Shown piece after piece: positions 1-58,408 of a DNA stretch of 58,408 nucleotides. The stretch comes from a virus. Below the pieces are notes generated by a model, which was not told the origin of the DNA, made no database searches, and was given only the letters and a program-made list of their open reading frames with translations. The position numbers and the translations under genes are program-made. Location: positions 1-58,408 of IMG/VR virus record IMGVR_UViG_3300044497_000111; one strand, given 5' to 3'. Numbering within the stretch: position 1 is the first letter of the stretch; every line of letters starts with the position of its first letter.

Positions 1-127
1 TCGTCGACACGCCGAAGGCCGTTCGATTCTCGATTTGCGGCTTGTCGGCCCGCACGCTCAAGCCCCAACGTAAATCGGGATCGAAGTGGGAGTACGTCGG
101 ATGAAACCGGACCTGGCCGACTTGAAT
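1..127. repeat. Terminal direct repeat, copy A (identical to 58282-58408)
   Basis: Direct reading: the first 127 nt (tcgtcgacacgcc...ggccgacttgaat) recur without mismatch as the last 127 nt of the window. Confidence 0.95.
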
Positions 128-628
128 GTTCTCGGGCTGATTGTCGAAGCGCAGACGCCAGAAGAAAAACCCGGCGGGCACATAGCCCGGCATGGTGTCG
201 AGCAGCATGTACGGGTTCTGCGGCCAGCGCCCCGCGCCGCTGCCGAGCCACGGCGGCAACACGAACGTGGCCGAAAACGCCGGACTCGAGAAATCGGCGG
301 TGTCGTTGCCTTCCAGCCGGACCGACGCGCTCGGGTAGACGGTCGGATCGGCCGCCGTCGTATGCACGAGCGCGGCAAGTTTGATCGGCTGCTTCGCCGC
401 GTAGGTAAACAGCCACGCGCCGCTGACCAACCCGACGGCGGGTTCGCCACTGGCCGTCTCGTTGATCTTCGCAACTCGCGCCGGGTTGTCGTCGACGAGC
501 GCGAGCGGCCCGTAGTCATCACCGCCGGACAGCGACGGGTCCAGATCGTTCTGAATCGTGATCGTCGCAAGACGAGCGACCTCGTCGCTGTAATGCGTAT
601 AGATCGTGTTGAAGGCAGGCGTCGGCAT
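1..628 (-). CDS. Distal-tail-type minor tail protein, 5' part (gene wraps the contig junction; 3' part is 58013-58281)
   Basis: ATG at 628-626 abuts/overlaps the TAA of the tape-measure gene (cat/tta at 626-630). The frame stays open to nt 1. After collapsing the terminal repeat it is in phase with track ORF 58013..58342 (628-61=567). Total 897 nt. It lies directly downstream of the tape measure gene. Confidence 0.6.
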   Translation of the reverse strand, partial: MPTPAFNTIYTHYSDEVARLATITIQNDLDPSLSGGDDYGPLALVDDNPARVAKINETASGEPAVGLVSGAWLFTYAAKQPIKLAALVHTTAADPTVYPSASVRLEGNDTADFSSPAFSATFVLPPWLGSGAGRWPQNPYMLLDTMPGYVPAGFFFWRLRFDNQPENIQVGQVRFHPTYSHFDPDLRWGLSVRADKPQIENRTAFGVST

Positions 629-3600
629 TAGGTGACCCCGAGCACATCTTGGAAGCGCGTGCGACTACCGGCCACGTTGTCTTCAATGGTCTGCGCCACA
701 ATCGGCACCACGCGGCGCTGCACCGTCTGCACCAGGTCGCCGTCGCTGAAGACGCCATCGACGTTGAACACCATATTCACCGTGACCGGCGGCGCCGTGG
801 CGAGCTGCGTGCCGACGTAGGCACGGCGCAAGTCGGATTCGGGAATAACGGCCTCGCGCCCGTGCAGCATGGCGAGCGTGCCCGCGCCGAAGTCCATCAC
901 GCCGCCCGACCCGGTTGCGAAGCCCGGCACTTGCGGCTCGCCCGTCGGCGCGTTCTTGTCGGGCAGCCCCGAGGGCGGGTTCACGTTGACGTCGACCTCG
1001 ACATCTTCGATCTTGTCGAGCTCGCGATTGACGCCTTCGGCGCCGGTCTTCGCGGCGGCCGGCAATTTATCTTTCAGGAATTTGGCAAGGTCTTCGAGCA
1101 CGAGCACGAGGCGGTCCGTGGCTTGCCCGACCTTCGTCATCGTCGTTTCCATCGTCGTGCCGAAGGTGAGCCCGAGCTGGCTCATGTTGGTGATTTTCTT
1201 GCCGTCCTCGTCGAAGACCTCGCCCGCGTCGATGGCGTGCTGGATGATCGAGCGCATCGACTCCGGTACTTCGACGCCCGCCTTCTTCGCGTCCTTCACG
1301 AATTCGTTGATGCTCGGCCCCATGCCGCGCATCTGCGCGTTGATTTCCACGCCCGAGTCGCGCAGCAGGATGAAGTCCTTAATGAGCGTTTGCGCTCGCT
1401 CGTTCATCTTCGCCTGCTGGAAATTTTTCCCGGCGTCCTTGAAGGCGATGCCGTACTTGTCGAGAGCGCCCCCGACGTCCTCGTAATTCTTTTTCTGTTT
1501 GGCGAGCTCGTCGTTGAGCGTCTTGATGGCGCCGAGATAGCCTTCCGTCGTGCTCTCGTCGAAGACCTTGTCGAGCGCCTCCTGCACTCCCGGCGTGATC
1601 GTGGTGACGCCCTCGAGACTCGCCTTGAACGTCTCGACGGCGGGCATGAGTTCGTCTTCGAAGAGGCGTATCTGCTCTTCCCACTTCGCGTTGTACTCGT
1701 CGAGAATGCCATTCAGGTTCGCGAGCGCCTTCTGGTATTCCTCCGGGTTCCGGGCATCGAACACGGCCTGCACCGCCTCGACGTTGCCGGTCATTTCCTG
1801 CACGCGGGGATTGATCGACTCCAACCCGCCTTGGAGCAGGAAGAATTGTTCGCGCAGCCGATTGACTTCCTTGTGCGCGGCTTGTTCCTTCAGCGCCTTG
1901 AACCCGCGATAGACGCCGTACACGCCGAGCGCAACGGCGCCGATGATCGGCACGGCCTGCGCCATCGTCAGCCCGGTCGCGGCCACGCCCGTCCCTGCGC
2001 CGACGTCAATCGCGGTTCCGGCAATCACGGGAATCGCCGGGGTCGCCGCCGCCGCCACCCCGCCCGCCGCCACCGTGCTCGCCGCCGCCGTGCCTGCGAC
2101 GGCCGTCGACACGTACGAACTGGCGGCCCCACCCGCGATATTCGCCGCCGCCCTGCCGGCGAAGGCCTTCGCAATCACCCCGGCGAGGTCTTTCCCGAAA
2201 TCGATCAACACGTCCTGAAACCGCCGAATCAGCGGGTCGAGCACCGCGTCGGCGATCTGTACGCCGAGTCCTTTCATGGCGCCGATGAACCCGCCGCCGC
2301 CCGTGAACGCACTGACGAGCAGTTTCGGAATGCCGTCGAAGACCTGTTTGAGATTCTTGCCGACGGCTTGCATGGCCGTCACCGCTTCGTCGCGTTGCTT
2401 CTGGAAGATGGCGCCGATCTGCGAGGCGACCCCGTTGATCTCGTCAATCGCCGTGGCGGCGTCCTGCGCCCCGACCTCGACGTCATCCAGCGATGAGGCG
2501 ATGAACCGGAATTGGGCTTCGACGTGGTCGAATTGCTCGCCGAGCTCGATGGCTTCCGCCGCATCTTCGATGGCTTGGAACGCCAGCGCCAGTTTGTAGA
2601 ACTCGTCGCGAATGTCTTCGAGCTGTTCCTTTTCCTGTTTCGCCGCGTCGGCGGCGGCCTTCATCGCCGTTTCGTTGCGGTCGAGCTGATCGTTGAAGAG
2701 GTCGATGGCGAGCGTGCTCAATTGGAATTTGGTTTTGAGCTCGTCGACTTCGAAGTGCCCGGACTTGACCGCCGTCACGAAGTCGGCGAATTCCTTCGGC
2801 CGGTCTTTCGCGAATTTGTCGAGCTCCGCCTGCGCGTCGGCGAGCTTTTGGCCGAACGTCTGCGCGACCGGGATGGCGATCCCTAAATTCTTGGCGAGGG
2901 ATGCGATATTGATGTCGACGGTCGTGACGCCGTCGGCCAAGTCCTGCCCGTGGAGCGCCGCCGCTGCCTGCGCGTCTGCGAGGGTGATGATCTTTTTGGC
3001 AACTTCCTCGACCGGCTTCCCGGTCTGCCCGATCTTGTCCGCCGAGTTTTTCGCCGCCTCGGCCGCCGCTGCCAGATCGGCCTTGAGCTTGTCGGTCATC
3101 TCCGCGACGAAGATCGCCGTGCCCGCGATGCCGAGACCAATCAGGCCCGCCTTGCCACCTTGGGCGAGGATGCCCAAGAGGCCAGACCCGATCTCGACGT
3201 TCCGCATCGCGATGAGCGCCCCCCTCAACGTGTTGATGAGGCCGGTGAGCGCACGGGCGCCGACGCCGCCCTTGCCGAACGCCAACGTCAGTGTGCCCAC
3301 GCTCTCGATGAGCTGCCCGGTCACCCAGAGCGCCGGACCCAACGCCGCGCCGAGGCCGCCGAGAATCAGGAAGGCGGCTTGGATTTCCCCCGGCAGTGCC
3401 TTGAACGCCTGCGCGATCCCGTCGATGTAGGGCAGCAATTTGCCCAGCCACTCGATCATGGTTTTGATCGCGGGGATCATGGCATCGCCGAGCGTGATGG
3501 CGACGTCGTTGATCTGGTTCCACAGGAGCTTCAATTGGTTCGCCGTGGTCGCGTACTTTTTCTGCGCTTCCTCGAGATGTTTGTTGCTGGTCTCGTAGCC

Positions 3601-4632
3601 CTCATTCGCAAATTTGAGCGCCGTCGCCACCCCGTCGGTCTGCCCGGCCATCCGTTTCAGCATGTCCTGTATGCGAATGCCTTCGGTGCCGAGCTCGCCC
3701 ATCGTCAAGTTCAAGTCGACGCCGCGCTCGCGCATCGAGGACAAGCCGTTGAGGAACGTGTTGACGGCTTCGACGGGCTTGGTCTTCCATTTCGCCGCGA
3801 AGTCCTCGGCCGACAGGCCCGCGACCTTGGCGAATTCCGCGAGCGACTCGCCGCCCTTCGACACGGCGTTCGACATCTTGCTGATGAGCGTCGACATCGC
3901 CGTGCCGCCCGCCTCCGCGCTGATGCCGACGTTCGCCATCGCCGTGCCGATTGCCATGACTTCCGGCACGGTCATGCCGACGGCGTTGCCTGCGCCGATG
4001 AGGCGCTTGGTGAATTCGAGGATGTCCCCTTCCGTGGCGTTGCTGTTGTTGCCCAGGTGGACGAGCGCCGACGCCATCTTGTCGATGTTCTGGGTGCCCT
4101 GCCCGGTGGCATTCCCAATCGAGGCCAGCCCCGCTGCGGCCTCTTCGGTGCTGATGCCGTCGACGGCTACGCCGAGCGCGGCGACGTTCTTGGTGAATTT
4201 CTCGAGCTGGGCCGTCGGCACGCCCATCTGCCCGCCGAGCGCGGCGATGGCGGTGAGCTCGTCGGTCGTCGCGGGGATCGACTTCGCCATGTCGCGAAAC
4301 GTCTGCGCGAGCGCCTTGCCGGTTTCGGTCAGCTTGCCGGAACTGTCCGAGACGCCGTCAACGGTCTTCGCGACGTTGGCGAACGACGATTCGAATTGGA
4401 TGGCGGCTTTCGCGGCGGCGCCGCCGAACGCGACGAGCGGCAGCGTGATCGTTTTCGTGAGGGCCATGCCGACGCCTTGCATCTGTCGGCCGGTCTGCTG
4501 GAAGTCGCGCCCGATCTTGCTGAATTCCTTCTGCATCGAGCGCACGGAGTCCGCCGCTTTGCCCAGGTCGCGCTGGAATTGGGCAATCGTCGCGGAGAGT
4601 TCCGCCCGGAGAGACCCGATGACGGCGGCCAT
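628..4632 (-). CDS. Tail tape measure protein (1334 aa)
   Basis: Longest ORF of the tail module. N-terminal ...FESSFANVAKTVDG... TP901-type tape-measure core, Gly/Ala-rich hydrophobic centre and long coiled-coil stretches. It follows the G/T chaperone pair. Confidence 0.9.
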   Translation of the reverse strand: MAAVIGSLRAELSATIAQFQRDLGKAADSVRSMQKEFSKIGRDFQQTGRQMQGVGMALTKTITLPLVAFGGAAAKAAIQFESSFANVAKTVDGVSDSSGKLTETGKALAQTFRDMAKSIPATTDELTAIAALGGQMGVPTAQLEKFTKNVAALGVAVDGISTEEAAAGLASIGNATGQGTQNIDKMASALVHLGNNSNATEGDILEFTKRLIGAGNAVGMTVPEVMAIGTAMANVGISAEAGGTAMSTLISKMSNAVSKGGESLAEFAKVAGLSAEDFAAKWKTKPVEAVNTFLNGLSSMRERGVDLNLTMGELGTEGIRIQDMLKRMAGQTDGVATALKFANEGYETSNKHLEEAQKKYATTANQLKLLWNQINDVAITLGDAMIPAIKTMIEWLGKLLPYIDGIAQAFKALPGEIQAAFLILGGLGAALGPALWVTGQLIESVGTLTLAFGKGGVGARALTGLINTLRGALIAMRNVEIGSGLLGILAQGGKAGLIGLGIAGTAIFVAEMTDKLKADLAAAAEAAKNSADKIGQTGKPVEEVAKKIITLADAQAAAALHGQDLADGVTTVDINIASLAKNLGIAIPVAQTFGQKLADAQAELDKFAKDRPKEFADFVTAVKSGHFEVDELKTKFQLSTLAIDLFNDQLDRNETAMKAAADAAKQEKEQLEDIRDEFYKLALAFQAIEDAAEAIELGEQFDHVEAQFRFIASSLDDVEVGAQDAATAIDEINGVASQIGAIFQKQRDEAVTAMQAVGKNLKQVFDGIPKLLVSAFTGGGGFIGAMKGLGVQIADAVLDPLIRRFQDVLIDFGKDLAGVIAKAFAGRAAANIAGGAASSYVSTAVAGTAAASTVAAGGVAAAATPAIPVIAGTAIDVGAGTGVAATGLTMAQAVPIIGAVALGVYGVYRGFKALKEQAAHKEVNRLREQFFLLQGGLESINPRVQEMTGNVEAVQAVFDARNPEEYQKALANLNGILDEYNAKWEEQIRLFEDELMPAVETFKASLEGVTTITPGVQEALDKVFDESTTEGYLGAIKTLNDELAKQKKNYEDVGGALDKYGIAFKDAGKNFQQAKMNERAQTLIKDFILLRDSGVEINAQMRGMGPSINEFVKDAKKAGVEVPESMRSIIQHAIDAGEVFDEDGKKITNMSQLGLTFGTTMETTMTKVGQATDRLVLVLEDLAKFLKDKLPAAAKTGAEGVNRELDKIEDVEVDVNVNPPSGLPDKNAPTGEPQVPGFATGSGGVMDFGAGTLAMLHGREAVIPESDLRRAYVGTQLATAPPVTVNMVFNVDGVFSDGDLVQTVQRRVVPIVAQTIEDNVAGSRTRFQDVLGVT

Positions 4633-4932
4633 TTACGTGCGCCGTTTGACTTTCGGTTTCACGGGCGCCGTCCGCCGTTGCTGATGTTTGCGGAATTGTT
4701 CCATTTGTCGTTTCCGGGCGGCCTTCTGTTCCTGCCATGACGGGCGCGGCGTGTCGACTCGCCGTCGCGACGAACCCAGTAATCGGTCGCGGTAGTACGC
4801 GTAGTCGTGGAGCTTGCCCGCCTTCGCCGACGAATTGAACGCCGCCACGTGCCACGCCGTGAAGAGTCCCAATTCGTACAGCCATTCCCGCTGTTTGCTG
4901 GCACTCCGAAACAGCAACGTCATTTCGTGCAA
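4633..4932 (-). CDS. Tail assembly chaperone, -1 frame segment (gpT-like; probably made as a G-T fusion)
   Basis: This frame is -1 relative to 4968..5375 and stays open upstream of its first ATG back to the A6 run at 5007-5012. The upstream in-frame peptide ...LGISPDQFWGARSLHEM... looks like part of the domain. Confidence 0.6.
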   Translation of the reverse strand: MHEMTLLFRSASKQREWLYELGLFTAWHVAAFNSSAKAGKLHDYAYYRDRLLGSSRRRVDTPRPSWQEQKAARKRQMEQFRKHQQRRTAPVKPKVKRRT

Positions 4933-4967
4933 CGAACGGGCGCCCCAGAATTGGTCGGGCGAAATCC

Positions 4968-5375
4968 CTAAGTCTGCGGCGTCGATAAGGAGTCGGCCGA
5001 GTCCCGTTTTTTCTTCGCCGACCCCTTCCGAGGGTTTGCCCCATTCCCATTGCTGCCGCCGCGTAACGACGACTGCAGACTGGCGGTGAAGCCCTCCACG
5101 GTCGCCTTCATGCCGCAGTCGTCAATCAGATCGCCCGCGTCGAGCTCGCTGATGTCGTCGCCGACGACCGACGCCTGCACCATCTTGCGCAGGTCGATGA
5201 GGCTGAAATCGCCGCCGCCGCCCTTCATCAACCTGGCGAGCAGGCTGTTGAGCGTCGGCTCGTTGAACGCTTCCTGCATACGCGCCAACGCATTCGTGCC
5301 CAGCCGAATCGTGTACGTCTTGCCGCTATCGCCGGTCAGCGCGACTTCGCCGCGCAGGGGATTGTTGGTGCTCAC
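4968..5375 (-). CDS. Tail assembly chaperone (gpG-like, GTA-type)
   Basis: N-terminus NPLRGEVALTGDSGKTYTIRLGTNALARMQE resembles GTA/HK97-type tail assembly chaperones. It lies between the tail tube region and the tape measure gene. Confidence 0.7.
   Translation of the reverse strand: MSTNNPLRGEVALTGDSGKTYTIRLGTNALARMQEAFNEPTLNSLLARLMKGGGGDFSLIDLRKMVQASVVGDDISELDAGDLIDDCGMKATVEGFTASLQSSLRGGSNGNGANPRKGSAKKKRDSADSLSTPQT
5006..5016 (-). other. Candidate -1 programmed ribosomal frameshift site (GAAGAAAAAAC)
   Basis: Zero-frame codons are aag aaa aaa cgg, 12 codons before the gpG-like stop. After a -1 slip the frame reads KKTGLGRLLIDAADLGISPDQFW... with no stop and joins ORF 4633..4932. Confidence 0.6.
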
Positions 5376-5388
5376 AAGTCACACACTC

Positions 5389-5814
5389 CTATTTCCGATT
5401 GAGGCGGGTCGCCGCCGCCTCGATCCGTTTCCCGAGCTCGACGCCGTAGCGATGGATCGTCGCTTCGGCGTACTCGTCGAACGCCGGCCGCATGAACGGC
5501 TGCGCCTGTTGATGCACGGTGCCGAATTCCGAAAACAAGCCATAGAAGTGCTTGCCATCCGGCCCGAGCGCGTACGTGATTTCGACGTCGTTGTCGCCCG
5601 TCTCGGGCTTCATCTTGCGCAGCTTGATGCTGTCGGCCATGTGGCCGTGCTTCCCCGGATTCGACGACCGGGGGGCTTCCTGCTGCGCGGCGGCCTCCAT
5701 CGGCTTCGCCGCATCGCGCAACGCCTGCGCCATGACCTTGCCCGCGATTTCTTCGGGCAATTTCCGCAGCGCCTTTTCGAGCTCCTCGAAGCCCGACATC
5801 TTGATCGTGAACAT
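5389..5814 (-). CDS. HK97 gp10-family head-tail/tail component
   Basis: MFTIKMSGFEELEKALRKL...FYGLFSEFGTVHQQAQPFMRPA matches the HK97-gp10-like pattern (..EfGT...qPFl.pA). Only the last 141 codons of track ORF 5389..6573 look coding. Confidence 0.7.
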   Translation of the reverse strand: MFTIKMSGFEELEKALRKLPEEIAGKVMAQALRDAAKPMEAAAQQEAPRSSNPGKHGHMADSIKLRKMKPETGDNDVEITYALGPDGKHFYGLFSEFGTVHQQAQPFMRPAFDEYAEATIHRYGVELGKRIEAAATRLNRK

Positions 5815-5825
5815 CGCCGCCCGTC

Positions 5826-6581
5826 CTAGACGGCGATGCCCGTGTACCACGCCGGAGTCGGTGTCGTCTTCCAGTGCGCGGTCGTCGTGTCGAGCAGCAC
5901 GACGTGCTGACCGGTCGTCCACGTCGTCGCCGGATTCGCCACGATGCCCGTCATGGCGGCGAAATTCGCCGGGGTCACCGCGCCCGATGGCGTAAACGAG
6001 CCGGGGGTGCCCGCGTCCGCCCCCGTGGCAAGGACCGCGCCCGTGCCTTCGAATTCGATGTCGCCCGTGATCTGATACGTCACGTTCAATTGCAGCTTGC
6101 CGCCGACGTCCTGGCCGGTCTTCTCGGCGCTCGCGATGTAGCCGAAGTAATCCCAGCCGTTGCCGTCGGGGAACACTTCGCGCAGGGAGAATTCCTCCTG
6201 CGAATCCAAGTACGCCAGCAATTGCACGTGCGAGGCGTTCTCGGGAATGTACTGAATCGTGAACGACAGAATGCCCGAGTCGATGAAGCTCGGCTTGTAC
6301 TCGCGCCGCCGGTTCGGGCTGCGGAGATGCGTGAAGTCGATCCGCTCGGTCGTGCCGCCGCCGCCGCTGATGTTGGTGACCTCGGCGATTTCGGAGTACC
6401 CCGCCGGGGCCAGTCCCGGCTCGTCCGCCATCAGCAGATACGATCCCTGTGCGGGCAAGCCGTCGCTCCCGCCTGCGATGTACGGCACGGCGTAGACGAA
6501 CGGCCGCGAGAGGCCGACGCCATACCACCACCGGCGCACACGCACGAAAAACATTCCCCTGCCAACATCCCATCGCTTCAT
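5826..6581 (-). CDS. Major tail (tube) protein candidate
   Basis: 251-aa ORF with a strong SD (AAGGAGAG) 6 nt before ATG 6581. It sits between the tail-completion and chaperone genes and has a Thr/Gly-rich C-terminal extension. Confidence 0.6.
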   Translation of the reverse strand: MKRWDVGRGMFFVRVRRWWYGVGLSRPFVYAVPYIAGGSDGLPAQGSYLLMADEPGLAPAGYSEIAEVTNISGGGGTTERIDFTHLRSPNRRREYKPSFIDSGILSFTIQYIPENASHVQLLAYLDSQEEFSLREVFPDGNGWDYFGYIASAEKTGQDVGGKLQLNVTYQITGDIEFEGTGAVLATGADAGTPGSFTPSGAVTPANFAAMTGIVANPATTWTTGQHVVLLDTTTAHWKTTPTPAWYTGIAV

Positions 6582-6615
6582 GGTCGCTCTCCTTTTGTTT
6601 GCCGTCGTCGTGTTG

Positions 6616-7071
6616 TTACGCCGGTCCCTGTCCCGTCTGGTGCCAAATCAAGTAATCCGCCGAGTACCGATAGAAGCCGCTCGTGGCGCCTTCGCCTTCG
6701 TCGAATTCGTCGCGGTCGAGCGCCAATTCGAACGCGAAGCGGCGCCATGCGGGCGGCAGCACGCTCGTGTCGAGCAAATCGACCGTGGCGCCCTCGAGAC
6801 GCTCGCGCAGCAGTTCGCCGATCTGCTGGCTGACTTCGAAGGCACTCCCCTGCCCTTCCTTCGTCCAGACGTCGAACTGGTACCGGGGCCGGGAGAGACT
6901 GGCTCGGCCGCCGCGCAGGGGCGGCCCCGACTCGCCCGATACCCGCGTCAACGTCAGCGCCGGGAAGATCGCCGTCTGCGGCACTTTCAGCGGGTAGACG
7001 CGGGTGCCCAGCACCAACGCGAGCGCCGGGTCCGCGAGAATGAAATCGCGCACCATGCCGAAGACGTTCAC
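6616..7071 (-). CDS. Tail completion protein (DUF3168-like)
   Basis: 151 aa. Its position and the pattern ...RVYPLKVPQ...FPALTL... resemble DUF3168 tail-completion proteins. 4-nt overlap with the upstream gene. Confidence 0.55.
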   Translation of the reverse strand: MNVFGMVRDFILADPALALVLGTRVYPLKVPQTAIFPALTLTRVSGESGPPLRGGRASLSRPRYQFDVWTKEGQGSAFEVSQQIGELLRERLEGATVDLLDTSVLPPAWRRFAFELALDRDEFDEGEGATSGFYRYSADYLIWHQTGQGPA

Positions 7072-7418
7072 GGGCGGTCTCCACGCCCGACGACCGGAAT
7101 CAGCCAGCCGTCATGGCGCCCGACTTCGACCGGCGGCTTGATGTCGTAGAGCATTCCTTCGAACAGCACGCGTTGCGTCTCGGGCACCGGCCGGTCGATG
7201 TACTCGACGCGGAAGACGCCGTCGATCAACGTGCCCAGCCGTTGCTGCGCGAAGTAGGCTTCCCGCGTCGACCCCGGCAGCCACTGCGCGTAGAGCGTCA
7301 ATTGGTTCGCCGTCCAGTCGATCAGCTCTTCGCCCGTGTCCGGGTCTTGCGTGATCGTCGCGGTCTGCAAGGTGATCTCGCGGTCGCGCAGGCCGGGATC
7401 GGAACTCACGAGCGTCAT
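7068..7418 (-). CDS. Head-tail adaptor / head closure protein (Phage_H_T_join-like)
   Basis: 116 aa. REITLQ...DPDTGEELIDW...LYAQW...REAYFAQQ...FRVEY fits the SPP1 gp16/HK97 gp9-type pattern. Overlaps both neighbours by 4 nt. Confidence 0.7.
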   Translation of the reverse strand: MTLVSSDPGLRDREITLQTATITQDPDTGEELIDWTANQLTLYAQWLPGSTREAYFAQQRLGTLIDGVFRVEYIDRPVPETQRVLFEGMLYDIKPPVEVGRHDGWLIPVVGRGDRP

Positions 7419-8050
7419 GCCGTCACCAGTCGGCGCTTCGACGGCAGCGCGTAGTACTTGAATTGCCGCATGATCGATTCGGCGCCGATGGGCAGCACCG
7501 CGAGCGTGCCGCCGCGTGTTTGCGGCACCACTTCGGTGCGATGCGTATGGAAATGCGCGGCGAGAAAATACAGGGCGCCGCGAATCAATTCGGGCACGTC
7601 ACCGGGCTGCGCCCCGTAGCCGCAGCGATACCGAATGCGGACGGTGCCCCGGTCGGCCGTGACGGTCGGCCACGTGCCGCCACTGAGCGGCCGGATGCTG
7701 CCGCGTCGAGCGTAGGGACCGACCGGCGCCGTCACGCGATAGTCGGTGTCCGCGACGAGCACGGTGTCGTCGTCGCCATAGGTCACGCTCAACACGTCCA
7801 AGAGCGGCGGCAGCGGCAATTCGATCACGCCTGCGGGGAAGCCTTCGATCTGGTATTCCCACGTCGCGTCGATAAGCTGGCGCCCCGTGTACTCTTCGAA
7901 CATCTGCCGCGCCATCGCGATATAGGTCGTGATGAGCGCGTCCTCACCCGACGTCACGACCTTGATCTGCTTCTTCATCTCGACGAGGCTGATCGGTTCG
8001 ACCGCTGGCGGCGTGATCAACGAGAGGTCCGAGTACAGTGGCGTGATCAC
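7415..8050 (-). CDS. Head-tail connector (gp6-like, Phage_connect_1-type)
   Basis: ISLVEMKKQIKVVTSGEDALITTYIAMARQMFEEYTGRQL is the classic gp6-like N-terminus. GTG 8050 forms a GTGA overlap with the upstream stop. The track ORF start at 8221 lies inside the collagen-like gene. Confidence 0.7.
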   Translation of the reverse strand: MITPLYSDLSLITPPAVEPISLVEMKKQIKVVTSGEDALITTYIAMARQMFEEYTGRQLIDATWEYQIEGFPAGVIELPLPPLLDVLSVTYGDDDTVLVADTDYRVTAPVGPYARRGSIRPLSGGTWPTVTADRGTVRIRYRCGYGAQPGDVPELIRGALYFLAAHFHTHRTEVVPQTRGGTLAVLPIGAESIMRQFKYYALPSKRRLVTA

Positions 8051-9030
8051 GGCGTGACCCTCATGCCGCCGGTGTAGTCCTTGCCGTCGCGGCCGTCGAG
8101 ACCCTTGTCGCCCTTCTCCCCCGCCTTGCCGTCGCGCCCCGCCTTGACGGCCAGCCGCCATGCCCGTGCCGCTTCGCCCGGTCGACCGGGCACCGAGCTG
8201 GTGGGCTCTTGGCAAATCCACATGCTGCCGCCGTAGCTGACCGTGTCGCCCTTTTCGTACGCTCGCTGCTGGGTGTAGACACCACGATCCAAGAGCAGCC
8301 CTTCGAAGTAGAAGACGCCGCCTTCGATGGGCGTGCCGTCTTTCCAGCAGACGGTGATCGTGCGTTCGCCGTCGTGGGCGAATTTGATCTGGCCGACGAC
8401 GGCATCCCGCCCGTTGATGCCGTTCGTGCCATCGAGACCCTTCTCGCCCTTGTCGCCCTGTGGCCCCGGCACGCCGGGCAAGCCGTCGCGACCATGCAGG
8501 CCGTCGAGACCCTTCTCGCCGCGCTCACCGGGATCGCCCTTCGCCCCTGTCGCGCCGACCGAGCCGTCCGCGCCGCGCTCCCCCTGGGGACCGGGGGTGC
8601 CGTCGATGCCGTCTCGCCCTGGGGCGCCGACCTGGCCGGGCTCCCCTGGCGGCCCCTGGGCGCCGACCTGGCCGGGTGCCCCTGGCTCACCGGGGTCGCC
8701 CCTGGCGCCGTCCATGCCGCGCTCGCCGGCCGGGCCGGGTTCGCCCCTGGCGCCGATTTCGCCGGGTTCCCCTGGCGGGCCTGGTGCCCCTGGCAATCCG
8801 GGGGCGCCGTCGAGACCCTTCTCGCCAGTCGGACCGGGGGGGCCGTCACGACCGGGTGTCCCTTCGGGACCGGTGACCGCTTTCGTCGCCACGAACAGGT
8901 CAACCCGCTCGACCACGGCGGCCATCTCGACGCGGACGTCCCGCCGGACTTCGTCGATTCGCACGGCCACATAACGCTTGATGAGCGCGGTGATGCCATC
9001 GACTAAACGATTTAGGGTCGCAGTCTTCAT
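8047..9030 (-). CDS. Collagen-like (Gly-X-Y) repeat protein with globular C-terminal domain
   Basis: About 55 uninterrupted G-X-Y triplets (GPEGTPGRDGPPGPTGEKG...). C-terminal ...YEKGDTVSYGGSMWICQEPT resembles a CBM5/12-type sugar-binding motif. ATG 9030 overlaps the upstream stop (ATGA). Confidence 0.8.
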   Translation of the reverse strand: MKTATLNRLVDGITALIKRYVAVRIDEVRRDVRVEMAAVVERVDLFVATKAVTGPEGTPGRDGPPGPTGEKGLDGAPGLPGAPGPPGEPGEIGARGEPGPAGERGMDGARGDPGEPGAPGQVGAQGPPGEPGQVGAPGRDGIDGTPGPQGERGADGSVGATGAKGDPGERGEKGLDGLHGRDGLPGVPGPQGDKGEKGLDGTNGINGRDAVVGQIKFAHDGERTITVCWKDGTPIEGGVFYFEGLLLDRGVYTQQRAYEKGDTVSYGGSMWICQEPTSSVPGRPGEAARAWRLAVKAGRDGKAGEKGDKGLDGRDGKDYTGGMRVTP

Positions 9031-9239
9031 CGCGTCTCCGGGGGGACGATCTCGAGAATCGCGTGAACCACCGCGCAGCACGGAATCTTTGCCGCACGTT
9101 TCACGATGCACATCGCGCACAAGAGCCCGTGTTCATCGGGGTGAATCGTCAACCATTGCGAACGCGGCAAGATCACGTCGAGCGGGAAATCGCCATATGG
9201 CAGGCCGCAATCGAGACACGCGGCAGGCGGCGGCGTCAT
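9027..9239 (-). CDS. Small Cys-rich protein (possible Zn-binding)
   Basis: 70 aa with CLDCG...CAMC...CC. ATGA overlaps at both ends (portal stop and collagen-like start). Confidence 0.5.
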   Translation of the reverse strand: MTPPPAACLDCGLPYGDFPLDVILPRSQWLTIHPDEHGLLCAMCIVKRAAKIPCCAVVHAILEIVPPETR

Positions 9240-10714
9240 AGGGACGCCTCCTGTAGTAGCTCAAGCGACACTTCCATACGGTCGAGGGCGGCGCCCACGC
9301 CATCCTCGTCGTCCTCGTCGTCGTCGTGGTCGTCCTCGTCGTCGGCTTTCGTGACGGCGGTGGGCGGCACGGGCTTCGTCCCGCTCGCGAAGGGATCGGC
9401 TTGTTGGTCGCGCTTGTTCAGGGCTTCGAGGCTAAAGTTTTGCTGCTGCAGGAAACAGGCATCGCCGCCCGGTACCGGCGGCTTGCTGAAGAGCTCGCGG
9501 CCTTCGTTCGGCGTGAAGATGGCGCCGAGGACGCCCTTGGTCGCCAAGTCCATCTGCGTGAGCGAGTCCATGCGCAGCAGCGCATTGAGGTCGAGCTCGA
9601 CGCCCAATTCCCGGTCGGCCGTGTGCGGCAATTCCAAGCCTTCGTCGAGGCATATCTCAAGACTCTCGATCAATTGCTGCAGGGCTTGGTTGTAGTACTC
9701 GATGTTGGCGGCCTGCACGTTGCCGTACGGCGGCATCGGCGCGAGCCCGATCTTCCACGGTGGCACGTGATAGCAGGCGCAGGTAATCTCGCCCGTCCAC
9801 TTCAATTGCTCAATCAATTGCGCGTCGTGCGCCGAGATCGTCATCGGCTCGTAGTGCAAGCCGTCGCCGAGCACGGCCACCCGGCCCGCATTCACGCCGG
9901 TGTAATTGCCTTCCCAGTCCTCTTCGACCCGTTTCGCCGTGGCATCGCTAATCAGGCCCGGCGCCGTCAGGATGCCGCCCGGCTGCGACCGGTTCGCGAA
10001 GAATTGCTCGCTGTTCTCCTGAATTTTCAGCCCTTGCAGCGCCGCCATGCCGCAGGCGTGAATCGGCGAGACCCCGACCAACGGGTGATAGAGCGGCACC
10101 ATCAGGTCGTGAATGATTTCGCTCGCGGGCACGGTGACCGACCCCGCCATGCCGGTGAGGTTGTCTTTCGTGAGCTTGTAATAGACGGCGCCGTCGGGCG
10201 CCACGAGCGGTTCCACGCGACTCGCGTCGAGGATGTACATCGCGATGACGATGCCGCGAGCGTCCCGCTGTTTGAGCACGTAGGTATTGCCACGGGTCAG
10301 CTTCGACAGAATCCAGCACTCGATGAATTTCAGGCGCGTCTGATAGCGGTTCGGCTTGCGCAGGACCGGCTTGAACGGCGAGTCGCCCGCAAGGTCAATC
10401 CAGATGCCGTTTTTTTTCTCGAGCAGCCCCAGCCACAATTTCGAAATGTCCGAACTAATCAGCGTGATGCACGCCCACGCGGGCGGAAACGTCAACGTGT
10501 CCTGCACGCTGGTTTCCTGATTGCGCTGCCAGGCGCCCGGTGACGGCTCGCGCACAATCGGCCACCAGCCGCCGGTGATACCGCCGTTGCGACTCGAGAC
10601 CGATTGCCCCGTGACGACGACGGGCGCCCGCTTCTGGACCGGCGCCAATCGGTGCAGATATTGGGGGCCGTCCGAGTCCGGCGTGTGGGTCACGTCGAAG
10701 CCGAGAATCTTCAT
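9236..10714 (-). CDS. Portal protein (HK97 family)
   Basis: 492 aa. Conserved portal core (...NRYQT...YVLKQRDARG...QFFANRSQPGGILT...AVLGDGLHYEPM...) and an acidic C-terminal tail. Confidence 0.85.
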   Translation of the reverse strand: MKILGFDVTHTPDSDGPQYLHRLAPVQKRAPVVVTGQSVSSRNGGITGGWWPIVREPSPGAWQRNQETSVQDTLTFPPAWACITLISSDISKLWLGLLEKKNGIWIDLAGDSPFKPVLRKPNRYQTRLKFIECWILSKLTRGNTYVLKQRDARGIVIAMYILDASRVEPLVAPDGAVYYKLTKDNLTGMAGSVTVPASEIIHDLMVPLYHPLVGVSPIHACGMAALQGLKIQENSEQFFANRSQPGGILTAPGLISDATAKRVEEDWEGNYTGVNAGRVAVLGDGLHYEPMTISAHDAQLIEQLKWTGEITCACYHVPPWKIGLAPMPPYGNVQAANIEYYNQALQQLIESLEICLDEGLELPHTADRELGVELDLNALLRMDSLTQMDLATKGVLGAIFTPNEGRELFSKPPVPGGDACFLQQQNFSLEALNKRDQQADPFASGTKPVPPTAVTKADDEDDHDDDEDDEDGVGAALDRMEVSLELLQEASL

Positions 10715-10896
10715 GGCTCGGCCCGGAGATCGCGGCGCCGATACTGGTGCGGGTCGCGGTCGTCGTCTTCGTACGTGGCGACGTGCCGCGAGACGAGCGT
10801 GGCGGCTTGCGCGGGCGTCACCGAGACGAGCTCGCCCACCGCAACCACGTGGCCGCGCATCGTGAAAGGCTTCGTGGCGATGATGACGACCTGCAT
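10711..10896 (-). CDS. Hypothetical protein
   Basis: 61-aa ORF between the capsid and portal genes. Its stop overlaps the portal ATG (ATGA). Confidence 0.45.
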   Translation of the reverse strand: MQVVIIATKPFTMRGHVVAVGELVSVTPAQAATLVSRHVATYEDDDRDPHQYRRRDLRAEP

Positions 10897-10946
10897 GGTG
10901 GAAAGCGGCAGCGACCCGAATACGGTCCGAGTCGCTGCCGGGGGAA

Positions 10947-12989
10947 TTACGCCGCCGGTCGCTCAGTCACCGGCCGACGCGGACGCTCGGGCGTCGTGTT
11001 CGGACCCGCCGACAACGGCGCCGAGGTGTAGCCGACCGCATCGAGCCACGCCACGGCTTGTGGCCGCATCCGTGCCCAATTGATGAACCGCTCGGCCCGC
11101 AGCGCGATGCTGTTGGTCTGGAACATCGAGACGACGGTCGTCGGTGTCGCCGCCGGGGAACTCGCCATCGTCGGCGCGTCGTCCATTTGCAACGACGCTT
11201 CGCGGCTGACGTCGACGGTCACTTGCCCGTCATCGGACAGGAAGATTTCCTTCGCGTTCGCGAGAATGACAATCGCCGAATCAGCCGTGCCCACCGTCGC
11301 CGCATACTGCGACGTGACGACCGGAATGCCGAGCAACGTGCCGCCCATCATGGTGACGTCGGGGAATTCACGGACGCCGGTCGTGCCGTTCTTGATGAGC
11401 GAGAGGCGCATCGCCACGGTCGACGGCATAATCCAGACGGCGGTCTCGATGCTCTGATTCGACGCGAGGAACGCATCGACCAAGGCGCCGAGGTCCGCCA
11501 GCGGGTCGGTCGTCGCCGGAATGCCCGCGACTCCGTTGGTGATCGACGCGGGCGAGACCCCAGCCACGGCGGCTTTCGCCGGGTCGATGAAGTCGATGTC
11601 GATGCGCTCGATGAGCGCGGCGGCCAATTGGTCGCGCACCATCTGTTCGGCGCTCGGACTCGAGAACCGGGCGAGCTCTTCGGTGAGCACCGAAATCGCC
11701 GCGACCTTCGCCCAGGTCAACGTCGTCGGCGCCACGCCGAACCGCGTGAGCGGTTTCGCCGCGCCCTGTCCGACCCAGTACCCGGCCCCGCCGCTCGTCT
11801 GGCCGATGACGCGCACGTTGAAGGGCACCATCGTCAGGCCCGGAATGTTGCCGATGATCGTCTTCGGCCGCAGCCACTCGATGAATTCCGTGGCGAGATT
11901 CGCCGGGTCCACGAGCGCCCCCATGTAAGTCGCGTCGGACGTGTTCGACGCGGCGACGGCGGCTTTCAGGTACTGCTGCACGCGAGCGTCGTGCGGGTAG
12001 CGTTCGGTCGCAATCTCGGCCGCGTTCCGGTACTGCTTGAACGCCTGCATCTTGCACATCACCGCACGGGCGAAGCCGATACCGGGCTTCGTGTTGTCGC
12101 GGACGGTGATGATGCCGGTCCCACTGCGTGCGGCGGCGGCGGCGTCAGGCGTGGCGCCCGCGACCGGCAGCGCCTTGGTCACGTTGATCTTTTCGAGTTC
12201 TTTCAGGTCGACCAATTCGGCGTCGATCCTTGTGATCTCGGCGCGGAGTTCGTCGAATTCGGTTTTCTCGGCGTCGTCCTTCGTGCGGCCGTCGTCGAGC
12301 GCCTTCGTTTGAATTTCATCCAGCCGTGCCGCCTTCGCCGCTCGCGTCGACTCGAGATCCTTGATCTGTTCGCCGTAGGTTTTCTTCATGGGTCGTCCCT
12401 GTCGCGGCAGGAGCTTCACGCCGCGCACAGTGTCCGAAACGCCGGACGGGATGGAAGGGGCGACCGGTGCCTCAGTGCCAAGCGCGGCAAGGTCCGTGTC
12501 GAAGTCGCGGAGAGCTTTCATCGTGAGAATCGCGGCGGCGGTATTCGCGGGAATCGTGACGGCGCTCAATTCAATCCACAGCCACTTCACGAATTTGAAG
12601 CCGCTGATCATGCCGTCTTTGTCTTCGATGAGGTCGACCTTCAGCCCCCGGAAGCCAATCGACAGGCCGCGCACGAGCCCGGCCTTGATCGTGTGCCATG
12701 CCTCGTCGAGTCGATCCTTCAGGCGGCCAGGTTCCGCAAACCGGCTGATGCGGGCCTGAATTTCGATTCCGGCTTTCGTGTGCTTGGCGGCGAAGACTTC
12801 GCCTATCGGCTGCTTGCTGTCGTGTTGCCACAACAGCGGAATCGGTAATTGGAATTCGGCGCCGGTCGGATCGACGATGTCACCCGCCCGGTCGGTCTCG
12901 GCGTTCGTGGCGATGCCGGTGATGATGCGCTGCTCGTCGTCGAACGACTTGAACGTCAGCAGGCTGTAGATCCGGCGGTCGTCGTGCAT
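10947..12989 (-). CDS. Prohead protease (HK97 S78/U35-type) fused to major capsid protein (HK97 fold)
   Basis: The N-terminal ~165 aa (ITGIATNAETDRAGDIVDP...LLWQHDSKQPIG...LSIGF...ELSAVTIPAN) match the prohead protease. A coiled-coil linker follows (KTYGEQIKDLE...DLKELEK). The C-terminal ~380 aa have the HK97 MCP pattern (...TLTWAKVAAISVLTEELARFS...). Confidence 0.85.
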   Translation of the reverse strand: MHDDRRIYSLLTFKSFDDEQRIITGIATNAETDRAGDIVDPTGAEFQLPIPLLWQHDSKQPIGEVFAAKHTKAGIEIQARISRFAEPGRLKDRLDEAWHTIKAGLVRGLSIGFRGLKVDLIEDKDGMISGFKFVKWLWIELSAVTIPANTAAAILTMKALRDFDTDLAALGTEAPVAPSIPSGVSDTVRGVKLLPRQGRPMKKTYGEQIKDLESTRAAKAARLDEIQTKALDDGRTKDDAEKTEFDELRAEITRIDAELVDLKELEKINVTKALPVAGATPDAAAAARSGTGIITVRDNTKPGIGFARAVMCKMQAFKQYRNAAEIATERYPHDARVQQYLKAAVAASNTSDATYMGALVDPANLATEFIEWLRPKTIIGNIPGLTMVPFNVRVIGQTSGGAGYWVGQGAAKPLTRFGVAPTTLTWAKVAAISVLTEELARFSSPSAEQMVRDQLAAALIERIDIDFIDPAKAAVAGVSPASITNGVAGIPATTDPLADLGALVDAFLASNQSIETAVWIMPSTVAMRLSLIKNGTTGVREFPDVTMMGGTLLGIPVVTSQYAATVGTADSAIVILANAKEIFLSDDGQVTVDVSREASLQMDDAPTMASSPAATPTTVVSMFQTNSIALRAERFINWARMRPQAVAWLDAVGYTSAPLSAGPNTTPERPRRPVTERPAA

Positions 12990-13039
12990 GTCGGCGACGA
13001 GTGTGCCGACCTTCCGGCGAGTCGCCTATTTTTCAGTAC

Positions 13040-13200
13040 AAAATTCGCCGCGAAGCAACGAAGCAAAATGGAAGCAAACGCGAAGCAAATTGCTTCTGTT
13101 TTGCTTTGAAGCAAACGAAGCAAAACGGAAGCAAACATGAAGCAACCTGTACGAAGCAAAACGGAAGCCCCGTACCCAGTACGTACTTTGCTTCGACGTA
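13040..13200. repeat. Iteron-like array of GAAGCAA heptamers (9 direct, 3 inverted) with two central palindromes
   Basis: Direct copies start at 13052, 13060, 13071, 13082, 13108, 13117, 13128, 13139 and 13153. Inverted copies lie at 13090-96, 13101-07 and 13188-94. A 23-nt unit ACGAAGCAAAAYGGAAGC... occurs at 13058-80, 13115-37 and 13151-73. The local sequence is visibly AT-richer than its flanks. Confidence 0.85.
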
Positions 13201-13240
13201 CGTACGTCTTCTTAGTCCCCGATCTTCGTACTAGTACCGT

Positions 13241-13266
13241 TATTAAAAGCAGTGCCTTCGGCACTT
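13241..13266 (-). terminator. Possible intrinsic terminator after the terminase/RHH unit
   Basis: Minus strand reads AGTGCC-gaa-GGCACT followed by GCTTTTAATAA, about 40 nt after the RHH stop. The stem is short (5-6 bp). Confidence 0.35.
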
Positions 13267-13305
13267 TAGCGCCGAAAAACGGAAGAATGCAGGACGGAGA
13301 GGCCG

Positions 13306-13515
13306 TTACTTCAGCCGACCGGTGAGCACGTCGCGCAGGGTTCCGGCAAGGGTCGTTCGCCGAGTCTTCGCCATCTGAATCAGGCGGTCGTAGTCGGTGA
13401 TCGGCAGCCGCGTGTTGACCGCCACGGTCTCTTCCACGCTGACGCGAGGACGTCCCCGACGGCGTCGGTCGGGCACGAAGAGCAGCGGCGTCGTCTCGTT
13501 GTCCTGGTCGCTCAT
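13306..13515 (-). CDS. Ribbon-helix-helix (CopG/Arc-like) DNA-binding protein
   Basis: 69 aa. ...RGRPRVSVEETVAVNTRLPITDYDRLIQMAKTRRTTLAGTLRDVL fits a strand-helix-helix layout. ATG 13515 overlaps the terL stop (ATGA). Confidence 0.5.
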   Translation of the reverse strand: MSDQDNETTPLLFVPDRRRRGRPRVSVEETVAVNTRLPITDYDRLIQMAKTRRTTLAGTLRDVLTGRLK

Positions 13516-15302
13516 CGGCGTCCCCCCAGAATCAGCACTTGGTATTTGGGCGCGGCTGCGGGCTGCACGCCGAGCACCTTCGCGGCCATGAGCATCGCCA
13601 CGGCGCCGTCGATGCGTTTCGCGGCATTCCGGGGCTTGACGGGTCGGATGCGTCCGGCATCGTCGGTCTTCACCGAGACGTTTTCCCAATTCCATCGGAG
13701 CAGCCGGTGCCCGTCGTGTTGGACGCGCCCGCCCTTAATCAACGCCTCGACGATCTGCGCCGGTTCGGAGAGCATCTTGTAGTTCTGCAGCACTTCGAGA
13801 ATCTGCACGCCGCCGACGTCGCGCAATTTCGTGGCGATGTCGGTCGCAAACGCCGGGTCGTAGCCGATCAACCCCTGTTTCAGCCTCGGGTAGCGCGGCA
13901 GGATCTTCGTCGTGATGTCGGTGTAAATGTGCGTGTAGTCGATGACGTCGCCGTCGGTCGGCGTCACTAAGCCTTGATCGACCCACGTCGAATAGGGCAC
14001 GCCGTCCTGATGTTCGTGCTGCCGCATTGTGTTTTCGGGAATCCAGAAGTACGGCCGGCAAATGAGTTCGTAATTGAGTGCGATCTGCTTCGTGACGATG
14101 TCGCCGGTCGCTTCTTCCGTTTTCACGTCGACCGTGACCGGCGCGGCCAGGTAACGGCGGAATACCACATGGAAGCACGCCAAGTCCCACTTCTGCGCCA
14201 AGTCGAGCCCGGCGCCGCACTCGAGACCGACGAGCTCGGCGTCGTCGAGCGTGGCCTGACAGGCGTCCCACCATTCGATGGGAATCCACGCCGTGGCTTG
14301 GTTCGTCCAGCGGTTCAGGTGATAGCGCAGGAAGTCGTTGCGTTTCCGGGGTTCGCTCTGCGCTTCCCGGCACTCTTCGACGACGGCCGCGTGCTGCACG
14401 GTCTTACCGTGGCCGGGATTGACTCGACGCCAGACGACCGGGTCGGCCCAATCTTCGTCGCTCTGCATTTCGAAGAGCACCGGCAAGGTCTCTTCGATGT
14501 CGGTCGCGCCGAGTAACACCCGTTTGGCGAGTTCGTACTCTTCGTAGCAGATGCCTTCGTCGTCGGTGCCTGCGTGCGTGATGATCACCATCATCGGCTG
14601 GCGGCGTTTCGCCATCGACTTGCGCAGGGCTTCAAATAGATCGCGGTTCTTCTGGGCGTGCAGCTCGTCGAGAATGATGCCGTGCGGCCGGTAGCCGTGC
14701 TTCGTCGAGGCGTCCGACGAGAGCACCATGAGCTTGGCGTACAGGTCGGGCCACGCAATCGTGTTCTTCAGAATCTCCGAGCCGTCGAACAGATCCGGCG
14801 AATTTTCCACCATGACCTTGGCGTTGTCGTGAACGATGCGGGCCTGCTCGCGGTCGGCCGCCACGGCGTAGACTTCGGCCGCCGGTTCGCCGTCGAACCG
14901 GGCCAGGTAAATGCCCATCCCGGCGCCCATCGGGGATTTGCCCCAGCCCTTCGGGCAGAACGCGAAGACCTTCCGAAATCGGCGCGTGCCGTCGCTCGTG
15001 CGGCGCCACCCAAATGCCGGTTTCACAATGAGCAACGACTGGTCGGGTCGCAGATGAAACGGCTTCCCGGCGAATTCCCCCATGTGATGCTGCAGGAAGC
15101 AGGGGAAGAAATCAGCGGCGCGGTTCGCCTTGTCGGGGTCGTAGTAATAGCGCCCGCGATGCGTTTCCCAGCGACTTCGGAGCGTCGACCATGTCGCCTT
15201 GAAATCCAGCGAGACTCCCGCCCAGCGTTCGTGCGGCGGGCGACCGGTGCCCCACCAGTGCCGACGGGTCCGCGAATGATCGCTAAGTGCGACGACGGCC
15301 AT
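13512..15302 (-). CDS. terL: Terminase large subunit (Terminase_1 / HK97-P27 type)
   Basis: ...HHMGEFAGKPFHLRPDQ...FAFCPKGWGKSPMGAGMG... (Walker A-like) plus a C-terminal nuclease region. ATG 15302 was chosen because the upstream extension to 15425 reads CPTSADVACPSTRPP, which looks non-protein-like. Confidence 0.85.
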   Translation of the reverse strand: MAVVALSDHSRTRRHWWGTGRPPHERWAGVSLDFKATWSTLRSRWETHRGRYYYDPDKANRAADFFPCFLQHHMGEFAGKPFHLRPDQSLLIVKPAFGWRRTSDGTRRFRKVFAFCPKGWGKSPMGAGMGIYLARFDGEPAAEVYAVAADREQARIVHDNAKVMVENSPDLFDGSEILKNTIAWPDLYAKLMVLSSDASTKHGYRPHGIILDELHAQKNRDLFEALRKSMAKRRQPMMVIITHAGTDDEGICYEEYELAKRVLLGATDIEETLPVLFEMQSDEDWADPVVWRRVNPGHGKTVQHAAVVEECREAQSEPRKRNDFLRYHLNRWTNQATAWIPIEWWDACQATLDDAELVGLECGAGLDLAQKWDLACFHVVFRRYLAAPVTVDVKTEEATGDIVTKQIALNYELICRPYFWIPENTMRQHEHQDGVPYSTWVDQGLVTPTDGDVIDYTHIYTDITTKILPRYPRLKQGLIGYDPAFATDIATKLRDVGGVQILEVLQNYKMLSEPAQIVEALIKGGRVQHDGHRLLRWNWENVSVKTDDAGRIRPVKPRNAAKRIDGAVAMLMAAKVLGVQPAAAPKYQVLILGGRR

Positions 15303-15501
15303 GAATCGGGCACCGGGGATCTCGCGCCACGAGACCGGTCGGGCGCAGCACGTCCAGAAATTCGGCGGCGAATTGCGCGGCGGCCGGGTCGACGGGCACG
15401 CGACGTCGGCGCTTGTCGGGCACAATCGTCACGACGAGCCGCAGACAGCGGCAGATCGGCACCTTCGGTGGGTTCGTTTTCGTCGTGCGTTTCTTCGTCA
15501 T
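15283..15501 (-). CDS. Hypothetical small basic protein
   Basis: 72 aa (MTKKRTTKTNPPK...PAAAQFAAEFLDVLRPTG...). ATGA overlap with the upstream ORF, and its 3' end overlaps the terL start. Confidence 0.45.
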   Translation of the reverse strand: MTKKRTTKTNPPKVPICRCLRLVVTIVPDKRRRRVPVDPAAAQFAAEFLDVLRPTGLVARDPRCPIHGRRRT

Positions 15502-15731
15502 ACGCGCACGACGCGTAATTGCATCCCGTCGCTCAACACGACGACCTTGTTGCGGTCGGGAAATGCGGCCTGCAAGTGTTCTTGAAGGCGTGCGGCGTAC
15601 TCGGAAGACACCACGCCGGGGCATTCCAGAACGACGACATCGTGCGGCCCGAGCTCGTCGATGGGAATGCGCAGGATCTGCGTCGACGCCGACAGGCCGA
15701 ACAATCCGGCAATCGCTTCGCGTCTATTCAT
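15498..15731 (-). CDS. Hypothetical protein with Tat-signal-like N-terminus
   Basis: AAGGAG lies 8 nt before ATG 15731. The protein starts MNRREAIAGLFGLSAS... Confidence 0.55.
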   Translation of the reverse strand: MNRREAIAGLFGLSASTQILRIPIDELGPHDVVVLECPGVVSSEYAARLQEHLQAAFPDRNKVVVLSDGMQLRVVRV

Positions 15732-15881
15732 CGTGATGCTCCTTTGGGTGGCACTGGCGGCGGCGGGAGCGGACCAGGTATCGGCGGCCAACTCATGCCG
15801 GGTGTATAGCCCTGCTGTATCGCCTTCCGCCGATACCACCACGCCCAACACCTCACAATAAAATTCATATCGCCGACTTTC

Positions 15882-16370
15882 CTATCCCGTCGAACTCTGG
15901 AAAAATTTCGCTCGTCGTTTGTCGATGGCGCCCTTCGGTGCCCGGTTCTTCACCTTCACGCGAGACCGACTCGACGGCGTCAGCCCGAGCTCGGCGTCGA
16001 CCTGTAACAGCAATTTCAGCGTCCGATTCGCCATCCCGAGCGCGGGGTTCGGCATCGGGTAGCCGTGCTTCCCTGCCGCGATGACATTCGCGTGCCGTCC
16101 ACCTTCGAGCAATTGGGATCGACGCGCCGCCCACAATTCGCAGTGCCCGATTGCCATCGCCCGGTCGGCCGCCGTGATCTGCCCGGTCCCTATCGCGGGC
16201 ACAATCGTCCGCGTCCACTCGGCCTGCGCCACCGGGTCCACCAATTCGGCGGGACAGGCTTCGTCGAGACTCTCCGGGTGCGGTTCGTCGACGTTCAAGG
16301 GGCGCCGCCCCGGATTGCCTTGCAGGATTTTCAGGACCGTCGGCTTTGGCTTGGTTCCACGCATACCCAT
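15882..16370 (-). CDS. terS: Terminase small subunit (P27 family)
   Basis: MRGTKPKPTVLKILQGNPGRRPLN...GLTPSSRSRVKV is the hallmark P27-family (Terminase_4) pattern. Confidence 0.85.
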   Translation of the reverse strand: MGMRGTKPKPTVLKILQGNPGRRPLNVDEPHPESLDEACPAELVDPVAQAEWTRTIVPAIGTGQITAADRAMAIGHCELWAARRSQLLEGGRHANVIAAGKHGYPMPNPALGMANRTLKLLLQVDAELGLTPSSRSRVKVKNRAPKGAIDKRRAKFFQSSTG

Positions 16371-16440
16371 GTTGGGTTTTCCCGTCCCCTGTCGACTCCA
16401 CCATGCACGGTCGACGCCCCGCCATGTCGTCTCGTCGTCG

Positions 16441-16720
16441 TGTCATCGGTCATCCGACCGACCGTCGACCATCTCCCGACCTGTCTCCCGACCGACCCCG
16501 ACCGGTCGTCGACCATCGACCGACCGTGGGAACGACCTGCCCGACCGTCTAGCGTCTCGCCTGCCGCGTTCAGAGACCACCCGACGACGTCTTGACCGGT
16601 CCCGACGACCGACCGTGCCCCGACGTCGCCCCGACCGTCCCGACTTTGACCTTCGAACGGAACTCGCGCTCGTGTCTGAGACCCTTCCCGGCGGTCCCGC
16701 CCTGCCTAGGCGGGGCGCCA
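16441..16720. repeat. Intergenic (CCGA)n / GTCTCCCGACCG repeat region R1 between HNH and terS (candidate cos region)
   Basis: catctcccgacctgtctcccgaccgaccccgaccgg..., plus blocks shared with 23381-23415 and 52459-52498. No credible ORF. Confidence 0.8.
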
Positions 16721-17407
16721 TCACCCACCCCCCCCGGTCCGGCGGCAAGGGGCGCACCATCGGCGACGGGGGCGCGTGGGTCGGCGACGGGGCGTGACAC
16801 GGACCGGACCGTGCGTCGATGTGGAGGATGAACCGTGCGCGGACGGGGCGGTGACTGTGCGCCGATCATGCGCACCCGGAGTGCGTCCCGGTGCCGGTGC
16901 CGGTGTCGGGGCGATAGTGCCGCCGAGGGTGCTGGTGCCGGTGCTGGCGGCCAGTGCTGGTGCTGGCGGGGCGCTCCCGGTGCTGGTGCCGGTGTGCCGG
17001 TGCCGGTGTGCCCCACTCTGCCGTTCGGTCTTCGTGTTGTGGCACGTGCGACAGAGCAATTGCACCCGACGGGGATCGCACACGACGGCGGCATGGTGGC
17101 GTTCGGCGTCGGTGAGCGGTGGTTCGTGGTCGACGTGCAGGTCGGCGAGTTGATAGCGCCCGTCGAGCAGGCAGCGGGAATCGGCGGTGTGCGGGCCGCT
17201 GGGGAGCGCCGCACCACACCGGGGCACGATGTCCCGCTCGACGAGCATGCCGATGAAGTGACGCCGGAAGGCCACCCAATTCCGGTCGTAACCTCGAGAC
17301 GCCGCTGATCCCCGGCGGTGCGAGAGCGCCTGGACGCACGTCGGGCAGCGCCCCACGGTGAAGCGCCCACCGCACCGCCCGCACAATCGCTCAGGTGCGC
17401 TCGGCAT
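16721..17407 (-). CDS. HNH endonuclease (terminase-associated type) with low-complexity C-terminal tail
   Basis: The N-terminal ~130 aa contain ...LHVDHEPPL...LLCRTCHNTKT. The remainder is Thr/Pro/Ala/Gly-rich and encoded by GGTGCCGGTGC-type tandem repeats, so the true C-terminus is uncertain. Confidence 0.7.
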   Translation of the reverse strand: MPSAPERLCGRCGGRFTVGRCPTCVQALSHRRGSAASRGYDRNWVAFRRHFIGMLVERDIVPRCGAALPSGPHTADSRCLLDGRYQLADLHVDHEPPLTDAERHHAAVVCDPRRVQLLCRTCHNTKTERQSGAHRHRHTGTSTGSAPPAPALAASTGTSTLGGTIAPTPAPAPGRTPGAHDRRTVTAPSAHGSSSTSTHGPVRVTPRRRPTRPRRRWCAPCRRTGGGG

Positions 17408-17408
17408 A

Positions 17409-17669
17409 TCAGGCCACGATGATCGACAGCACCCACAACGCCAGCCCCGTCGCGACCAGGTTAATACGAGCAGGCACGCCTGCTGCTGCCGCCACGAACG
17501 CGATGAACGCCACGATTTGCAGAATGAGCGAGAGCGTCAGCAGCATGTCGGTCTCCTTGGTGTGTGCGTGTGCGGTGTCTCGCGTGTCTCGAGTCGCCAA
17601 CAGCAGCGCCGCGCCGCCGATGACTAGGCCAAGCACGATGCCGATCAGCACGTTACCCGCCGCGCTCAC
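17409..17669 (-). CDS. Holin-like small membrane protein (3 predicted TM segments; alternative start ATG 17546)
   Basis: [25 protein letters not shown]...[23 protein letters not shown]...[21 protein letters not shown] 17669 overlaps the upstream stop (GTGA). The internal ATG 17546 has a strong AAGGAGA SD. Confidence 0.45.
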
Positions 17670-18454
17670 AGGCCTTCTAAGTCCCGCACGCGTTGTTCGA
17701 GCGCGTCCACGCGCATCGTCAGGCCCGAGTCGCCGCCGGTGGCCCGCACGAACACCTGTTGCGCCGTATTGATTGCCACGCCCACGATGGGCGCCGTGAC
17801 GGGGATCTCTGCGTACAGGCCTTTGTCGATGGGCGGTCCGGTCGTCGTCAGGCGCACATAGCGGGTGTGATCGTCCTTGTCCTGCAGAAGCATCGTCGCG
17901 CCCGTGGGCAGGATCATCAGCCCCCAATAGAGATCCTGCCCGTCGGCCGAGACGAATCGCAGCCACACTTTGCTCACGCTCGTGTACGGATAGGCGGCGT
18001 CCAGACGGACTTGGCCTGCCGACGGCGGCTCGGCGAGCGAATTGTTGTAGGTGTAATTGAAGATGCCCGTCCGCACGGTCAATGCCGTGCCGATGACAAT
18101 GAAGCTGGGACTGAGCGTGATCTCTTCCGCAGGACCGGCGCCGGCATCGCCGCGCCCGACGAGCCGCGATGGCGCACTCAGCGATGGGAAGGTGCCGTCC
18201 GCGCCGTCGGCACCGTCCGCACCGGCGGGACCGGGTGCCCCGGCGGGACCAGTGGGACCAGTGGGACCGGCAGGTCCGGGCGGGCCATCGGCGCCATCAG
18301 CACCAGCGGGACCAGCCGGTCCTGCAGGCCCGACCGGACCGGGATCGCCACCGGCCGTTCCCGGCGGACCGGGCGGCCCCTGTACCCCGACCGGCGCAAT
18401 CTCGATGATGATCGGCGGCGGGACGAGGACGTCGATGGCGTGAATGTCAGACAT
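17666..18454 (-). CDS. Collagen-like tail fibre protein
   Basis: [14 protein letters not shown]... is followed by about 23 G-X-Y triplets ([26 protein letters not shown]...) and a ~170-aa globular C-terminal domain. Confidence 0.75.
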
Positions 18455-18830
18455 GCGCGACCTCGCGAACGGGCACCGGCGGCGTGACGACCTGGGCGCC
18501 TGTTGTCTCGCCCTGCACGATGACGCTACCCGCCACGATGGTGCGAATCTCGCCGCTCGGATACGTGAGTTGCAAATCCCACTGGCCCGAGACCGGCACG
18601 ACGAGCGAATCACCGGCCGAGAGCGCGACGTCGATGATGTTCGCCGCGATGCTGCACGTCAGCAGGATCGGCGATTCCGTTTTCGGCGGTGATGATCGAA
18701 TCGCGGCGCTCGCGACCACGCCGGTGAGATCCACGGGTTCGGTCTTCAGGAGATTGGCCCACAGGCGAAATTGCCGCCGATAGGAATCGCCGCGATAGAG
18801 CTCAAGCGTGTAATTGACAGGCAGTGCCAT
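18447..18830 (-). CDS. BppU-N-like (Ig-like) tail/baseplate protein
   Basis: AAGGGAGAA SD before ATG 18830. ...[13 protein letters not shown]...DLTG...GQWDLQLTY pattern. Confidence 0.45.
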
Positions 18831-18844
18831 CGTCGGTTCTCCCT

Positions 18845-20290
18845 TTACACGTACCGGTCGACTCGCGCATGTCGCTCGACGCCGAGGTAGTGCCCGCGAA
18901 TCACGTAGGCGGCCATCGAATCGCCGCGCCCCGGCACCGACCATGCCTCCCCCGGTGCCAGATCGGCACTGGCGACCTGGGCGTGCGTGACCGGGTCAAA
19001 GGCCTCGACGTGACACGCCCGACGGGCGGTGCCTGCGGGCACGGGGCCAGTGACGCCGCGACTCTTCACGCCGATGAGCATCACGACGAATTCCGATCCC
19101 GCGAGCGCGGCGTAATTCTTGTTGACGGCGGGGGCTTTATCGGCGGCGCCACTCTCCCAGAAGCCCTGATGCGGATCGAGCGGCAGCGGGTGCGTCGAGC
19201 GGCCGTTATTGACGACCTGCCAATTCTCGACGCCGAGCGGCAGCAGCGCGTCCGCTCGACGCACGACGCGCATGATCGTGTCGATGTTGTCGACCTCCCA
19301 CATATTCGCCGGCCGACCGTGCGCGGGATCGGGCATGCCGGTCACGCCTTGGCCGACATGGAGCACGTACCCCGCACCGCCGCACATGATGCCGAGCAGG
19401 CGACAGCACGCGAGCTGCAGCGGCGACGTCATGCTCACGACCGACGACTGCGGGCCTTCGGGCTCGTTGTTCCACGTGGCACCGGGAAAGTCCTTGAAGT
19501 CGTAGCCTTGGCGCACATGACTCCACCCGGCATCGTGCGAACTGCGGCGCGGGTGACGCACGTACCCGCTCGCGCCTGCCGCCTTCGTGACGGCGATCAT
19601 GTCGTCGTAGCCGCTGAAGGCCTCGACCTTGTCTTCGGCGAGCTGGTCGGCGTCGGCCTCGACGTCGTCGTCCGGGTCGTCAGCGAAATGTTCGCGCTCG
19701 CCGCCGGGATCGGAGAGCGCCACGATGTTCGGCGTGGCGGCGACGAGTACCTGCGCCATGTCGAAGAGATCGTCCATGCTGACTTTGTCGAGGCGACTCC
19801 ACTCGTTGGCGCACTCGTAGTGCATGACCTTGTGCTCGGCGCCCGTCAACGCCTGCGCCACGCGCAAGGCCAACGTCGGCGGGTCGAACCGGCGAGCGCC
19901 CGTGTCCTTGTCGAATTGTCGGCCGCCGACGACGGTTATCTCCGTGCGCAGGCCATAGCGGTCGTACGCGGTGTCGACGCAGTCACGAATGACCTGCGGA
20001 TAATCCGGCCACGACGGCTCGATGCTGCGGCCGGTCCAGTCGACTTCGCCGAGGATGCGCACATAGTCGAAGCCGTGCGAGCTGATGAAGTCGAAGTGCT
20101 CGAGAATCCGCGAGCGTTCGAATTTCCAGCCGTAGAGCGCCCAGAACAACGTGACGCCGAGCGGGTGGAAAATCCCGGTGTCATCGCCGACGACATGGTG
20201 CGCGTGGCGCACGAGCCCGACTCGAGACGTCGTCGCGGGCGGCGCCGACGGCGACCCGCGAGACAGCCAGTAATCCGCGCCCGTCGTCAC
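18845..20290 (-). CDS. TIM-barrel glycoside hydrolase (GH5/cellulase-like)
   Basis: 481 aa. ...HYECANEW... (acid/base NE) and ...ATWNNEPEG... motifs typical of clan GH-A. Confidence 0.55.
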   Translation of the reverse strand: MTTGADYWLSRGSPSAPPATTSRVGLVRHAHHVVGDDTGIFHPLGVTLFWALYGWKFERSRILEHFDFISSHGFDYVRILGEVDWTGRSIEPSWPDYPQVIRDCVDTAYDRYGLRTEITVVGGRQFDKDTGARRFDPPTLALRVAQALTGAEHKVMHYECANEWSRLDKVSMDDLFDMAQVLVAATPNIVALSDPGGEREHFADDPDDDVEADADQLAEDKVEAFSGYDDMIAVTKAAGASGYVRHPRRSSHDAGWSHVRQGYDFKDFPGATWNNEPEGPQSSVVSMTSPLQLACCRLLGIMCGGAGYVLHVGQGVTGMPDPAHGRPANMWEVDNIDTIMRVVRRADALLPLGVENWQVVNNGRSTHPLPLDPHQGFWESGAADKAPAVNKNYAALAGSEFVVMLIGVKSRGVTGPVPAGTARRACHVEAFDPVTHAQVASADLAPGEAWSVPGRGDSMAAYVIRGHYLGVERHARVDRYV

Positions 20291-20568
20291 GGCAATTCCT
20301 TGAACGGCACCACATGCACGTACTCGACGCCGTCGTGCGTGTAGTGACAGACCAGGTCGGCACCTTGCTTCGCGAAGGTCTCGTATGCCCCGCCGCCGGA
20401 TGCGCGGCCTTCGTATTCGCCGCCGGGCTGAATCGAGAGATAGTGCCCGCCGGTCTCGCCGCCGGGCAGCGGCTTTGTCAGCTTGACCGACGACCCGTCG
20501 AGCTCGCCCGTGAGCCAGCCGGTGATGGGAAACGCGCCGAACAACGTCGCATTGGTGATCGCAATCAT
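20287..20568 (-). CDS. Hypothetical protein
   Basis: 93-aa ORF coupled by a 4-nt overlap to the downstream hydrolase gene. Confidence 0.5.
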   Translation of the reverse strand: MIAITNATLFGAFPITGWLTGELDGSSVKLTKPLPGGETGGHYLSIQPGGEYEGRASGGGAYETFAKQGADLVCHYTHDGVEYVHVVPFKELP

Positions 20569-20578
20569 TCCGGTTCTC

Positions 20579-21481
20579 CTATGCCGCGAAGGCCTTCGCC
20601 CACGATTCCTTCAGCGAGCCGTCGACACGAAACAAGCCGAAATTCGAAATGTTGTCGTCGCCTTCGCCGTCGTGAATCTGGTAGAGCACCATGAACAGCG
20701 CCATCATCCGTTCCCAGAACTTCATGTCCCACGCGATGTTGTGGGCGGCGCCCTCTTCGGAGAGCGTGCCCGCCGACGCCCAGCCCGTTTCGCTGACGCC
20801 CCACGGGCGCCCGTAGTCGAGCGCCAAGTGCATCGCGATGACTTCATGCTCGCGACTGACGAAGCCGCGATGCGGGTTCGACACGATGTCGTTGTCGCCG
20901 TAGCGATGCACCGATCCCTTCATCGTCACGGGAAACGGCGCACACGCCTCGATGTACTCGATGCCGCGCAGCTCGGCGCCGGTCGCGAGCACCTTCGTGC
21001 GAATCAGATTGCTGACGGTCGGCCCGTAACTGTCGATGCGATGCAGGTCGCATTCGAGCGCGACGTCACGCAAGCCCGCCATGTAGTCGTCGGGATGAAT
21101 GCGGCCGTCGGGTTCGTTCAGGTATTCGAAGCCGTAGATGTGCTTGGGAAGGGCGGCGACCTGCGCCGCCGAATCGCCGAGGACGTAGGCCTTGATGCCG
21201 ACGTCGGTCAATTCGCCGACCTGGTCGCAAATCATCTGCGCCGACTGGCCCTGCCCGTCGATGCGCCCGAGCTGCACGCCGATCTCCGCGATACGGGCGC
21301 ACTTGTCTTTGCCGAGAATCGTGCCGGTGAAATGCGTTTGTAAGCCCTTCAGCACGCCTTGCGACGGTAGGGCAGATGCCGAACCGACGACGACGCTATG
21401 GGTGGGGTGCCAGCCGCGCCACGGAACTAAAGCGGTGATGACAGTCGACGCACTCATGCCGCCGACGGACGACCGTGCCAT
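20579..21481 (-). CDS. TIM-barrel glycoside hydrolase (clan GH-A-like); start uncertain (21355-21481)
   Basis: ...GFEYLNEPD... and ...WGVSETGW... give the acid/base and nucleophile Glu signatures. The 5' end overlaps the Zn-ribbon ORF unless GTG 21355 is used. Confidence 0.55.
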   Translation of the reverse strand: MARSSVGGMSASTVITALVPWRGWHPTHSVVVGSASALPSQGVLKGLQTHFTGTILGKDKCARIAEIGVQLGRIDGQGQSAQMICDQVGELTDVGIKAYVLGDSAAQVAALPKHIYGFEYLNEPDGRIHPDDYMAGLRDVALECDLHRIDSYGPTVSNLIRTKVLATGAELRGIEYIEACAPFPVTMKGSVHRYGDNDIVSNPHRGFVSREHEVIAMHLALDYGRPWGVSETGWASAGTLSEEGAAHNIAWDMKFWERMMALFMVLYQIHDGEGDDNISNFGLFRVDGSLKESWAKAFAA

Positions 21482-21593
21482 CGGCGTTGCCGCGAGACTC
21501 GACGACGCGCACCTGATACGACCCGCACGCGGGTGCGGGACAGCGCAATTGCGCCCGGTGTTTCTGGCGCCGAGCTCGAGACGGCGCCGTCAT
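21396..21593 (-). CDS. Zn-ribbon protein resembling the NrdR N-terminal finger
   Basis: LRCPAPACGSYQVRVVESRGNADGTVVRRRHECVDCHHRFSS resembles NrdR C..C...v.dSR....g..irRRReC..C..RFtT. Confidence 0.5.
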   Translation of the reverse strand: MTAPSRARRQKHRAQLRCPAPACGSYQVRVVESRGNADGTVVRRRHECVDCHHRFSSVARLAPHP

Positions 21594-21757
21594 TAGTCGG
21601 GGTCCACGTCCAACAACACGACGACCGCCGCCGGGTCGGCCGGGTCGGGCTCGGGTCGCACGACGCCGACGACGGCGTTGAGCGTGAAGGTGTTCAGCAG
21701 CACCACGGCATCCGGCGGCATCGCCGTCAACATCGCAATCAATTCGGCAACGGTCAT
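21593..21757 (-). CDS. Hypothetical small protein (first gene of the late operon)
   Basis: 54 codons (not in the track, under 60 aa). AGGGGAGA SD before ATG 21757. High GC3. TAATG junction with the next gene. Confidence 0.4.
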   Translation of the reverse strand: MTVAELIAMLTAMPPDAVVLLNTFTLNAVVGVVRPEPDPADPAAVVVLLDVDPD

Positions 21758-21839
21758 CGGTCTCCCCTTTTCCGCCCGCCGCCAGTTCGAACTTCAGGCG
21801 GCCAGGCCGACATGGGTGGCGGCGCCCCGACGGCTCAGG

Positions 21840-22030
21840 CGCCGTGTTCGTTCGTTCGTCGTCGTCGTCGTCGACTGTTCCACGTGGTCGTCGTCGTCGA
21901 CGTCGTGTCGACGTGGTCTCCCGTGGTCGTCGTCGTCGTGTCGTGTCGGTCTCGACGTCGACGACCGACCGTCGGCGGCGTGCGAACCGCTATATAGATG
22001 ACCGGTCTCCGACCGTCGAAACGGTCAAAT
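21840..22030. repeat. Intergenic repeat region R5 ((GTC)n, GGTCTCCCGTGGTCGTC, CTATATAGATGACCGGTCTCC)
   Basis: Divergent region between the late operon and the 22199 operon. It shares CTATA(T/G)AGATGACCGG with 49812-49830 and GGTCTCCC.. motifs with R2-R4. Confidence 0.75.
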
Positions 22031-22198
22031 CCCCTTGAAAACACGTCTTTTCTGTCTGGCTAAGTGATAGCAGGGCTGTCACTTCCAGACTATCCCACCG
22101 CGACCGCCGATTTATGACCCAAACCAGACCGCTCTGGTTATACTTGTATTCATTGGTTGGCTGATTCGAGACGAAACGAGACGAGACGAGACGAAGAC

Positions 22199-22711
22199 AT
22201 GACACTGACACCCCAACAACAACAGGCCGCAGCCGCGAAACGTCGACAGACGGCCGCCGCGAACCGCGCAAACGGGACGTCGGTCAGACAACAACGCGCC
22301 GCCGCGAAGGCCGCGAAACAGGCCGCCGCGACAGGTCAACCCTACACTCCACCCGCGTCGACTCCCCGTCCCGCGTCGACGTCGTCGGCGCCCTTCGGTG
22401 GTCGTCGTCGTCGTCGTCGGACGTTCAACGGATTCCGACCGACCCCACCCGTTCCGCAGACGCCGGTCTTCGCGACTCCCGCGCCGACGTACCGCGCACT
22501 CAAGCTGGCGAGTCTCGCGAGTCTTGAAGAGACCTTCAAACAGAAATTGGCTGAGACCGGGATCAACGACGAACAACGCGCCGCGTGGGCGACCTACAAG
22601 AAGGTCAAGGCGCTCGCACTCGGGACCACGAACAACAACATCGCGATGCAGAACGAAGCCGACTTGGCACTCCGAATGGCGACTATCGCCCTTGTGAAAC
22701 TCACTTACTAA
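22199..22711 (+). CDS. Gln/Ala/Arg-rich protein with DUF2786-like C-terminal helices
   Basis: MTLTPQQQQAAAAKRRQ.... C-terminal YKKVKALALGTTNNNIAMQNEADLALRMA resembles the K..kLLaL...NEaEA..AL..A motif. Purine-rich leader GAGACGAGACGAAGAC before the ATG. Confidence 0.5.
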   Translation: MTLTPQQQQAAAAKRRQTAAANRANGTSVRQQRAAAKAAKQAAATGQPYTPPASTPRPASTSSAPFGGRRRRRRTFNGFRPTPPVPQTPVFATPAPTYRALKLASLASLEETFKQKLAETGINDEQRAAWATYKKVKALALGTTNNNIAMQNEADLALRMATIALVKLTY

Positions 22712-22741
22712 CAACAACGACAGAGAACAGGACAAAACACA

Positions 22742-23365
22742 ATGACAACCGCAACCGCAACCAAGACCGTTACCGAGACCGTTATCAACGACACGACGAC
22801 CGACCTTGCCACCATCGAACGGAAGGCGCTTGACCGTCTCGCGAAGTCCGACGCGAAGTCCGACCTTGACGCGTTCGTCCGTGGCGCCCGTCGGTCTCTG
22901 ATGTTGGTCGACTGTTCGGGTTCGATGGACTCCTACATCGTCAAGACCGGCGAACGTCGCATCGACGCACTCCGCAAGGTCGTCGCGACGATTCGCGAGA
23001 CGCAGAACGTGCCGGTCGCCGCGTTCGGGACCGACTACGGCGACGTCGTCGTCGTCGACACGATTCCCGAACCCTGTGGGTCGACGCCGGTCCACTCCGC
23101 CATCGACTTCGGCAAGGCGCAGGGCGCCACGCACTTGGTCCTCGTGACCGACGGATACCCCGACTCGCAGGACGCGGCCTTCGCGGCGGCGGCCCGGTTC
23201 GGTCACCCCATCGACGTGTTCTACGTCGGCGACGGACGCGACTCCGGCGCGGCCTTCGCGCAGGAACTGGCGCGTCGAACCGGCGGCACGTGTTCCATCA
23301 ACGACATGTCCGCGCCGAAGGAATTGGCGGGCAAGGTCGTCCTGATGTTGGGAGACGGTCAGTAG
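22742..23365 (+). CDS. von Willebrand factor type A (vWA) domain protein
   Basis: MIDAS motif LMLVDCSGSMDS, later LVLVTDGYPD. Confidence 0.75.
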   Translation: MTTATATKTVTETVINDTTTDLATIERKALDRLAKSDAKSDLDAFVRGARRSLMLVDCSGSMDSYIVKTGERRIDALRKVVATIRETQNVPVAAFGTDYGDVVVVDTIPEPCGSTPVHSAIDFGKAQGATHLVLVTDGYPDSQDAAFAAAARFGHPIDVFYVGDGRDSGAAFAQELARRTGGTCSINDMSAPKELAGKVVLMLGDGQ

Positions 23366-23443
23366 TCGCGGGTCTTGCCTGACGGTCGACCATCGACGGT
23401 CGACCGTGGGGCTGGATTCACGAACACGAAACGAGACGAGACG

Positions 23444-23914
23444 ATGACCAAGACCACGAACGCGAACACGACACCGGCCGCCCTTCAGGCTCACGCACGC
23501 GAATTGGCGAAGGCCTTCGACGTTCGACTGATTGAGTCCGACCAATTGAAACCCGACGAGGCGTTGGCGTTGCCGAATCTTCGGGTCGCACTCGTCTCGC
23601 CGGTCATCGACGAAACGACGTACGCCGTCGCCCTTCACGAAATGGGACATCTGGCCGCGCCACTCGGGTTCGTGCCGAGAGTCGCGGGAGTCGTCGGTCG
23701 ACCTGATGACATGTTGAGAACACAGGAAGACGCCGCGTGGGATTGGGCGAAACACTACGCACTCCTGTGGACGCCACTGATGGACCGTCTCGCCAATTGG
23801 GCACGTGGGACGTACGACGAACCGACACCGAGACCGACCGCACCCCGCGCCCCGCAACCGACCCCGAAGCCGATTGACTGGTCACGATACGAACAGAAGG
23901 GACGGACACGATGA
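23444..23914 (+). CDS. Zincin-like metallopeptidase motif protein (HEMGH)
   Basis: ...TYAVALHEMGHLAAP... is the only recognisable motif. Pro-rich C-terminus. The start was chosen after the shared ACGAAACGAGACGAGACGA leader. Confidence 0.5.
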   Translation: MTKTTNANTTPAALQAHARELAKAFDVRLIESDQLKPDEALALPNLRVALVSPVIDETTYAVALHEMGHLAAPLGFVPRVAGVVGRPDDMLRTQEDAAWDWAKHYALLWTPLMDRLANWARGTYDEPTPRPTAPRAPQPTPKPIDWSRYEQKGRTR

Positions 23915-24423
23915 AGACCGACGACCTTGGCGTCACGTTGACGCACCATACCGTCCCGACCGGTCACGGCCTGATGGCGGGATTTCTCGTCCGGTTCACC
24001 GGAACGACGACCGACATCGGCTATGTCTGGACGTCGGGGGGATCGTGGCGGTGGCAGACGGTCAAGGCCGAACACTACGGCGAACGGACGACCAAGCGAC
24101 TCGCCACGATGGCCCTTCGCGACTCGTTTGCCGTGATGACCGGTCGACCGTTGACGACCACGACGACACGGACCCCGGTCCTGACCCAACGCGATGCCGA
24201 CATCCTCGACGCGTGGGGCACGTCGCCAGCGCGGTCGGTCGGTCGGTCGTCGACAACATCGACTCCACGACCGGTCGTCGTGCCTGTGACCGCTCAGACG
24301 GTCCCCGAGACCGTCCCGCCGGTCGTTCGTCCGGTCGTTCGACAGATCGTCTGGGACGACACGGCCCCCGCGTTCGACGTCACCGCCGCGCTCGACGCGG
24401 CTTTCCGCAACCGCAACAAGTAA
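23911..24423 (+). CDS. Hypothetical protein
   Basis: 170-aa ORF with an ATGA overlap to the upstream gene. Thr/Pro/Val-rich C-terminal half. Confidence 0.5.
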   Translation: MKTDDLGVTLTHHTVPTGHGLMAGFLVRFTGTTTDIGYVWTSGGSWRWQTVKAEHYGERTTKRLATMALRDSFAVMTGRPLTTTTTRTPVLTQRDADILDAWGTSPARSVGRSSTTSTPRPVVVPVTAQTVPETVPPVVRPVVRQIVWDDTAPAFDVTAALDAAFRNRNK

Positions 24424-24442
24424 CCACGACAGGAGAGAACCA

Positions 24443-24655
24443 ATGACCCACAACATCGCCTCGCTCGACGACATCGTCCACTGCAACGCCTGCGGCCAGA
24501 AGAATCGGGTACCGGTCACCGACAGCACCGACCTGCCGGACGGGAAGAAATTGATTTGCGGCGCCTGCAAGGCCGACCTCGACTTCACCGAAGCCGACAT
24601 CATCGACGACGACGACGAACTCGACGCGCTCGACGACGAGGCGGCGCAACCATGA
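24443..24655 (+). CDS. Zn-ribbon protein with acidic tail
   Basis: CNACGQKNRVP...CGACKADL followed by DDDDELDALDDE. Confidence 0.55.
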   Translation: MTHNIASLDDIVHCNACGQKNRVPVTDSTDLPDGKKLICGACKADLDFTEADIIDDDDELDALDDEAAQP

Positions 24656-24951
24656 TCACCGTCACCATCGCCCCGACCACGACACCCGCCGGGAAACTGG
24701 CGGACGCCGAAGTCATCTTCACCGAAGGCCCGTTCGCGGGCCTTCGCCTCGTCGGCTTCGGCCTGTGGGAGCGACGTGGCGGCGGCCGAGCCGTCACCAT
24801 GCCGTCCCGCTCGTACGACGTCAACGGTCAGCGTCGGACGTTCGCGTTGCTGCGACCGGCCACCGCAACCGACGGCCCCGCCGCCGACCGACTGCGCGAC
24901 ATCATCAGTGCCGCGTACGACACCCACATGCAGACGAAAGGAGCGAAGTAA
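24652..24951 (+). CDS. SpoVG-like protein
   Basis: ...GKLADAEVIFTEGPFAGLRLVGFGLWERRGGGRAVTMPSRSY..GQRR parallels SpoVG (..GrmkAiasIt.d..f.vhdirvi....g.fvaMPSrr..dG..rD). Confidence 0.45.
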   Translation: MITVTIAPTTTPAGKLADAEVIFTEGPFAGLRLVGFGLWERRGGGRAVTMPSRSYDVNGQRRTFALLRPATATDGPAADRLRDIISAAYDTHMQTKGAK

Positions 24952-25329
24952 ATGGCACCCGAATTCTTCGAGACACGCATGGGCAAGACGTTCTACGAGG
25001 GCACGATGCCGCGCATCGCGGCCGAGCTGCACGAACTCAACGCGCATTTGGGCAAGGTACTCGCGTTGCCGAAATCCCTGTTCACCCAGGTGCCCACGGC
25101 GCCGCCTGCCGCCGAGCCCGTCGACAGCGACCACGAATTGCACCTGCTCGACTTCGTCGCGAAGGTCTCGCGACTGACCAAGGACGGTGAGTGCGTCACC
25201 CACGGCGAGACCTGCACGGGCGATCAGGCGGACTGCAAGCTGTTCGACCTGCCGAGCGATGACGCCGTCGAGACGTTGCACATGGTCATCAGCGAAGCCC
25301 GGCGGCTTCGCGCAGAAGGGCAGGGTTAA
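24952..25329 (+). CDS. Hypothetical protein
   Basis: 125-aa ORF with good third-position GC, contiguous with its neighbours. Confidence 0.5.
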   Translation: MAPEFFETRMGKTFYEGTMPRIAAELHELNAHLGKVLALPKSLFTQVPTAPPAAEPVDSDHELHLLDFVAKVSRLTKDGECVTHGETCTGDQADCKLFDLPSDDAVETLHMVISEARRLRAEGQG

Positions 25330-25332
25330 GCC

Positions 25333-25809
25333 ATGAACGACGGCAACTTCAACGCGTTCGAAAATCTCGGAGCGCGATACACTGACGAGAATACAGAGCG
25401 GTCCGATACTGATATGACTCCACGCAAGAACCCCAACGCGATGGCCCTCGGCCGTCGTGGCGGCAAGGCCGGGACACCCGCGCAGAATCAAGCGCGACGA
25501 CAGAACGCGCAACGCGGGGGCGGTCGGCCGGGTCGTGTCTGCACGACCTGTGGCGAACCGGTGGTCGGCGGCCATGTGGACCGTCGACTGGACGAGACCT
25601 GTGGCGAACACGGGTGGCGGTGGCAACAACGGGCGTCCGCGACGACGGCTCCCACGCCGCCGCCGTTGCCCGCCGACATCGCGGTGCTGTTGACGCAGGC
25701 CATCGTCATGTTCGACGCCGCGCCCGAGTCGTCGATCCCGGTCGCGACGATCACCGACTGGCTCACTCGCGCACGGGCGGTCGTCGACGCGTCGACGGTA
25801 AAGGTCTGA
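25333..25809 (+). CDS. Hypothetical basic protein (CxxC ... C)
   Basis: 158 aa with a Gly/Arg-rich N-terminus and CTTCGEPV...ETCGEHG. Confidence 0.45.
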   Translation: MNDGNFNAFENLGARYTDENTERSDTDMTPRKNPNAMALGRRGGKAGTPAQNQARRQNAQRGGGRPGRVCTTCGEPVVGGHVDRRLDETCGEHGWRWQQRASATTAPTPPPLPADIAVLLTQAIVMFDAAPESSIPVATITDWLTRARAVVDASTVKV

Positions 25810-25810
25810 T

Positions 25811-26017
25811 ATGACACGCGTATATCGCTTCCTTGTGACCGTCTCCATCGAAGGCGATCCCGAGACCGTGCCGGATGTGCTCGAAATCGCCGAGCACATC
25901 GCGACCCAAGTCCAAGACGCCGACGACCTCGACTTGTCGACCAACGTCCGACCCATCGAGACGCAGGATTTTCCGGGCGACGACACGACGATTCCGCTCA
26001 CGACAGGAGTCGACTGA
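25811..26017 (+). CDS. Hypothetical acidic protein
   Basis: 68-aa ORF, tightly packed with its neighbours. Confidence 0.45.
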   Translation: MTRVYRFLVTVSIEGDPETVPDVLEIAEHIATQVQDADDLDLSTNVRPIETQDFPGDDTTIPLTTGVD

Positions 26018-26385
26018 TGCTCATGCTGATGAAGGGGCGCTACGTCGCGCTCGTCGCAGCCGGAAAAAAGACCACCACTATCCGACCGTGGAAGACGTGC
26101 CGCCTCCGACCGGGCGGCACGTTGAATTTCAACGGGCGCCTGAAGGTCCGTATCACCCACGTCGAACAGAAGACGCTCGATGACCTCACCGAGCGTGATG
26201 CTCGACGCGACGGCTTCGCGTCTCGACAGGCCTTCCTGCGGGCGTTTCGTGCCCACTATCCGACCTCGACGACGACGATGGTCACGATTCTCACGTTTGC
26301 GTCTCCGGTCCCAGTAGTGCGAGCGCCACGTCGCGAGTCGCAGGCGGACCGACGTACTCGAATCCGGCGGTCAGCCGGTTACTAG
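26017..26385 (+). CDS. ASCH (PUA-like) domain protein
   Basis: ...VALVAAGKKTTTIRPW...LRPGGTLNF...VRITHVEQKTLDDLTERDARRDGF... fits the ASCH pattern. Its 3' end converges on and overlaps 26291..27442. Confidence 0.5.
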   Translation: MLMLMKGRYVALVAAGKKTTTIRPWKTCRLRPGGTLNFNGRLKVRITHVEQKTLDDLTERDARRDGFASRQAFLRAFRAHYPTSTTTMVTILTFASPVPVVRAPRRESQADRRTRIRRSAGY

Positions 26386-27442
26386 CCCGTTTCATATTCC
26401 CGACGAAGCCACCCCGCGCCGTGCGGCGATTGGCTCGTTGTCGTGTGCCGAAGCTCGGTTCGCGCCCCATGAGCCAGAGCGGGGACCGCGCACAGTGCGC
26501 GACGACCGCCGGATGCGCGGCCGTGCGGAAGACCGGCTTGCCGTTCCACGCGAGCACACTCGAGACAAAGTCGGCGAGCGCCACGCCGATGCCCACGCCC
26601 TGATAGTCCGGCAGGCACACGAGCCGATGCAGCCGCCAGCCGCTCCGCTGCGGGTGCGGGAACGACAACGCCGCCACGAACGCGACCGGTCGGCCCTGCC
26701 ATGTCGCGACGAAGCACAACGCCGCCTTGTTTAGCTCCGTGTCGAGGTAGTGATGGTGACGGAAGTACACCCACGCCGAAGACTGCACCCGACCCACACT
26801 GAGTTCGATGACGGGGGGGCGTTGAAGCTCCCTCCAGTGAAAGTCGTTCGTGGCAGGGCGATAGACCCAATCGGGCGTCAGCCACGCCTCGACATCTTCG
26901 TGACAGGTCACGGCAATAAATTGCTGCCCACGCTGCCGCACGGTCCTGGCGACGGCGGCACTGCCGACCTGCGCCACCGTCCGGTCGACGACCGATGTGA
27001 ATTCGTCGACGACGGCGAGGGCGTTGTCGGCGTGCTCGGCGAGCACTCGCGCCATCGTCACGCGAAATTGCTCGCCGGTGGAGAGCACCTGAAACGGGCG
27101 CACCCAGCTCGGCGGGTCGGAGAAGCCGACGCTCGACAGCAGATTGACGATGTCCTTGATGCCCATCGTCGACGGAAAGCCGTCGAGCACGCTTCGCGTC
27201 GGCGACCAGGTATACGTCCGCGCCAGTTCGGCGGGCCACAGATGCCGCGCCACGGTGCTTTTGCCCGAGCCGCTGGCGCCGACGATCAAGCCGACGTGCC
27301 ACGGCCGATCATCGAGCGGCAGCGCCACGTCCCACGCGAGCTCGACGCGGGCGCTCGGCGGCACCGAGAACAGGCCTTCCAATTGCTGGACGCGGGCAGA
27401 TCGTTCGACGACCGACGACACTACGACACGAGTGCTTTGCAT
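26291..27442 (-). CDS. ABC-type ATPase domain fused to a GNAT-like (acetyltransferase-fold) domain
   Basis: Walker A GASGSGKST, ABC-signature-like LSTGEQFR and Walker B LAVVDEF. C-terminal ...LHRLVCLPDYQGVGIGVALADFV... (GNAT motif A Q/RxxGxG). Confidence 0.6.
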   Translation of the reverse strand: MQSTRVVVSSVVERSARVQQLEGLFSVPPSARVELAWDVALPLDDRPWHVGLIVGASGSGKSTVARHLWPAELARTYTWSPTRSVLDGFPSTMGIKDIVNLLSSVGFSDPPSWVRPFQVLSTGEQFRVTMARVLAEHADNALAVVDEFTSVVDRTVAQVGSAAVARTVRQRGQQFIAVTCHEDVEAWLTPDWVYRPATNDFHWRELQRPPVIELSVGRVQSSAWVYFRHHHYLDTELNKAALCFVATWQGRPVAFVAALSFPHPQRSGWRLHRLVCLPDYQGVGIGVALADFVSSVLAWNGKPVFRTAAHPAVVAHCARSPLWLMGREPSFGTRQRANRRTARGGFVGNMKRASNRLTAGFEYVGPPATRDVALALLGPETQT

Positions 27443-28071
27443 GCGAGTCCCTCTTGCGCGAAACGGTCGAGCAACGCCACCTGTTCCTGTTCGTCGGTAC
27501 AGGTGATGACGACCAGGAATTGCCCCGGCACCGGCTGGTTGTCCGGCGCGAACGCCACGACTTTCATCTTCCGCAATTCGATGTCGGTGAAAAACGGTTT
27601 CAGGTCGAGCCCGGCGGCATGGTCGGCCGCCAATTGCTCGACGTCCCACTCCGCGAGCTCGCCCGTGCGATTGTCGAAGAGCGCGAGATCGCGCTTCTGT
27701 TCCGGCGTCAGGCCACGCCGCCGCACGGCAATGATCTCGTCGCCTTCGGCCTCGACGACGCGGACCTTCGTGATGCCCACCTGTGAGGCCGCATCGGTCA
27801 CGCCGTTGCCCGCCAGCACGATGTCGTCTTCGTCGATGACGATGGACCGTGCCGCGCCGACGGACTTGAGCGCGTCGACGATCATCGCGACGTTTCGTGG
27901 CGTGCGTTTGCGGCGATTCTGCGGGTCCGGCTTCAGGTCGGCGATGACCATGTCCGGCGCCGAATTGGGCGGCGGGTCGGTCGGGTCGGCCGTCGGGGTC
28001 GGGATGACCGGCGGCAGGTCGGTCGACAGGTCGTCGGCGGTCGTCTCAATCGGTCGTCGTCTCGACGTCAT
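27421..28071 (-). CDS. ParB-like nuclease-domain protein (paralogue 1)
   Basis: AGGAG SD before ATG 28071. ...IADLKPDPQNRRKRTPRNVAMIVDALKSVGAARSIVIDEDDIVLAGNGVTDAA is the ParB/Srx-type N-terminal domain common in phage ParB-methylase proteins. Confidence 0.65.
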   Translation of the reverse strand: MTSRRRPIETTADDLSTDLPPVIPTPTADPTDPPPNSAPDMVIADLKPDPQNRRKRTPRNVAMIVDALKSVGAARSIVIDEDDIVLAGNGVTDAASQVGITKVRVVEAEGDEIIAVRRRGLTPEQKRDLALFDNRTGELAEWDVEQLAADHAAGLDLKPFFTDIELRKMKVVAFAPDNQPVPGQFLVVITCTDEQEQVALLDRFAQEGLACKALVS

Positions 28072-28075
28072 AGCG

Positions 28076-28270
28076 TGACTCCTAGCGGGACCGGTCTCCC
28101 GACCGGTCGGAAGGTCGATTTCAGGTCTCCGAACGCGCCAGCGACCGGCTGGCACGGTCTCCCACGGTCGTCCCGAGACCGGTCTCGACGGGGTCGGTCG
28201 TCGGTCGGTCGGTCGACCGGTCGACGGTCTCCGGTCGGTCGTCGGTCTCGACGTCGAACAACGACCGTTG
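28076..28270. repeat. Repeat region R2 ((GGTC)n, GACCGGTCTCCCGACCGG, palindrome GAGACCGGTCTC at 28175-28186)
   Basis: Read directly. It lies upstream of the ParB-like gene and overlaps the 3' end of the GNAT-like ORF. Confidence 0.8.
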
Positions 28271-28771
28271 CGCGGTCGGCATCGGCCAGACCAACGACGG
28301 GCAGACGACCGCGCCGCGTACGATTTCCCATCGCACCTTGGGACCGGTGTCGTGGCGGTCCGAGCCCGTGCCGCGCAATTCGCTCCACTTGCCGCCCGAC
28401 CATGTCGAGACCGGCGTCCAGCCCGACGCTCGCAACGAGACGCCCGATTCGGCTTCGAGCGTGTACGTGACGAACCGCCGATAGCCGAGCGCCTTGCCCG
28501 CTCGCAGACACGCGGCGTAGAGCATCGAGCAGAGATTCTTTTCGGCGCCGTCGGCCGTACAGACGCGATTGATTTCGAGCGTGTCTCGCGCCATCAGCTC
28601 GCGGGCTTTGCACAGGCCGGCGACGGCGACTCCCTGCACCTGGCCGTCTCGCGTAATCGCCGCGCAGGCAAACTTGCTCGACGGCAGCGCCCCGTTGTGG
28701 CGATGAAAGTGTGCGATGTACATGTTCGCTTCCGCCAAGGTCACCGGCACGATCCGAACATCACAAGGCAT
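28121..28771 (-). CDS. GNAT-fold-like small protein (type often found beside phage Dcm genes)
   Basis: ...AHFHRHNGALPSSKFACAAITRDGQVQGVAVAG...LEINRVCT...NLCSMLYAACLRAGKALGYRRFVTYTL..ESGVSLRASGW. The C-terminal ~45 aa are read through repeat R2, so the end is uncertain. Confidence 0.45.
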   Translation of the reverse strand: MPCDVRIVPVTLAEANMYIAHFHRHNGALPSSKFACAAITRDGQVQGVAVAGLCKARELMARDTLEINRVCTADGAEKNLCSMLYAACLRAGKALGYRRFVTYTLEAESGVSLRASGWTPVSTWSGGKWSELRGTGSDRHDTGPKVRWEIVRGAVVCPSLVWPMPTAQRSLFDVETDDRPETVDRSTDRPTTDPVETGLGTTVGDRASRSLARSET

Positions 28772-28982
28772 CCACGTGCGCCATCCTGGAACCGAGCCAC
28801 GCCATGCACGGCACCGCCATTGAATTGCCGATGGCCTTGTAGCGCGGGCCGTCCTTCGCGAGTCGACCGCGATAGGGCACGAGCGTGTAGTTGCGCGGAA
28901 ATCCCTGTAGAAATTCACACTCGACGGCCGTTAGTCTGCGGACGCGTAGCCCGGTGTTCTGACGATGGTTGGGTCGCCCCAT
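28761..28982 (-). CDS. DNA (cytosine-5) methyltransferase, C-terminal fragment (motifs IX-X)
   Basis: VRRLTAVECEFLQGFPRNYT and KAIGNSMAVPCMAWLG. The first usable ATG (28982) lies inside the HNH gene. The same frame is open up to 29525. Confidence 0.55.
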   Translation of the reverse strand: MGRPNHRQNTGLRVRRLTAVECEFLQGFPRNYTLVPYRGRLAKDGPRYKAIGNSMAVPCMAWLGSRMAHVDAL

Positions 28983-29410
28983 CTTTTCCAACGCTGATAG
29001 TGCCGACTGCAATAGCCGTGTCCCTTCACCGGTTGATCGCACAGTGAACAAGACGGCTTCGGCCGATGCGCCCGGTTGTGACAGCTTCGACAGATACGCT
29101 CCAAGTTCTCTGGCGCGTTGTTCCGATGGTTGCCATCCCTGTGATGCACATCGCTCGCTGATGGCTTCCCGCACCGATTGCATGGCCCCTTCGGCACGAC
29201 TTTGCGCGAGTGCCAATGCGCAGTGGACCAGCCAATCTCGACTCCATGTCGCGAGTCGAAGGCCGCAGCCATGCAGCGCCGATTGCAGAATTTCCTCCGG
29301 CCAAAATGCAACAAGGATTCGAGCGACCCATCCGATAAACGCTGCCTCGCCAATTTGCTCTCGCACTGTGCGCAGTACTTCAACGGGTCCGGTTTCCTCG
29401 GCATTGCCAT
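28931..29410 (-). mobile_element. HNH homing-endonuclease-type ORF inserted inside the C5-methyltransferase gene
   Basis: ...DVHHRDGNHRNNAPENLERICRSCHNRAH... plus CxxC pairs. Third-position GC is clearly higher in this frame than in the overlapping methyltransferase frame. The segment is AT-richer than its flanks. Confidence 0.75.
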
Positions 29411-29531
29411 GTCGACTCGCTCCGTCGTCTAACGTCACATTCGACAGTCGGAAATTATGCGTGCCCTCCCGCGTGTAGGTCCGCGCCTGATTCGCGGCCA
29501 CGGGATCGGCGAGTTCGTCGCACACCGCGAT

Positions 29532-30251
29532 TTAATTCGCGACCTCGTCGCCGGCCGGTCCGCTCGTGCGCTTCGCCCACTTCGCCGACATCGCCTGATT
29601 CACGATCCCGCCGTTGAGTTCGAACTGGGTGCCGAGCCCGCCACCGCTGCGATGGCGTGCCGCAAGCGGGCCGGTAGGGTTTTCTTTCGCCGGTCGGCGC
29701 GGCGCAGGATGCCTTGACAGGCTTTCGCGCTCAAATAGAACCGCTGCGGCACGTCGCCAGTCTCGAGAATGGCCGACAACGAAGACACGCGGCCGACGCT
29801 GGGCCAAGCCGAAGTACTGAGCGTCCAGCACTCGGTAGGCGAACCCATACCCGAGCGCCGCCAGCGCCCCGAGGAAGGCACCAAAATCCCGTCCGTCGCT
29901 CGATGACAGGACTCCGGGCACGTTCTCCCATACCAGCCAACGGGGCCGATAGCGATCAGCAATTGCCAGATACGTGAGTGCGAGATTGCCTCTGGGGTCA
30001 GCCAGACCGGCGCGAAGTCCGGCGACGGAGAAGGACTGACACGGGGTTCCGCCGACGAGAACATCGACGGTTGCATCGGGCCAGTCATGGAAGGCGCTGA
30101 CGTCGCCGCGATTCGGCACCGATGGGTAGTGATGCTGCAGCAACGCCGACGGGAACGGCGCCGTCTCCGCGAACGAACTCGCCGACCAACCCAGTGGGTG
30201 CCACGCCACGGTCGCCGCTTCGATGCCGCTGCAGACGCTCATGTAGATCAT
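29532..30251 (-). CDS. DNA (cytosine-5) methyltransferase, N-terminal fragment (motifs I-VIII)
   Basis: SVCSGIEAATVAW (I), GGTPCQSFS (IV), ENV (VI) and QRRPRVFVVG (VIII). It ends ...SGPAGDEVAN-TAA. Confidence 0.8.
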   Translation of the reverse strand: MIYMSVCSGIEAATVAWHPLGWSASSFAETAPFPSALLQHHYPSVPNRGDVSAFHDWPDATVDVLVGGTPCQSFSVAGLRAGLADPRGNLALTYLAIADRYRPRWLVWENVPGVLSSSDGRDFGAFLGALAALGYGFAYRVLDAQYFGLAQRRPRVFVVGHSRDWRRAAAVLFERESLSRHPAPRRPAKENPTGPLAARHRSGGGLGTQFELNGGIVNQAMSAKWAKRTSGPAGDEVAN

Positions 30252-30703
30252 TCATTCGCGTTGACGACGACGGTGCCCGCCTCTAAGAGCCGTCCCACTT
30301 GGCCGCTCGCGTACGCGGTTTCAATCTGCGGCAGGATCATGTCGGCCACCGTCCGGTCACCCGGCATCACGATGTGCGCCAGAAATTCCTCTTCGAAGGT
30401 GGCGATGTTGTTCTCGACGCATTCCAATTTCGCCTTGATGACCAACAGCAGCGCCCGCCACTTCTGCCGTTCGGCCTGCTCCCACCGCGCCGCGCCGACT
30501 CGCGTGTTCATCTTGTATTTCGCCCGGTCGGGCAGATGGACGATGAAGCGCACGTACCGGTTGTAGGCTTTGAATTGCACCCGAGCGATGCCGTGGTCGT
30601 AGTCGGTGCCGCACATAAATTGCGAGCACTTGTGCTTCGACAACAGGCGCTCGATCTCCGCCCGCGATTGAATGACCGGCACCTTGGTGTTTTCAGCGAA
30701 CAT
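30248..30703 (-). CDS. Hypothetical conserved phage protein
   Basis: 151-aa ORF with an ATGA overlap to the methyltransferase start. Confidence 0.55.
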   Translation of the reverse strand: MFAENTKVPVIQSRAEIERLLSKHKCSQFMCGTDYDHGIARVQFKAYNRYVRFIVHLPDRAKYKMNTRVGAARWEQAERQKWRALLLVIKAKLECVENNIATFEEEFLAHIVMPGDRTVADMILPQIETAYASGQVGRLLEAGTVVVNANE

Positions 30704-31283
30704 GACTCCCCTTCCGTCGCCGTGGACGCCTCACGGTGTCGTCGTGCGGCAGGCGTTCGAAGACCGTGAACCATCGCGCATTGCCGCGACGACCGGTGCC
30801 GACGGCGACGACGGCCACTTCCTTCCCCCAGCTCGGCGGCGAGGGCCACTTGTAATCGAGCACGCCGACGCGACTGCCCTGCCAGACCACGCCGAGCGCG
30901 TGCTTGAGCACGAGGTCGATGGGCGGAAACGCCGCCCGACCGGGCGCGTATTCGTCGGCGTCGTCTTCCGTGTACGGGCGATCAATCAACACGGCATCCC
31001 ACGGCGTGAATTTCATCTCGTTGCGCCACGGCAACGGCACGCGGGCATCGTGCAGAAAATCCGGCTGACAGGCCGGGTCCAGGTCGAGCGTCTTGTCGTT
31101 CTTGCCGAGCCCGGCGTACGGGTACTCGCGAATCTTCCCGGCGCACACATGGAGCACCGCGTCGTCGGCGCAGACGCCGAGCAGCGCCCGAGCGCGATGA
31201 AGAAACCCGGCGGGGTACGCGCCGTGGTACTTCACCTTCGACCGCGCCAATATCCAGACGTCCGTTATGGGCCGATAATTCAT
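30693..31283 (-). CDS. Putative SAM-dependent DNA methyltransferase-like protein (DRPY in place of DPPY)
   Basis: ...VLHVCAG... (motif I-like), ...DLDP..., ...AVLIDRPYTEDD (motif IV-like). Only the last 196 codons of track ORF 30693..31844 look coding. Confidence 0.4.
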   Translation of the reverse strand: MNYRPITDVWILARSKVKYHGAYPAGFLHRARALLGVCADDAVLHVCAGKIREYPYAGLGKNDKTLDLDPACQPDFLHDARVPLPWRNEMKFTPWDAVLIDRPYTEDDADEYAPGRAAFPPIDLVLKHALGVVWQGSRVGVLDYKWPSPPSWGKEVAVVAVGTGRRGNARWFTVFERLPHDDTVRRPRRRKGSHVR

Positions 31284-31534
31284 TCGCGGCACCGTCCCGG
31301 AATCGGCGCCAGTCGGTCTCGTTGGGCGAGATACGTCGGCTGCCAGTGCTCCGCTATCGGGCTCTGACCAAAGCCCGTGACGATCTCGACGCCGCACTCC
31401 ACGCATTCCCAAAGATCGGCACTCCAGAGTTTGTAGGCCGCGCCGGTCTCGTCGAGTTCTTCGACGGTCACGTTGTTTTTCTTCACGCGCATGAACCGTC
31501 CACACATACAGAGCACATTCGAACTCGTCGGCAT
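31280..31534 (-). CDS. Zn-ribbon protein
   Basis: CMCGRF...ECVECG. ATGA overlap with the downstream gene. Confidence 0.5.
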   Translation of the reverse strand: MPTSSNVLCMCGRFMRVKKNNVTVEELDETGAAYKLWSADLWECVECGVEIVTGFGQSPIAEHWQPTYLAQRDRLAPIPGRCRE

Positions 31535-31549
31535 CTACCATTCCCCTTT

Positions 31550-31813
31550 TCATGCCGGTCGGGCGTCTCCACGCGGCACGACGATGACGTCCGTCTTGGG
31601 GCCGATCAACGTGCGCAGCGTGCGTGTGAGCTCGGCCTCGTCTTCGCCGTAGAACAACGCGATGGCGCCAATGGTCGCGCCTTCCTTGATGCGTAACGCC
31701 GCCGGGTCGAAGTAAATCGGCTCGCCTTTTTTGAGTCGCTCCACATTGCCCTCGCTGATGCCCATCACAATCAGCACGCGACCGTCCGGCATCGTCGCCA
31801 TTGCTTTCACCAT
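31550..31813 (-). CDS. Hypothetical protein
   Basis: MVKAMATMPDGRVLIVMGISEGNVERLKKGEPIYF.... TGATG junction with the upstream gene. Confidence 0.5.
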   Translation of the reverse strand: MVKAMATMPDGRVLIVMGISEGNVERLKKGEPIYFDPAALRIKEGATIGAIALFYGEDEAELTRTLRTLIGPKTDVIVVPRGDARPA

Positions 31814-32091
31814 CACCGCACTCCCTCTTGTTGAAACCGTCCACAGGCGGCCCACTTCTGCCGCCAGTCGCTCGCCTCGCTACGGCTGAAGCCGTACAGG
31901 CGGCACTTGAAATACCCCGTATCGTGCGGCTTCGTGCGGACGAGGTTGATGCAGTCGCGACAGGTCTGCCCCTCGGGGCCGTGCCCGTACAGCGTGTGCA
32001 TCTTCGCGAGTCGGCGCACCGCCGACCGCCGCGCGTGCTCCGTGCGCGTCGACGGCGGCCGGTTCAATTCCGGGTGGCCGAAGAGATCCAT
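31813..32091 (-). CDS. Hypothetical Cys-containing protein
   Basis: MDLFGHPELNRPP...CRDCINL...YFKCRLYG...ACGRF. TGATG junctions on both sides. Confidence 0.5.
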   Translation of the reverse strand: MDLFGHPELNRPPSTRTEHARRSAVRRLAKMHTLYGHGPEGQTCRDCINLVRTKPHDTGYFKCRLYGFSRSEASDWRQKWAACGRFQQEGVR

Positions 32092-32309
32092 CAGTGCTCC
32101 CACTCGGACAATATGTTGTCGACCGACGACGGCGCCGTGCCCATGATGCTGCGTACGCGCTTCACCGACCGTTCCAGCGCCGCGACTTGTTCGTCTTCGG
32201 TGCCGGTGAGGCGTTCCAGATCCTGCAATTCGGCCGTCGCGGCGCGGCCGGTTGCGGCGAGCGATTGGAAGACCTTCGTCACGGCGTGTTTCAAGTCATC
32301 GACTTCCAT
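32091..32309 (-). CDS. Hypothetical coiled-coil protein
   Basis: 72 aa (MEVDDLKHAVTKVFQSL...). Only the 3' end of track ORF 32091..32969. Confidence 0.45.
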   Translation of the reverse strand: MEVDDLKHAVTKVFQSLAATGRAATAELQDLERLTGTEDEQVAALERSVKRVRSIMGTAPSSVDNILSEWEH

Positions 32310-33126
32310 ACGACACCCCCTGCAATTGACGATTCGCCGCTCGCACGAGAGCAAGCATCGACGCCAACTGATTACGTTCATGGACTTCGATGTGCGCCAA
32401 GGCTGGATACTTCCGTTTATGCAAGTAGCGTTGGCAACACTTCGGCGAGCAGAAGACTCTTCCAAGCACGCCATCGAAGGCGACTCCGCAATCCGGGCAC
32501 ACGTGCCGTACGCGTTCGGCCGTTTTGAAACTTCCCAGCGGGCGGCGTGGGACCACTTGATCGAGTCGCGTTCGAATGGCGTGAGCAAGTTCCCGTTGAA
32601 TCGTTCTCTCCACATCGCGCATTCTGTTTTGCGTTTCGCGTTCCTTTGCGGTGGCTTTTCTCTTTTCGGCACCTTCGCGTTTTTGCCACGCGAAGCCACA
32701 CGACCGCGAACAGAACCGCTGCGCGTCTCGGTTACCGTGCCGTGGACGATTGAACGGCTGACTGCACTCTTCACAGACACGAGAACGGCGGGCGTCATCG
32801 TCGCGCATGCGGCACTCAAAGCACTGTCTCGCTGTTGGCGATTTCTTGTTGCCACAGGCGCACGGCCGCCCGTCGTACTTGCGGCGGATTGCTTCATAAC
32901 AGTGCTGACAACGACGTGCCTTTTTCCATTTCTCACGTCCACACGCGCACCGGTCGCGGGCCGATGCACGTCGTTGCCACTCTGGCGGCGGACGATGTCC
33001 TTGCGACTGACAGACGCAACAACAAAACGACCACTTGTTCATCTCGCGTCCGCAGCGGCACGACACGACGTACCGCAGGCGTCCCGCCATATCACGCGGA
33101 CCAGATGTGGACTTTCGGCCGCGCAT
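32296..33126 (-). CDS. Multi-zinc-ribbon (Cys-rich) protein
   Basis: At least 7 CxxC/CxC pairs, twice followed by FCS..C (FCSRSCGFAWQ, FCSPKCCQRY). The region is visibly AT-richer than its neighbours. Confidence 0.55.
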   Translation of the reverse strand: MRGRKSTSGPRDMAGRLRYVVSCRCGREMNKWSFCCCVCQSQGHRPPPEWQRRASARDRCACGREKWKKARRCQHCYEAIRRKYDGRPCACGNKKSPTARQCFECRMRDDDARRSRVCEECSQPFNRPRHGNRDAQRFCSRSCGFAWQKREGAEKRKATAKERETQNRMRDVERTIQRELAHAIRTRLDQVVPRRPLGSFKTAERVRHVCPDCGVAFDGVLGRVFCSPKCCQRYLHKRKYPALAHIEVHERNQLASMLALVRAANRQLQGVSYGSR

Positions 33127-33130
33127 GGGC

Positions 33131-33454
33131 TTACTTCGCGACCTTCAACGCCACGACCTCGCCAGCCTCGGTGGTATCCGGCAACAGTCCGGCACCCTTC
33201 GCGATCTCCAGTGTTTGTTCCGGGCCGACGCCCGTCTGACGCATCGCGATCAACATCATGCTGACCATGTTGTTGTAGCTCGCCCGCAGCCGCGAATAGC
33301 CACCGATGGTGCCGATGGCAATTTGCACTCGTCGATAGCGGTCTGGATCTTTGCCACGGTACGTGCCGAGAAACTCTTTGATTTCCTTGGCGGCGCTCAG
33401 GGCCGCTTCCGCGAGTGCCTCGTGTAATGCTGCTTCTGTCGTCGTCCGTTTCAT
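33131..33454 (-). CDS. Hypothetical protein
   Basis: 107-aa ORF with a 4-nt overlap to the downstream gene. Confidence 0.5.
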   Translation of the reverse strand: MKRTTTEAALHEALAEAALSAAKEIKEFLGTYRGKDPDRYRRVQIAIGTIGGYSRLRASYNNMVSMMLIAMRQTGVGPEQTLEIAKGAGLLPDTTEAGEVVALKVAK

Positions 33455-34017
33455 CGTCCCTCTCCTTTCACTGTGACTTCGTCGTCGTCGAACATCGGCG
33501 CCGGACGCGATGGCGTGTCATCGTCAGGCTCGAAGTCGTCCGCATCATCCGGGAACAAGCCGGGCTCGGCCGCTTCGCAACTGACAAACCGCTGTCCCAG
33601 TAGCCAGTCCTGCAGATATTCCAATTCAATTTTGTCGACGGGGCCGAAGCTGACCTTCATCACGAACGCGTATCCGGCGGCATCTTTTTGCGTTCTGGCA
33701 TACGTGCTGGCGATCTTCACTTGGTCGAACAGAATCGACGGCTTCGTCGTGTCTGGCGCCGCGAAGACGGTAAACTGCTGACGCGGCACGCCGAGCGTGA
33801 AGTCGACCCGTTTGATGTGCGTATGCGGGTCCGGGTGGTTCAATTTGAACAACGACCGGCGCACGGCCTGTTGGACAGCCGTCGCCAACGTGGCATCGAA
33901 CGGCTGCACCCGCAATGTGAGCGTGACGATCTTCACTTCGTCGCCGCTGCGCGTTTCGGTGCCGTGGGTGACCTGGTCGAGAAACATGCCGACTTTGCCG
34001 ACTTCGAATAGCTTCAT
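33451..34017 (-). CDS. Hypothetical protein with acidic C-terminus
   Basis: MKLFEVGKVGMFLDQV...PDDADDFEPDDD...FDDDEV. Only the last 188 codons of track ORF 33451..34389. Confidence 0.5.
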   Translation of the reverse strand: MKLFEVGKVGMFLDQVTHGTETRSGDEVKIVTLTLRVQPFDATLATAVQQAVRRSLFKLNHPDPHTHIKRVDFTLGVPRQQFTVFAAPDTTKPSILFDQVKIASTYARTQKDAAGYAFVMKVSFGPVDKIELEYLQDWLLGQRFVSCEAAEPGLFPDDADDFEPDDDTPSRPAPMFDDDEVTVKGEGR

Positions 34018-34202
34018 GCGCCCTCCTGTTGTTTCCGTCTCGTCACCTTCCGGTCGTGTTCGTCGGCATGTAACGCCTCGGTGTGTTCGATGCACAGGCG
34101 CCGCAGAAACCGGGCGACTTCCAAGGGGTCGTCGCCGGTATGCCGCGCCGACCATTCGCAGTACTCGCATCGAGCCGTTGCCGAGACGCGTTGTCCTTTC
34201 AT
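34014..34202 (-). CDS. Hypothetical small protein
   Basis: MKGQRVSATARCEYCEWSARH.... ATGA overlaps on both sides. Confidence 0.45.
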   Translation of the reverse strand: MKGQRVSATARCEYCEWSARHTGDDPLEVARFLRRLCIEHTEALHADEHDRKVTRRKQQEGA

Positions 34203-34438
34203 CGGTCGAGTCTCGGGAACGATTGCCCACACCAGCGACACCGCCAGAACGGATCGGTCCGCGCATTCGAGCGTTCGTGGAAGGCGTCACCCTTGAAGCC
34301 GCGCCAGCCACTACACCAGCCGTCCCACGTATTCGTGCGCGGGCGCGGCGGCGGTTCGTTCGGCCGCCGGTTGATGTCGGCCAGATCACTCCGCAGGTCG
34401 GCGGCTTGCTTCGCTCGGCGCGTGTCGCCCTTGCTCAT
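34199..34438 (-). CDS. Hypothetical Trp/Cys-rich small protein
   Basis: MSKGDTRRAKQAADL...WDGWCSGWRGF...WRCRWCGQSF. ATGA overlaps on both sides. The rest of track ORF 34199..34867 is Arg-rich shadow frame. Confidence 0.45.
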   Translation of the reverse strand: MSKGDTRRAKQAADLRSDLADINRRPNEPPPRPRTNTWDGWCSGWRGFKGDAFHERSNARTDPFWRCRWCGQSFPRLDR

Positions 34439-34830
34439 TTGCCGAGCTTCCCTCCGACGCCGAATGGGAACATCGGCCGCTCGCCGGTCCACGCGAGCGC
34501 GGCGGTGATGGTCTCGACCGCCGTGCCGTCCTTGACCTGCCGCTCGGTGAAGCGCAACAGCCGCCAGCCGAGTAACACAGCGGCGTTGTATTTCTCGCTG
34601 TCGTCGCTGAAGCCCGCGCCTCGGGTGTGACGCCCTTTCCCGAAGATGGCGCCTTCGAATTCGGCCGCGACCGCCTGTTCCAGCCACGCGAAATCGAAGC
34701 GCCACTTCCGCGTCGGGTGAAAGGGGAACTCTCGCGCCGGGTCCGGCAGATGCGCGGCGAGAATCTGCCGGTGGAGTCGTTCTTCCCACGGCGAACTCTT
34801 GCGACGGCGGGGCGTGCGAAGAATCAGCAT
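34435..34830 (-). CDS. Small PD-(D/E)XK-type (Vsr/DUF559-like) endonuclease
   Basis: ...RKWRFDFAW...AAEFEGAIFGKGRHTR...EKYNAAVLLGWRLLRFT..QV. Confidence 0.45.
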   Translation of the reverse strand: MLILRTPRRRKSSPWEERLHRQILAAHLPDPAREFPFHPTRKWRFDFAWLEQAVAAEFEGAIFGKGRHTRGAGFSDDSEKYNAAVLLGWRLLRFTERQVKDGTAVETITAALAWTGERPMFPFGVGGKLGK

Positions 34831-35075
34831 CAGGCCTTCGTCGACCGCTTGCGCCACTGCTGCGCATCTGGACACGTGGCGAAGTGACTCGTCGTCTGCG
34901 TCATGTCGACGCAATCGAAATCGAAGAGGGGGGAATCGGTGCCGTCCACCGGCAGCAGCACAATCGGCCGATTGAAGGGCATCGCCTTGCCGCTGTCGGC
35001 GAGCTTCGCCCATTCGATGGGCGCGTCACATGACCGGCAATGCCCGAGCGCACGCGACCGATGCAGAATCAGCAT
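34830..35075 (-). CDS. Hypothetical Zn-binding-type protein
   Basis: ...CRSCDAPIEWAKL...GKAMPFN...HFATCPD. Confidence 0.45.
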   Translation of the reverse strand: MLILHRSRALGHCRSCDAPIEWAKLADSGKAMPFNRPIVLLPVDGTDSPLFDFDCVDMTQTTSHFATCPDAQQWRKRSTKA

Positions 35076-35740
35076 GGCAAGTGCTGCTCCACCGCCACGC
35101 GCCGCCGGACGAGCTCGGCTCGTGCGAGGTCGCGATCCTTCTGATGTATTTCCCGGTCGCAGGCCGCCAATAACAACGGCAGGCCGGTCTCGATGGATTC
35201 GAGAATCTCGGCCCGTGTCGCGAGGCGCCCTTCGCGGTACCACGCGACGGCGGTCGGGTCGCCGAGCTCAATCAACGGGCGCCCGTTGTGATCACGGTGG
35301 ACGTGATAGGTCTTCGTCGTCCAGAGCAACGTGACGCCGGGATTGCGTGGAATCATTTCGCCCGCGACCTGTTTCATGCCCTCGATGCTGAAGTCGTCTT
35401 CACGGCGGACCATCGTCGGCCGCGACAGGAAGGGGCAATTGTTCGCCGACCACGTCGCGCAGTCGGTGTGGTTCGGCGGCTCGCTCGTGGTCCGATTGAT
35501 CGCGCACATCGGGCCGATCACGAACGTGCGATGGCGCCCCAGAATGCCGCCGCACACCCAGCACAGCGACTCTTGAATCGCTCGCTTCCATTTCTTCGGG
35601 TCCATCGCCCGGAATTCGGGCTTGCCGTCGACCCAGTCGACGAACCACGGCACCACATACCCACGGTCAATCGGCAAGCGGCGCATCCGGTCCGGCATTC
35701 CGGCGAGGTCGAGCTCAGGGCGCAGTGTCGTCGTCGTCAT
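35069..35740 (-). CDS. Hypothetical conserved protein
   Basis: 223-aa ORF (...CWVCGGILG...CATWSANNCPF...). TGATG junction with the upstream gene. Confidence 0.55.
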   Translation of the reverse strand: MTTTTLRPELDLAGMPDRMRRLPIDRGYVVPWFVDWVDGKPEFRAMDPKKWKRAIQESLCWVCGGILGRHRTFVIGPMCAINRTTSEPPNHTDCATWSANNCPFLSRPTMVRREDDFSIEGMKQVAGEMIPRNPGVTLLWTTKTYHVHRDHNGRPLIELGDPTAVAWYREGRLATRAEILESIETGLPLLLAACDREIHQKDRDLARAELVRRRVAVEQHLPC

Positions 35741-36057
35741 CAGGCATCTCCGTCGTCGAAGGGCAACTTGTTCACGCGTCCACCTGGCCGCGTGTCCGAG
35801 CGGCGAGACAGGCGAGGGTCTTCGTTGATGTATTTGAGCGGCGTGAATCCGCCGAGCGTCGTCGATGTCGGCGCGGCCGACGATGGTCGACTCGAGAGTC
35901 GCGCCAGCAAATCGGCGCAGGCCTGACAGAGCGACCCGCGTACGAGCGGCGTCTCGGCGGCGCAGTAACTACAGCCGGGCGGGTCGAATTGTCTCGGCGC
36001 CCGGTCGGCGTAGCCCTGCAATTGGCTCACAAGAATTTGCCGGATCTCCGACTCCAT
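35740..36057 (-). CDS. Hypothetical protein
   Basis: MESEIRQILVSQLQGYADR...CSYCAAE...CQAC. Confidence 0.45.
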   Translation of the reverse strand: MESEIRQILVSQLQGYADRAPRQFDPPGCSYCAAETPLVRGSLCQACADLLARLSSRPSSAAPTSTTLGGFTPLKYINEDPRLSRRSDTRPGGRVNKLPFDDGDA

Positions 36058-36299
36058 CTGCGTGCCGTCTCCTTCAGTTTCGGATTCCACGTACCGTCCT
36101 TCATGCGCCGCTGCGCAATCGCCGATTCGAGTGCGCCTTGGAGTTGGCGACTGTACGTCCACGTAAAGTGCAGGGCCGCGACCCGGTCCTTGAGCGCGTC
36201 GGATAGATCGGGGTCATTGATCAACGCGGGTCGTTCATCGAGCAACGTGTGCGCGATCTTGACGAGCTGACGATGGGTCGCCTGTTCAATCGGTCTCAC
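36027..36299 (-). CDS. Hypothetical protein
   Basis: GTG 36299 forms a GTGA overlap with the upstream stop. VRPIEQATHRQLVKIAHTLLDERPAL... Confidence 0.45.
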   Translation of the reverse strand: MRPIEQATHRQLVKIAHTLLDERPALINDPDLSDALKDRVAALHFTWTYSRQLQGALESAIAQRRMKDGTWNPKLKETARRWSRRSGKFL

Positions 36300-36691
36300 T
36301 GTTTCGTCACCTTTCGGCGCACGAAGCCCGACTTCAGGCCGCCGTTCCGACCCGCCTGCGCCCGGACGGCATGCAACCGTTCGCGGTTTTCCTGTACGCG
36401 CTTGGCGGTGAAGTTGTGATCGTGAAAGTCGTGGATGACAAACCCGCCATCGGCTTTTTCCCACAGTCCGGCTTTCACAAGCGCATCGGCGACCTTGATC
36501 GGCTGGTCGAAGTGCGGCCATTTCTTCACAACCGACAGCGGCAAATGGCCGTCGGTGAGATGTTTGTTTGTCCACATCAGACCGAGCGAGACCATGCCGA
36601 GCACCATGCCCGGCCCGTCCTTGCCGAGCAGGTCGCCCGCGATGAACACTTTTCGGTGATCGAGCAAGCCGTCGTCGAGTCGTGACCACAT
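36296..36691 (-). CDS. Conserved phage protein (winged-helix-like; replication/organiser-type context)
   Basis: GAGGA SD before ATG 36691. MWSRLDDGLLDHRKV...LVKAGLWEKADGGFVIHDFHDHN. Confidence 0.5.
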   Translation of the reverse strand: MWSRLDDGLLDHRKVFIAGDLLGKDGPGMVLGMVSLGLMWTNKHLTDGHLPLSVVKKWPHFDQPIKVADALVKAGLWEKADGGFVIHDFHDHNFTAKRVQENRERLHAVRAQAGRNGGLKSGFVRRKVTKQ

Positions 36692-36693
36692 CG

Positions 36694-36894
36694 CTATCCT
36701 CGGGGACGCCCACGGGTAAATGGCAACACACGGGCGCCACCTTCGAGCTCGCGTAAACGCGGCAGGATGTCGCCGGGTAAGAGGTCGTACTCTCGAGATT
36801 CGTGCCGCCGCAGCGCCCAGTTCTCGCGGCAGAGCCGCACGAACTCGCCGACCGCCGCAACCCACCGGCCGCTCAGGCGCACTACGACGACCAC
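36694..36894 (-). CDS. Hypothetical small protein
   Basis: 66-aa ORF filling the gap between two coupled genes. Start (GTG 36894 or 36882) uncertain. Confidence 0.35.
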   Translation of the reverse strand: MVVVVRLSGRWVAAVGEFVRLCRENWALRRHESREYDLLPGDILPRLRELEGGARVLPFTRGRPRG

Positions 36895-37898
36895 TTGATG
36901 TCCTCGGCAGTGACGACGTCGGCGGCCTTCGTCGTCTTCGTCGTGAATTTTTTCAGGCGCTCTTCGTAGATCGCCCGGATGGTGTCGAGCACGGCGGGCA
37001 GCATGGTGCCCTTCGCCTTCGACAATTCCTTGCCGACGATCTGTAATTCGGTTTTCGTCTTCGCGTCGGCGATGCGGGCGGGCCAGTCGATGACATCTTC
37101 GACGAGCCTGTCTGGGTCTTTCGCGAACGCTGCCGCCGCCGCGACCGACCCACCCCGTGCCCAGGCCGCGAGTCGTTCGCCCGCCGCTTCGGTAATCGGC
37201 GCATTCGCCGGGAAGAATTCGCGATGTTGTTCCTGCAGTTTGATCGCCTGCGGCACGCCCGGCTTGTCGGGCATCAGCAGGAAGCTCGCGGTCAGCTCAT
37301 AGGGCAGATTCTTTTCGCAGATTGGAATCCAGCCGTGCAGGCCGGTGAGCGATTGCTTCTCGACGATCTCCATCTTGCCGTCGGTGCCTCGTCGCATCTC
37401 GACCTTGGGCTCCGCCCGAAAACAGAGAATCAAATGGGCGCGAATCTGCAGCAGGCGTTGCACCATTTGCTTGTGGCCCATCTTTGGCTGTATCCACGCG
37501 GCCATCTTCACGGCTTCGCGTTTCTTCCAGTCGGTGCCCGCCATACGGTCGAGCTCGTCCTCGTGCCAGTCGAGAATGCCGCCTTCGCCCGCCCATTCGT
37601 GACTGGCGCTATCGACGACGATGACCGGGTACTTGGCGTCGTCGGCCGCCTTGATGGCGTCGGCGTACGCACTCGGGCGAAACGGGGGCTGCAGATCGCC
37701 GTGGTCGAAGGCGAACAGGTCGGCGTAGTGCTGCGCCCGACCGGCTTCGGTGTCGATGACGCAGAATTTGTTGCCACCGGCGAGCCCTTTGGCGAGACGC
37801 ATCGCCGAGTACGTCTTGCCGCTGCCGGTGCCGCCCGACAGGCCGACTAATAGGCTGACGCGTTCGCGCTTCGCAGGGCGGAATTCGAACTTGCTCAT
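36882..37898 (-). CDS. AAA_24 / Sak4-like RecA-fold ATPase
   Basis: Walker A LLVGLSGGTGSGKTYSA and Walker B PVIVVDSASHEW. Its size and context next to an exonuclease fit this family. Confidence 0.6.
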   Translation of the reverse strand: MSKFEFRPAKRERVSLLVGLSGGTGSGKTYSAMRLAKGLAGGNKFCVIDTEAGRAQHYADLFAFDHGDLQPPFRPSAYADAIKAADDAKYPVIVVDSASHEWAGEGGILDWHEDELDRMAGTDWKKREAVKMAAWIQPKMGHKQMVQRLLQIRAHLILCFRAEPKVEMRRGTDGKMEIVEKQSLTGLHGWIPICEKNLPYELTASFLLMPDKPGVPQAIKLQEQHREFFPANAPITEAAGERLAAWARGGSVAAAAAFAKDPDRLVEDVIDWPARIADAKTKTELQIVGKELSKAKGTMLPAVLDTIRAIYEERLKKFTTKTTKAADVVTAEDIKWSS

Positions 37899-38323
37899 GC
37901 AAATTCGCCTTCAGTTAGGGACGGGAGCTCCGGCGCAAGACCGAATTTGTCCTTACACCACCGATGCAAACGCAAGACCTCTTGGACGTCGTTGGCGATA
38001 CCAGCCCACTCGCGCAAGATCAACGTCTCGGCTTGGTCGTAGGTGAACAAGTCCAATTGCTTCCATTCGCCTGCGTCTTCGTCGGCACTGAGCGGCTTCG
38101 CGAACGGCAGTCGGTCTTCCGTTTTTCCCTTCAAGGCCTGTCGACATAATTCCGTCAGCCCTCGGCGTTGACATACAGCAAGCACGTCGTCCGGTATGAC
38201 GCCACGAGCGACCGCTTCATCGGCGAGAACACGCGGCGGCATCGAGCCGCCCAATTGCTGAAATAAATCACGCAGACGCTTCATCACGGCCGTTCGTTGC
38301 AGGGGAATTAGTTCGTCTTGCAT
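37895..38323 (-). CDS. Hypothetical protein
   Basis: AGGAGG SD before ATG 38323. 142 aa. Confidence 0.5.
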   Translation of the reverse strand: MQDELIPLQRTAVMKRLRDLFQQLGGSMPPRVLADEAVARGVIPDDVLAVCQRRGLTELCRQALKGKTEDRLPFAKPLSADEDAGEWKQLDLFTYDQAETLILREWAGIANDVQEVLRLHRWCKDKFGLAPELPSLTEGEFA

Positions 38324-39275
38324 GCGCGTTCGCCTCCTGAAAGTCGGTGTAGACGCGAGTCGTGGTGGCCGAAAGGTTTTCAATTAGTGGCTTGAACGCC
38401 GCCGTACGGCACGCTTTGACAGCGCGACGAAGCGCATTTTCTGCATCGCCCAACAACGTCAGTCCGGGGTCGACGGGGGCTGGCACGGCGGCGGCACGAG
38501 TGAGCGCGGTTCGGCGGGTCACATCATCATCAGACTTGGCCTGCTCGAACAACGAACGACGTTCGTCGGTATTCATGTTGATCACGTTTTTCAGCATGCC
38601 GATGGCCGTCTTCGGCGGGATGGCGTCTTGATCTAAAAGGGCGGCAACCTGCGACCGGTCGCGTGATGGAAGTTTTTCCAATTCAACGCCAGCCTCGAGA
38701 ACACTGTGCTGCACCCAGCCGGTACGCTGCATAAACGGGAACTGCTCGGCGAGCGCGACGTGCCGCTCGACGCGCACTTGCTCGGCAGGCGAGATGCCAG
38801 TTTGCTCGGCTACGTCACGCTTCGATCCAGCTTTCGTGCCTTTCGGACGTCCCTCTCGTCGCCCTCGTTTTGAGTTTTCGTTTCGGGTTGAAACAGAAAC
38901 GGCGTCCTCTTTTGCCTTCGCTTTCAGGTCCGCCTCGGCTTGTCGAATCTGCGCAAGTCGCTGTTTACTTGCGGCGAAGTCGGAGAGCGCCTCTCGGATG
39001 GTGTTCTCTTCGAGCTCGATGGCGCGGAGTTCGTCATCGGTCAATCGCTCGACCTGTCGCGCCGGAATCGTTTTCCAATTGAGCGCCCTGCACGCCTCTA
39101 AGCGGCGATGTCCGGCAACGAGCACATCGCCGCGCAGCAGAATGGGATGAATCAGCCCGTGGTCACTGATGCTTTTTTTGAGACTCTGTAGTCGCCCGAG
39201 CGATTGACGACGACGCTCGCCGACGACGACGCGTTGAATGGGCACCTGCGTAACGGCGGCTGTGGATACGCTCAC
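38268..39275 (-). CDS. ParB-like nuclease-domain protein (paralogue 2) with HTH-like centre
   Basis: ...LKKSISDHGLIHPILLRGDVLVAGHRRLEACRALNWKTIPARQV... (ParBc, GHRR). Later ...RDVAEQTGISPAEQVRVE.... GTG 39275 forms a GTGA overlap with the upstream stop. Confidence 0.7.
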   Translation of the reverse strand: MSVSTAAVTQVPIQRVVVGERRRQSLGRLQSLKKSISDHGLIHPILLRGDVLVAGHRRLEACRALNWKTIPARQVERLTDDELRAIELEENTIREALSDFAASKQRLAQIRQAEADLKAKAKEDAVSVSTRNENSKRGRREGRPKGTKAGSKRDVAEQTGISPAEQVRVERHVALAEQFPFMQRTGWVQHSVLEAGVELEKLPSRDRSQVAALLDQDAIPPKTAIGMLKNVINMNTDERRSLFEQAKSDDDVTRRTALTRAAAVPAPVDPGLTLLGDAENALRRAVKACRTAAFKPLIENLSATTTRVYTDFQEANAHARRTNSPATNGRDEASA

Positions 39276-39775
39276 TGCGCCAACTCCCTCGCCACGGGCT
39301 CGTGGCACAACAATTCGACCGCGTGCAACGCCGTCTGCGGAACCATGAAGCACGGCGGCCGACCATTGGGTGCCCGCCGCCACTCTTCCTCTTTCGCCTC
39401 GTAGCCGAACACCCAGCCGCGAACCACGAATGTCGGCACTGCGCCGGTGACCAACACGAATCGGTGATCGTTGGCGTCGGTCGGTCGCACAATCAGATGC
39501 GCGTCCGCGCCCTTCGCGTAGCGGACTTGGATGCCGCCCTTCACGTCGTCGCCGTCGAACGTCTCGAGACTGCCGCACCAGAATCGGTTCGTCGCCTTGG
39601 CAACGGCCATCTCCGCTGCCGCGCCCTCGATGTCGGTCGCCCACACGTCAATGAGCGACGTCGCGAGTCCATGCGCATCGGCCCGCGCTGCTCGACGGCT
39701 GCGCGTGTATCGGCGAACGCCCAAGAGCGCCGCCTGTTCGACTTCGTCCCACGTCAAGCGCACAGTGACGACCAT
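39272..39775 (-). CDS. Hypothetical conserved protein
   Basis: 167-aa ORF. TAAATG junction upstream. Confidence 0.5.
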   Translation of the reverse strand: MVVTVRLTWDEVEQAALLGVRRYTRSRRAARADAHGLATSLIDVWATDIEGAAAEMAVAKATNRFWCGSLETFDGDDVKGGIQVRYAKGADAHLIVRPTDANDHRFVLVTGAVPTFVVRGWVFGYEAKEEEWRRAPNGRPPCFMVPQTALHAVELLCHEPVARELAQ

Positions 39776-39958
39776 TTACTTCGCGACGTCGAGGATGGTG
39801 CTCTGCCCGGTGATGCCCTGCGCCGCGATACGGCGCACACGTGGCGGCGCGGCGGTTTTCTTCTCCTGCGCCGCCCGCAATTTCAGAATCGCCAAGTCGA
39901 TGACCTGCCGTTCCGCTTCCAATTTCTCAATGGCTTTGTCGATGGCGTTTTTCTTCAC
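39776..39958 (-). CDS. Hypothetical coiled-coil protein
   Basis: AGGGGAGAC SD, then GTG 39958 (GTGA overlap). VKKNAIDKAIEKLEAERQ... Confidence 0.45.
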   Translation of the reverse strand: MKKNAIDKAIEKLEAERQVIDLAILKLRAAQEKKTAAPPRVRRIAAQGITGQSTILDVAK

Positions 39959-40173
39959 AACGTCTCCCCTTTCGAGAGTGCCCACCACGCGTAGAGCGCG
40001 GCGAGTTCGTAACTCAGGCGTTCACGTTCGACCCAATCTGCCGTCGCCTGTGCGGCCGGGTCGTCGTCGAATCGGTGGTCGTCGATGATGTCGTCGGCCT
40101 TGACGATCTCCGTCAGGTACGGATCGCCGTTGTCGACGCACTCCGCTTCGGGAAACATTTCGTCGCGTGTCAT
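39955..40173 (-). CDS. Hypothetical acidic protein
   Basis: MTRDEMFPEAECVDNGDPYL.... ATGA overlap with the exonuclease stop. Confidence 0.45.
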   Translation of the reverse strand: MTRDEMFPEAECVDNGDPYLTEIVKADDIIDDHRFDDDPAAQATADWVERERLSYELAALYAWWALSKGETL

Positions 40174-41087
40174 CGCGGCGCCAATTCCTTTTCGAGCCAC
40201 CACGTCTCATGCCACGGCGGCAAGGTGGCGTAACAGGTACGGCGTGGATAGCCGCGCCAATCGTTTTTCTTCATCGAGTGCGCCCACACGTCGAGCGCGT
40301 ACAGGCATTTCTTTTCGGCGATGGTCATCGCGGCAGGCCCGAGCGTGATGACCGACAACGCGTACGGCGGGAAGGTTTCCTGCACGGCGAAACGGAAGGT
40401 GGCGTCGACCGCCGGAAAGAGCGCCTTCAGGCCGCGCAGGTAGAACGCGCACTGCAGATCGAACGCGCACGAAAACATCGTGCGGGTCCACTCGTCAGGA
40501 TTCGCGCTCGCGCCAGTCGACTTGTAATCGTCGATGGCCCAGCCCGGCACCTGTGTCACGACCGGGCGGAGCCAGTCGAGGCGGGCACGGCACCATAGGC
40601 CGCCGAATTCGTCGTCGCGCCAGACGAGCGTGCGTTCCGGTTCGCCGGCCGTGAACATCGCGGCGCCGCCGTCCTTGTGCCGCGCCAATTGCTCGCGGGC
40701 GGCACCCACCATCGCCTCGACGTCCGCCCAGGTCTTGCGCAAGAGCGGCGTTTTTCCGGCGGCGCGGGCTTGGTCGCGAGCGTCCTTCGACGCGTTCGTC
40801 CGCCAGTCTGGGTAGTCGAGCACCGCCACGCCGCTGTCGCCCTCCAGCAGGAGCGCATGCGCCGCCGTACCGAGGTCGAAGTGATCGCCGTTCTCGGCCT
40901 TCGCGTTCGGGTTCAGGCGCGGGTGTTCGTGACGGGCATGCGCGGCCGACGACTGGATGATCAGCTTCGCAATCGAACTCGACAACGACGGCTGCGGGCA
41001 GGGGTCGGCGTGATAGGTCGCCGCAGGCATGGCGTAGATGCCGGGCTCGGTCACAACAACTGGCACGTCGCTCTGCGTTGAATGCAC
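40170..41087 (-). CDS. PD-(D/E)XK exonuclease (Cas4/RecB-like phage exonuclease)
   Basis: ...GIYAMPAATYHAD...SLSSSIAKLI...FDLGTAAHALLLEG...WAIDDYKST.... GAAGGAGACC SD before the GTG start. Confidence 0.6.
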   Translation of the reverse strand: MHSTQSDVPVVVTEPGIYAMPAATYHADPCPQPSLSSSIAKLIIQSSAAHARHEHPRLNPNAKAENGDHFDLGTAAHALLLEGDSGVAVLDYPDWRTNASKDARDQARAAGKTPLLRKTWADVEAMVGAAREQLARHKDGGAAMFTAGEPERTLVWRDDEFGGLWCRARLDWLRPVVTQVPGWAIDDYKSTGASANPDEWTRTMFSCAFDLQCAFYLRGLKALFPAVDATFRFAVQETFPPYALSVITLGPAAMTIAEKKCLYALDVWAHSMKKNDWRGYPRRTCYATLPPWHETWWLEKELAPR

Positions 41088-41129
41088 TGCCGGTCTCCTT
41101 CGTCGGGGAATTGTTCGTGCCGCCGCCGG

Positions 41130-41501
41130 TTACTTCTTGCGCGTACGTGTCGTGCCGTCGTCGGTCGGTTCGCGGTCGAGATAGGCCTGCACGAGCTTTC
41201 GGGAGTAGAGGCGCTGCCGTCCAAGCTGGGGGCGTAGCTGGAAGCGTTCAAATTTCCCGGCCGATTGATGCTTGAAAAACGTGTTCGCGTTGTCGATGCG
41301 GAGCTTCTGCCGCAATTCGTCGGCGGTGAGCGCATCCTCATGCGGCGCGGAGCTCACCACCACACCGGCGTCCATGTCGACGCGCATCTGCTCCATCACC
41401 AATCGCGTCAGCGCCCGCACGAGCGTGTCGGCGATGGTCGACTCGGCGGAGACCTGGTTGCCGTCGTCGTCGGGCGCAGGGGTACGGGCGTCGTCGAGCA
41501 T
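41130..41501 (-). CDS. HTH protein (excisionase/MerR-type fold candidate)
   Basis: C-terminal half LTADELRQKLRIDNANTFFKHQSAGKF...RLYSRKLVQAYLD resembles Xis/AlpA-type HTH. Confidence 0.4.
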   Translation of the reverse strand: MLDDARTPAPDDDGNQVSAESTIADTLVRALTRLVMEQMRVDMDAGVVVSSAPHEDALTADELRQKLRIDNANTFFKHQSAGKFERFQLRPQLGRQRLYSRKLVQAYLDREPTDDGTTRTRKK

Positions 41502-41507
41502 GGCCGG

Positions 41508-41747
41508 TTACCGTTTCGGAGTGGGGGTCTCGATGGGCTGCGGTGTCGGGGGGATCGACAACATCAGCAATTCGTCTGGTTCGATGTTGAGTGCCTTGGC
41601 GAGTCGGACGACCGTCACATAACTCACCAACCGAATGTCATGCTCGCCCGTCTCGATCTTGCTGATAAATGAATTAGTGACTCCAGCCTGTTCTGCAAGC
41701 TCTTGTTGTGTTAATCGAGCAATCTTGCGAGCGATTTTGAAGTCCAT
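41508..41747 (-). CDS. XRE-family HTH regulator (Cro-like; first gene of the minus-strand early operon)
   Basis: MDFKIARKIARLTQQELAEQAGVTNSFISKIETGEHD is a canonical HTH_3 motif. Divergent from the CI-like gene. Confidence 0.8.
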   Translation of the reverse strand: MDFKIARKIARLTQQELAEQAGVTNSFISKIETGEHDIRLVSYVTVVRLAKALNIEPDELLMLSIPPTPQPIETPTPKR

Positions 41748-41764
41748 AGTTAATTTGCAGGAAC

Positions 41765-41792
41765 ATAACATAAAAAGTTTGACTCGTGACAA
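41765..41792 (-). promoter_or_regulatory. Possible sigma70-type promoter for the Cro-like gene (TTGTCA-16-TGTTAT)
   Basis: Read on the minus strand within the AT-richest stretch of the window. The -35 box abuts the -35 of the divergent promoter. Confidence 0.3.
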
Positions 41793-41808
41793 TCTTTTTG
41801 GGTAGGCT
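41779..41808 (+). promoter_or_regulatory. Possible sigma70-type promoter for the CI-like gene (TTGACT-18-TAGGCT)
   Basis: TTGACT at 41779-84 and TAGGCT at 41803-08. ATG 41819 lies only ~11 nt after the -10, implying a leaderless or near-leaderless mRNA. Confidence 0.4.
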
Positions 41809-41818
41809 GTAATTGGGC

Positions 41819-42205
41819 ATGGAATTAGGTAACGCGATACAACAAGACACAACGAGCGACAACGAAAGCGCATATGCTGCGTTGGTGTTCCAACGTGCCG
41901 CAGCTCGAGTGCGGATGTGGCGCACGTCGCATCGGATGGGGCAAGTCGAATTTGCCCGCTTGGCTGGCGTATCGGTCGGGTGTTTACAGGCGTTCGAAGG
42001 CGGCGTGCGCGACACTCGCGAGTCCAACGTGGCGAAGATTGCCGCCGCGATGGGCCAGTCGTTTGCCGAACTCACGAAAGAAGACGATCCCTACCCCGGT
42101 GCCGATCCCCTCTTGAATCTCCGCCCGGAAGACCTGCGCATCGCGCATGCCTTTCATCACGCGGGCGCCGACGTGAAGCACGCGGCGAAACGCCTCTTCC
42201 TTTAG
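41819..42205 (+). CDS. XRE-family HTH regulator (CI-like repressor candidate, no S24 peptidase domain)
   Basis: ...RTSHRMGQVEFARLAGVSVGCLQAFEGGVRD... HTH_3 motif. Divergent from the Cro-like gene and co-oriented with int. Confidence 0.7.
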   Translation: MELGNAIQQDTTSDNESAYAALVFQRAAARVRMWRTSHRMGQVEFARLAGVSVGCLQAFEGGVRDTRESNVAKIAAAMGQSFAELTKEDDPYPGADPLLNLRPEDLRIAHAFHHAGADVKHAAKRLFL

Positions 42206-42212
42206 TCAGCAC

Positions 42213-42341
42213 ATGAATGACGACCGGCGCGAACGTATCGCCAGCATTCTGCTGCGCCTGTTCGAATTGACGGACGATAACGAATTCGACGACCTCGAAA
42301 AACTGATCATCGGGTTTCGACGACCGCCTCCACGGTCGTGA
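42213..42341 (+). CDS. Hypothetical small protein (42 aa)
   Basis: Not in the track (under 60 aa). MNDDRRERIASILLRLFELTDDNEFDDLEKLIIGF.... Good third-position GC. Confidence 0.3.
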   Translation: MNDDRRERIASILLRLFELTDDNEFDDLEKLIIGFRRPPPRS

Positions 42342-42407
42342 CCGCTCGACGACGACGACCGAGCCACACGACGACGCCGAAAACCGCCAACCGGGGAGTA
42401 GTCGCCT

Positions 42408-42605
42408 ATGCCTGCCTTCAACGCATTGTCCGTTCGTGACCTTGTGGCGTTGACCGTGATCGCTTCCGAATCCGTCCGTGTCACGACGACCAATGCCGAC
42501 GAGCTCGTCGCACGCGCCTTTGCCGTCGCCGATGCCTTCGTCAATCGCAGCGACGGCCTGTGGTCGCACAATGCCAGACAAGCGCGGGAGAAGCGTGACG
42601 GCTGA
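42408..42605 (+). CDS. Hypothetical small protein
   Basis: GGGGAG SD before ATG 42408. 65 aa. Confidence 0.45.
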   Translation: MPAFNALSVRDLVALTVIASESVRVTTTNADELVARAFAVADAFVNRSDGLWSHNARQAREKRDG

Positions 42606-42715
42606 AAGGCCGTCATCAGACATCGCGTTTCATTCGGCGGTGCGCCTCCCCTTCTCCATCCCCACCACGCATCGTCAACCTAGTTCTAGTTCGTTGATGA
42701 AATGGGTGGTGGCGT

Positions 42716-42961
42716 GTGAAGAGATTTTCCCGACCCGTCCTCGTGACGACGCCTCGCGGCGAACAGCAGTCCGTCCAGCGACCGCGTCCGCTCAACGCGC
42801 AATTGGCGACGTCGACCGACCCGCACATGACCGACCTGTTCCAGCACGCGAATGCGCTCCAAGTGCTGGCACTCGAGGCGCCGCAACACTTCATGGCAAT
42901 CCTGCGGCAGACCCAACGACTGGCGAACGCGATTCGTCGGCGCAGAAAACCGAGCGCGTGA
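42716..42961 (+). CDS. Hypothetical small basic protein upstream of int
   Basis: 81-aa ORF with good GC3, ending 10 nt before the int ATG. Confidence 0.4.
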   Translation: MKRFSRPVLVTTPRGEQQSVQRPRPLNAQLATSTDPHMTDLFQHANALQVLALEAPQHFMAILRQTQRLANAIRRRRKPSA

Positions 42962-42971
42962 GACTCTCCTG

Positions 42972-44300
42972 ATGCCATCGAAAATCAAACGCACGAAAGT
43001 CGAACCGAATATCTGGCGCCGCCCGAGCGGTGTCTACGAAGCCCGGCTGACGGTCACCGGCCGCCCGCCGGTGTTGGAGACGTTTCCACCGGACACGTCG
43101 ATCAAGGAGATTCGCCAGTGGATCGCCGACAAACGCAGCGAACTCGAAAAGGATTGCCGTCTCTTCGGTCGACTCACGCGACAGGCGCAGGCACAGGCGA
43201 CCGGCACGCTCGAAGGCGATGCCTCGCGGTATCTCAATCAAATTGCTGGCCGTGAAGGGTCGAAGGCGGACGGGTCGCATCTGCGGGCATGGTTCGACGT
43301 CGAGGTCGTCGTCGACCACGTCCGCGTCCGACTCGGGGGACTGGCGCGTGCCGACTGGACCGCCGAACACGTGAACCTGGCGATTGCCGCATGGCAGAAA
43401 AAACCGTCCCCACATGCCATTCGGAAAGTCGTCGTGCGGGCGTCTCAACGGGACGCCCACACCATCGGCACGCATCGCATCGCGGCGACGACCGTGAAGG
43501 CGCACGACCGGACCGGTCATGCCTGCGCCACGGTACGCGGCTACGAACGCCAAGGGTCGGTCATCACCGAACACGCACGGGCGGCGCACACGATTCGTCG
43601 CTACGAACGAACAGCCCCGGCGACGAGCGGCCACATCGTCGCCACGAAAACGATTCGCCATCGGTGTCGGGTGCTCGCGCATCTGTTCCACACGCTCGAC
43701 GGCCCGAAGGCGCCAACGCCGGTCGACGACGCCCGTGTGCCGAAGCATTCGCAGACGCCGCCGGTCACGGTGTCGGCCGAGGTCATCGCGAAGACGCTGG
43801 AAAAGCTGGTCGCGCTCGACGAGAAAATGTTTGCGCGGTTTTACCTGCACGCCGTCACCGCGCAGCGACCCTGTCAGATCGAACGGGCACAACCCGGCGA
43901 TGTGCTGCTCGGCGACGAGCGGTCGTGGCTCGTACGCAACGCGAAGGGCGAACCCGCGCACACCTTTGCCTTGAACGATCATCACGTCCGCGCATGGGAG
44001 TACTTCATCAAGGTGGACGCGTGGGGTACCTTCGACCGGTCCGAATACGGCAAGGTTATTCACAAAGCGGGATGGCCGAAAGGCGTCCGCCCCTACAGTG
44101 CGCGACATTCGCTGGCGGTCGACGCGATTCGGCGTGGCGTCAGTCTCGGCGATGTACAGGCGATGCTCGGCCACACGCAGATCCAGACGACGCGGACGTT
44201 CTATGCGCCCTTCCAAGTCGACCGGCAGCGCGTGGTCAGCGAACAGATGGCGCCGTATCTGGCCGACGTGTTGAAGCCACGACTCGTGGGGAAGAAATGA
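42972..44300 (+). CDS. int: Tyrosine integrase with N-terminal arm-binding-type domain
   Basis: N-terminus ...NIWRRPSGVYEARLTVTGRP.... Catalytic region ...RPCQIERA..., ...YSARHSLAV..., ...MLGHTQIQTTRTFY (R..H.R..Y). Confidence 0.85.
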   Translation: MPSKIKRTKVEPNIWRRPSGVYEARLTVTGRPPVLETFPPDTSIKEIRQWIADKRSELEKDCRLFGRLTRQAQAQATGTLEGDASRYLNQIAGREGSKADGSHLRAWFDVEVVVDHVRVRLGGLARADWTAEHVNLAIAAWQKKPSPHAIRKVVVRASQRDAHTIGTHRIAATTVKAHDRTGHACATVRGYERQGSVITEHARAAHTIRRYERTAPATSGHIVATKTIRHRCRVLAHLFHTLDGPKAPTPVDDARVPKHSQTPPVTVSAEVIAKTLEKLVALDEKMFARFYLHAVTAQRPCQIERAQPGDVLLGDERSWLVRNAKGEPAHTFALNDHHVRAWEYFIKVDAWGTFDRSEYGKVIHKAGWPKGVRPYSARHSLAVDAIRRGVSLGDVQAMLGHTQIQTTRTFYAPFQVDRQRVVSEQMAPYLADVLKPRLVGKK

Positions 44301-44728
44301 GGCCCGAACATTTTCAGGCAGTCCTCGGCGCGACGTTCGTCCGCACCAGCGGCGAAGTCGTGCTGCAGATCGGCTCCCGGCAATACGACCGGTTCCGCCT
44401 CGGCGAAATCGGCGTGCCGCAAATCAAGGCGGCGCGGACACTCCACCTGGTCTTACAACGCATGGCAATAGCCTCGCCGTCGGCGCTCGCCGCTCGCGTC
44501 CATGAGCTGATGACACTGGAAGGCGTCGGCCATGCCGCGTTCTACGCCGCACTGGCCGTCTTGGCGGATTGCGATCAGGAAGACCGCGCCCTCGTCAATG
44601 TGGAACGGGCGGCGAAAGGCAAAACACCGGACACGTTGGTGACCTTCTCGACGGTGAAAGCCCGCGAACGGCAGCGGCGATTCGTTCACAAGCGACAAAC
44701 CAACCCGCGACAAAGGAGAGACCGATGA
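44297..44728 (+). CDS. Hypothetical protein
   Basis: ATGA overlap with the int stop. 143 aa. Only the 3' part of track ORF 43289..44728. Confidence 0.5.
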   Translation: MRPEHFQAVLGATFVRTSGEVVLQIGSRQYDRFRLGEIGVPQIKAARTLHLVLQRMAIASPSALAARVHELMTLEGVGHAAFYAALAVLADCDQEDRALVNVERAAKGKTPDTLVTFSTVKARERQRRFVHKRQTNPRQRRDR

Positions 44729-45213
44729 AACTGAGTCGAGAGACGCTCATTAAGTACGCCGCCGTTGGCGTGCGCGAACGCCTGCGAGAAATGCAACGCG
44801 AACTCGACGGGCTCGCCCGTGACTTCCCCGAGCTCGTGAAAAATGCCGACGGCTCCATGCCGTCCGTGGTCCCCCTGGTCACGAAGAAATCGGCGGCGCC
44901 GAAAAAAGCCGCAGCGCCGGCCCGGCCGTCCAAGCCGAACGGGCGTAGCCACGACGCGCACCATGTGATCGCGACGTCACGTCGCCCGTCGAAGAAACGA
45001 CGACTCGGCAAAGTCGCGTCGAAATTGGCGAAGCAGCGGCAGGCATCGGCCGACGTGCTCGAGAAATTCGACACGACCACGCCGCGTAAGATCGCCAGTC
45101 GAAAGATCGGGTCGCTCGTGCGGCGCGGCTATCTCGAGACCAAGGGCAAGCACGGCTACATCCGAACGGCGAAACGGTTCTACGTCAATCCCAGCGAGGC
45201 CACAGCGAACTAA
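44725..45213 (+). CDS. Lys/Ala/Pro-rich protein with winged-helix-like C-terminus
   Basis: AAAGGAGAG SD before ATG 44725. ...KKSAAPKKAAAPARPSKP...IGSLVRRGYLETKGKHGYIRT. Confidence 0.5.
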   Translation: MKLSRETLIKYAAVGVRERLREMQRELDGLARDFPELVKNADGSMPSVVPLVTKKSAAPKKAAAPARPSKPNGRSHDAHHVIATSRRPSKKRRLGKVASKLAKQRQASADVLEKFDTTTPRKIASRKIGSLVRRGYLETKGKHGYIRTAKRFYVNPSEATAN

Positions 45214-45635
45214 TGACGCGACGACGAGCCAAAGGCGTGACCCTGAAATTTGCGGTGCCGGATGTCTGGCGGGTGGTCGAGCACGCACGGGCCGCGCCCA
45301 CCCAGCGGGGGTACTACGGCAAGGTACTCCCGCCGAGCGTGATGTTTGTGAAAGACGAAGGCATCTATCTGATGTCGAACGGCGACCCACAGGACATTGT
45401 CCAGACGACGCCGCTGTCGCTCTTCGTGGCCTATGCTGACGGCTACGACCCGCGCACGTCGACCGACCGGGGCGACCTGTGGCACCGCTGCAAGGACGCC
45501 GTGGGCGGCGACGATTTCAGCGAGCCGTTGCAGCTCGGCGATTTCGAGGCGGTACTCAAGGTACCGGGCCTAACCGGCGTCGGCCTGCACGTCACCGAGA
45601 AGACCATCGAATTGCTGGCGCTGACGTCATGTTGA
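45213..45635 (+). CDS. DUF3085-like protein
   Basis: ...VMFVKDEGIYLMSNGDP...FVAYADGYDP...AVGGDDFSE... resembles the DUF3085 pattern (recognised from memory only). Confidence 0.4.
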   Translation: MTRRRAKGVTLKFAVPDVWRVVEHARAAPTQRGYYGKVLPPSVMFVKDEGIYLMSNGDPQDIVQTTPLSLFVAYADGYDPRTSTDRGDLWHRCKDAVGGDDFSEPLQLGDFEAVLKVPGLTGVGLHVTEKTIELLALTSC

Positions 45636-45904
45636 AAGTCCAAGCGAAACAGTGCGCCACGTGCATCTATCGGCCGGATTCGCCGCTCGACCTGGCCGAA
45701 TTGGAACGGCAGATTGCCGATCCCTACATGGACGGCTACTTCGCCAAATTCCGCATCTGCCATCACGCGTCCAATCGGAGCGGCGTCTGTTGTCGCGGCT
45801 TCTGGGACCGGCACAAGGATCACTTCACCGCCGGGCAGCTCGCGCAGCGGCTGGGCGCCGTCCAATTCGTCGACGTCGACCGGCTGAAGGTCAAACGGAA
45901 ATGA
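45629..45904 (+). CDS. Hypothetical Cys/His-rich protein
   Basis: MLKVQAKQCATCIYRP...FRICHHAS...GVCCRGF. Confidence 0.45.
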   Translation: MLKVQAKQCATCIYRPDSPLDLAELERQIADPYMDGYFAKFRICHHASNRSGVCCRGFWDRHKDHFTAGQLAQRLGAVQFVDVDRLKVKRK

Positions 45905-46494
45905 AACGCAAGCGCACGAACTGGTCGAAGGTGCCGTGGACGCCGTTCGAACCGTGCAAGATTCCCGACGCCGATGACCCGAGCGTCGTGCTCGACAAGC
46001 GGCCCGCCGCCATCTTCCGCAATTCGCGGTATCAGGTGACGGTCTACATTCGCGAGGAAGTCCAGCCGTTCGGCACGGTCGCGCACCTGTCGTTCAAAGT
46101 CCACGACAAACAGGCGCACCATGACTGGCGCGATATGCAGCGCATCAAGAATGAAATCTGCGGACCCGAGTGCGATGCCGTCGAGGTCTTCCCCGCCGAG
46201 TCGAAGCTCGTCGACGCCGCGAATCAATATCATCTGTTCGTGTTTCAGGAATTCCGCCTGCCGTTCGGCTTCCAGACGCGTCTCGTCGGCGACGGCAAGT
46301 GGGAGAACAGCGTGCAGCGCCCGTGGCCTCGAGACGAACGCCCGGCGGACTGTCTGAGCGCCGACGAATATCAGGCCACGCTTGATGCCGCGTTAGCGGC
46401 GAAGGGGACCAATGAACCTACCACCCGACGAACGGTATCAGGTACGGAGCCCGGAGATCGAGCGTGCCCTGCGAACACTCGCGGCGCTGATTGA
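45901..46494 (+). CDS. Conserved hypothetical phage protein
   Basis: ...HLSFKVHDKQAHHDWRDMQRIKNEICGPECDAVEVFPAESKLVDAANQYHLF.... The 3' end overlaps the next ORF by 83 nt. Confidence 0.5.
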   Translation: MKRKRTNWSKVPWTPFEPCKIPDADDPSVVLDKRPAAIFRNSRYQVTVYIREEVQPFGTVAHLSFKVHDKQAHHDWRDMQRIKNEICGPECDAVEVFPAESKLVDAANQYHLFVFQEFRLPFGFQTRLVGDGKWENSVQRPWPRDERPADCLSADEYQATLDAALAAKGTNEPTTRRTVSGTEPGDRACPANTRGAD

Positions 46495-46669
46495 CGAACG
46501 CACGCCCGACGGCTGGGGCTGGGGATTGTTCCTTGTGCCCTTCGGGGTAAACGAAGCCGCGCCGAAGGGGGCGGGCGCGGTGTTCTGGATTTCGAATAGT
46601 GAACGGGCCGGGATGATCGACGCCGTCAAAGGCTGGATCGAAGACAACGAACGGCGGCAGAAGGCATGA
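46412..46669 (+). CDS. Hypothetical protein
   Basis: 85-aa track ORF. ATGA junction downstream. Confidence 0.45.
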   Translation: MNLPPDERYQVRSPEIERALRTLAALIDERTPDGWGWGLFLVPFGVNEAAPKGAGAVFWISNSERAGMIDAVKGWIEDNERRQKA

Positions 46670-46839
46670 CCGGCGGCATTCGCGTCTACTTTGAACGGCG
46701 CGGCGCCCATGTCCATTGCCGCGTGTTCACGATGGGCCTGTGCGGCACGCTGACGTTCGATGAACAGGAATGGCCGACCATCGCTGATGCCCTGTCGCGT
46801 ATCGCGCAGGTCATCCCTGAGCGCCATGCCCACGCCTAA
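46666..46839 (+). CDS. Hypothetical small protein (57 aa)
   Basis: Not in the track. MTGGIRVYFERRGAHVHCRVFTMGLCGTLTF.... High GC3. Confidence 0.35.
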   Translation: MTGGIRVYFERRGAHVHCRVFTMGLCGTLTFDEQEWPTIADALSRIAQVIPERHAHA

Positions 46840-47032
46840 CCCGAAACCCGGCGTGCTGAAGTACGGCATCGGGTACGACCTGGTCGTCGTCGAAGAGCGG
46901 TCGCGCCTCGTGCTCGGCATTCGGTGCCACGCCTGCGACCGCACATCGTTTCATCCGAAGGATGTGACTGAGCGGTACTGCGGCGCCTGTCACGTGTTCC
47001 ACGAAGACCGCCTTGGGAGTCAACAGGCATGA
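46826..47032 (+). CDS. Hypothetical Zn-ribbon-like protein
   Basis: ...CHACDRTSFHP...YCGACHVFH. Confidence 0.4.
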   Translation: MPTPNPKPGVLKYGIGYDLVVVEERSRLVLGIRCHACDRTSFHPKDVTERYCGACHVFHEDRLGSQQA

Positions 47033-47208
47033 CATGGACGCAGGCTATTTGTGCCGCGTGTTACGCGGCCCGCGTGCCCGACGGCGACCCGATTGTGCTA
47101 CGCGATCCCGACCCGGAACGCTGCTGCGACTGCGGCGCCGTGACGACCGATGGCATCTACCTCCGAATTGATCCAGCGACGGTGCAGTACCCGCGAGGGC
47201 GGCAATGA
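47029..47208 (+). CDS. Hypothetical small Cys-rich protein (59 aa)
   Basis: Not in the track. MTWTQAICAACYAARVP...CCDCGAVT. ATGA junctions. Confidence 0.35.
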   Translation: MTWTQAICAACYAARVPDGDPIVLRDPDPERCCDCGAVTTDGIYLRIDPATVQYPRGRQ

Positions 47209-47432
47209 CGCACACGCGGCAGTACGCCGACGACGAAGGCACGTTCAGCGAGTGGCAGCCGGTCCGCGCCGTGCTGGCTAGGTGTCCGAAGATCGTGCCC
47301 GTGAGTGGATTGCCGTGTGGACATCCGGTCGAAGTTCGCACGTGGGAATCACACGATGGCGCATTTGAGGATTACCAGTACCGCTGCCTTGGCGGCGGGC
47401 ATGTCTGGTGGATTGATGGGATCGACGCATGA
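47205..47432 (+). CDS. Hypothetical protein
   Basis: 75-aa track ORF with ATGA junctions on both sides. Confidence 0.45.
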   Translation: MTHTRQYADDEGTFSEWQPVRAVLARCPKIVPVSGLPCGHPVEVRTWESHDGAFEDYQYRCLGGGHVWWIDGIDA

Positions 47433-47677
47433 CTGATGACGAATTGATCGCCGCGATGGCGGAAGAACTGGCGCACTGCGAAACGCCGCTGACGATGGTG
47501 CTCCGTCCGATTTCGGCCTTTCAATTGGTCGGCCTGCTGCAGCTCGCCTTGCGGCATCCGGGCGCGAATGGGGCGGCGGCTCGGTCGGGGCAGGTCTTCA
47601 TCGAGCATGTCCGGGCGTACTTCGGCGATCACCACGCGACCGCCGTGCTCGACGGCATTCGCCGGGGGGACGCATGA
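47429..47677 (+). CDS. Hypothetical protein
   Basis: 82-aa track ORF with ATGA junctions on both sides. Confidence 0.45.
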   Translation: MTDDELIAAMAEELAHCETPLTMVLRPISAFQLVGLLQLALRHPGANGAAARSGQVFIEHVRAYFGDHHATAVLDGIRRGDA

Positions 47678-48090
47678 CCGACATTCTGCCGACGTATCGG
47701 TGCTTCGACGACGCGCTGGAATTGATCGAAGCCCGCGTGAAAGAGACGCCGACGCTCGTGCGCCACGACTGGTCGATTGTGTTGGTACACGGCATCTGCG
47801 TCGGTGACGACGGCACGCGGTACGCCCACGCGTGGGTCGAAGAGCTCGGAAAGGTGTGGGACGCCGGCCTCGTCGACGGCCAGCGTCTCTACTACGCCGT
47901 GGCGCGGGCCGAGTACTACGAGGCGAAGCGCGTCGAAGAGTCGACGCGGTACACCCTGCGGGACATTCTCCGTGAGAACCGCCTGAGCGGAAACTACGGA
48001 CCGTGGAAGCCTGCGTATCTCACATTGTGCGGGAAGAGTGAGCGGATTCTGGGCAAGGTTGCGGCGCAGTTTGGAGAGACGGCGCGATGA
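47674..48090 (+). CDS. Hypothetical protein
   Basis: 138-aa track ORF (..RCFDDALELIE...YAHAWVEE..). Confidence 0.5.
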   Translation: MTDILPTYRCFDDALELIEARVKETPTLVRHDWSIVLVHGICVGDDGTRYAHAWVEELGKVWDAGLVDGQRLYYAVARAEYYEAKRVEESTRYTLRDILRENRLSGNYGPWKPAYLTLCGKSERILGKVAAQFGETAR

Positions 48091-48833
48091 CCGACGATCT
48101 ATTCCCCGGCGCCCTGACCTACGGCTTCCGCAAACGGCGGTCAGACGAAGACGCACACGCGTACCGGAAGGCCTTGATTGCCCACGTCGAGAAGCAAGAC
48201 TACGCCGCCGGGTTTGAAATCCGCATCAACAAGCCGCAGGCGCTGTGGACGCCCGAGCAGATTCGCGCCTTCGACGCCCATGTGCGTCAGAGCACACCGC
48301 CGTCAGACCAATTGCGGCCAGGTTTGCTGGCGCTCCATGTGGTGCAGGACGAGACGCGATACCCGGTGACCGACGACGAACTCAAGGCGCTCGCCGAGTC
48401 GGCGCTCAAATCCGCCATGCGCATGCGCGAACAGAAGCCGCGCAAGACGTTGCCGATTTTCCTGAGCGTGCTCTTGACCGACGGCATCCTGCTGACGACC
48501 GCGACTCACCGCGAAGATCGGATCGCCGTGCTGAAATTCCTGGCGCAGACGCACCCGGTGTTCGGCTTCGTGTGCGTCTTCGACGCCTTCCTGCACGCCC
48601 TCGGCGAGACGACCGCCACGAAAAAGGATTGCCTGATGGCGCAGATCGGGACGCGAGACTGGCGCCTGCTGAAGCATCGCCCGTACGTCGTACGTGGCAA
48701 CATCGCGATCTGGGACTGGCCCTATCCTGCCGACGTCGACGTGAGCGCCGAGATGCGCAAACCGGGCGACGTCCACGATCCCTATGCCACGATCTTCGTG
48801 TCCGTGCCGCCGAGCTCGGGGGCGCCGTCGTGA
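48087..48833 (+). CDS. Hypothetical protein
   Basis: 248-aa track ORF with coupled junctions on both sides. Confidence 0.55.
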   Translation: MTDDLFPGALTYGFRKRRSDEDAHAYRKALIAHVEKQDYAAGFEIRINKPQALWTPEQIRAFDAHVRQSTPPSDQLRPGLLALHVVQDETRYPVTDDELKALAESALKSAMRMREQKPRKTLPIFLSVLLTDGILLTTATHREDRIAVLKFLAQTHPVFGFVCVFDAFLHALGETTATKKDCLMAQIGTRDWRLLKHRPYVVRGNIAIWDWPYPADVDVSAEMRKPGDVHDPYATIFVSVPPSSGAPS

Positions 48834-49135
48834 CGACGTTGTTCGTCGTCCCGTTCGACCTGGTCGATGACGACCGGCGGCGTCGTGTGCTGGCCGCCGC
48901 CGCCCGGATGGATCTGCCCGTCGAATACGACGACGACGGTCGGCGGTTTCGTGTGATCTGCCCGGACGCGATGGCGTGTTACACGTTCGGTCTCGAGAGC
49001 GGTCTGACGTCCGAGCCGATCCCCGACTGCCTGTGCCGCACACGCGGCTGCGGCCATCGCGCCTCGCAGCACGTCGGACTCGGCGGCGCCTGCATGGTCG
49101 TCGGCTGCGCCTGTGGCCCGCAAGGCTGGTCGTGA
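48830..49135 (+). CDS. Hypothetical Cys-rich protein
   Basis: GTG 48830 forms a GTGA overlap. ...CLCRTRGCGHRASQH...CMVVGCAC. Confidence 0.4.
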   Translation: MTTLFVVPFDLVDDDRRRRVLAAAARMDLPVEYDDDGRRFRVICPDAMACYTFGLESGLTSEPIPDCLCRTRGCGHRASQHVGLGGACMVVGCACGPQGWS

Positions 49136-49332
49136 CACGTCCGCGAGCCACGCCCCCGGTGCGCGATGCCGACGTCATCGCGCTCTATCGCACGTGGACG
49201 ACGGACCAATTACTTCGACTGCGCCGTGCCTTTGCGGCCGACCAACGGCAGCGCGGCGTCACGCTGGCAACTATCGCGTTCTGCGAGGGGCGTCTCGCCA
49301 TCATCGACGCCATCCTGACGGAGAGACGATGA
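49132..49332 (+). CDS. Hypothetical protein
   Basis: GTG 49132 forms a GTGA overlap. 66 aa. Confidence 0.4.
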   Translation: MTRPRATPPVRDADVIALYRTWTTDQLLRLRRAFAADQRQRGVTLATIAFCEGRLAIIDAILTERR

Positions 49333-49622
49333 ACAAACAGATCGCCTCGCACGCGATGTTCGCCGCCGCCGTCATGGTCAACATTGTCGGCGGCGTGGTC
49401 GGCATGGTGGACGGCGATTGGCAGGCGGCGAGCTGGCGGGCCTGCTCGCTGGCCTTTGTTCTCGGCCTGTGGATCGGCACCGAGTATCTCCGCCGGATGA
49501 TGGTGGCGCGGGCGGAGTTCTATCGGACGCAGGTCACGCTGTTGGAACGGATGATCGACGGCAGGATCGCCGCCGCCGCCGTGGAACTCGGCGACGAACT
49601 CGGCGACTCCACAAGACACTGA
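49329..49622 (+). CDS. Small membrane protein (2 TM segments)
   Basis: MNKQIASHAMFAAAVMVNIVGGVVGMV...CSLAFVLGLWIGTEYL. Confidence 0.45.
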   Translation: MNKQIASHAMFAAAVMVNIVGGVVGMVDGDWQAASWRACSLAFVLGLWIGTEYLRRMMVARAEFYRTQVTLLERMIDGRIAAAAVELGDELGDSTRH

Positions 49623-49699
49623 TGCAAATTATTTTGATGCCGAAAACCCGGCGCCCTGGCCGCACCATGTCGGCGAATTCGACGGCTCAGTGCCGGGCG

Positions 49700-49875
49700 C
49701 CGAGACCACGAACGAACCGACGACCGACCGACGACACGACCGACCGATAGACCAGACCTACGACCGCCGACCGGTCTCCCGTGACCGGTCGACGCGTCGA
49801 GACCGACCGACCGCCTATAGAGATGACCGGGGACCGACCGTCTCCCCACGGTCTCGACGACCGGTCAGCCGACCT
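49700..49875. repeat. Intergenic repeat region R3 ((CGAC/CCGA)n, GACCGGTCTCCCGTGACCGG, CCTATAGAGATGACCGG, GTCTCCCCACGGTCTCGACGACCGGTC)
   Basis: Read directly. No credible ORF. It precedes the promoter at 49911. Confidence 0.8.
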
Positions 49876-49910
49876 GAAAACCCACGAAATCCTTGAAGGT
49901 TTTACCTAGC

Positions 49911-49940
49911 TTGACACCGTGTCAAGTGTCGCCTTACACT
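49911..49940 (+). promoter_or_regulatory. Strong sigma70-type promoter candidate (TTGACA-18-TACACT) with a palindrome over the -35 box
   Basis: TTGACA at 49911-16 and TACACT at 49935-40. TTGACA-ccg-TGTCAA inverted repeat at 49911-25. About 50 nt upstream of ATG 49992. Confidence 0.55.
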
Positions 49941-49991
49941 TGTCTTGTTCGGTCGATGAACGACCGACGCACTTAAACAAAGGAACACGCG

Positions 49992-50234
49992 ATGAACACG
50001 AACGAAACGAGACAGAGACAGCGCGAAGACGGCACGTCGACCTTCACGACCGTGGATTGGGATGCCAAATATTACTGGCCCGTCGGCGCCCGCGTCATCT
50101 ATCGCGGCTTCGTCGGCACGGTCGTCAAGGAAAACCCGACGACCGTCTCCGTCATGTTCGACGACCACAACCCCGGCCACGTTTACGACCGCGTCCCGAT
50201 GTCGGCGCTCTATCGCGTGGACGGGGGCCGTTAA
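49992..50234 (+). CDS. Hypothetical protein
   Basis: AAAGGAAC before ATG 49992. 80 aa. Confidence 0.5.
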   Translation: MNTNETRQRQREDGTSTFTTVDWDAKYYWPVGARVIYRGFVGTVVKENPTTVSVMFDDHNPGHVYDRVPMSALYRVDGGR

Positions 50235-50326
50235 TGACGTCCCCGATTGAATTGATCGCCCGTATCTACGAACGCGAAAACGCGCACAAGTCGGTCTCGA
50301 CGACGACCACGAAAGGCGGCAAGTAA
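50234..50326 (+). CDS. Hypothetical micro-protein (30 aa)
   Basis: TAATG junctions at both ends. MTSPIELIARIYERENAHK... Confidence 0.3.
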   Translation: MTSPIELIARIYERENAHKSVSTTTTKGGK

Positions 50327-50559
50327 TGACACTCACAACCGTCGACTGCATTCTCATCTTGGTCGACGACGAAGGCCGCGACGTGTTCGCGCCCGCCGTT
50401 GTCGTCGACGACGAACCCGACTTCGACGACGGCGACCCCCGCGTCGACGACGACGACGATCCCGATCCCCTCTTCGAAGACTATCCCGGCCAGTACATCG
50501 GCCGGGATGTTCTCGTCGCCGACGACGTCGCGTTCCTTCGGACAGGAGACTGGCGATGA
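50326..50559 (+). CDS. Hypothetical highly acidic protein
   Basis: 77 aa. DDEPDFDDGDPRVDDDDDPDPLFEDY. Confidence 0.45.
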   Translation: MTLTTVDCILILVDDEGRDVFAPAVVVDDEPDFDDGDPRVDDDDDPDPLFEDYPGQYIGRDVLVADDVAFLRTGDWR

Positions 50560-50780
50560 CCACGACGATCACGACTCACGACCACGTCGACGACGTCGCC
50601 TGCCCGGACTGCGGGGGCGCCATCGACATTCAATGCGACGTGATGACCGAGGACGTCTACGTGACTCCGTTCGTCGTCGCCAACGACGACGGCACGTTCC
50701 CCTTCACGACACGACCGCGTCAGACCTTCGCGGTCGCGTTCTGTTCCGCCTGTGAATGGGCGCACGAGATTCGCCGATGA
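50556..50780 (+). CDS. Hypothetical Zn-ribbon-like protein
   Basis: CPDCGG...CSAC. ATGA junctions. Confidence 0.45.
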   Translation: MTTTITTHDHVDDVACPDCGGAIDIQCDVMTEDVYVTPFVVANDDGTFPFTTRPRQTFAVAFCSACEWAHEIRR

Positions 50781-51112
50781 CTATCACAAACACGACCCAC
50801 TTCCCCGCGAACATCGACGCCCGCGAGTCTCGCGGCCTTTCTCGCCGAACTGCGACGGTGGGGCTTCGCCTACGCCGTCGCGCAGACGACCGACTTTACC
50901 GACGTGACCTTCTGGAAGGAGACGACACGATGACGACCACGAACCACACCGAACAGCAATTGAAGATCGACCTGCAGCCGTCCGAGGGACGGTGCCGGTA
51001 CTGCGGCGAACGGCGACCGGCCGGGTACTCGGTGACCTGCGGTCGGTCCGTCTGCCAAGAGGCCCACTATCACGACAAGGAAATCCGCACGCCGAAACGG
51101 GGGCGCCGATGA
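50777..51112 (+). CDS. Hypothetical protein(s); the apparent frame switch near 50825 is unresolved
   Basis: The single track frame reads MTITNTTHFPANIDARE.... From ~50825 to 50933 the +1 frame has the better codon bias (ASLAAFLAELRRWGFAYAVAQTTDFTDVTFWKETTR*). ATG 50930 (GGAAGGAGAC SD) starts a Zn-ribbon-like 60-aa product. Confidence 0.35.
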   Translation: MTITNTTHFPANIDARESRGLSRRTATVGLRLRRRADDRLYRRDLLEGDDTMTTTNHTEQQLKIDLQPSEGRCRYCGERRPAGYSVTCGRSVCQEAHYHDKEIRTPKRGRR

Positions 51113-51147
51113 CCAGACGAAACGACATCACGAAAGGGAGACGACCG

Positions 51148-51417
51148 ATGACGACTATGCGCGACATCGTGCTCGCGGCGCGATTTATCGCCGACGTGCG
51201 AACGATTCTGAAAGACGAACAGGGCGAGTGGCGGGAATTGAACAGTTGCGCCGATGCGATTCAGGACATTTCGTTGGCGTTGACGCAGTACGACATCGAG
51301 ACGGCGGTCGTTGCCGTTCGTGCCGTTCGTTCGGAATGCACGGACAGTCCCGCGTGCGCTCGCACCGGCTGCGCCGACTGTGAACGGTCGTACGGGCCGC
51401 AAAGGGGGCGACGATGA
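51148..51417 (+). CDS. Hypothetical protein
   Basis: AAGGGAGAC SD before ATG 51148. 89 aa. Confidence 0.45.
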   Translation: MTTMRDIVLAARFIADVRTILKDEQGEWRELNSCADAIQDISLALTQYDIETAVVAVRAVRSECTDSPACARTGCADCERSYGPQRGRR

Positions 51418-51773
51418 CGCCGAAGAAACCGACCGCGAAGGTCGACGTGCCGAAAGGTCAGTCGACCGCATGGCAGGCGACGGCGCACGCCCGAGCCAAA
51501 CAGATCACCGCCGAGCTGAACGTCGAACATCCGGGCGCGTACCTTCGCGCCAAGATTCTGACCCCGCGTGGACTGACCGTGAAGGCCGCCGCCGTCGAGC
51601 TCGGCGTGTCGCGGCAGTCGTGGTCGAGCGTCATCACCGGCGTGACGAACCTGTCACCCGAAATGGCGTGGCGGATTGAGAAGACATGGGGCGTCTCGAT
51701 GGAGTCGCTCCTGAAACGGCAAATGGCGTACGACATTGCGCGAGTTCGCGCAGAACAGGCAGAGACGAAATGA
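51414..51773 (+). CDS. HigA/VapI-type HTH (antitoxin-like) protein
   Basis: HPGAYLRAKILTPRGLTVKAAAVELGVSRQSWSSVITGVTNLSPEMAWRIEKTWGVSMESLLKRQMAYD matches the HigA antidote pattern. Confidence 0.6.
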   Translation: MTPKKPTAKVDVPKGQSTAWQATAHARAKQITAELNVEHPGAYLRAKILTPRGLTVKAAAVELGVSRQSWSSVITGVTNLSPEMAWRIEKTWGVSMESLLKRQMAYDIARVRAEQAETK

Positions 51774-51874
51774 GCATGCCACTGGATCTCTCACGCCCTC
51801 GATGGGAAGGATTGTAATTCGTCGGTTCAATAATCGCAGCGAAGATTGACTGCAGTTAAACTTGGAGAGACGAT

Positions 51875-52144
51875 ATGAGCGTGGAACTTTACGAACACTT
51901 GAAGACGGCGGGCATGCCCTCAGAACCGGCGCACGCGTTGGCGATGCTGCTGGTCACGAAGGCCGACATCGTCCCGCTGACGACGAAGGCAGACTTGCAC
52001 GAGCTGCGGGCGGGGACCAAGACGGACCTGCACGAACTCCGGGCGGAAATGCACCGCGAGTTCGCCGCCCAGACACGGGCGATGATCACCCTGATGATCG
52101 CGCTCACCGCCATCTACGCCGGAATCGTGGCGCTCCTGCGATGA
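51875..52144 (+). CDS. DUF1640-like coiled-coil protein with C-terminal TM anchor
   Basis: GGAGAGAC SD. ...LVTKADIVPLTTKADLHELRAGTKTDLHELRAEM...MITLMIALTAIYAGIVALL. Confidence 0.45.
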   Translation: MSVELYEHLKTAGMPSEPAHALAMLLVTKADIVPLTTKADLHELRAGTKTDLHELRAEMHREFAAQTRAMITLMIALTAIYAGIVALLR

Positions 52145-52269
52145 CCGACAAGATCGAGCACGACCTCGTCGTCCTGAAGTGGATGCTCGGCGTCGTGTTG
52201 GCCTTGTCGGTCGGCCTGTTCTGGCTGCAATTCGCCATCATGGTGCGCGTGTTGGCCCGACTGCCGTAG
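52141..52269 (+). CDS. Small TM protein (42 aa; DUF1640 C-terminal-like)
   Basis: ATGA overlap. MTDKIEHDLVVLKWMLGVVLALSVGLFWLQFAIMV... Confidence 0.4.
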   Translation: MTDKIEHDLVVLKWMLGVVLALSVGLFWLQFAIMVRVLARLP

Positions 52270-52273
52270 CCCA

Positions 52274-52304
52274 ACGGGGGGGCCGTTCTGGTCCCCCCTA
52301 TTTT
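52274..52304 (+). terminator. Intrinsic terminator candidate ending the plus-strand arm
   Basis: GGGGGGCC-gttct-GGtCCCCCC stem followed by TATTTT, starting 5 nt after the stop at 52269. Confidence 0.55.
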
Positions 52305-52319
52305 CCCCCTTCGCCTGAC

Positions 52320-52640
52320 CCCTTCGCGAGACGACCGCGCCGACCGGTCTGGCTGACCGGCTGGCGGTCGACCCGTCGACCGGTCGACCTGTCGAGACCG
52401 GTCTCCCGACCGACCGTCCCACGGTCTTCCCGCGACCGTCGGACCGACCGGTCACGAAAACGACCTGCCGACCGGTCTAGCTGACCGCCTGCCACGTCTG
52501 GGACCGGTCGGTCGACCGTCGAGACCGGTCGGGTGGGTCGTCGGTCTGGCGACCTGCTGGCCCGGTCGGTCGCGAGACCCGGTCCCGAGACGGTCCCGAC
52601 CGGTCGTCGTCGACGTGTCAGGCGAGACCTGACACGACCG
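52320..52640. repeat. Repeat region R4 (largest member of the GACCGGTC / GTCTCCCGACCG family)
   Basis: Tandem GTCGACC x3 (52365-52390). Palindrome GAGACCGGTCTC (52394-52405). GTCCCACGGTC. A 40-nt block at 52459-52498 shared with 16531-16570. A 9-bp hairpin at 52614-52636. Confidence 0.85.
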
Positions 52641-52643
52641 GTC

Positions 52644-52926
52644 GGGGTGCCAAATGGGGTGCCAAATCGAAAAGACAATCAGACGAAATCAAAGGCAATC
52701 GGAGACAACAAAACGCGGACCGGATTTGGCACCCCGCGAGCGGTCGACGACCGCGCCGACAGGGGGCACGTGGCAGATTGCCTAATGTTTTTGCTGATTT
52801 CGCGCTTGTGGAAGGTGGTTGCGGGGGGGGGATTTGAACCCCCGACCTTTGGGTTATGAGCCCACAGGTAAGAGCTCAATCGCTTAAATCCTTAGCAAAA
52901 ACGCACAGCGCGTTGGGGTGCCAAAT
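52644..52926. repeat. GGGGTGCCAAAT repeats (candidate integrase arm-type sites) flanking the tRNA fragment
   Basis: Direct copies at 52644-55, 52656-67 and 52915-26. Inverted copy at 52724-35. Confidence 0.75.
52816..52866 (-). tRNA. 3' half of an initiator-type tRNA-Met(CAT)-like gene (partial; candidate attP core)
   Basis: Minus strand reads TGTGGGCTCATAACCCAAAGGTCGGGGGTTCAAATCCCCCCCCCGCAACCA. This gives an anticodon arm with three G:C pairs and a CAT anticodon, a T arm, the acceptor 3' strand CCCCGCA-A-CCA (as in E. coli tRNA-fMet), and an encoded CCA. No matching 5' acceptor strand or D arm lies upstream. Confidence 0.7.
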
Positions 52927-53281
52927 GTTTTTCCTTGTCACCCTGTCCCGAGCCCGTTGTTGGGGTATGGAAGGGATTCGAACCCTTGCGGCGGGACGTC
53001 CGCGTCCGTTGCCCGCCGACCAGCGCGGCACTGGTTGCCTTCAGCCTCTCAGCCACCATCACCCCGACGCGCCAGTGTATCTCCGTCGGGTCAGGTGCCG
53101 CCAGTCCCCACCGACCGGGCAGACACGAGTAGCCGCACACGCCGTCGGGCGGACAGGCGGGGTCTTGCAAGATTTCAATCGGCAAGCCGTCGGCGCACTT
53201 CGGGAAGGCTCGCAAATTCCACGGGCGCGGGACGCAGCCGCTCGCCACCAGCACCATGACGACGACGGCCAGCCTACGCAT
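52892..53281 (-). CDS. Putative lipoprotein (last ORF of the tail operon); 3' half overlaps a tRNA-like sequence
   Basis: MRRLAVVVMVLVASGC... has a signal peptide plus lipobox-type Cys16, followed by a Cys-rich ~50 aa. The ATG overlaps the stop of the large tail protein (ATGCGTAG). The C-terminal ~60 aa look non-protein-like. Confidence 0.45.
   Translation of the reverse strand: MRRLAVVVMVLVASGCVPRPWNLRAFPKCADGLPIEILQDPACPPDGVCGYSCLPGRWGLAAPDPTEIHWRVGVMVAERLKATSAALVGGQRTRTSRRKGSNPFHTPTTGSGQGDKEKHLAPQRAVRFC
52961..53065 (-). pseudogene. tRNA-like sequence with type-II (long variable arm) architecture, probably degenerate
   Basis: Minus strand: GGGGT(G)ATGG-TG-GCTGAGAGGCTGAAGGC (D arm), ACCAG-TGCCGCG-CTGGT (non-canonical loop, no U33), a ~31-nt extra arm, AAGGGTTCGAATCCCTT (T arm), then CCATACCCC-A. 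The acceptor pairs only with one bulged G. No CCA is encoded. Confidence 0.45.
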
Positions 53282-56200
53282 CTGAGGGCGGCGGCTTGCG
53301 CCGCCGCCTCTCCTTCTCCGTGACGACTCGCGTTACTCGCGGCGGGGCGTCGGTCGACCTGGGCTCCCCGGATCGCCGTCGCCGATGGGATGCTCCGGCG
53401 TCGGCGGCTGGTCGGGTCGTCCCGGCCGGTCGGGTCGGTCGGGTGGTTCCGCGATGGGGTGCGTCGGGGTCGGCGGCGGCGGGTCGGTCGGCGACTCGCG
53501 TCTCGGCGGTGTCGGGTTGTTTGCCATGAGAGTCTCCCTCCTGTTGTGGTTGTCGACGTCGAAGCAGCGCGGCGTGGTTTTCGAGCACCGCTGTCAGGTC
53601 GTAGAAATCGAGACGCACGATCCCGGCCGTCGGCTCGACTTCGTGCCGGGTGAAGCGCACTTCGCGCCCGACCCAGCCGTCGGCGCCGACGCCCTCGAGA
53701 TGCGTGATCGCCGCCGTCTCGCCGGGTTCGAAATTGAGGCCGGCGAACGGCAATTGCAACGAGCCAATCCGGCGCGGGTCTTGGAACCGCGCCAGCTTCC
53801 GCGCCATCACGTCGGTGATCGTCGCCCGTCCCTGCGCGGTGTTGCCACGGAGCGCATGCAGTTCGAACTTCGGCGACTCACGCTCTTGATCGTAATTGGC
53901 AATCGATTCGTTGGACCGGACTTCGCCCTTGCCGTACCAGCCGCCCTGCTCACGCCCGGTGTAGTCGCGAGAATGCACGTACGGCAGGATGTTGAAAAAC
54001 GCCGACTGGACTTGATCGACCAGGTTGAACGAGCTCTCCCGCACATTCAGCACGTCGGTGATCGTCGCAAGGTTCTCGGACGCAGCGATGGGCTCGCACG
54101 ACACGCTGTCCTGCCCTTTGCGATTAAAGGTTTGGTCGAAGTCGCCGCTCTGCTGGAACCGGGCCAGTGCGTCGACCGCCGTCACGAATTCGCCGCCCGC
54201 GCCGATGATGGTGGCGCCTTCGTAGTCGCTCCCGCCGAGTCGCGCCGCGAGCGCCGCCTTCACCGCCGCGTGTGATGCTTCGTCGACCAGCGGGATCGCC
54301 GGGAGCTGGGGGAAGACGGTGTCGCCCGCCGTCAGATAGGCACCCGCCAGCCACGGCGTATCGGGCGCCACGAAATTCACCATGAAGTGTAGTCGTTGGT
54401 CGACGATGGACCGGATGAGCGTGCCCGTGCCGTCGGCCGCCGTCTCGACGCCATCGACGTCGACGAAGACGGGGTCCGGCGCGGGTTCGACCGTAGTGAA
54501 GATCAACGTAAACCACTGGCCGTTGATCGCGACGTACTTGGTCGGATAGATCCAGCCCGGATGATCGGGCGCAAACCACGTGACGCCGAAGGCGGCATCC
54601 GGTACCGGCGCATACGTGGTCTTCGTTTCCCCGTCCCCGGCGTCGGTCGTGGTGGGGATGTAGATGTTGCCGACGCGGGCGCAGGCATGCCGTGCCACGA
54701 GGAACGCCGAGACGGTGATCGGCGTCGTGCCATACGTACCTTGGCCGACGAAGATCGCCTTGGCCTGTCCCGCCGCCTCGACCGCGACGAGGTCACCCGT
54801 CGGCACCGTCACCGGGGTGATGACGACGTTGTCATCGTTCACGCTCAACACGCCTGCGGCGACGTCCCACTGGCGGTTGTACTCCGCGTCCCAATCCGAG
54901 TAGTACGACCGCCGCCGGATGATGCGATAGCCGTCGACGGCACCGGGGTGCGCGGTCCATGAGATGGTGATGTTGCGCTGAATCCGCGTGGATGGCACTT
55001 CCCGCCGATCTGCAATCGGCGTGATCACCACGCCCCCAATTCCCGGCGCACTAAAGACGCCGCCGCCGAGATTCGCATAGACCAAGTATTGGAAATTCTG
55101 GCGCAGCATCAGCAGCCAATTGGTGTCGGTGATCCATTCCCGGTTTTCGTTCGGCAGGACCGTCGTGTCGTCGTACTGCGTGACGGAGCTGTCGACGTCC
55201 AACAACGCCCCTTGCAAAAAGTCCGAGCGATGCGACGAGTAGATGCGATAGAACTCCGCGCCCGGCACCGCGTCCCAATTCACGCGAATCGTCCTCATCG
55301 TGTTCGTCGTGCGTTCCGCGAGGACTGGCGTCTGATCGGTTTCCACTCCGCCCACGTACGCCGACATGGTGTAGTACCGCGTCACGCCTGCGGTTTTGCC
55401 GCCGGTCCGCAACTCCAGATCGAAGTTCGCCGGGGCCGCCACCGGCTGCGGCCCGACCGTGACCGTCACGCCGACGACGGCGCTGGCGTCCACGCCGGTC
55501 AGGCCGAGCGACCCGTAGATGATCGGCGCGGGCGTCTCGAGCGTCTCGATAGGACACGCCGGGAAATCCGCCACCGTGATCAACGGCTGCCAGCCCTGCT
55601 GCGCTCGCCGCTTGCGGCTGAATTTCTTTTTGAGCCAGTCGGCGCCCTTCAGCTCGAAGTGCAGATCCGCCGTCGGCGCATAGTCGTTGACGAACCCGAG
55701 GGCCGCGAGACGCGGCAGGCCGAGCACGCGGCGTTCGGTGTCGTCGACGAACCACACTTCCAGCGGGCGATTCGTCAGGTACTTATTCACCGCGTCGGCG
55801 AGCATGGCGCGGAATTCCCGATGGGTATCGAAGCGGTCGGTCGCGATGTCGCTCAATAGGGCGCCGAAGCTCATGTGTTCGACCTGCCCGTCCCGATCCG
55901 ACAGGCCACGGGCAATCGTGTGGAAGCGTTCGACACGCGGGCGCTTGTAGCCGTCGTAGTACTGCGGCGGGTCGTTCAAGTCCACTTCGGCGTAGGCACA
56001 CTTCACCCCGTCTTTTTTCGTGAGCGTGATCCAGGTCAGCGGGTGCGAGACACCGCCATCTTGGAATCGCTGTTCGACTTCCGGCACGAAGGTCAGCACT
56101 TCGATCACGTGTTGCGTGACCATGCTGCTCACGAGCGGGCCGGTCAGCACTTCGATGACCGCCTGCGTGATGCGGGCCGGAGCGGGATACCACGTCAACA

Positions 56201-56876
56201 CTTCAACGACGTCGTGCGTGACGCGAGCCGAGAGCGGCGAAATTTCGGTAATCGACGCCGAGAAATTCAGGAACCCGGCCTGCGTGCCCGGCGTCAGACT
56301 GCCCGCTGTTAGATCACCGCCTGGCGCGAAGGTCGCCGGGTCTTTCGTCCCGTAATAGATTTCCCCGGCGCGACTAGCCGTCGAGGTGTTGCGGGCGATG
56401 TACCCCAATTCGACGACGAGGCGATCCCCCGCCGAGATGGCGAGCGGCGTGAGCGGCTGCGGTTCGAGCAGGGCTTTCCCGGCATCGGTCGCGGGCCACT
56501 CCTGTGCGAGTACCTCGACGTAATCGTTCAGGAGCGTGCCACGTGGCGTGTCGGTGTCGCCTTGCGTGACGTAGAGATGGACGTGCCAGCAGAAGTCGGC
56601 CGCCGCGTTGTCGACGTCGACGCCCACGACCAGGTCGAGCGTGCCGCTGATCGTTTGCGCCGCCAACGGCGCCGACACGCCACGATAGAGCAGCACGTCC
56701 CACTCGGAACTCGCACTCGTTTCGGTCCGCGTGATCGAAGTGATGAAGTCGCCGTCGATTTTGGTTTGAACGAGCGCCCGCGTGACCGCTCCGGCGATGT
56801 CGTCCCACGCCCCACGCACGGTCGCGGGTGTGTAGGACGGCGTGTTCGCGCCAAGGTACAGTCGCGTGAACGGCAC
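53274..56876 (-). CDS. Large central tail fibre / host-specificity (gpJ-like) protein with FN3-like modules
   Basis: About 1200 aa. Three (V/I)T(H/Q)xV(V/I)EVLT repeats. FN3-like ...IRVNWDAVPGAEFYRIY... and ...ITISWTAHPGAVDGYRII.... GTG 56876 lies 5 nt after the upstream stop (start uncertain; the track ORF extends to 57017). The last ~85 aa are Arg/Pro-rich and doubtful. Confidence 0.7.
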   Translation of the reverse strand: MPFTRLYLGANTPSYTPATVRGAWDDIAGAVTRALVQTKIDGDFITSITRTETSASSEWDVLLYRGVSAPLAAQTISGTLDLVVGVDVDNAAADFCWHVHLYVTQGDTDTPRGTLLNDYVEVLAQEWPATDAGKALLEPQPLTPLAISAGDRLVVELGYIARNTSTASRAGEIYYGTKDPATFAPGGDLTAGSLTPGTQAGFLNFSASITEISPLSARVTHDVVEVLTWYPAPARITQAVIEVLTGPLVSSMVTQHVIEVLTFVPEVEQRFQDGGVSHPLTWITLTKKDGVKCAYAEVDLNDPPQYYDGYKRPRVERFHTIARGLSDRDGQVEHMSFGALLSDIATDRFDTHREFRAMLADAVNKYLTNRPLEVWFVDDTERRVLGLPRLAALGFVNDYAPTADLHFELKGADWLKKKFSRKRRAQQGWQPLITVADFPACPIETLETPAPIIYGSLGLTGVDASAVVGVTVTVGPQPVAAPANFDLELRTGGKTAGVTRYYTMSAYVGGVETDQTPVLAERTTNTMRTIRVNWDAVPGAEFYRIYSSHRSDFLQGALLDVDSSVTQYDDTTVLPNENREWITDTNWLLMLRQNFQYLVYANLGGGVFSAPGIGGVVITPIADRREVPSTRIQRNITISWTAHPGAVDGYRIIRRRSYYSDWDAEYNRQWDVAAGVLSVNDDNVVITPVTVPTGDLVAVEAAGQAKAIFVGQGTYGTTPITVSAFLVARHACARVGNIYIPTTTDAGDGETKTTYAPVPDAAFGVTWFAPDHPGWIYPTKYVAINGQWFTLIFTTVEPAPDPVFVDVDGVETAADGTGTLIRSIVDQRLHFMVNFVAPDTPWLAGAYLTAGDTVFPQLPAIPLVDEASHAAVKAALAARLGGSDYEGATIIGAGGEFVTAVDALARFQQSGDFDQTFNRKGQDSVSCEPIAASENLATITDVLNVRESSFNLVDQVQSAFFNILPYVHSRDYTGREQGGWYGKGEVRSNESIANYDQERESPKFELHALRGNTAQGRATITDVMARKLARFQDPRRIGSLQLPFAGLNFEPGETAAITHLEGVGADGWVGREVRFTRHEVEPTAGIVRLDFYDLTAVLENHAALLRRRQPQQEGDSHGKQPDTAETRVADRPAAADPDAPHRGTTRPTRPAGTTRPAADAGASHRRRRSGEPRSTDAPPRVTRVVTEKERRRRKPPPSDA
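53333..53527 (-). CDS. Possible Pro-rich small protein overlapping the 3' end of the large tail gene
   Basis: Very strong SD (AGGAGGGAG, 7 nt before the ATG). 64 aa, MANNPTPPRRESPTDPPPPTPTHP.... Lies entirely inside another frame of 53274..56876. Confidence 0.3.
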   Translation of the reverse strand: MANNPTPPRRESPTDPPPPTPTHPIAEPPDRPDRPGRPDQPPTPEHPIGDGDPGSPGRPTPRRE

Positions 56877-56880
56877 GGCG

Positions 56881-58002
56881 TCAGCTTGTCTTGCGATAGC
56901 CGAATTCGGCGGCGTTGAACCCAGTCTCCGTCCACGCCGCCCCGGTGCCAGGATTGACGCTCTGCACGGCCAAGCCATAGCCGTACGAAGTGCCCGGCGG
57001 AAGATCGCTCCCGACAAAGTCCGCGCCGCCGTGGCGCACGACCGGCGCCACCGTACAGATCCCGGTGTCGGTCTTTTTCATGTACAGGCAGTGCTGAATG
57101 CCCATAATGGTCCCGCCGACCACGGGCGCATCTTGAAAGACGAACGTGTCGGTGAGCCCTGCTGGGAGCGCGGACGTGAAGTCGGTGTCGCCGTTCGGCG
57201 TCACGTCGTCGACGCACTGCCAATTCGCGCCCGCTGACGGCGTCCATCCAGACGAGGCACCGACCGCAATCGCCAGCGTCGGGTCCACGCGACAGTCGCC
57301 GAGAAACGTATTCCACGGCGCCGAGCCCGAGCCGTCGCACACATACAGGTCGTCGTACACCCATTCGCCGGTAAAACTATTGCCACTTGGCCCGAAATGC
57401 CCGAGGCGAATCTCATTCCAGCCGACGGTGGCTCCGGCACCTATCGTGTTGACGCCCGTAACATTCAACACCTCGACGCCGTCGAAGCGTACGATCACGA
57501 CCCCCGCTGACGCGTGACTCGTGATCGCCACTTCGATATGGGTGAAGGCGCTCGCGATGAGCGTGCCCGCCGTCGTGCCGAGCGTGACCGGTGATCCGGC
57601 GTTTTGCCGATTGACGCTGATCGTCCCGTTGGAATTCAGAAAGAGCGAGCACTGCGTGACGGAATTGTTCCGCACGGCGAAGACATTCGGGCCTTGCCCG
57701 TTCAGCGACCCGGCCGAATCCGGGTTGCCATTCGTGTCGTAGCCGCTGAAGGTATTCGCCTTGAAGGCAAACCCCGTCACCATCTTCGTGTGCGATGGGA
57801 AGAGCACTTTGTTGTACGACTTCGTGTAGTCGTTGCCGCTGCCGCCCGTCTTGATCCGCAACCCGCTACTGCCGCGCCGCCCGACGGCCGCCACGATCCC
57901 GCTCACGTCGCCGCCCGACCCGGTGATCTGATTCGACGTCCACTTGCCCAACACGTCGGCCGTGACATTGTGATCCCACGATTCCATAAACATCAGCGCC
58001 AT
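56881..58002 (-). CDS. Minor tail protein (possible lectin/LamG-like beta-sandwich)
   Basis: GGGGAGAC SD before ATG 58002. 373 aa, Gly/Ser/Thr/Asn-rich. Lies between the distal-tail-like gene and the gpJ-like gene. Confidence 0.55.
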   Translation of the reverse strand: MALMFMESWDHNVTADVLGKWTSNQITGSGGDVSGIVAAVGRRGSSGLRIKTGGSGNDYTKSYNKVLFPSHTKMVTGFAFKANTFSGYDTNGNPDSAGSLNGQGPNVFAVRNNSVTQCSLFLNSNGTISVNRQNAGSPVTLGTTAGTLIASAFTHIEVAITSHASAGVVIVRFDGVEVLNVTGVNTIGAGATVGWNEIRLGHFGPSGNSFTGEWVYDDLYVCDGSGSAPWNTFLGDCRVDPTLAIAVGASSGWTPSAGANWQCVDDVTPNGDTDFTSALPAGLTDTFVFQDAPVVGGTIMGIQHCLYMKKTDTGICTVAPVVRHGGADFVGSDLPPGTSYGYGLAVQSVNPGTGAAWTETGFNAAEFGYRKTS

Positions 58003-58012
58003 GTTGTCTCCC

Positions 58013-58408
58013 CTACACGCCGGGCCGCAGGCCACGCCCGACTTCCTGGAATTGCAGCCGTTGCGCCGTGATTTCCGGGCGATCCCAGCGCACCGATTCA
58101 TCCGTCATGGCGTACCGCACGAGATAGCACCGGTCGGCGCGAATTGGCCCCGACGGCACGATGACCCACGGACGGGCACTGCCCTCAACGTCGTACCAGT
58201 GCGTTTCGAGCGCGGCCCGCATTTCGTCGGTGAGCAGAATGTCGGCCTCGTGTCCCCAGAGCGTGGTGCCGCGTGGATAGATCGTCGACACGCCGAAGGC
58301 CGTTCGATTCTCGATTTGCGGCTTGTCGGCCCGCACGCTCAAGCCCCAACGTAAATCGGGATCGAAGTGGGAGTACGTCGGATGAAACCGGACCTGGCCG
58401 ACTTGAAT
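58013..58408 (-). CDS. Distal-tail-type minor tail protein, 3' part (same gene as 1-628; 58282-58408 duplicates 1-127)
   Basis: The frame of track ORF 58013..58342 stays open to the window end and continues in phase at nt 628-1. Confidence 0.6.
   Translation of the reverse strand: MQVGQVRFHPTYSHFDPDLRWGLSVRADKPQIENRTAFGVSTIYPRGTTLWGHEADILLTDEMRAALETHWYDVEGSARPWVIVPSGPIRADRCYLVRYAMTDESVRWDRPEITAQRLQFQEVGRGLRPGV
58282..58408. repeat. Terminal direct repeat, copy B (identical to 1-127)
   Basis: Direct reading of both ends. Confidence 0.95.

Follow-up and report, generated by a model that had tools for sequence, protein, structure and literature searches.

A probable iteron-type origin module separated from its initiator gene in the late operon of a temperate phage

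We analysed a phage genome of 58,408 nucleotides (IMG/VR record IMGVR_UViG_3300044497_000111; this whole stretch is called the window and all the coordinates refer to it). We propose that its segment from around 13051 to 13300 is the iteron-type origin module of the phage, which has probably been moved from its usual place after the initiator gene. This origin reading is supported by the homology of the segment to modules that lie next to the initiator gene in relatives, together with the matching initiator encoded in the window.

The genome and the locus

An exact direct repeat of 127 nt is common to both ends of the window, which is therefore a circular assembly of around 58.3 kb. Its GC content is about 64% and its gene content includes a tyrosine-type integrase (42852-44300), recombination genes (AAA_24 and PD-(D/E)XK) and a ParB_N protein. 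The circular assembly and these genes indicate that this metagenomic sequence is a complete temperate phage genome.

The locus of interest lies among late genes encoded on the minus strand, in the order terS (Terminase_4, 15882-16370), terL (13512-15425), a 69-aa RHH-like ORF (13306-13515) that overlaps the terL stop by 4 nt, a gap of 316 nt (12990-13305), a prohead protease-major capsid fusion (10947-12989) and the portal gene (9236-10714). The gap holds the repeat array, and with 50% GC against the ~64% of the genome it is AT-richer, as the initial annotation had noted. An Rfam search returned no family and a tRNA scan no tRNA; a sigma-70 promoter scan of 12800-13600 gave no promoter-like site. 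The comparison of the terL-capsid region with cultured phages by blastn yielded only short matches in the capsid gene, of around 67% identity. GC skew had been suggested earlier as a check for origin activity, and over this genome it gave no origin signal.

The repeat array and its parts

The nine direct copies of the heptamer GAAGCAA that had been counted from the sequence are all present and exact. They start at 13052, 13060, 13071, 13082, 13108, 13117, 13128, 13139 and 13153, with start-to-start spacings of 8, 11, 11, 26, 9, 11, 11 and 14 nt. Three inverted copies had been reported as well; two of them are exact (13090-13096 and 13188-13194), but the third, TTTGCTT at 13100-13106, matches only at six of the seven positions (core AAGCAA). 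A degenerate direct copy, GAAGCCC, is found at 13164. Regarding the longer repeated units, we recovered one of 18 nt at 13058, 13115 and 13151 (94-100%) and one of 32 nt at 13057 and 13114 (91%), in agreement with the earlier description, and both central palindromes stand where they had been placed, GAAGCAA-a-TTGCTTC at 13082-13096 and TTTGCTT-tg-AAGCAAA at 13100-13115. The heptamer occurs 18 times in the window versus 5.2 +/- 2.4 times in dinucleotide-preserving shuffles, none of the 100 shuffles reaching 18, and 11 of the 18 copies lie inside 143 nt, where the background rate predicts around 0.017.

Several parts can be distinguished in the module. Iteron block I (13052-13088, plus strand) consists of the four direct copies that start at 13052, 13060, 13071 and 13082, spaced by 8, 11 and 11 nt. 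It is followed by the central inverted pair (13090-13106, minus strand; TTGCTTC exact and TTTGCTT 6/7). Together with the direct copies on either side, this pair makes up head-to-head palindromes, and it is also one of the three AT-rich patches in the gap. Iteron block II (13108-13170, plus strand) contains five exact direct copies and the degenerate one at 13164. After the iterons comes the CCCCGTACCC box (13168-13177, plus strand), which occurs a single time in the window, and then a GTAC-rich stretch (13178-13238) that includes three GTAC palindromes, namely AGTACGTACT (13178-13187), GACGTACGTACGTC (13195-13208) and GTACTAGTAC (13228-13237), as well as the inverted iteron at 13188-13194. 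The density of GTAC reaches its genome-wide maximum around the module, with 9 copies in the 270 nt of 13030-13300, 7 of them from 13172 onward. The last part (13239-13278) is the AT-rich GTTATTAAAAG followed by a GC hairpin, AGTGCC-ttcg-GGCACT, at 13251-13265. From its sequence this hairpin looks like a minus-strand terminator, that is, in the sense direction of the late operon.

Stretches of 20 nt with 30% GC or less are found at 13083-13107 and 13228-13251, both short, in a genome of 64% GC. The patch on the left at 13024-13048 was also considered as an unwinding element and rejected, because it aligns with the native capsid-upstream spacer of two relatives (L126 and L131). As a single strand the module folds moderately better than its shuffles (z = -2.97), and the inverted iterons are the driver of this difference. 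TRF detected no other comparable noncoding array in the window. Neither the iterons nor the CCCCGTACCC module have a second copy elsewhere in the window, and no GAAGCAA cluster or module copy was found in or near 36296-36691, where the initiator gene lies.

The initiator gene

The predicted binder of the array is the product of a stand-alone replication-initiator N-domain gene of 131 aa (36296-36691, minus strand). The protein matches PHROG 2447, 'replication initiation protein', with an E-value of 1.1e-18, as well as PHROG 9474 and 3926, and it is 35% identical to the N-domain of IMG/VR proteins whose genes bear the array. It ends with AGRNGGLKSGFVRRKVTKQ, precisely the point where the array starts in these homologues. 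Its stop codon TGA overlaps the GTG start of the next gene (GTGA) and therefore there is no origin module after the initiator gene of the window.

A search of 5.8 billion proteins gave 39 homologues with 45-69% identity, most of them stand-alone proteins of 115-155 aa and some fused to an HNH domain. In actinophage records, homologues carry the annotation replication initiation protein or RepA-like. In IMG/VR, a single-protein search found no relative. The AlphaFold model, built on an alignment of 33 sequences (pLDDT 87.5), has an H-S-H-H-S-S topology with a winged-helix-like core and a long basic C-terminal helix that ends with AGRNGGLKSGFVRRKVTKQ. Foldseek matches of this model in the PDB were weak and non-significant (best E 0.05), mostly to winged-helix proteins, and a PDB sequence search with the initiator profile returned nothing meaningful. 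The modelled fold is consistent with DNA binding. Among the genes scanned we found no replicative helicase or loader.

The module in relatives

The initial annotation had proposed to search related phages for the same heptamer array. We fetched ten distinct relatives with the initiator gene (L124-L126, L128-L131, L139, L141 and L142; L127 has the same protein and module as L126), and in L124, L128 and L130 a module homologous to that of the window comes after this gene. A noncoding stretch of around 110-240 nt comes directly after the initiator gene in nine of the ten relatives; in L142 three inserted genes (1.9 kb) stand between the gene and the module. The downstream DNA is readable in eight relatives (L124, L125, L126, L128, L129, L131, L141 and L142); in the other two, L130 and L139, the contig stops within the module. 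All eight, together with Propionibacterium phage Anatole, have the same layout of iterons, a GTAC-rich/AT-rich stretch and a GC hairpin, and in seven of them, L142 being the exception, the module is directly 3' of the initiator gene.

When compared with the window, the modules of L124, L128 and L130 align at 13061-13267 only, with E-values of 5.5e-23, 3.7e-13 and 5.6e-7 respectively. The alignment of the L124 module with the window has 80% identity over 131 columns and a score of 120, compared with 15 +/- 2 for shuffled sequences. The homology to L124 and L128 covers the GTAC-rich stretch, the AT-rich/hairpin unit is kept in L124 as ATTAAAAGCAGTGAC...GTCACT, and a hairpin is found at the equivalent position in L125, L126, L128, L129, L131, L142 and Anatole. 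The palindromic centre GAAGCAAATTGCTT is also present in L130, and AGCAAgTTGCT in L134. The CCCCGTACCC box is exact in L124, L126, L128, L131 and L142, occurs as a variant in L129, L141 and Anatole (ACCCCGTACCCGTACCCGTACCC in the latter) and is absent in L125; it is also kept at the same place after the iterons in L132-L135. Regarding the iterons themselves, they are of the GAAGCAA type in L124, L128 and L130, ATAGCAA in L126 and L131, ATGGCAA in L139, of the GGAATCC type in L129 and L141, and GGACCTAG in L125. The pattern CCCCGTACCC...CGTACGTACG had no hit in IMG/VR, nor had the module pattern in GTDB genomes.

Probable relocation of the module

The order in L124 is AAA_24, initiator gene, module, gene X and gene Y. 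The window has the same genes in the same order (63%, 64%, 55% and 60% aa identity to L124 respectively), with no DNA between the initiator gene and gene X, so precisely the module is missing at the ancestral site. The window has it once, 23 kb from the initiator gene, in the gap between terL and the capsid gene.

In that gap, the 60 nt from 13050 to 12990 can be aligned over the full 57 nt that separate the RHH-like gene from the capsid gene in L126 and L131, including a box AATTnTnGTACTnnnAAATAGG and a GC-rich stem. This segment (12990-13050, minus strand) is thus the native capsid-upstream spacer and stays outside the moved module. According to the alignment, the inserted DNA begins on its left side near 13051 and, because the entire gap of L126 and L131 is covered, around 255 nt (13051-13305) are extra in the window. 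In more distant relatives that share the order of terL and the capsid gene, the gap measures 20-60 nt, and terL and the capsid gene are contiguous in PAJU2, IME307 and L115-L122, an order that the array segment interrupts in the window. On the right side, a possible 'scar' at 13283-13303, which would be the 5' end of the L124 post-module gene carried along, was rejected since 43 of 1000 shuffles scored as well.

The closest capsid relatives, L113 and L114 (84% aa identity in the capsid protein), have no GAAGCAA array at the terL-capsid junction. They carry there a different insert of 3.3 kb, which includes a homologue of the replication-module gene at 35069-35740 of the window. Therefore, the junction is an insertion hot spot, and the position of the array is not conserved. 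Detached modules are found in other genomes too: besides L142, the array of L134 is 8 kb from a stand-alone initiator homologue and that of L042 lies between scaffold-like and capsid-like genes. Together with the window, these cases show that the separation of module and initiator recurs.

The array in IMG/VR and its pairing with initiator tails

We scanned IMG/VR with the pattern GAAGCAA-N4-GAAGCAA-N4-GAAGCAA and found 110 loci, with GC contents from 23 to 74%. The array was inside an ORF, of any kind, in 86 of the 110, and 7 more run off the contig end. The ORFs that bear the array are about 200-300 aa long, with around 80-120 aa on the N-terminal side of the array and 110-140 aa on its C-terminal side. 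We read the ORF families from sampled loci, and there the array-bearing ORFs are replication-initiator genes whose N-domains belong to four or more families. The first matches PHROG 2447/3926/9474 'replication initiation protein', the second carries Pfam DUF6291 (54 loci), and others have Lin1244_N or match PHROG 16167/5810/345 ('replication initiation O-like'). All three reading frames are used for the 11-nt unit (EA/KQ/SK; e.g. AKQNRSKAEANAKQNEAN), also in phages above 70% GC, which suggests that the DNA, and not the peptide, is under selection.

The C-terminal tail of the initiator goes with the iteron type. Tails AGRxGG(L/K)xS accompany GAAGCAA iterons (the window, L124, L128, L130 and Anatole), AG[IA]NGAR[AV]RW accompanies ATAGCAA (L126, L131 and L142), AGKRGAKSRW accompanies ATGGCAA (L139), and RK-rich tails accompany GGAATCC (L129 and L141). 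The tail of the window initiator, AGRNGGLKSG, belongs to the GAAGCAA class. Where gene and iterons abut, such a match could result from the co-transfer of adjacent DNA. Nevertheless, the match also holds without linkage in the window (23 kb) and in L142 (1.9 kb), which supports a functional pairing.

A broader reading, which we put forward only tentatively, is that the GAAGCAA/11-nt array is a widely shared, portable origin core, placed in or after initiators with at least four unrelated N-domains. If this were true, the motif would be read by a common element, such as the short basic AGRxGGxxSG tail in front of it or a conserved host factor, and not by each N-domain. The array would then be a detachable, movable cassette, as in the window (23 kb), L134 (8 kb), L142 (1.9 kb) and L042.

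Proposed mechanism

The co-occurrence of initiator and array suggests that the window initiator binds the GAAGCAA repeats. In the model, which follows lambda O/ori and SPP1 gp38/oriL-oriR, the 131-aa winged-helix initiator would bind the iterons, which are mostly 11 bp apart and therefore would lie on one face of the helix, with the two direct blocks arranged around the head-to-head pair. Binding would form a wrapped nucleoprotein complex and open the adjacent GTAC-rich/AT-rich stretch (13178-13250), and helicase-loading factors of the host or the phage would then begin theta replication. Both the firing of this site as an origin and this place of first unwinding are predictions of the model.

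The locus has direct repeats near helical spacing, and the initiator gene is encoded in the same genome, as in other origins of this type. However, the iterons are 23 kb from the initiator gene, neither inside nor adjoining it, while in most of the fetched relatives they are in or next to it. As a separate observation, the terminator-like hairpin is in the late operon, and an origin with such a hairpin would need to allow the expression of the capsid gene. The sequence GAAGCAAATTGCTTC is a candidate DNA target for modelling with an initiator dimer.

Alternative explanations

The locus might be an auxiliary site like the oriR of phage SPP1, that is, a roadblock or secondary origin in the late region that acts in the switch from theta to concatemer replication, the primary initiation taking place at an unrecognised site. 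A noncoding insert that interrupts late genes and a terminator-like hairpin do mirror oriR, where bound gp38 has been proposed to stall forks (PMC6316719). However, this explanation needs a primary site elsewhere, and the iteron array and the CCCCGTACCC module occur only once in the window, no module follows the initiator gene, and TRF found no other comparable noncoding array. We therefore consider it unlikely as the main role of the locus; by analogy, a fork-barrier role that promotes concatemer synthesis is plausible as a secondary or alternative function.

The variability of the junction between terL/RHH and the capsid gene, where L113 and L114 have their own 3.3-kb insert with a replication-module homologue, could also mean that the array is a non-functional relic, an origin fragment that entered a hot spot by illegitimate recombination while replication starts elsewhere or depends on recombination; the recombination genes AAA_24 and PD-(D/E)XK are indeed present. 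We regard this as quite improbable, because the nine heptamers are exact, the whole multi-part module is intact, the initiator gene is intact with a tail of the matching class, and the module is the only copy in the genome.

The initial annotation had linked the array to the neighbouring RHH-like protein (13306-13515), and RHH proteins bind tandem repeats, so the array could be an operator bank through which this protein controls the transcription of the capsid operon. The array adjoins the ORF, whose RHH signal is a weak match with the PDB profile of pRN1 ORF56 (E 0.14); the 69-aa ORF had no Pfam or PHROG match and its single-sequence AlphaFold model is poor (pLDDT 64). However, the link is not borne out in relatives, where homologues of this ORF after terL, in L113/L114 (58% aa identity) and in L126 and L131 (32-35%), have no adjoining array, and the gap between it and the capsid gene is 57 nt in L126 and L131. 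Moreover, the arrays in the fetched relatives and in the 110 IMG/VR loci accompany replication genes and not RHH genes, and the promoter scan of 12800-13600 was negative. Peptide patterns retrieved no RHH homologues from IMG/VR. Judging from its sequence relatives, the 69-aa ORF looks like a conserved terL partner unrelated to the array, and an operator role is very improbable.

Finally, a packaging recognition site was also among the initial options. In favour of such a site (pac/cosB), bound by TerS, are the position next to terL and the fact that repeat arrays are typical of terminase recognition sites. It can hardly be sustained, however: terS is upstream of terL and is itself preceded by a separate GGTCGG repeat cluster (16454-16540), the array is downstream of terL and not within or just upstream of terS, the homologous modules of relatives follow the initiator gene at 5-6 kb from terS/terL, and relatives with the same terL-capsid order have just a 20-60-nt gap at the junction.

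Thus, the general description of a multi-site protein-binding locus is supported, and so is its origin option, given the modules of relatives and the encoded initiator, but the RHH link is not, and the packaging option is unlikely. The displaced origin module is the reading that we prefer.

Significance and comparison with known systems

Iteron origins bound by a phage initiator are textbook knowledge. What differs here is that a temperate phage would have its only origin module split from the initiator gene and placed in the late structural operon. This makes the phage a natural test of whether the position of the origin matters for phage replication, of how replication and late transcription coexist at one locus, and of whether initiator-bound arrays in a late region act as fork barriers, as proposed for the SPP1 oriR. 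The pattern GAAGCAA-N4-GAAGCAA-N4-GAAGCAA could mark replication-initiator genes and origins in uncultured phages, the occurrence of the array suggests a function for DUF6291 proteins, currently of 'unknown function', and the matched series of protein tails and iterons is usable for the study of specificity in origin recognition. In the searchable literature, we found neither the GAAGCAA array nor the Anatole-type module described, and no account of DUF6291 as an initiator that bears an origin; this absence does not prove novelty. The conservation of the array across families is a more novel lead than the displaced module.

Regarding the repeat arrays bound by RHH proteins, the examples are ParR/parC of plasmid R1 and the heptads of the omega protein of pSM19035. 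The window array resembles them in having two blocks of short direct repeats with a spacing of ~11 bp around a centre, and in combining direct and inverted heptamers. Nevertheless, this type of array goes with replication initiators and, in relatives, not with the neighbouring RHH-like gene.

In lambda, the origin is inside the part of gene O that encodes the linker, and its helically phased iterons are recognised by the N-terminal domain of the initiator. The IMG/VR loci resemble lambda in this respect, as well as SPP1 with its oriL inside gene 38, since in 86 of the 110 the iterons lie in the central, linker-coding part of an ORF; the ORFs that were sampled are initiator genes. Unlike in lambda, the initiator of the window consists of the N-domain alone, and the iterons lie between genes at a distance of 23 kb. 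The repeat unit also differs, with a 7-bp core and 11-bp spacing in the window versus 19-bp iterons in lambda, and no homology to O or P was found in the window.

The closest cultured example of the module is that of Propionibacterium phage Anatole, where it occupies the 190-nt gap downstream of gp45 (NC_041890). This gene encodes a stand-alone initiator of 121 aa with the tail AGRRGGKKS, annotated as 'replication initiation protein' and 29% identical to that of the window. After the gene come GTAAGCAA iterons, one every 11 nt, then CCCCGTACCCGTACCC, an AT-rich stretch and finally a hairpin. Anatole differs from the window in having its module at the ancestral site, immediately 3' of gp45. The paper that describes the Anatole genome discusses no origin (PMC5831693).

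In SPP1, the origin-binding protein gp38 has two target regions (PMC6316719). One, oriL, is part of gene 38 itself, and the other, oriR, is on a noncoding moron segment with transcription signals on both sides, which breaks up the conserved order of the late structural genes. By analogy, the window would resemble SPP1 in its direct repeats with a candidate AT-rich unwinding element, in the use of a phage initiator and in the distal position among late genes that oriR has. Of the transcription signals that bracket oriR, the window has the terminator-like hairpin, and a sigma-70-like promoter was not found. However, SPP1 keeps the second copy, oriL, inside gene 38, whereas in the window the initiator gene neither contains nor adjoins a copy. 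The window phage is also temperate and of high GC, unlike SPP1, and the likeness drawn here concerns the arrangement. The locus is most likely an iteron origin of the lambda/SPP1 kind in an unusual place, with a placement like that of oriR and without a companion oriL.

Correspondence between initiator tail and iterons

The sequence of the iterons co-varies with the motif in the C-terminal tail of the initiator, as seen in alignment A3 of initiator homologues together with the relatives L124-L142. Initiators with the tail AGRxGGLxS are accompanied by GAAGCAA iterons, those with AG[IA]NGARxRW by ATAGCAA, those with AGKRGAKSRW by ATGGCAA, and those with an RK-rich tail by GGAATCC. Specificity may be set by the tail of the initiator, or else tail and iterons may travel jointly as a cassette.

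Probable origin modules detached from the initiator gene

We found two additional instances of an origin module detached from a stand-alone initiator gene. In the metagenomic relative L134 the module (14030-14282) and the initiator gene (5507-6202) are around 8 kb apart, and in L142 the distance is 1.9 kb (2310-2500 versus 165-539), with three genes, one of them encoding an MT-A70 methyltransferase, inserted between the two. Despite this detachment, the iteron class of L142 agrees with the class of its initiator tail. Furthermore, L042 is a second instance of an array within a structural module: eight GAAGCAA copies in two blocks (2556-2672) lie in an apparently intergenic position between a scaffold-like and a capsid-like gene, with a portal-like gene adjoining, all of these genes having been called by eye only.

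Regarding the closest capsid relatives of the window, L113 and L114, a 3.3-kb insert (620-4000 in L114; L113 is identical) separates the RHH-like ORF that follows terL from the capsid gene. This insert encodes a homologue, 58% identical, of a gene of the window's replication module (35069-35740), and inside it the tandem palindrome TACCTAGCTAGGTA is present twice (1970-1997). This junction of RHH-like ORF and capsid gene is a hot spot for insertions and swaps genes with the replication module.

Directly upstream of terS (Terminase_4; 15882-16370, minus strand) there is a cluster of GGTCGG-type repeats at 16454-16540 (TRF period 22, 3.3 copies), which is preferable to the GAAGCAA array as a candidate terminase recognition site (pac/cosB).

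Other features of the genome

The first and the last 127 nt (1-127 and 58282-58408) form an exact direct repeat, as is characteristic of circular assemblies, and the unique genome length is about 58,281 bp. Over the whole window CTAG is strongly depleted (13 observed versus around 193 expected from base composition) and TCGA is 3.4-fold in excess.

GC content reaches its genome-wide minimum at 41650-41800, where it is 38% across 150 nt. This stretch, located near the integrase with divergent genes on either side, probably corresponds to the early/immunity switch region. Several short tandem repeats with periods of 8-16 nt (GTCGACCC, CGGTCCCGAGAC and GGGGTGCCAAAT) are clustered at 52340-52700, where confident genes are few. 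Two proteins with collagen triple-helix repeats (8047-9120 and 17666-18613), one of them also carrying a CBM_5_12 carbohydrate-binding module, are probable tail fibres; one of the two genes is located upstream of terS, apart from the main tail module.

Arrays within DUF6291 genes

DUF6291 is a Pfam family labelled as of 'unknown function'. In 54 IMG/VR loci (L003, L010, L013 and L019, for example) a GAAGCAA array with 11-nt spacing directly follows this domain, and DUF7833 often accompanies DUF6291 in the array-bearing proteins. This position of the array suggests that these proteins are replication initiators whose origins lie within their own genes.

Follow-up and report, generated by a model that had tools for sequence, protein, structure and literature searches.

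BIMEs of E. coli have a border role that they fulfill by recruiting IHF and gyrase. In the stoperator model, the scattered sites correspond to the operator through which the repressor controls the early lytic promoter; in Cluster A mycobacteriophages, each stoperator is a single, clearly delimited site of 13-14 bp with a match to the repressor operator. The KorB O_B operators of RK2 and the four scattered centromere sites of phage N15 are single palindromes of 13-16 bp. REP elements are clustered, extragenic and often arranged as inverted dimers; the two superfamilies described carry a GTAG or a CGTC tag, and untagged REP-like families exist (PMC3733652). The clt loci of Streptomyces conjugative plasmids consist of 8-bp direct repeats that are read by the FtsK-like protein TraB (PMC4447253).

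The window analyzed here, i.e. the whole stretch of 58,408 nucleotides, is the 58-kb genome of a temperate phage. At the borders of its gene modules there are five to six tracts of non-coding DNA that have the 8-base palindrome GACCGGTC as their building block. We tentatively favor an explanation in which the tracts are REP/BIME-like palindrome clusters that form multi-site platforms for a binder, probably host-encoded, and that have spread by duplication and slippage.

Tracts at the module borders

An initial annotation had described six regions that share a dispersed family of short motifs. The family is real: its motifs were located and are enriched above both global and local composition. 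The six regions were likewise recovered, with the qualification that one of them (R3) is marginal and that in another (R2) GACC units are confined to the right end. The tracts and two mapped transcription signals are as follows.

16440-16660: R1, between the stop of the HNH gene (16721) and the start of terS (16364); GACC:GGTC 18:3 on the + strand
21840-22030: R2, in the divergent region from 21757 (-) to about 22199 (+); for the most part (GTC)n, while the right end carries GACCGGTCTCC and GACCGACC units
23381-23415: R3, a 35-bp patch (GACGGTCGACCATCGACGGTCGACCGTGGGG) ahead of the start codon at 23444
28076-28300: R4, directly upstream of the start of the ParB-like gene (28071); GACC:GGTC 7:18
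49690-49880: R5, from the end of gene 49329-49622 to the promoter at 49911; GACC:GGTC 18:4
49911-49940, + strand: sigma-70-like promoter (TTGACA, 18 nt, TACACT), downstream of R5
52276-52298, + strand: intrinsic-terminator-like hairpin with a T-rich tail (TATTTTCCCC), which ends the + strand operon just before R6
52320-52645: R6, the largest tract, in the convergent gap past the + strand terminator; GACC:GGTC 23:18, nine copies of GACCGGTC

The longer motifs are located as follows; GACCGGTCTCC has four copies rather than the five counted originally.

16483, 28094, 52401: GTCTCCCGACCG
28161, 49845, 52418, and in coding DNA 35660: CCCACGGTC
16522, 23402: GACCGTGGG
22000, 28089, 49769, 52396: GACCGGTCTCC
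28175-28186, 52394-52405: GAGACCGGTCTC, a perfect 12-bp palindrome

The proposed location at operon boundaries is borne out, the tracts being found at module borders (HNH/terS, the late/early divergence, the ParB-like gene and the 49911 promoter). Intergenic DNA harbors five of the tracts, with R6 placed where two operons converge. Both transcription signals are outside the tracts, the promoter coming after R5 and the terminator before R6. R1 occupies the position at which a cos site is expected, and many contigs of relatives end 40-320 bp upstream of terS. Exceptions to the intergenic location are the right half of R4 (28121 to about 28300), which is overlapped by the 3' end of a Mom-like ORF in the form of a low-complexity D/R/P/T tail, and a seventh tract-like stretch (about 24130-24345), which lies within a called ORF of 170 aa and contains (GGTC)4 and GACCGGTC at 24138 and 24269; a further GACCGGTC is located upstream in the same ORF at 23958. 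Annotators should be aware that ORFs run through these stop-free tracts. As for the attP site that the initial annotation placed beside one of the regions, the sole integrase found is encoded at 42972-44300, and a search of the window for tRNA genes found none.

GACCGGTC is present in 28 copies, compared with 3.0 +/- 1.7 in dinucleotide shuffles of the whole window (shuffle maximum 9). Nineteen of the 28 copies are inside the 1,635 bp of the tracts, which make up 2.8% of the genome, a 69-fold enrichment. Dinucleotide shuffles of each tract alone, which represent the local composition, yielded 0.5 copies of GACCGGTC against the 19 observed (z 27.6), 23.4 copies of GACCG/CGGTC against 94 and 2.6 copies of TCTCC against 11. 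The density of GACC plus GGTC averages 1.65 per 100 bp over the genome and rises to 14-15 per 100 bp in 16401-16617, 27918-28318, 49670-49904 and 52279-52667. The check suggested with the initial annotation, a comparison of motif frequency with shuffled local composition, thus leaves the family standing because the shuffles contain far fewer motifs.

Repeat units and their probable spread within the genome

The unit is the 8-bp palindrome GACCGGTC, with GACC as its half-site, often doubled one helical turn apart across an asymmetric linker, TCTCC(C). In the canonical unit GGGACCGGTCTCCCGACCGGTC (28087-28108, + strand), two 8-bp palindromes 12 bp apart are joined by the linker TCCC. This strict two-palindrome form occurs only once in the window; the remaining units are degenerate, and it is the exact 8-mer that is conserved while its flanks vary. 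The linker TCTCC was found 11 times on the + strand of five tracts and never on the other strand, independent of the local GACC/GGTC polarity and of the flanking genes, whose strand is - for R1 and R4 and + for R5. The arms of variant units are direct repeats and not complements, as in CACGGTC-TCC-CACGGTC (28153) and GTGGTC-TCCC-GTGGTC (21911), which favors sites in duplex DNA or unit duplication over selection for hairpins.

A degenerate element of ~190 bp, identified by local alignment and nhmmer, is common to R1, R4 and R6.

16438-16626, + strand: copy 1
28076-28260, - strand: copy 2, inverted
52360-52557, + strand: copy 3

The similarity is co-linear, with local alignment scores of z 6.4 for R1 and R6 and z 4.9 for R1 and the reverse complement of R4 relative to an order-3 Markov null. 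Three co-linear copies beyond this null argue that the family spread within the genome and did not originate six separate times. A partial inverted copy at 52437-52578 (- strand) overlaps copy 3, such that R6 is a head-to-head composite, which explains its hairpin character: R6 is strongly self-complementary (RNA fold z -6.1). A profile of the element, run against all fetched DNA, gave good scores for the window's own copies only. The element was probably copied to three sites, after which units of 4-12 bp may have been expanded locally by slippage. R2 and R5 have a separate block in common, and a 23-mer follows R5.

21970-22017, + strand: R2 copy of the R2/R5 common block (CCGCTATATAGATGACCGGTCTCCGACCGTC)
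49795-49842, + strand: R5 copy of the block (73% over 48 nt, z 3.3)
49878-49900, + strand: 23-mer AAAACCCACGAAATCCTTGAAGG, between R5 and the promoter

A possible, if doubtful, alternative is that the tracts are functionless (neutral or selfish) DNA. According to this scenario, illegitimate or homologous recombination carried copies of a GACC-based, microsatellite-like seed from one intergenic gap to another, replication slippage expanded them, and the tracts persist because a cos-packaged genome tolerates ~2% extra DNA. Tandem Repeats Finder (TRF) indeed detected many short arrays of low copy identity, with periods of 4, 7, 8, 11, 12, 13, 16 and 22. All arrangements of the GACC half-site (head-to-head, tail-to-tail and direct) are common and enriched, so that the tracts look more like simple-sequence DNA than like a defined site, and no convincing or consistent helical period was found in the window's own tracts. 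That tract-like DNA is tolerated within two ORFs also fits this scenario. Arguing against it is the presence of the same unit in five or six separate gaps, three of which hold the co-linear ~190-bp element, together with the excess of the exact 8-mer over local composition and the 11:0 strand bias of TCTCC.

Related phages

The tracts are missing from the closest relatives; therefore any function they have would be dispensable or replaceable. The closest relative has perfect (TACCCC)n arrays upstream of terS instead, the HNH gene of L042 is preceded by a CCCC/CTCGAG tract, and the cos regions of relatives were searched for such repeats without any being seen, all of which counts in favor of functionless DNA. 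The homology to the closest relative, a stretch from terS to the tail gene, ends at R1 and R6.

Among the relatives, a CGGTCG tract occurs in the L043/L332 lineage only. It is located at the junction of the early genes and terS, directly upstream of terS, with GGTC sites spaced 10, 10, 11 and 10 bp apart. L043 has its early genes joined directly to terS via this single tract, at a place where the window has R1, a module and R2. The 100 nt that include the phased sites are 98% identical in L043 and L332, compared with an overall identity of 94.6%. As evidence of purifying selection this is uninformative, given that identity along the tract ranges from 89 to 99% around the 94.6% average. Beside the tract, both phages have kept the 23-mer AAAACCCACGAAATCCTTGAAGG in reverse orientation.

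A search of INPHARED for near-identical phages yielded nothing useful. Closer metagenome relatives, sought by means of the P-loop/GNAT protein, did not exceed 79% amino acid identity, and none of them except L043 carried tracts. The exact 17-mer GACCGGTCTCCCGACCG had five matches in viral contigs, all of them chance single sites in unrelated contigs, and many of the viral matches to a triple GACCGGTC are collagen-like coding repeats (L207, L191, L262) of no relevance here. In an entropy scan of 70 loci from relatives, simple repeats were mostly coding and GC-rich. A striking low-entropy region in L068 proved to be a coding pentapeptide-like repeat, and a 27-bp tandem repeat in L070 is unrelated.

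Occurrence in Planctomycetota chromosomes

The unit GGGACCGGTCTC-YN-GACCGGTC, represented in the window by 28087-28108, recurs in clusters in the intergenic DNA of several Planctomycetota genomes. In a scan for three GACCGGTC copies separated by short gaps, Planctomycetota accounted for 13 of the 120 genome loci among the matches listed, 6 of them from one MAG, a resemblance that is partly built in by a pattern that forces three copies. At least six contigs of one Planctomycetales MAG were matched. All 18 Planctomycetota units read GG-GACCGGTCTC-(T/CC/CA/CT)-GACCGGTC, like 28087-28108, which is identical to 22 nt of a locus in a Phycisphaerae MAG (L141); the linkers were not seen in the Actinomycetota matches. 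The preservation of the same 22-nt unit in two Planctomycetota classes speaks against functionless DNA, whereas the heptamer microsatellites that lie beside the units in the Planctomycetales MAG loci speak for it.

The Planctomycetota clusters are intergenic and, in five of the nine cases with both flanks defined, lie between convergent genes, which matches the literature description of REP elements (PMC3733652). Given this clustering of the two-palindrome unit between genes of Planctomycetota, the tracts resemble "punctuation" DNA of the bacterial REP type. A search of the literature found no description of this unit in Planctomycetota or phages. The stretches fetched around the bacterial loci contain no match to any window protein.

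Other approaches to the host were less productive. The best TerL match among cultured phages is 37%, the peptide patterns used found no TerL relative in the genome collection, and tetranucleotide similarity was not discriminating. A 254-kb metagenome contig with a TerL relative had no units in the 21.7 kb that were fetched.

Possible roles of phage-encoded proteins and RNA structures

The general idea of the initial annotation, protein-binding arrays that act at the DNA level at operon boundaries, is still the most economical reading of the sequence. The three specific roles it suggested, namely operators or stoperators of a phage regulator (here the CI- and Cro-like repressors), parS sites for the two ParB-like proteins and structured RNA leaders, gained no support.

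A rival of somewhat lower probability than functionless DNA is that the tracts serve as arrays, of the operator or centromere kind, for a protein of the phage itself that coordinates the promoters at module borders; the candidates are a global regulator of the ParB-like/KorB-like type, terS in the case of R1, and other small regulators. Several observations could nevertheless be accommodated by such a protein. R4 adjoins the ParB-like gene, and a second ParB_N protein is encoded at 38268-39245. R2 and R5, with their common 48-nt block, are upstream of early-type promoters, and the helically phased array in L043/L332 is directly upstream of terS. Unrelated mobile-element contigs contain arrays of CCGACCGGTCGG (L212) and CGCGACCGGTCGCG (L235), the former in a divergent regulatory gap. 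A text search also turned up palindromes of the GACCGGTC type in a paper on TetR-family specificity (PMC7022988).

Against a phage regulator stands the immunity region. This divergent region (41750-41840) is AT-rich and has no GACC-family motif; therefore the tracts are not repressor stoperators. Nor are the sites oriented with transcription, TCTCC being on the + strand whatever the strand of the flanking gene. With regard to parS, the L043 ortholog of the ParB-like protein (62% amino acid identity) has no upstream tract, and no HTH was detected in the 216-aa ParB-like protein, for which sequence searches of Pfam and PDB returned nothing. A ParB N-terminal domain was all that was detected, by PHROG families in this protein and by Pfam ParB_N in the 325-aa protein. 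The presence of the unit in chromosomal loci that, in the stretches fetched, lack a match to any window protein is a further argument against both parS sites and a phage regulator in general. The HTH protein of the R5-R6 cassette is HigA-antitoxin-like, and binding by terS would account for R1 only.

Very improbable is a role of the tracts as RNA or single-strand structures (terminators, hairpins that protect mRNA ends in the classical REP role, or structured leaders): R6, between convergent operons as are five of the nine Planctomycetota clusters, folds far better than shuffles and R4 modestly so (z -2.4), and two GACCGGTC copies 3-4 nt apart can make an 8-bp hairpin, but R5 (z -1.8) and R1 (z 0.0) show that folding is not a common property of the tracts, R5 is upstream of its promoter and R6 past the terminator, the variant arms are not complementary, and Rfam, run over the whole window, gave no family at the gathering threshold. 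Rho-utilisation sites were rejected as well, since at R1, where the sense RNA is G-rich, the C/G skew favors the wrong strand, and elsewhere it is weak. The remark that the motif complement matches the Shine-Dalgarno context of this phage is partly true; GGAGAC precedes 8 of the 98 predicted starts and GAGAC 18 of 98. Restriction-site logic has no link to the tracts: outside them ACCGGT is mildly under-represented (0.60), and CCGG and GGTCTC occur as expected. CCCGGG, GGATCC and GCCGGC are strongly avoided genome-wide.

Proposed role of the tracts as REP/BIME-like clusters

In the REP/BIME-like explanation, each tract would serve as a double-stranded DNA platform with multiple sites for a dimeric, sequence-specific binding protein. 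This protein is more likely encoded by the host than by the phage, given that Planctomycetota chromosomes have the same unit at scattered loci. The tracts would mark and insulate the borders at cos/terS, at the late/early divergence and at the modification genes, similar to the role of BIMEs in E. coli, and R5 and R6 would border both flanks of a promoter-plus-terminator cassette. As a possible by-product, the tracts may supply short homologies exactly where relatives have swapped modules.

A more far-reaching proposal, to which we attach little probability, is that the phage adopted the host chromosomal REP-like unit (GGGACCGGTCTC-YN-GACCGGTC) and that the clusters are module-border elements, which recruit a conserved DNA-binding or topology factor of the host and also provide short homologies for the exchange of structural, late-accessory and moron-cassette modules between phages. 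If so, they would represent a sequence-defined mechanism of phage mosaicism and a sequence-based host marker for an uncultured lineage of Planctomycetota phages. If a host factor binds the tracts, chromosomal punctuation of the REP/BIME type would be at work inside a phage genome, which is rare, and the 22-nt unit could be used as bait for a so far uncharacterised DNA-binding activity of Planctomycetota. Should the tracts act as recombination linkers, modular exchange in an uncultured phage group would have a concrete basis in sequence; as slippage-prone filler only, they would be an ordinary finding. The unit might also help in assigning a host to a lineage that has no cultured relative.

Comparison with known systems

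The arrays of terS sites at cosB or pac are resembled by R1 and by the L043 tract, both directly upstream of terS, the latter with a phasing of 10-11 bp. They differ in that five other tracts are far from terS, the repeats occurring also at 21.9, 28.1, 49.8 and 52.5 kb, and in that the cos regions of relatives are without such repeats.

Like clt loci (PMC4447253), the tracts are non-coding, GC-rich arrays of 8-mers on a mobile element, and the look-alike arrays of L212 and L235 adjoin a membrane-protein gene that appears, by eye from the ORF translation, to be DUF2637-like. Unlike clt, the 8-mer is palindromic and cannot confer polarity on its own, a property that only the TCTCC linker has. 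No FtsK/SpoIIIE/TraB-like translocase was found among the scanned window proteins, and the one P-loop protein encoded next to a tract is of the P-loop + GNAT fusion type.

With the KorB O_B and N15 sites, the tracts share palindromes scattered over a mobile genome near promoters, and ParB-family proteins are encoded. In contrast to those single sites, the tracts are arrays of 8-mers, the adjacent ParB-like protein has no detected HTH and the tract is not conserved beside its L043 ortholog. Like the Cluster A stoperators, the tracts place short, dispersed sites, strongly biased in their orientation, in the small gaps between genes of a temperate phage; the differences are the dense, degenerate arrays and the absence of the motif from the immunity region.

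From REP/BIME elements, the tracts differ in belonging to a phage genome, in the far greater degeneracy of the window copies, which are interleaved with (GACC)n simple sequence, in units that start with GG-GACCGGTC and have no GTAG or CGTC tag, and in variant arms that are direct and not inverted. Of the 98 predicted window proteins roughly 60 were scanned, and none of these was a transposase, of the RAYT type or otherwise. REP stem-loops are imperfect palindromes of 20-40 bp; the 22-nt unit at 28087-28108 can pair both of its GACCGGTC arms, whereas the variant units are direct-armed. The features in common are short, GC-rich palindromic units that are extragenic, clustered, present in both orientations and often between convergent genes, with R6 a head-to-head composite. 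REP elements occur in many copies per genome, with species-specific variants, and the unit in the Planctomycetota MAG loci, where at least six contigs of one MAG were matched, appears to behave in the same way.

The phage genome and its GACC tracts

The genome, 58,408 bp long with 64% G+C, reads as that of a complete, circularly assembled, temperate phage of the siphovirus type. Its 98 genes were obtained with a home-made codon-usage gene caller, and the set is consistent with the gene calls of two Logan contigs (run SRR35361592) that jointly tile the circle. Neither a tRNA gene nor an Rfam family was found in the window, and a DNA-level search of a cultured-phage collection yielded nothing similar; the best TerL identity in that collection was 37%.

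Landmarks and GACC-family tracts of the window
Minus strand, capsid-protease, portal and tape-measure genes
Minus strand, two DNA methyltransferase genes
13512-15302, minus strand, TerL
15882-16364, minus strand, terS
16440-16660, tract R1
16721-17407, minus strand, HNH
21840-22030, tract R2
23381-23415, tract R3
26291-27442, minus strand, P-loop + GNAT fusion
27421-28071, minus strand, ParB-like protein
28076-28300, tract R4
28121-28918, minus strand, Mom-like protein
38268-39245, minus strand, second ParB_N protein
Near 41.8 kb, both orientations, CI/Cro-type divergent region
42972-44300, plus strand or both-orientation group, tyrosine integrase
49690-49880, tract R5
49911-49940, sigma-70-type promoter, downstream of R5
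49992-52269, plus strand or both-orientation group, small-gene cassette with HigA-like HTH protein
52276-52298, intrinsic-terminator-like hairpin, upstream of R6
52320-52645, tract R6

A DNA-modification gene cluster (26291-31250) lies beside R4. Its members are the Mom-like protein, the ParB-like protein, the P-loop ATPase and GNAT acetyltransferase fusion (phrog_11143, function unknown), a C5 cytosine methyltransferase that seems to be split between two ORFs, and another methyltransferase. The genes of the ParB-like protein and the fusion overlap, and 45 metagenome loci conserve this pair.

The dispersed repeat family described in the initial annotation is real. GACC and GGTC together occur 1.65 times per 100 bp genome-wide versus 14-15 times in four regions, and the 8-bp palindrome GACCGGTC was observed 28 times against 3.0 +/- 1.7 in dinucleotide shuffles of the whole window, 19 copies falling within 1,635 bp (69-fold enrichment). 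The enrichment persisted against local composition when each tract was shuffled separately: 19 versus 0.5 expected for GACCGGTC (z 27.6), 94 versus 23.4 for GACCG|CGGTC and 11 versus 2.6 for TCTCC. The motif positions first quoted were accurate within a few bases, but GACCGGTCTCC was counted four times rather than five. As to the six regions, R3, a 35-bp patch at 23.4 kb, is marginal and R2, at 21.8-22.0 kb, is weaker and mostly (GTC)n. The Mom-like ORF overlaps the right half of R4 with its low-complexity tail, and a tract-like stretch (about 24130-24345) lies inside a called 170-aa ORF.

Other repeats were seen. Two arrays of an A-rich tandem repeat of period 11 (CGAAGCAAAAG), unrelated to the GACC family, lie in the gap preceding the capsid-protease gene (13026-13200), and the HNH ORF contains in its 5' portion (16888-17012) about 19 units of (CCGGTG)n / GTGCCGGT, a coding low-complexity region. 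Some restriction-type palindromes are strongly avoided outside the tracts: CCCGGG (0 versus 26.5 expected), GGATCC (0 versus 7.2), GCCGGC (13 versus 58) and CTAG (9 versus 31).

Anatomy of the tracts

The tracts are built from the half-site GACC, every arrangement of which is enriched, the head-to-head palindrome GACCGGTC most. A degenerate element some 190 bp long, with a defined orientation, occurs in R1 (+), R6 (+) and R4 (-), as supported by alignment A1 and nhmmer; relative to an order-3 Markov null its co-linear similarity reaches z 6.4 for R1-R6 and z 4.9 for R1 with the reverse complement of R4, whereas opposite orientations score at the null. Because the element is oriented, the tracts are polar, with plus-strand GACC:GGTC ratios of 18:3 in R1, 7:18 in R4, 18:4 in R5 and 23:18 in R6. 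R6 additionally carries a partial inverted copy and is therefore strongly self-complementary. R2 and R5 have in common a distinct 48-nt block, CCGC(C)TATAnAGATGACCGG...GACCGTC. A recurrent sub-unit, [..GGTC]-TCC(C)-[GACC.. or ..ACGGTC], includes the previously noted GTCTCCCGACCG and TCTCCCACGGTC; in variant units the two arms are direct repeats, not complements (CACGGTC-TCC-CACGGTC; GTGGTC-TCCC-GTGGTC). TCTCC occurs 11 times on the plus strand over five tracts, and once more as a genuine Shine-Dalgarno sequence, and its complement is absent from the tracts regardless of local polarity or flanking-gene direction.

Neutral or selfish simple-sequence DNA, which we consider somewhat unlikely, would owe to slippage its degeneracy, its variable repeat periods and the different microsatellites of relatives (see below), but pure slippage leaves unexplained why one unit fills six gaps, the three copies of the 190-bp element, the precision of the 8-mer and the 11:0 strand bias of TCTCC.

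An identical 18-mer (ACGAAACGAGACGAGACG) at 22171-22188 and 23426-23443, directly upstream of the start codons of two early genes (about 22199 and 23444), represents a shared leader or ribosome-binding context and is reminiscent of start-associated sequences. Just past R6 (52644-52735), GGGGTGCCAAAT occurs twice in tandem, followed about 70 bp on by an inverted copy, ATTTGGCACCCC, the spacer being A-rich with CAATC repeats; the structure could be an origin, attachment site or terminator. The ends of the two Logan contigs of this genome lie close by, near 52865-52961 and some 100 bp from each other.

Relatives of the phage and module borders

About 115 related loci were gathered from viral and metagenome collections via TerL, the P-loop/GNAT protein, a 481-aa late protein, a 338-aa protein and a 1,200-aa tail protein. 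GACC tracts were found in none of them except the L043/L332 lineage. The closest relative, a 60-kb contig (TerL identity 86%), runs colinear with the window between terS and the tail gene, its homology ending where R1 and R6 lie. It has no GACC tracts; instead, two perfect (TACCCC)n arrays, each about 10 units long, lie upstream of terS on either side of a small divergent region (L001 1-66 and 615-670), together with a (GA)n run, and the contig terminates within one array. Beside its integrase (L047 14540-14600), at the site that R6 and the small-gene cassette occupy in the window, lies the 3' portion of a tRNA gene, a likely attP core.

The L043/L332 lineage has early genes in common with the window (55-79% aa) and a different packaging module (TerL 30%). 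Its one CGGTCG-rich tract, with GGTC sites spaced at 10, 10, 11 and 10 bp, lies exactly at the junction of these modules, adjoined by a 23-mer also present beside R5; at this place the window has R1, the module from HNH to 21757, and R2. The tracts thus fall at mosaic junctions, the independent ones being few.

An array for a phage-encoded regulator, as proposed in the initial annotation, is unlikely: the motif is missing from the immunity region, which argues against operator or stoperator-like sites, and a parS role is disfavoured since the ParB-like ortholog has no such tract next to it and searches with the ParB-like protein showed no HTH. Less probable still are border elements that recruit a host factor and also mediate module exchange between phages.

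Position relative to expression signals

R1 occupies the HNH-terS gap. The contigs of many relatives start 40-320 bp upstream of terS; a cos site is therefore expected in this gap. R2 lies in the gap where late and early genes diverge, and R4 stops 5 bp short of the start codon of the ParB-like gene. With a promoter downstream of R5 and a terminator upstream of R6, both tracts flank a promoter-to-terminator cassette from outside. Within the cassette (51148-51773), a HigA-antitoxin-like HTH protein (51414-51773) and the preceding 89-aa ORF are probably a toxin-antitoxin pair.

RNA folding is uneven (z -6.1 for R6, -2.4 for R4, -1.8 for R5, 0.0 for R1), and Rho-utilisation sites do not fit the C/G skew of the tracts. 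A role as RNA, structured leaders included, or as single-strand structure is very improbable because folding is not common to the tracts and they lie outside the mapped transcription signals. Folding, skew and placement together put a function, if any, on double-stranded DNA.

The unit in Planctomycetota chromosomes

Genomes, one per species, were scanned for three GACCGGTC with gaps of at most 30 nt. The matches listed were mostly single loci of very G+C-rich Actinomycetota; 13 of 120 were from Planctomycetota. One Planctomycetales MAG supplied six contigs and another two; a Phycisphaerae MAG had two loci, and a single locus came from each of another Phycisphaerae, an Isosphaeraceae and a Planctomycetaceae MAG. 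Eleven of these 13 contain the defined unit GG-GACCGGTCTC-(T/CC/CA/CT)-GACCGGTC, in which the two palindromes stand 11-12 bp apart and which is clustered in both orientations. Window positions 28087-28108 (GGGACCGGTCTCCCGACCGGTC) fit it exactly and are identical to 22 nt of L141, although the search pattern builds in part of this resemblance; the window has one such strict unit and about 10 degenerate versions. The linkers TCT/AGA, TCCC/GGGA and TGGA occurred only in Planctomycetota among the matches listed. The clusters are intergenic, between convergent genes in five of nine with both flanks defined, and no chromosomal locus with the unit matched a window protein.

In the Planctomycetales MAG CAZXUI01 (L140 311-400, L143 3450-3500, L103 2330-2360), GACCGGTC units lie inside composite intergenic mosaics that also include heptamer microsatellites, (GGGATTR)n and (CACCTGT)n, as well as a conserved palindrome some 30 nt long (GGCATGGGCAAGCGCAGCTTGCCCGTG). 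MAG contigs of Isosphaeraceae, Verrucomicrobiaceae and Gemmatimonadota (L148 1-215; L094 830-1090; L136 340-400) carry tandem repeats of 21 bp (two helical turns) with ACCGGTC.

We tentatively favour, as one possibility, that the tracts are clusters of extragenic palindromes resembling REP/BIME. Each would offer many sites on duplex DNA to a dimeric binding protein, more likely encoded by the host than by the phage. The tracts would mark and insulate module borders, and would have spread as the 190-bp element was duplicated and slippage followed; the binding, the binder, the host and any role in insulation or recombination are inferred.

Comparison with known systems

On an unrelated, G+C-rich mobile element, L212 (8170-8715), about 20 copies of CCGACCGGTCGG occupy a non-coding divergent gap flanked, as judged by eye from ORF translations, by a DUF2637-like membrane protein and an excisionase-like HTH protein. 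L235 (340-618) carries non-coding CGCGACCGGTCGCG arrays adjoining a similar membrane-protein gene (DUF2637-like by eye). Both resemble the 8-bp repeats of the clt loci of Streptomyces plasmids (PMC4447253) and are possibly clt-like transfer loci; arrays of ACCGGT-core palindromes thus recur as a solution in mobile DNA of high G+C content.

Bacterial REP clusters are already known, and so are phages with dispersed families of intergenic repeats. The Planctomycetota clusters are intergenic and often lie between convergent genes, as described for REP/BIME, whereas the unit there and in the window is without the GTAG or CGTC tag that catalogued REP superfamilies carry (PMC3733652). What would be new, without forming a new category, is a REP-like, apparently host-type unit at the module borders of a phage.

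Follow-up and report, generated by a model that had tools for sequence, protein, structure and literature searches.

Elements with tyrosine integrases that carry the 3' part of their target tRNA gene have long been established. The division of their attachment sites into arm and core regions is known from phages lambda and L5. The attP core of lambda is an inverted repeat around a 7-bp overlap, with short arm repeats on both sides that are distinct from the core, and lambda integrates between gal and bio. Mycobacteriophage L5, which uses a tRNA-Gly gene, and HP1, which uses a tRNA-Leu gene, are examples of the anticodon-loop ('A') class. This sublocation class of tRNA gene attachment sites was reportedly described by Williams in 2002. 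Islander tabulates two site classes, of which the anticodon-centred one is the larger; the database counts 2083 islands with anticodon-centred sites and 3760 with 3' tDNA fragments (PMC4383910). In the sublocation concept the symmetric anticodon stem-loop is the likely crossover site (bioRxiv 10.1101/2020.11.02.365908). Prophages were described in the tRNA-fMet(CAU) genes of Sinorhizobium meliloti (PMC11476347), and thus the initiator tRNA is already documented as an attB. The mechanism at an anticodon-loop tRNA site of a lambda-type tyrosine integrase is ordinary and already well known.

The whole stretch of DNA analyzed here (58,408 bases, in the following the window) begins and ends with an exact direct repeat of 127 bp (1-127 = 58282-58408). 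This overlap closes the assembly to a circle of 58,281 bp. The window is the closed circular genome of a temperate phage. Its gene content is that of a tailed temperate phage with the large structural genes on the minus strand, and includes a PD-(D/E)XK nuclease, an AAA_24 protein, a ParB_N protein (38268-39644) and two HTH regulators around 41.5-42.2 kb. A megablast search with 18 kb of the window gave no match to GenBank phages. With high confidence we identify the 283-bp region 52644-52926, bounded by the outermost arm repeats and with a core that reads 5' to 3' on the minus strand, as the attP of this phage and the host tRNA-fMet gene as its target. The region is located between the end of the plus-strand block of small genes, which is closed by a terminator at 52276-52298, and the end of the minus-strand tail block, in which a tail-fibre-like ORF of 1247 amino acids ends at 53274. 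A distant BLAST search with the attP region matched tRNA-Met genes exclusively. A candidate attP had already been proposed here by a sequence-only reading of this DNA; this proposal is now supported by an existing attB, an integrated relative, a layout that recurs in related phages and the absence of a complete tRNA at the locus.

The site resembles that of lambda in the size of attP (approximately 240-280 bp), in a core with an inverted repeat around a proposed 7-bp overlap, in short repeats in both arms that differ from the core sequence and in an apparently three-domain Int. In contrast, the target of lambda is not a tRNA gene, the consensus, number and orientation of the arm sites differ, the N-terminal domain of the Int described here has no sequence-level match and its gene lies 8.3 kb from attP. 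As in the anticodon-loop class, the 3' portion of the tDNA, starting in the anticodon stem, is present on the element and would restore the gene; in this class a displaced fragment and a regenerated gene mark the ends of the element. Differences from the described members are the initiator tRNA as target and a beta-rich insertion at residues 150-216 of Int. The S. meliloti prophages share the kind of target gene, but the hosts are Alphaproteobacteria as opposed to the proposed Acidobacteriota, and both the tRNA sequence and the phages differ.

On the minus strand, positions 52866-52816 read GTGGGCTCATAACCCAAAGGTCGGGGGTTCAAATCCCCCCCCCGCAACCA. This sequence comprises an anticodon arm with three G:C pairs closing CTCATAA, a variable loop and a GGGGG/CCCCC T arm. 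It ends with the acceptor 3' strand CCCCGCA, the discriminator A and CCA and corresponds to an initiator-type tRNA-Met. The 3' half of such a gene, as noticed in the sequence-only reading, was confirmed. In tRNA orientation it is preceded by GATTTAAGCGATTGAGCTCTTACCTGT, which shows no relation to a tRNA 5' half and contains neither an acceptor 5' strand nor a D arm, again as had been stated. The search for a complete tRNA at this locus, which had been recommended as a check, was negative: ARAGORN reported no tRNA or tmRNA gene in the whole window, Rfam gave no match at the gathering score, and relaxed ARAGORN thresholds produced only implausible junk calls.

The core identity block comprises 49 nt (52816-52864, minus strand). 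It is identical at 49 of 49 positions to positions 29-77 of a complete tRNA-fMet gene (CGCGGGGTGGAGCAGTCCGGTAGCTCGTT followed by the core), from the anticodon-stem 5' strand through CCA. An exact 48-nt core was found in at least 120 metagenome contigs. Among the approximately 120 metagenome matches listed, the core forms the 3' part of a complete tRNA-fMet (CGCGGGGTGGAGCAGTCCGGTAGCTCGTT plus core) in 111, and nine loci contain the bare fragment. An Int homolog lies beside eight of these nine; these eight loci are other phages using the same site. Thus, the predicted attB exists, as a complete tRNA-fMet gene in at least 111 metagenome contigs and in an NCBI contig of a Vicinamibacterales metagenome-assembled genome (MAG).

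Related attPs were obtained from the contigs of the Int homologs P0008, P0044, P0018, P0012, P0017 and P0028, which are 43-57% identical to the Int of the window. The six contigs (L001-L006) represent four related phages, and the tRNA-fMet fragment is common to them. Wherever a contig extends beyond int, the fragment is located downstream of int on the opposite strand. The fragments begin at one common point, (T)TGGGCTCATAACCC. In the T stem they have GCGGG/CCCGC, GCAGG/CCTGC or GGGGG/CCCCC, compensatory differences of the kind expected when the copy in every phage derives from the tRNA of its particular host. In all attPs of the family the identity block begins at tRNA positions 25-30, and this truncation point is constant in more than 30 independent phage contigs. 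We compared twelve attPs (the window, L001-L004, L011, L026, L050, L072, L075, L113 and L171, which belongs to the L004 phage). In 12 of 12 the sequence ACCTKT (ACCTGT or ACCTTT), or a variant with one mismatch, lies 5' of GGG; the flanks beyond it have diverged, and the host has GCTCGTT in its place. In IMG/VR, 25 stretches contain the core in its GCGGG variant; 24 of them are of the fragment type, and 20 of these 24 carry the family Int. Several contigs end inside the tRNA-fMet fragment (L007, L133, L134, L136, L139, L140 and L142-L145; three related phages in many independent SRA assemblies). This is expected at a branch of the assembly graph where attP and the host tRNA share 49 bp.

These comparisons also bear on the possibility that the fragment is a decayed pseudogene of a phage-borne tRNA and that the repeats are unrelated to it. 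Genes for tRNA-Met are common in phages, the L001 genome encodes a complete tRNA with a CAT anticodon at another place, and a second degenerate tRNA-like element lies 100 bp from the fragment in the window. However, a constant truncation point in so many independent contigs, a retained part that is perfect and a missing part that is replaced by the conserved ACCTKT all speak against decay. In addition, the fragment is tied to one integrase family, and an integrated relative has the matching 49-bp repeats. We consider the pseudogene extremely improbable; the comparative data appear essentially to refute it.

The integrated relative is the IMG/VR record IMGVR_UViG_3300006845_000403. Two directly oriented copies of the core lie in it at a distance of 10,969 bp. 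Of these, the first belongs to a complete tRNA-Met(CAT) recognized by ARAGORN, and the second is a bare fragment. The direct repeat is exactly 49 bp long and, like the block in the window, spans tRNA positions 29-77. An integrase of the family (E = 3.5e-83 against the family profile) is encoded just inside the second copy. With 30-46% identity to the Int of the window (46% over the catalytic half) it represents a distant branch, and it sits on the other, the anticodon side of the core. The element abuts a second element that carries a large serine recombinase. A related prophage flanked by tRNA-fMet and a repeat of 45-50 nt had been named as a check on the attP, and this record provides one, with 49 bp and in a distant branch.

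Neither this phage nor any close relative (Int more than 50% identical) was found as a lysogen. The 111 listed host loci were searched by blastn, tblastn, an Int HMM and cross-comparison of the flanks, and showed neither an intact family Int beside the tRNA nor an attL. This search yielded one attR-like junction (L035), in which the fragment is followed by host-type downstream sequence, one Int-family pseudogene 0.8 kb from a complete tRNA-fMet (L129) and two loci with other recombinases (L083 and L077). Exact attL-type patterns gave no matches in IMG/VR. A displaced tRNA fragment at an attR would look identical to the fragment described here, and the window might accordingly be a piece of bacterial chromosome that includes a prophage end. 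The probability of this is practically negligible, since the exact 127-bp overlap closes the window, the sequence after CCA is not host-like and phage genes are found on both sides of the fragment, with the tail fibre and a lipoprotein on one flank and early genes on the other. A closed circle with phage DNA on both sides indicates an attP and not the end of a prophage.

Within the core, the anticodon loop CTCATAA (52854-52860, minus strand) is the proposed 7-bp overlap. It is flanked by two candidate core-type half-sites on the same strand. Half-site C, ACCTGTGGG (52861-52869), contains the phage-specific ACCTGT part, which mirrors the AAAGGT of the tRNA, and half-site C', CCCAAAGGT (52845-52853), consists of the anticodon-stem 3' strand and the start of the variable loop. 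Around CTCATAA the dyad ACCTGTGGG / CCCAAAGGT forms an inverted repeat with 8 of 9 matches; the attPs of the relatives have a 9-bp inverted repeat around the 7-nt anticodon loop. Since an inverted repeat around 7 nt is the usual form of a tyrosine-recombinase core, the loop is the probable overlap region and strand exchange most likely takes place in it. The start of the identity block at the 5' strand of the anticodon stem, seen throughout the family, agrees with the anticodon-loop sublocation class (PMC4383910; bioRxiv 10.1101/2020.11.02.365908).

The arms contain the 12-mer GGGGTGCCAAAT. Four exact copies are present in the 58,408 bases, all of them within the 283 bp around the fragment, compared to an expectation of 0.01 copies; none of 100 dinucleotide-preserving shuffles reached four. 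In tRNA orientation, with the first G of GGGCTCAT as position 0, two abutting tandem copies on the P side (52644-52667, starting at 52644 and 52656, plus strand) lie at +196 and +208. One inverted copy on the CCA (P) side (52724-52735, minus strand) lies at +128, and one copy on the anticodon (tail-gene) side (52915-52926, plus strand) is P'-like and located at -63, 63 nt from the core. The sequence-only reading had described exactly this arrangement, twice in tandem, once inverted and once on the other side, and had called it the layout of arm-type sites. Both statements hold: the copies are where they were reported, and the layout recurs around the fragment in the relatives, each with its own repeat sequence. 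The corresponding positions are -58, +96 (inverted), +173 and +185 in L050 (motif CGCGGGGTAG), -66, +107 (inverted), +163, +173 and +185 in L004 (motif GGGGGCCAAG), and -65, +111 (inverted), +172, +184 and +196 in L002 (GGTTCTGG-type motif). L001 and L132 show a matching pattern with the motifs GGGGGCAAAG and GGGGGCGCAA, and the anticodon-side site is found between -58 and -68 in L050, L004, L002 and L011. One repeat approximately 60 bp to the anticodon side, one inverted repeat at about +100-130 and two to three tandem repeats at about +165-210 are thus common to the contigs inspected in detail, and the repeat sequence differs from phage to phage. Lying at conserved positions to either side of the core, and with a sequence specific to each phage, these repeats look like arm-type sites of a heterobivalent integrase. 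It is quite likely, judged from these patterns, that the GGGGTGCCAAAT copies are the arm-type sites of Int.

The same repeats could be bound by a different protein, for example an excisionase or directionality factor, a repressor or a host factor, with the core still serving as attP. Tandem direct repeats in one arm are typical of Xis sites too, as in lambda and L5; the N-terminus of Int has no arm-binding match in Pfam, and an HTH protein is encoded nearby (51414-51773). Nevertheless, the repeats flank the core on either side and occur in either orientation, as arm-type sites do, whereas the pattern of Xis sites is limited to one arm. The motif varies by phage at constant positions, and the N-terminal domain is the most divergent part of Int (31-48% identity over the 66 N-terminal residues versus 49-64% in the catalytic part). 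Furthermore, the model of Int has an N-terminal domain consisting of a sheet plus a helix. Binding of the repeats by another protein therefore seems unlikely, and we continue to regard them as predicted Int sites. For seven proteins, too few for such a comparison, the similarity of the N-terminal domains and that of the arm motifs showed no clear pattern. No excisionase gene was recognized among the small ORFs scanned, and neither IHF sites nor Xis were identified in the phage.

The predicted recombinase for this attP is a tyrosine integrase of 442 amino acids (42972-44300, plus strand; Pfam PF00589). Its catalytic residues R299, K325, R378, H401 and Y411 are invariant in 40 homologs, and PDB profile and fold searches matched XerA, Tn1549 Int and full-length lambda Int. 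An AlphaFold model (pLDDT 88.7) shows strands at residues 8-11, 14-16, 22-26 and 34-38 followed by a helix at 44-65. The full-length lambda Int chains 1z1b, 1z1g and 5j0n align to this model over approximately 440 columns. The integrase with an arm-binding-type N-terminus that had been postulated earlier is thus real as an integrase; the N-terminus matched no Pfam family, those of arm-binding domains included, and the modelled sheet and helix fit an arm-binding domain. Since Pfam does not recognize this domain, its arm-binding role is a prediction from the structural model. Between the core-binding helices and the catalytic domain, the model contains a beta-rich insertion of about ten short repeated strands (residues 150-216). 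This insertion is longer than in most homologs, which have 385-400 amino acids, and does not appear to be a usual feature of characterized integrases. Nearly all of the approximately 95 Int homologs are metagenomic, and soil metagenomes are almost the only known source of the family. When IMG/VR was scanned for the protein pattern of this Int alone, no relatives were recovered.

In the window 8.3 kb separate the stop of int (44300) from the first arm repeat (52644), a distance that the sequence-only reading had left unmentioned. This interval holds about 8 kb of small plus-strand genes 3' of int, up to the terminator at 52276-52298. In most relatives the distance between int and attP is 0.16-1.4 kb, so the window does not show the adjacency of the two that is seen there. 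In L004 and others the same block of small genes, encoding for example a DUF7694 protein, lies upstream of int. Consequently, either int or the block looks moved in the phage of the window, and attP has stayed at the tail-gene boundary. Recombination acts in trans on a circular genome, and the distance is therefore no mechanistic obstacle. An alternative attP just after int was considered and rejected, because this stretch is coding and contains neither repeats nor tRNA-like sequence.

The unusual distance, together with the lysogen search that found none, raises the question of a relic, i.e., a phage that no longer integrates at tRNA-fMet or uses another site. Neutral decay would have eroded both the 49/49 identity to the tRNA of a living host and the four 12-mers, which are all perfect. 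Int is full length and has all catalytic residues, no other tRNA-like att candidate adjoins int, and a distance of this size does not prevent recombination in trans. A relic is accordingly very improbable, and the region is probably the attP in use.

On this basis we propose the following mechanism. Int (42972-44300) would recombine attP with the initiator tRNA-Met gene of the host. Strand exchange would occur in the anticodon loop, with the flanking ACCTGTGGG and CCCAAAGGT acting as core-type sites. Since tRNA positions 29-77 are present in the phage as an exact copy, integration would join the 5' part of the host gene to the 3' part supplied by the phage and so restore a complete tRNA-fMet at the int-proximal end. 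At the opposite, tail-gene end the 3' part of the host gene itself would remain, as a direct repeat of 49 bp. The N-terminal domain of Int would bind the four GGGGTGCCAAAT repeats, as in lambda and L5, and the bound arms would bend, assemble the recombination complex and set its direction. We infer the position of strand exchange, the binding of Int to the 12-mers and the activity of this phage.

The host contigs with the complete tRNA-fMet have a median GC content of 64%, like the phage. Upstream of their tRNA-fMet a metB-like gene and a gene of the DedA family are often found. The metB-like protein is 84% identical to proteins of NCBI MAGs; three of the four named matches are Vicinamibacterales and one is Acidobacteria. 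An identical 77-nt tRNA-fMet is present in L147 (GCA_036558725.1, DATBFC010000321.1), where the neighbouring protein is labelled by NCBI as Vicinamibacterales bacterium. In a BLAST search against plasmids this 77-nt tRNA had at most 91% identity, which was taxonomically uninformative, and a full-text search with the T-arm sequence retrieved no paper. A profile search of GTDB genome contigs with the Int alignment gave two loci. The first, a contig of a Vicinamibacterales MAG (L008), encodes an Int 51% identical to that of the window. At 4768-7263, directly after this Int homolog, whose C-terminus is apparently altered, come an unrelated second integrase and a complete tRNA-Leu(CAA), and because of this neighbourhood the locus is uninformative about target choice. 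In the second, a contig of an Opitutae MAG (L009, 843-1720), a distant Int adjoins the 3' fragment of a tRNA-Arg(CCG). The tRNA neighbours of the two loci suggest that the wider family uses other tRNA genes at the same sublocation. We consider it reasonably probable from these matches that the host is a member of the Vicinamibacterales (Acidobacteriota). The tRNA thus offers the route to host assignment that had been anticipated, and it is a reasonable one; it is not exclusive, since the same tRNA-fMet sequence may occur outside the Vicinamibacterales.

The Vicinamibacterales are an abundant soil group in an understudied phylum, the Acidobacteriota. The site provides a sequence-exact, testable link between them and an uncultured soil phage as well as a metagenomic integrase family. 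A defined Int with a 283-bp attP and a 49-bp attB is also a candidate integration tool for Acidobacteria, which are hard to engineer.

In two loci the gene of a large serine recombinase ends inside the tRNA-fMet 3' half (L077, 86-1720, and L161, 6222-7862, which is IMGVR_UViG_3300006845_000403), and the C-terminus ...AGGGFEPPTFGL is translated from the complement of the tRNA. The L161 copy contains Resolvase, Recombinase and Zn_ribbon_recom domains according to Pfam; the L077 copy was recognized from its translation only. This suggests that a second, unrelated class of elements may target the tRNA-fMet gene and that the site can be occupied in tandem. The initiator tRNA gene of these bacteria would then be a hot spot for several unrelated recombinases.

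The P arm of several relatives contains, 200-260 bp from the core and in inverted orientation, a degenerate copy of approximately positions 1-51 of tRNA-fMet (L004 11421-11464; L132 8571-8608; L011 8483-8528; L075 3304-3349; L113 3252-3300). The copy keeps the anticodon-stem halves TTGGG...CCCAAAGGTCG with a different 'loop' and lies just upstream of int in three phages. It has the appearance of an attB mimic whose overlap does not match and might be a regulatory or decoy core site. A search for this mimic in the window was negative. The complete tRNA of L001 with the CAT anticodon (1800-1874, minus strand) is located among early genes, separate from the attP fragment. It lacks the three G:C pairs of the initiator and is of the elongator-Met or Ile2 type.

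Further elements flank the attP of the window. The window contains 28 copies of the 8-bp palindrome GACCGGTC versus 3.0 expected, with four clusters at 52342-52643, 49769-49866, 28089-28222 and 23958-24276. In the largest cluster nine copies lie in 300 bp of non-coding DNA that follow the terminator (52276-52298) and end exactly at the first arm repeat. The array could consist of binding sites for a phage regulator or for the ParB_N protein. On the other side, approximately 100 bp from the attP core and on the same strand, a tRNA-Ser-like cloverleaf is found (52962-53064, minus strand). It has a T arm AAGGG/TTCGAAT/CCCTT, a long variable arm and a Ser-like D arm, together with a 9-bp acceptor stem with a bulge and an aberrant anticodon loop, UGCCGCG, without U33. 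ARAGORN and Rfam rejected it, its folding z-score is -0.95, BLAST gave only weak matches to the T arms of phage tRNA-Ser, and it was not found in the relatives. It may be a pseudo-tRNA or the relic of an older att site. The attP might be part of a larger control region in which either a putative palindrome-binding protein couples genome-wide regulation to integration and excision or the tRNA-like element is functional. We regard this as doubtful; such an organization of an att site would be one that is not known from lambda-type systems. The cloverleaf overlaps a lipoprotein-like ORF (52892-53281, minus strand) with a signal peptide and the lipobox LVASGC. Only residues 15-63 of the encoded protein are conserved, with 80% identity, in L026, whose protein stops five residues later, and the extension of the window ORF across the tRNA-like element is probably fortuitous. 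The attP of L001 has a lipoprotein gene beside it as well (12888-13325).
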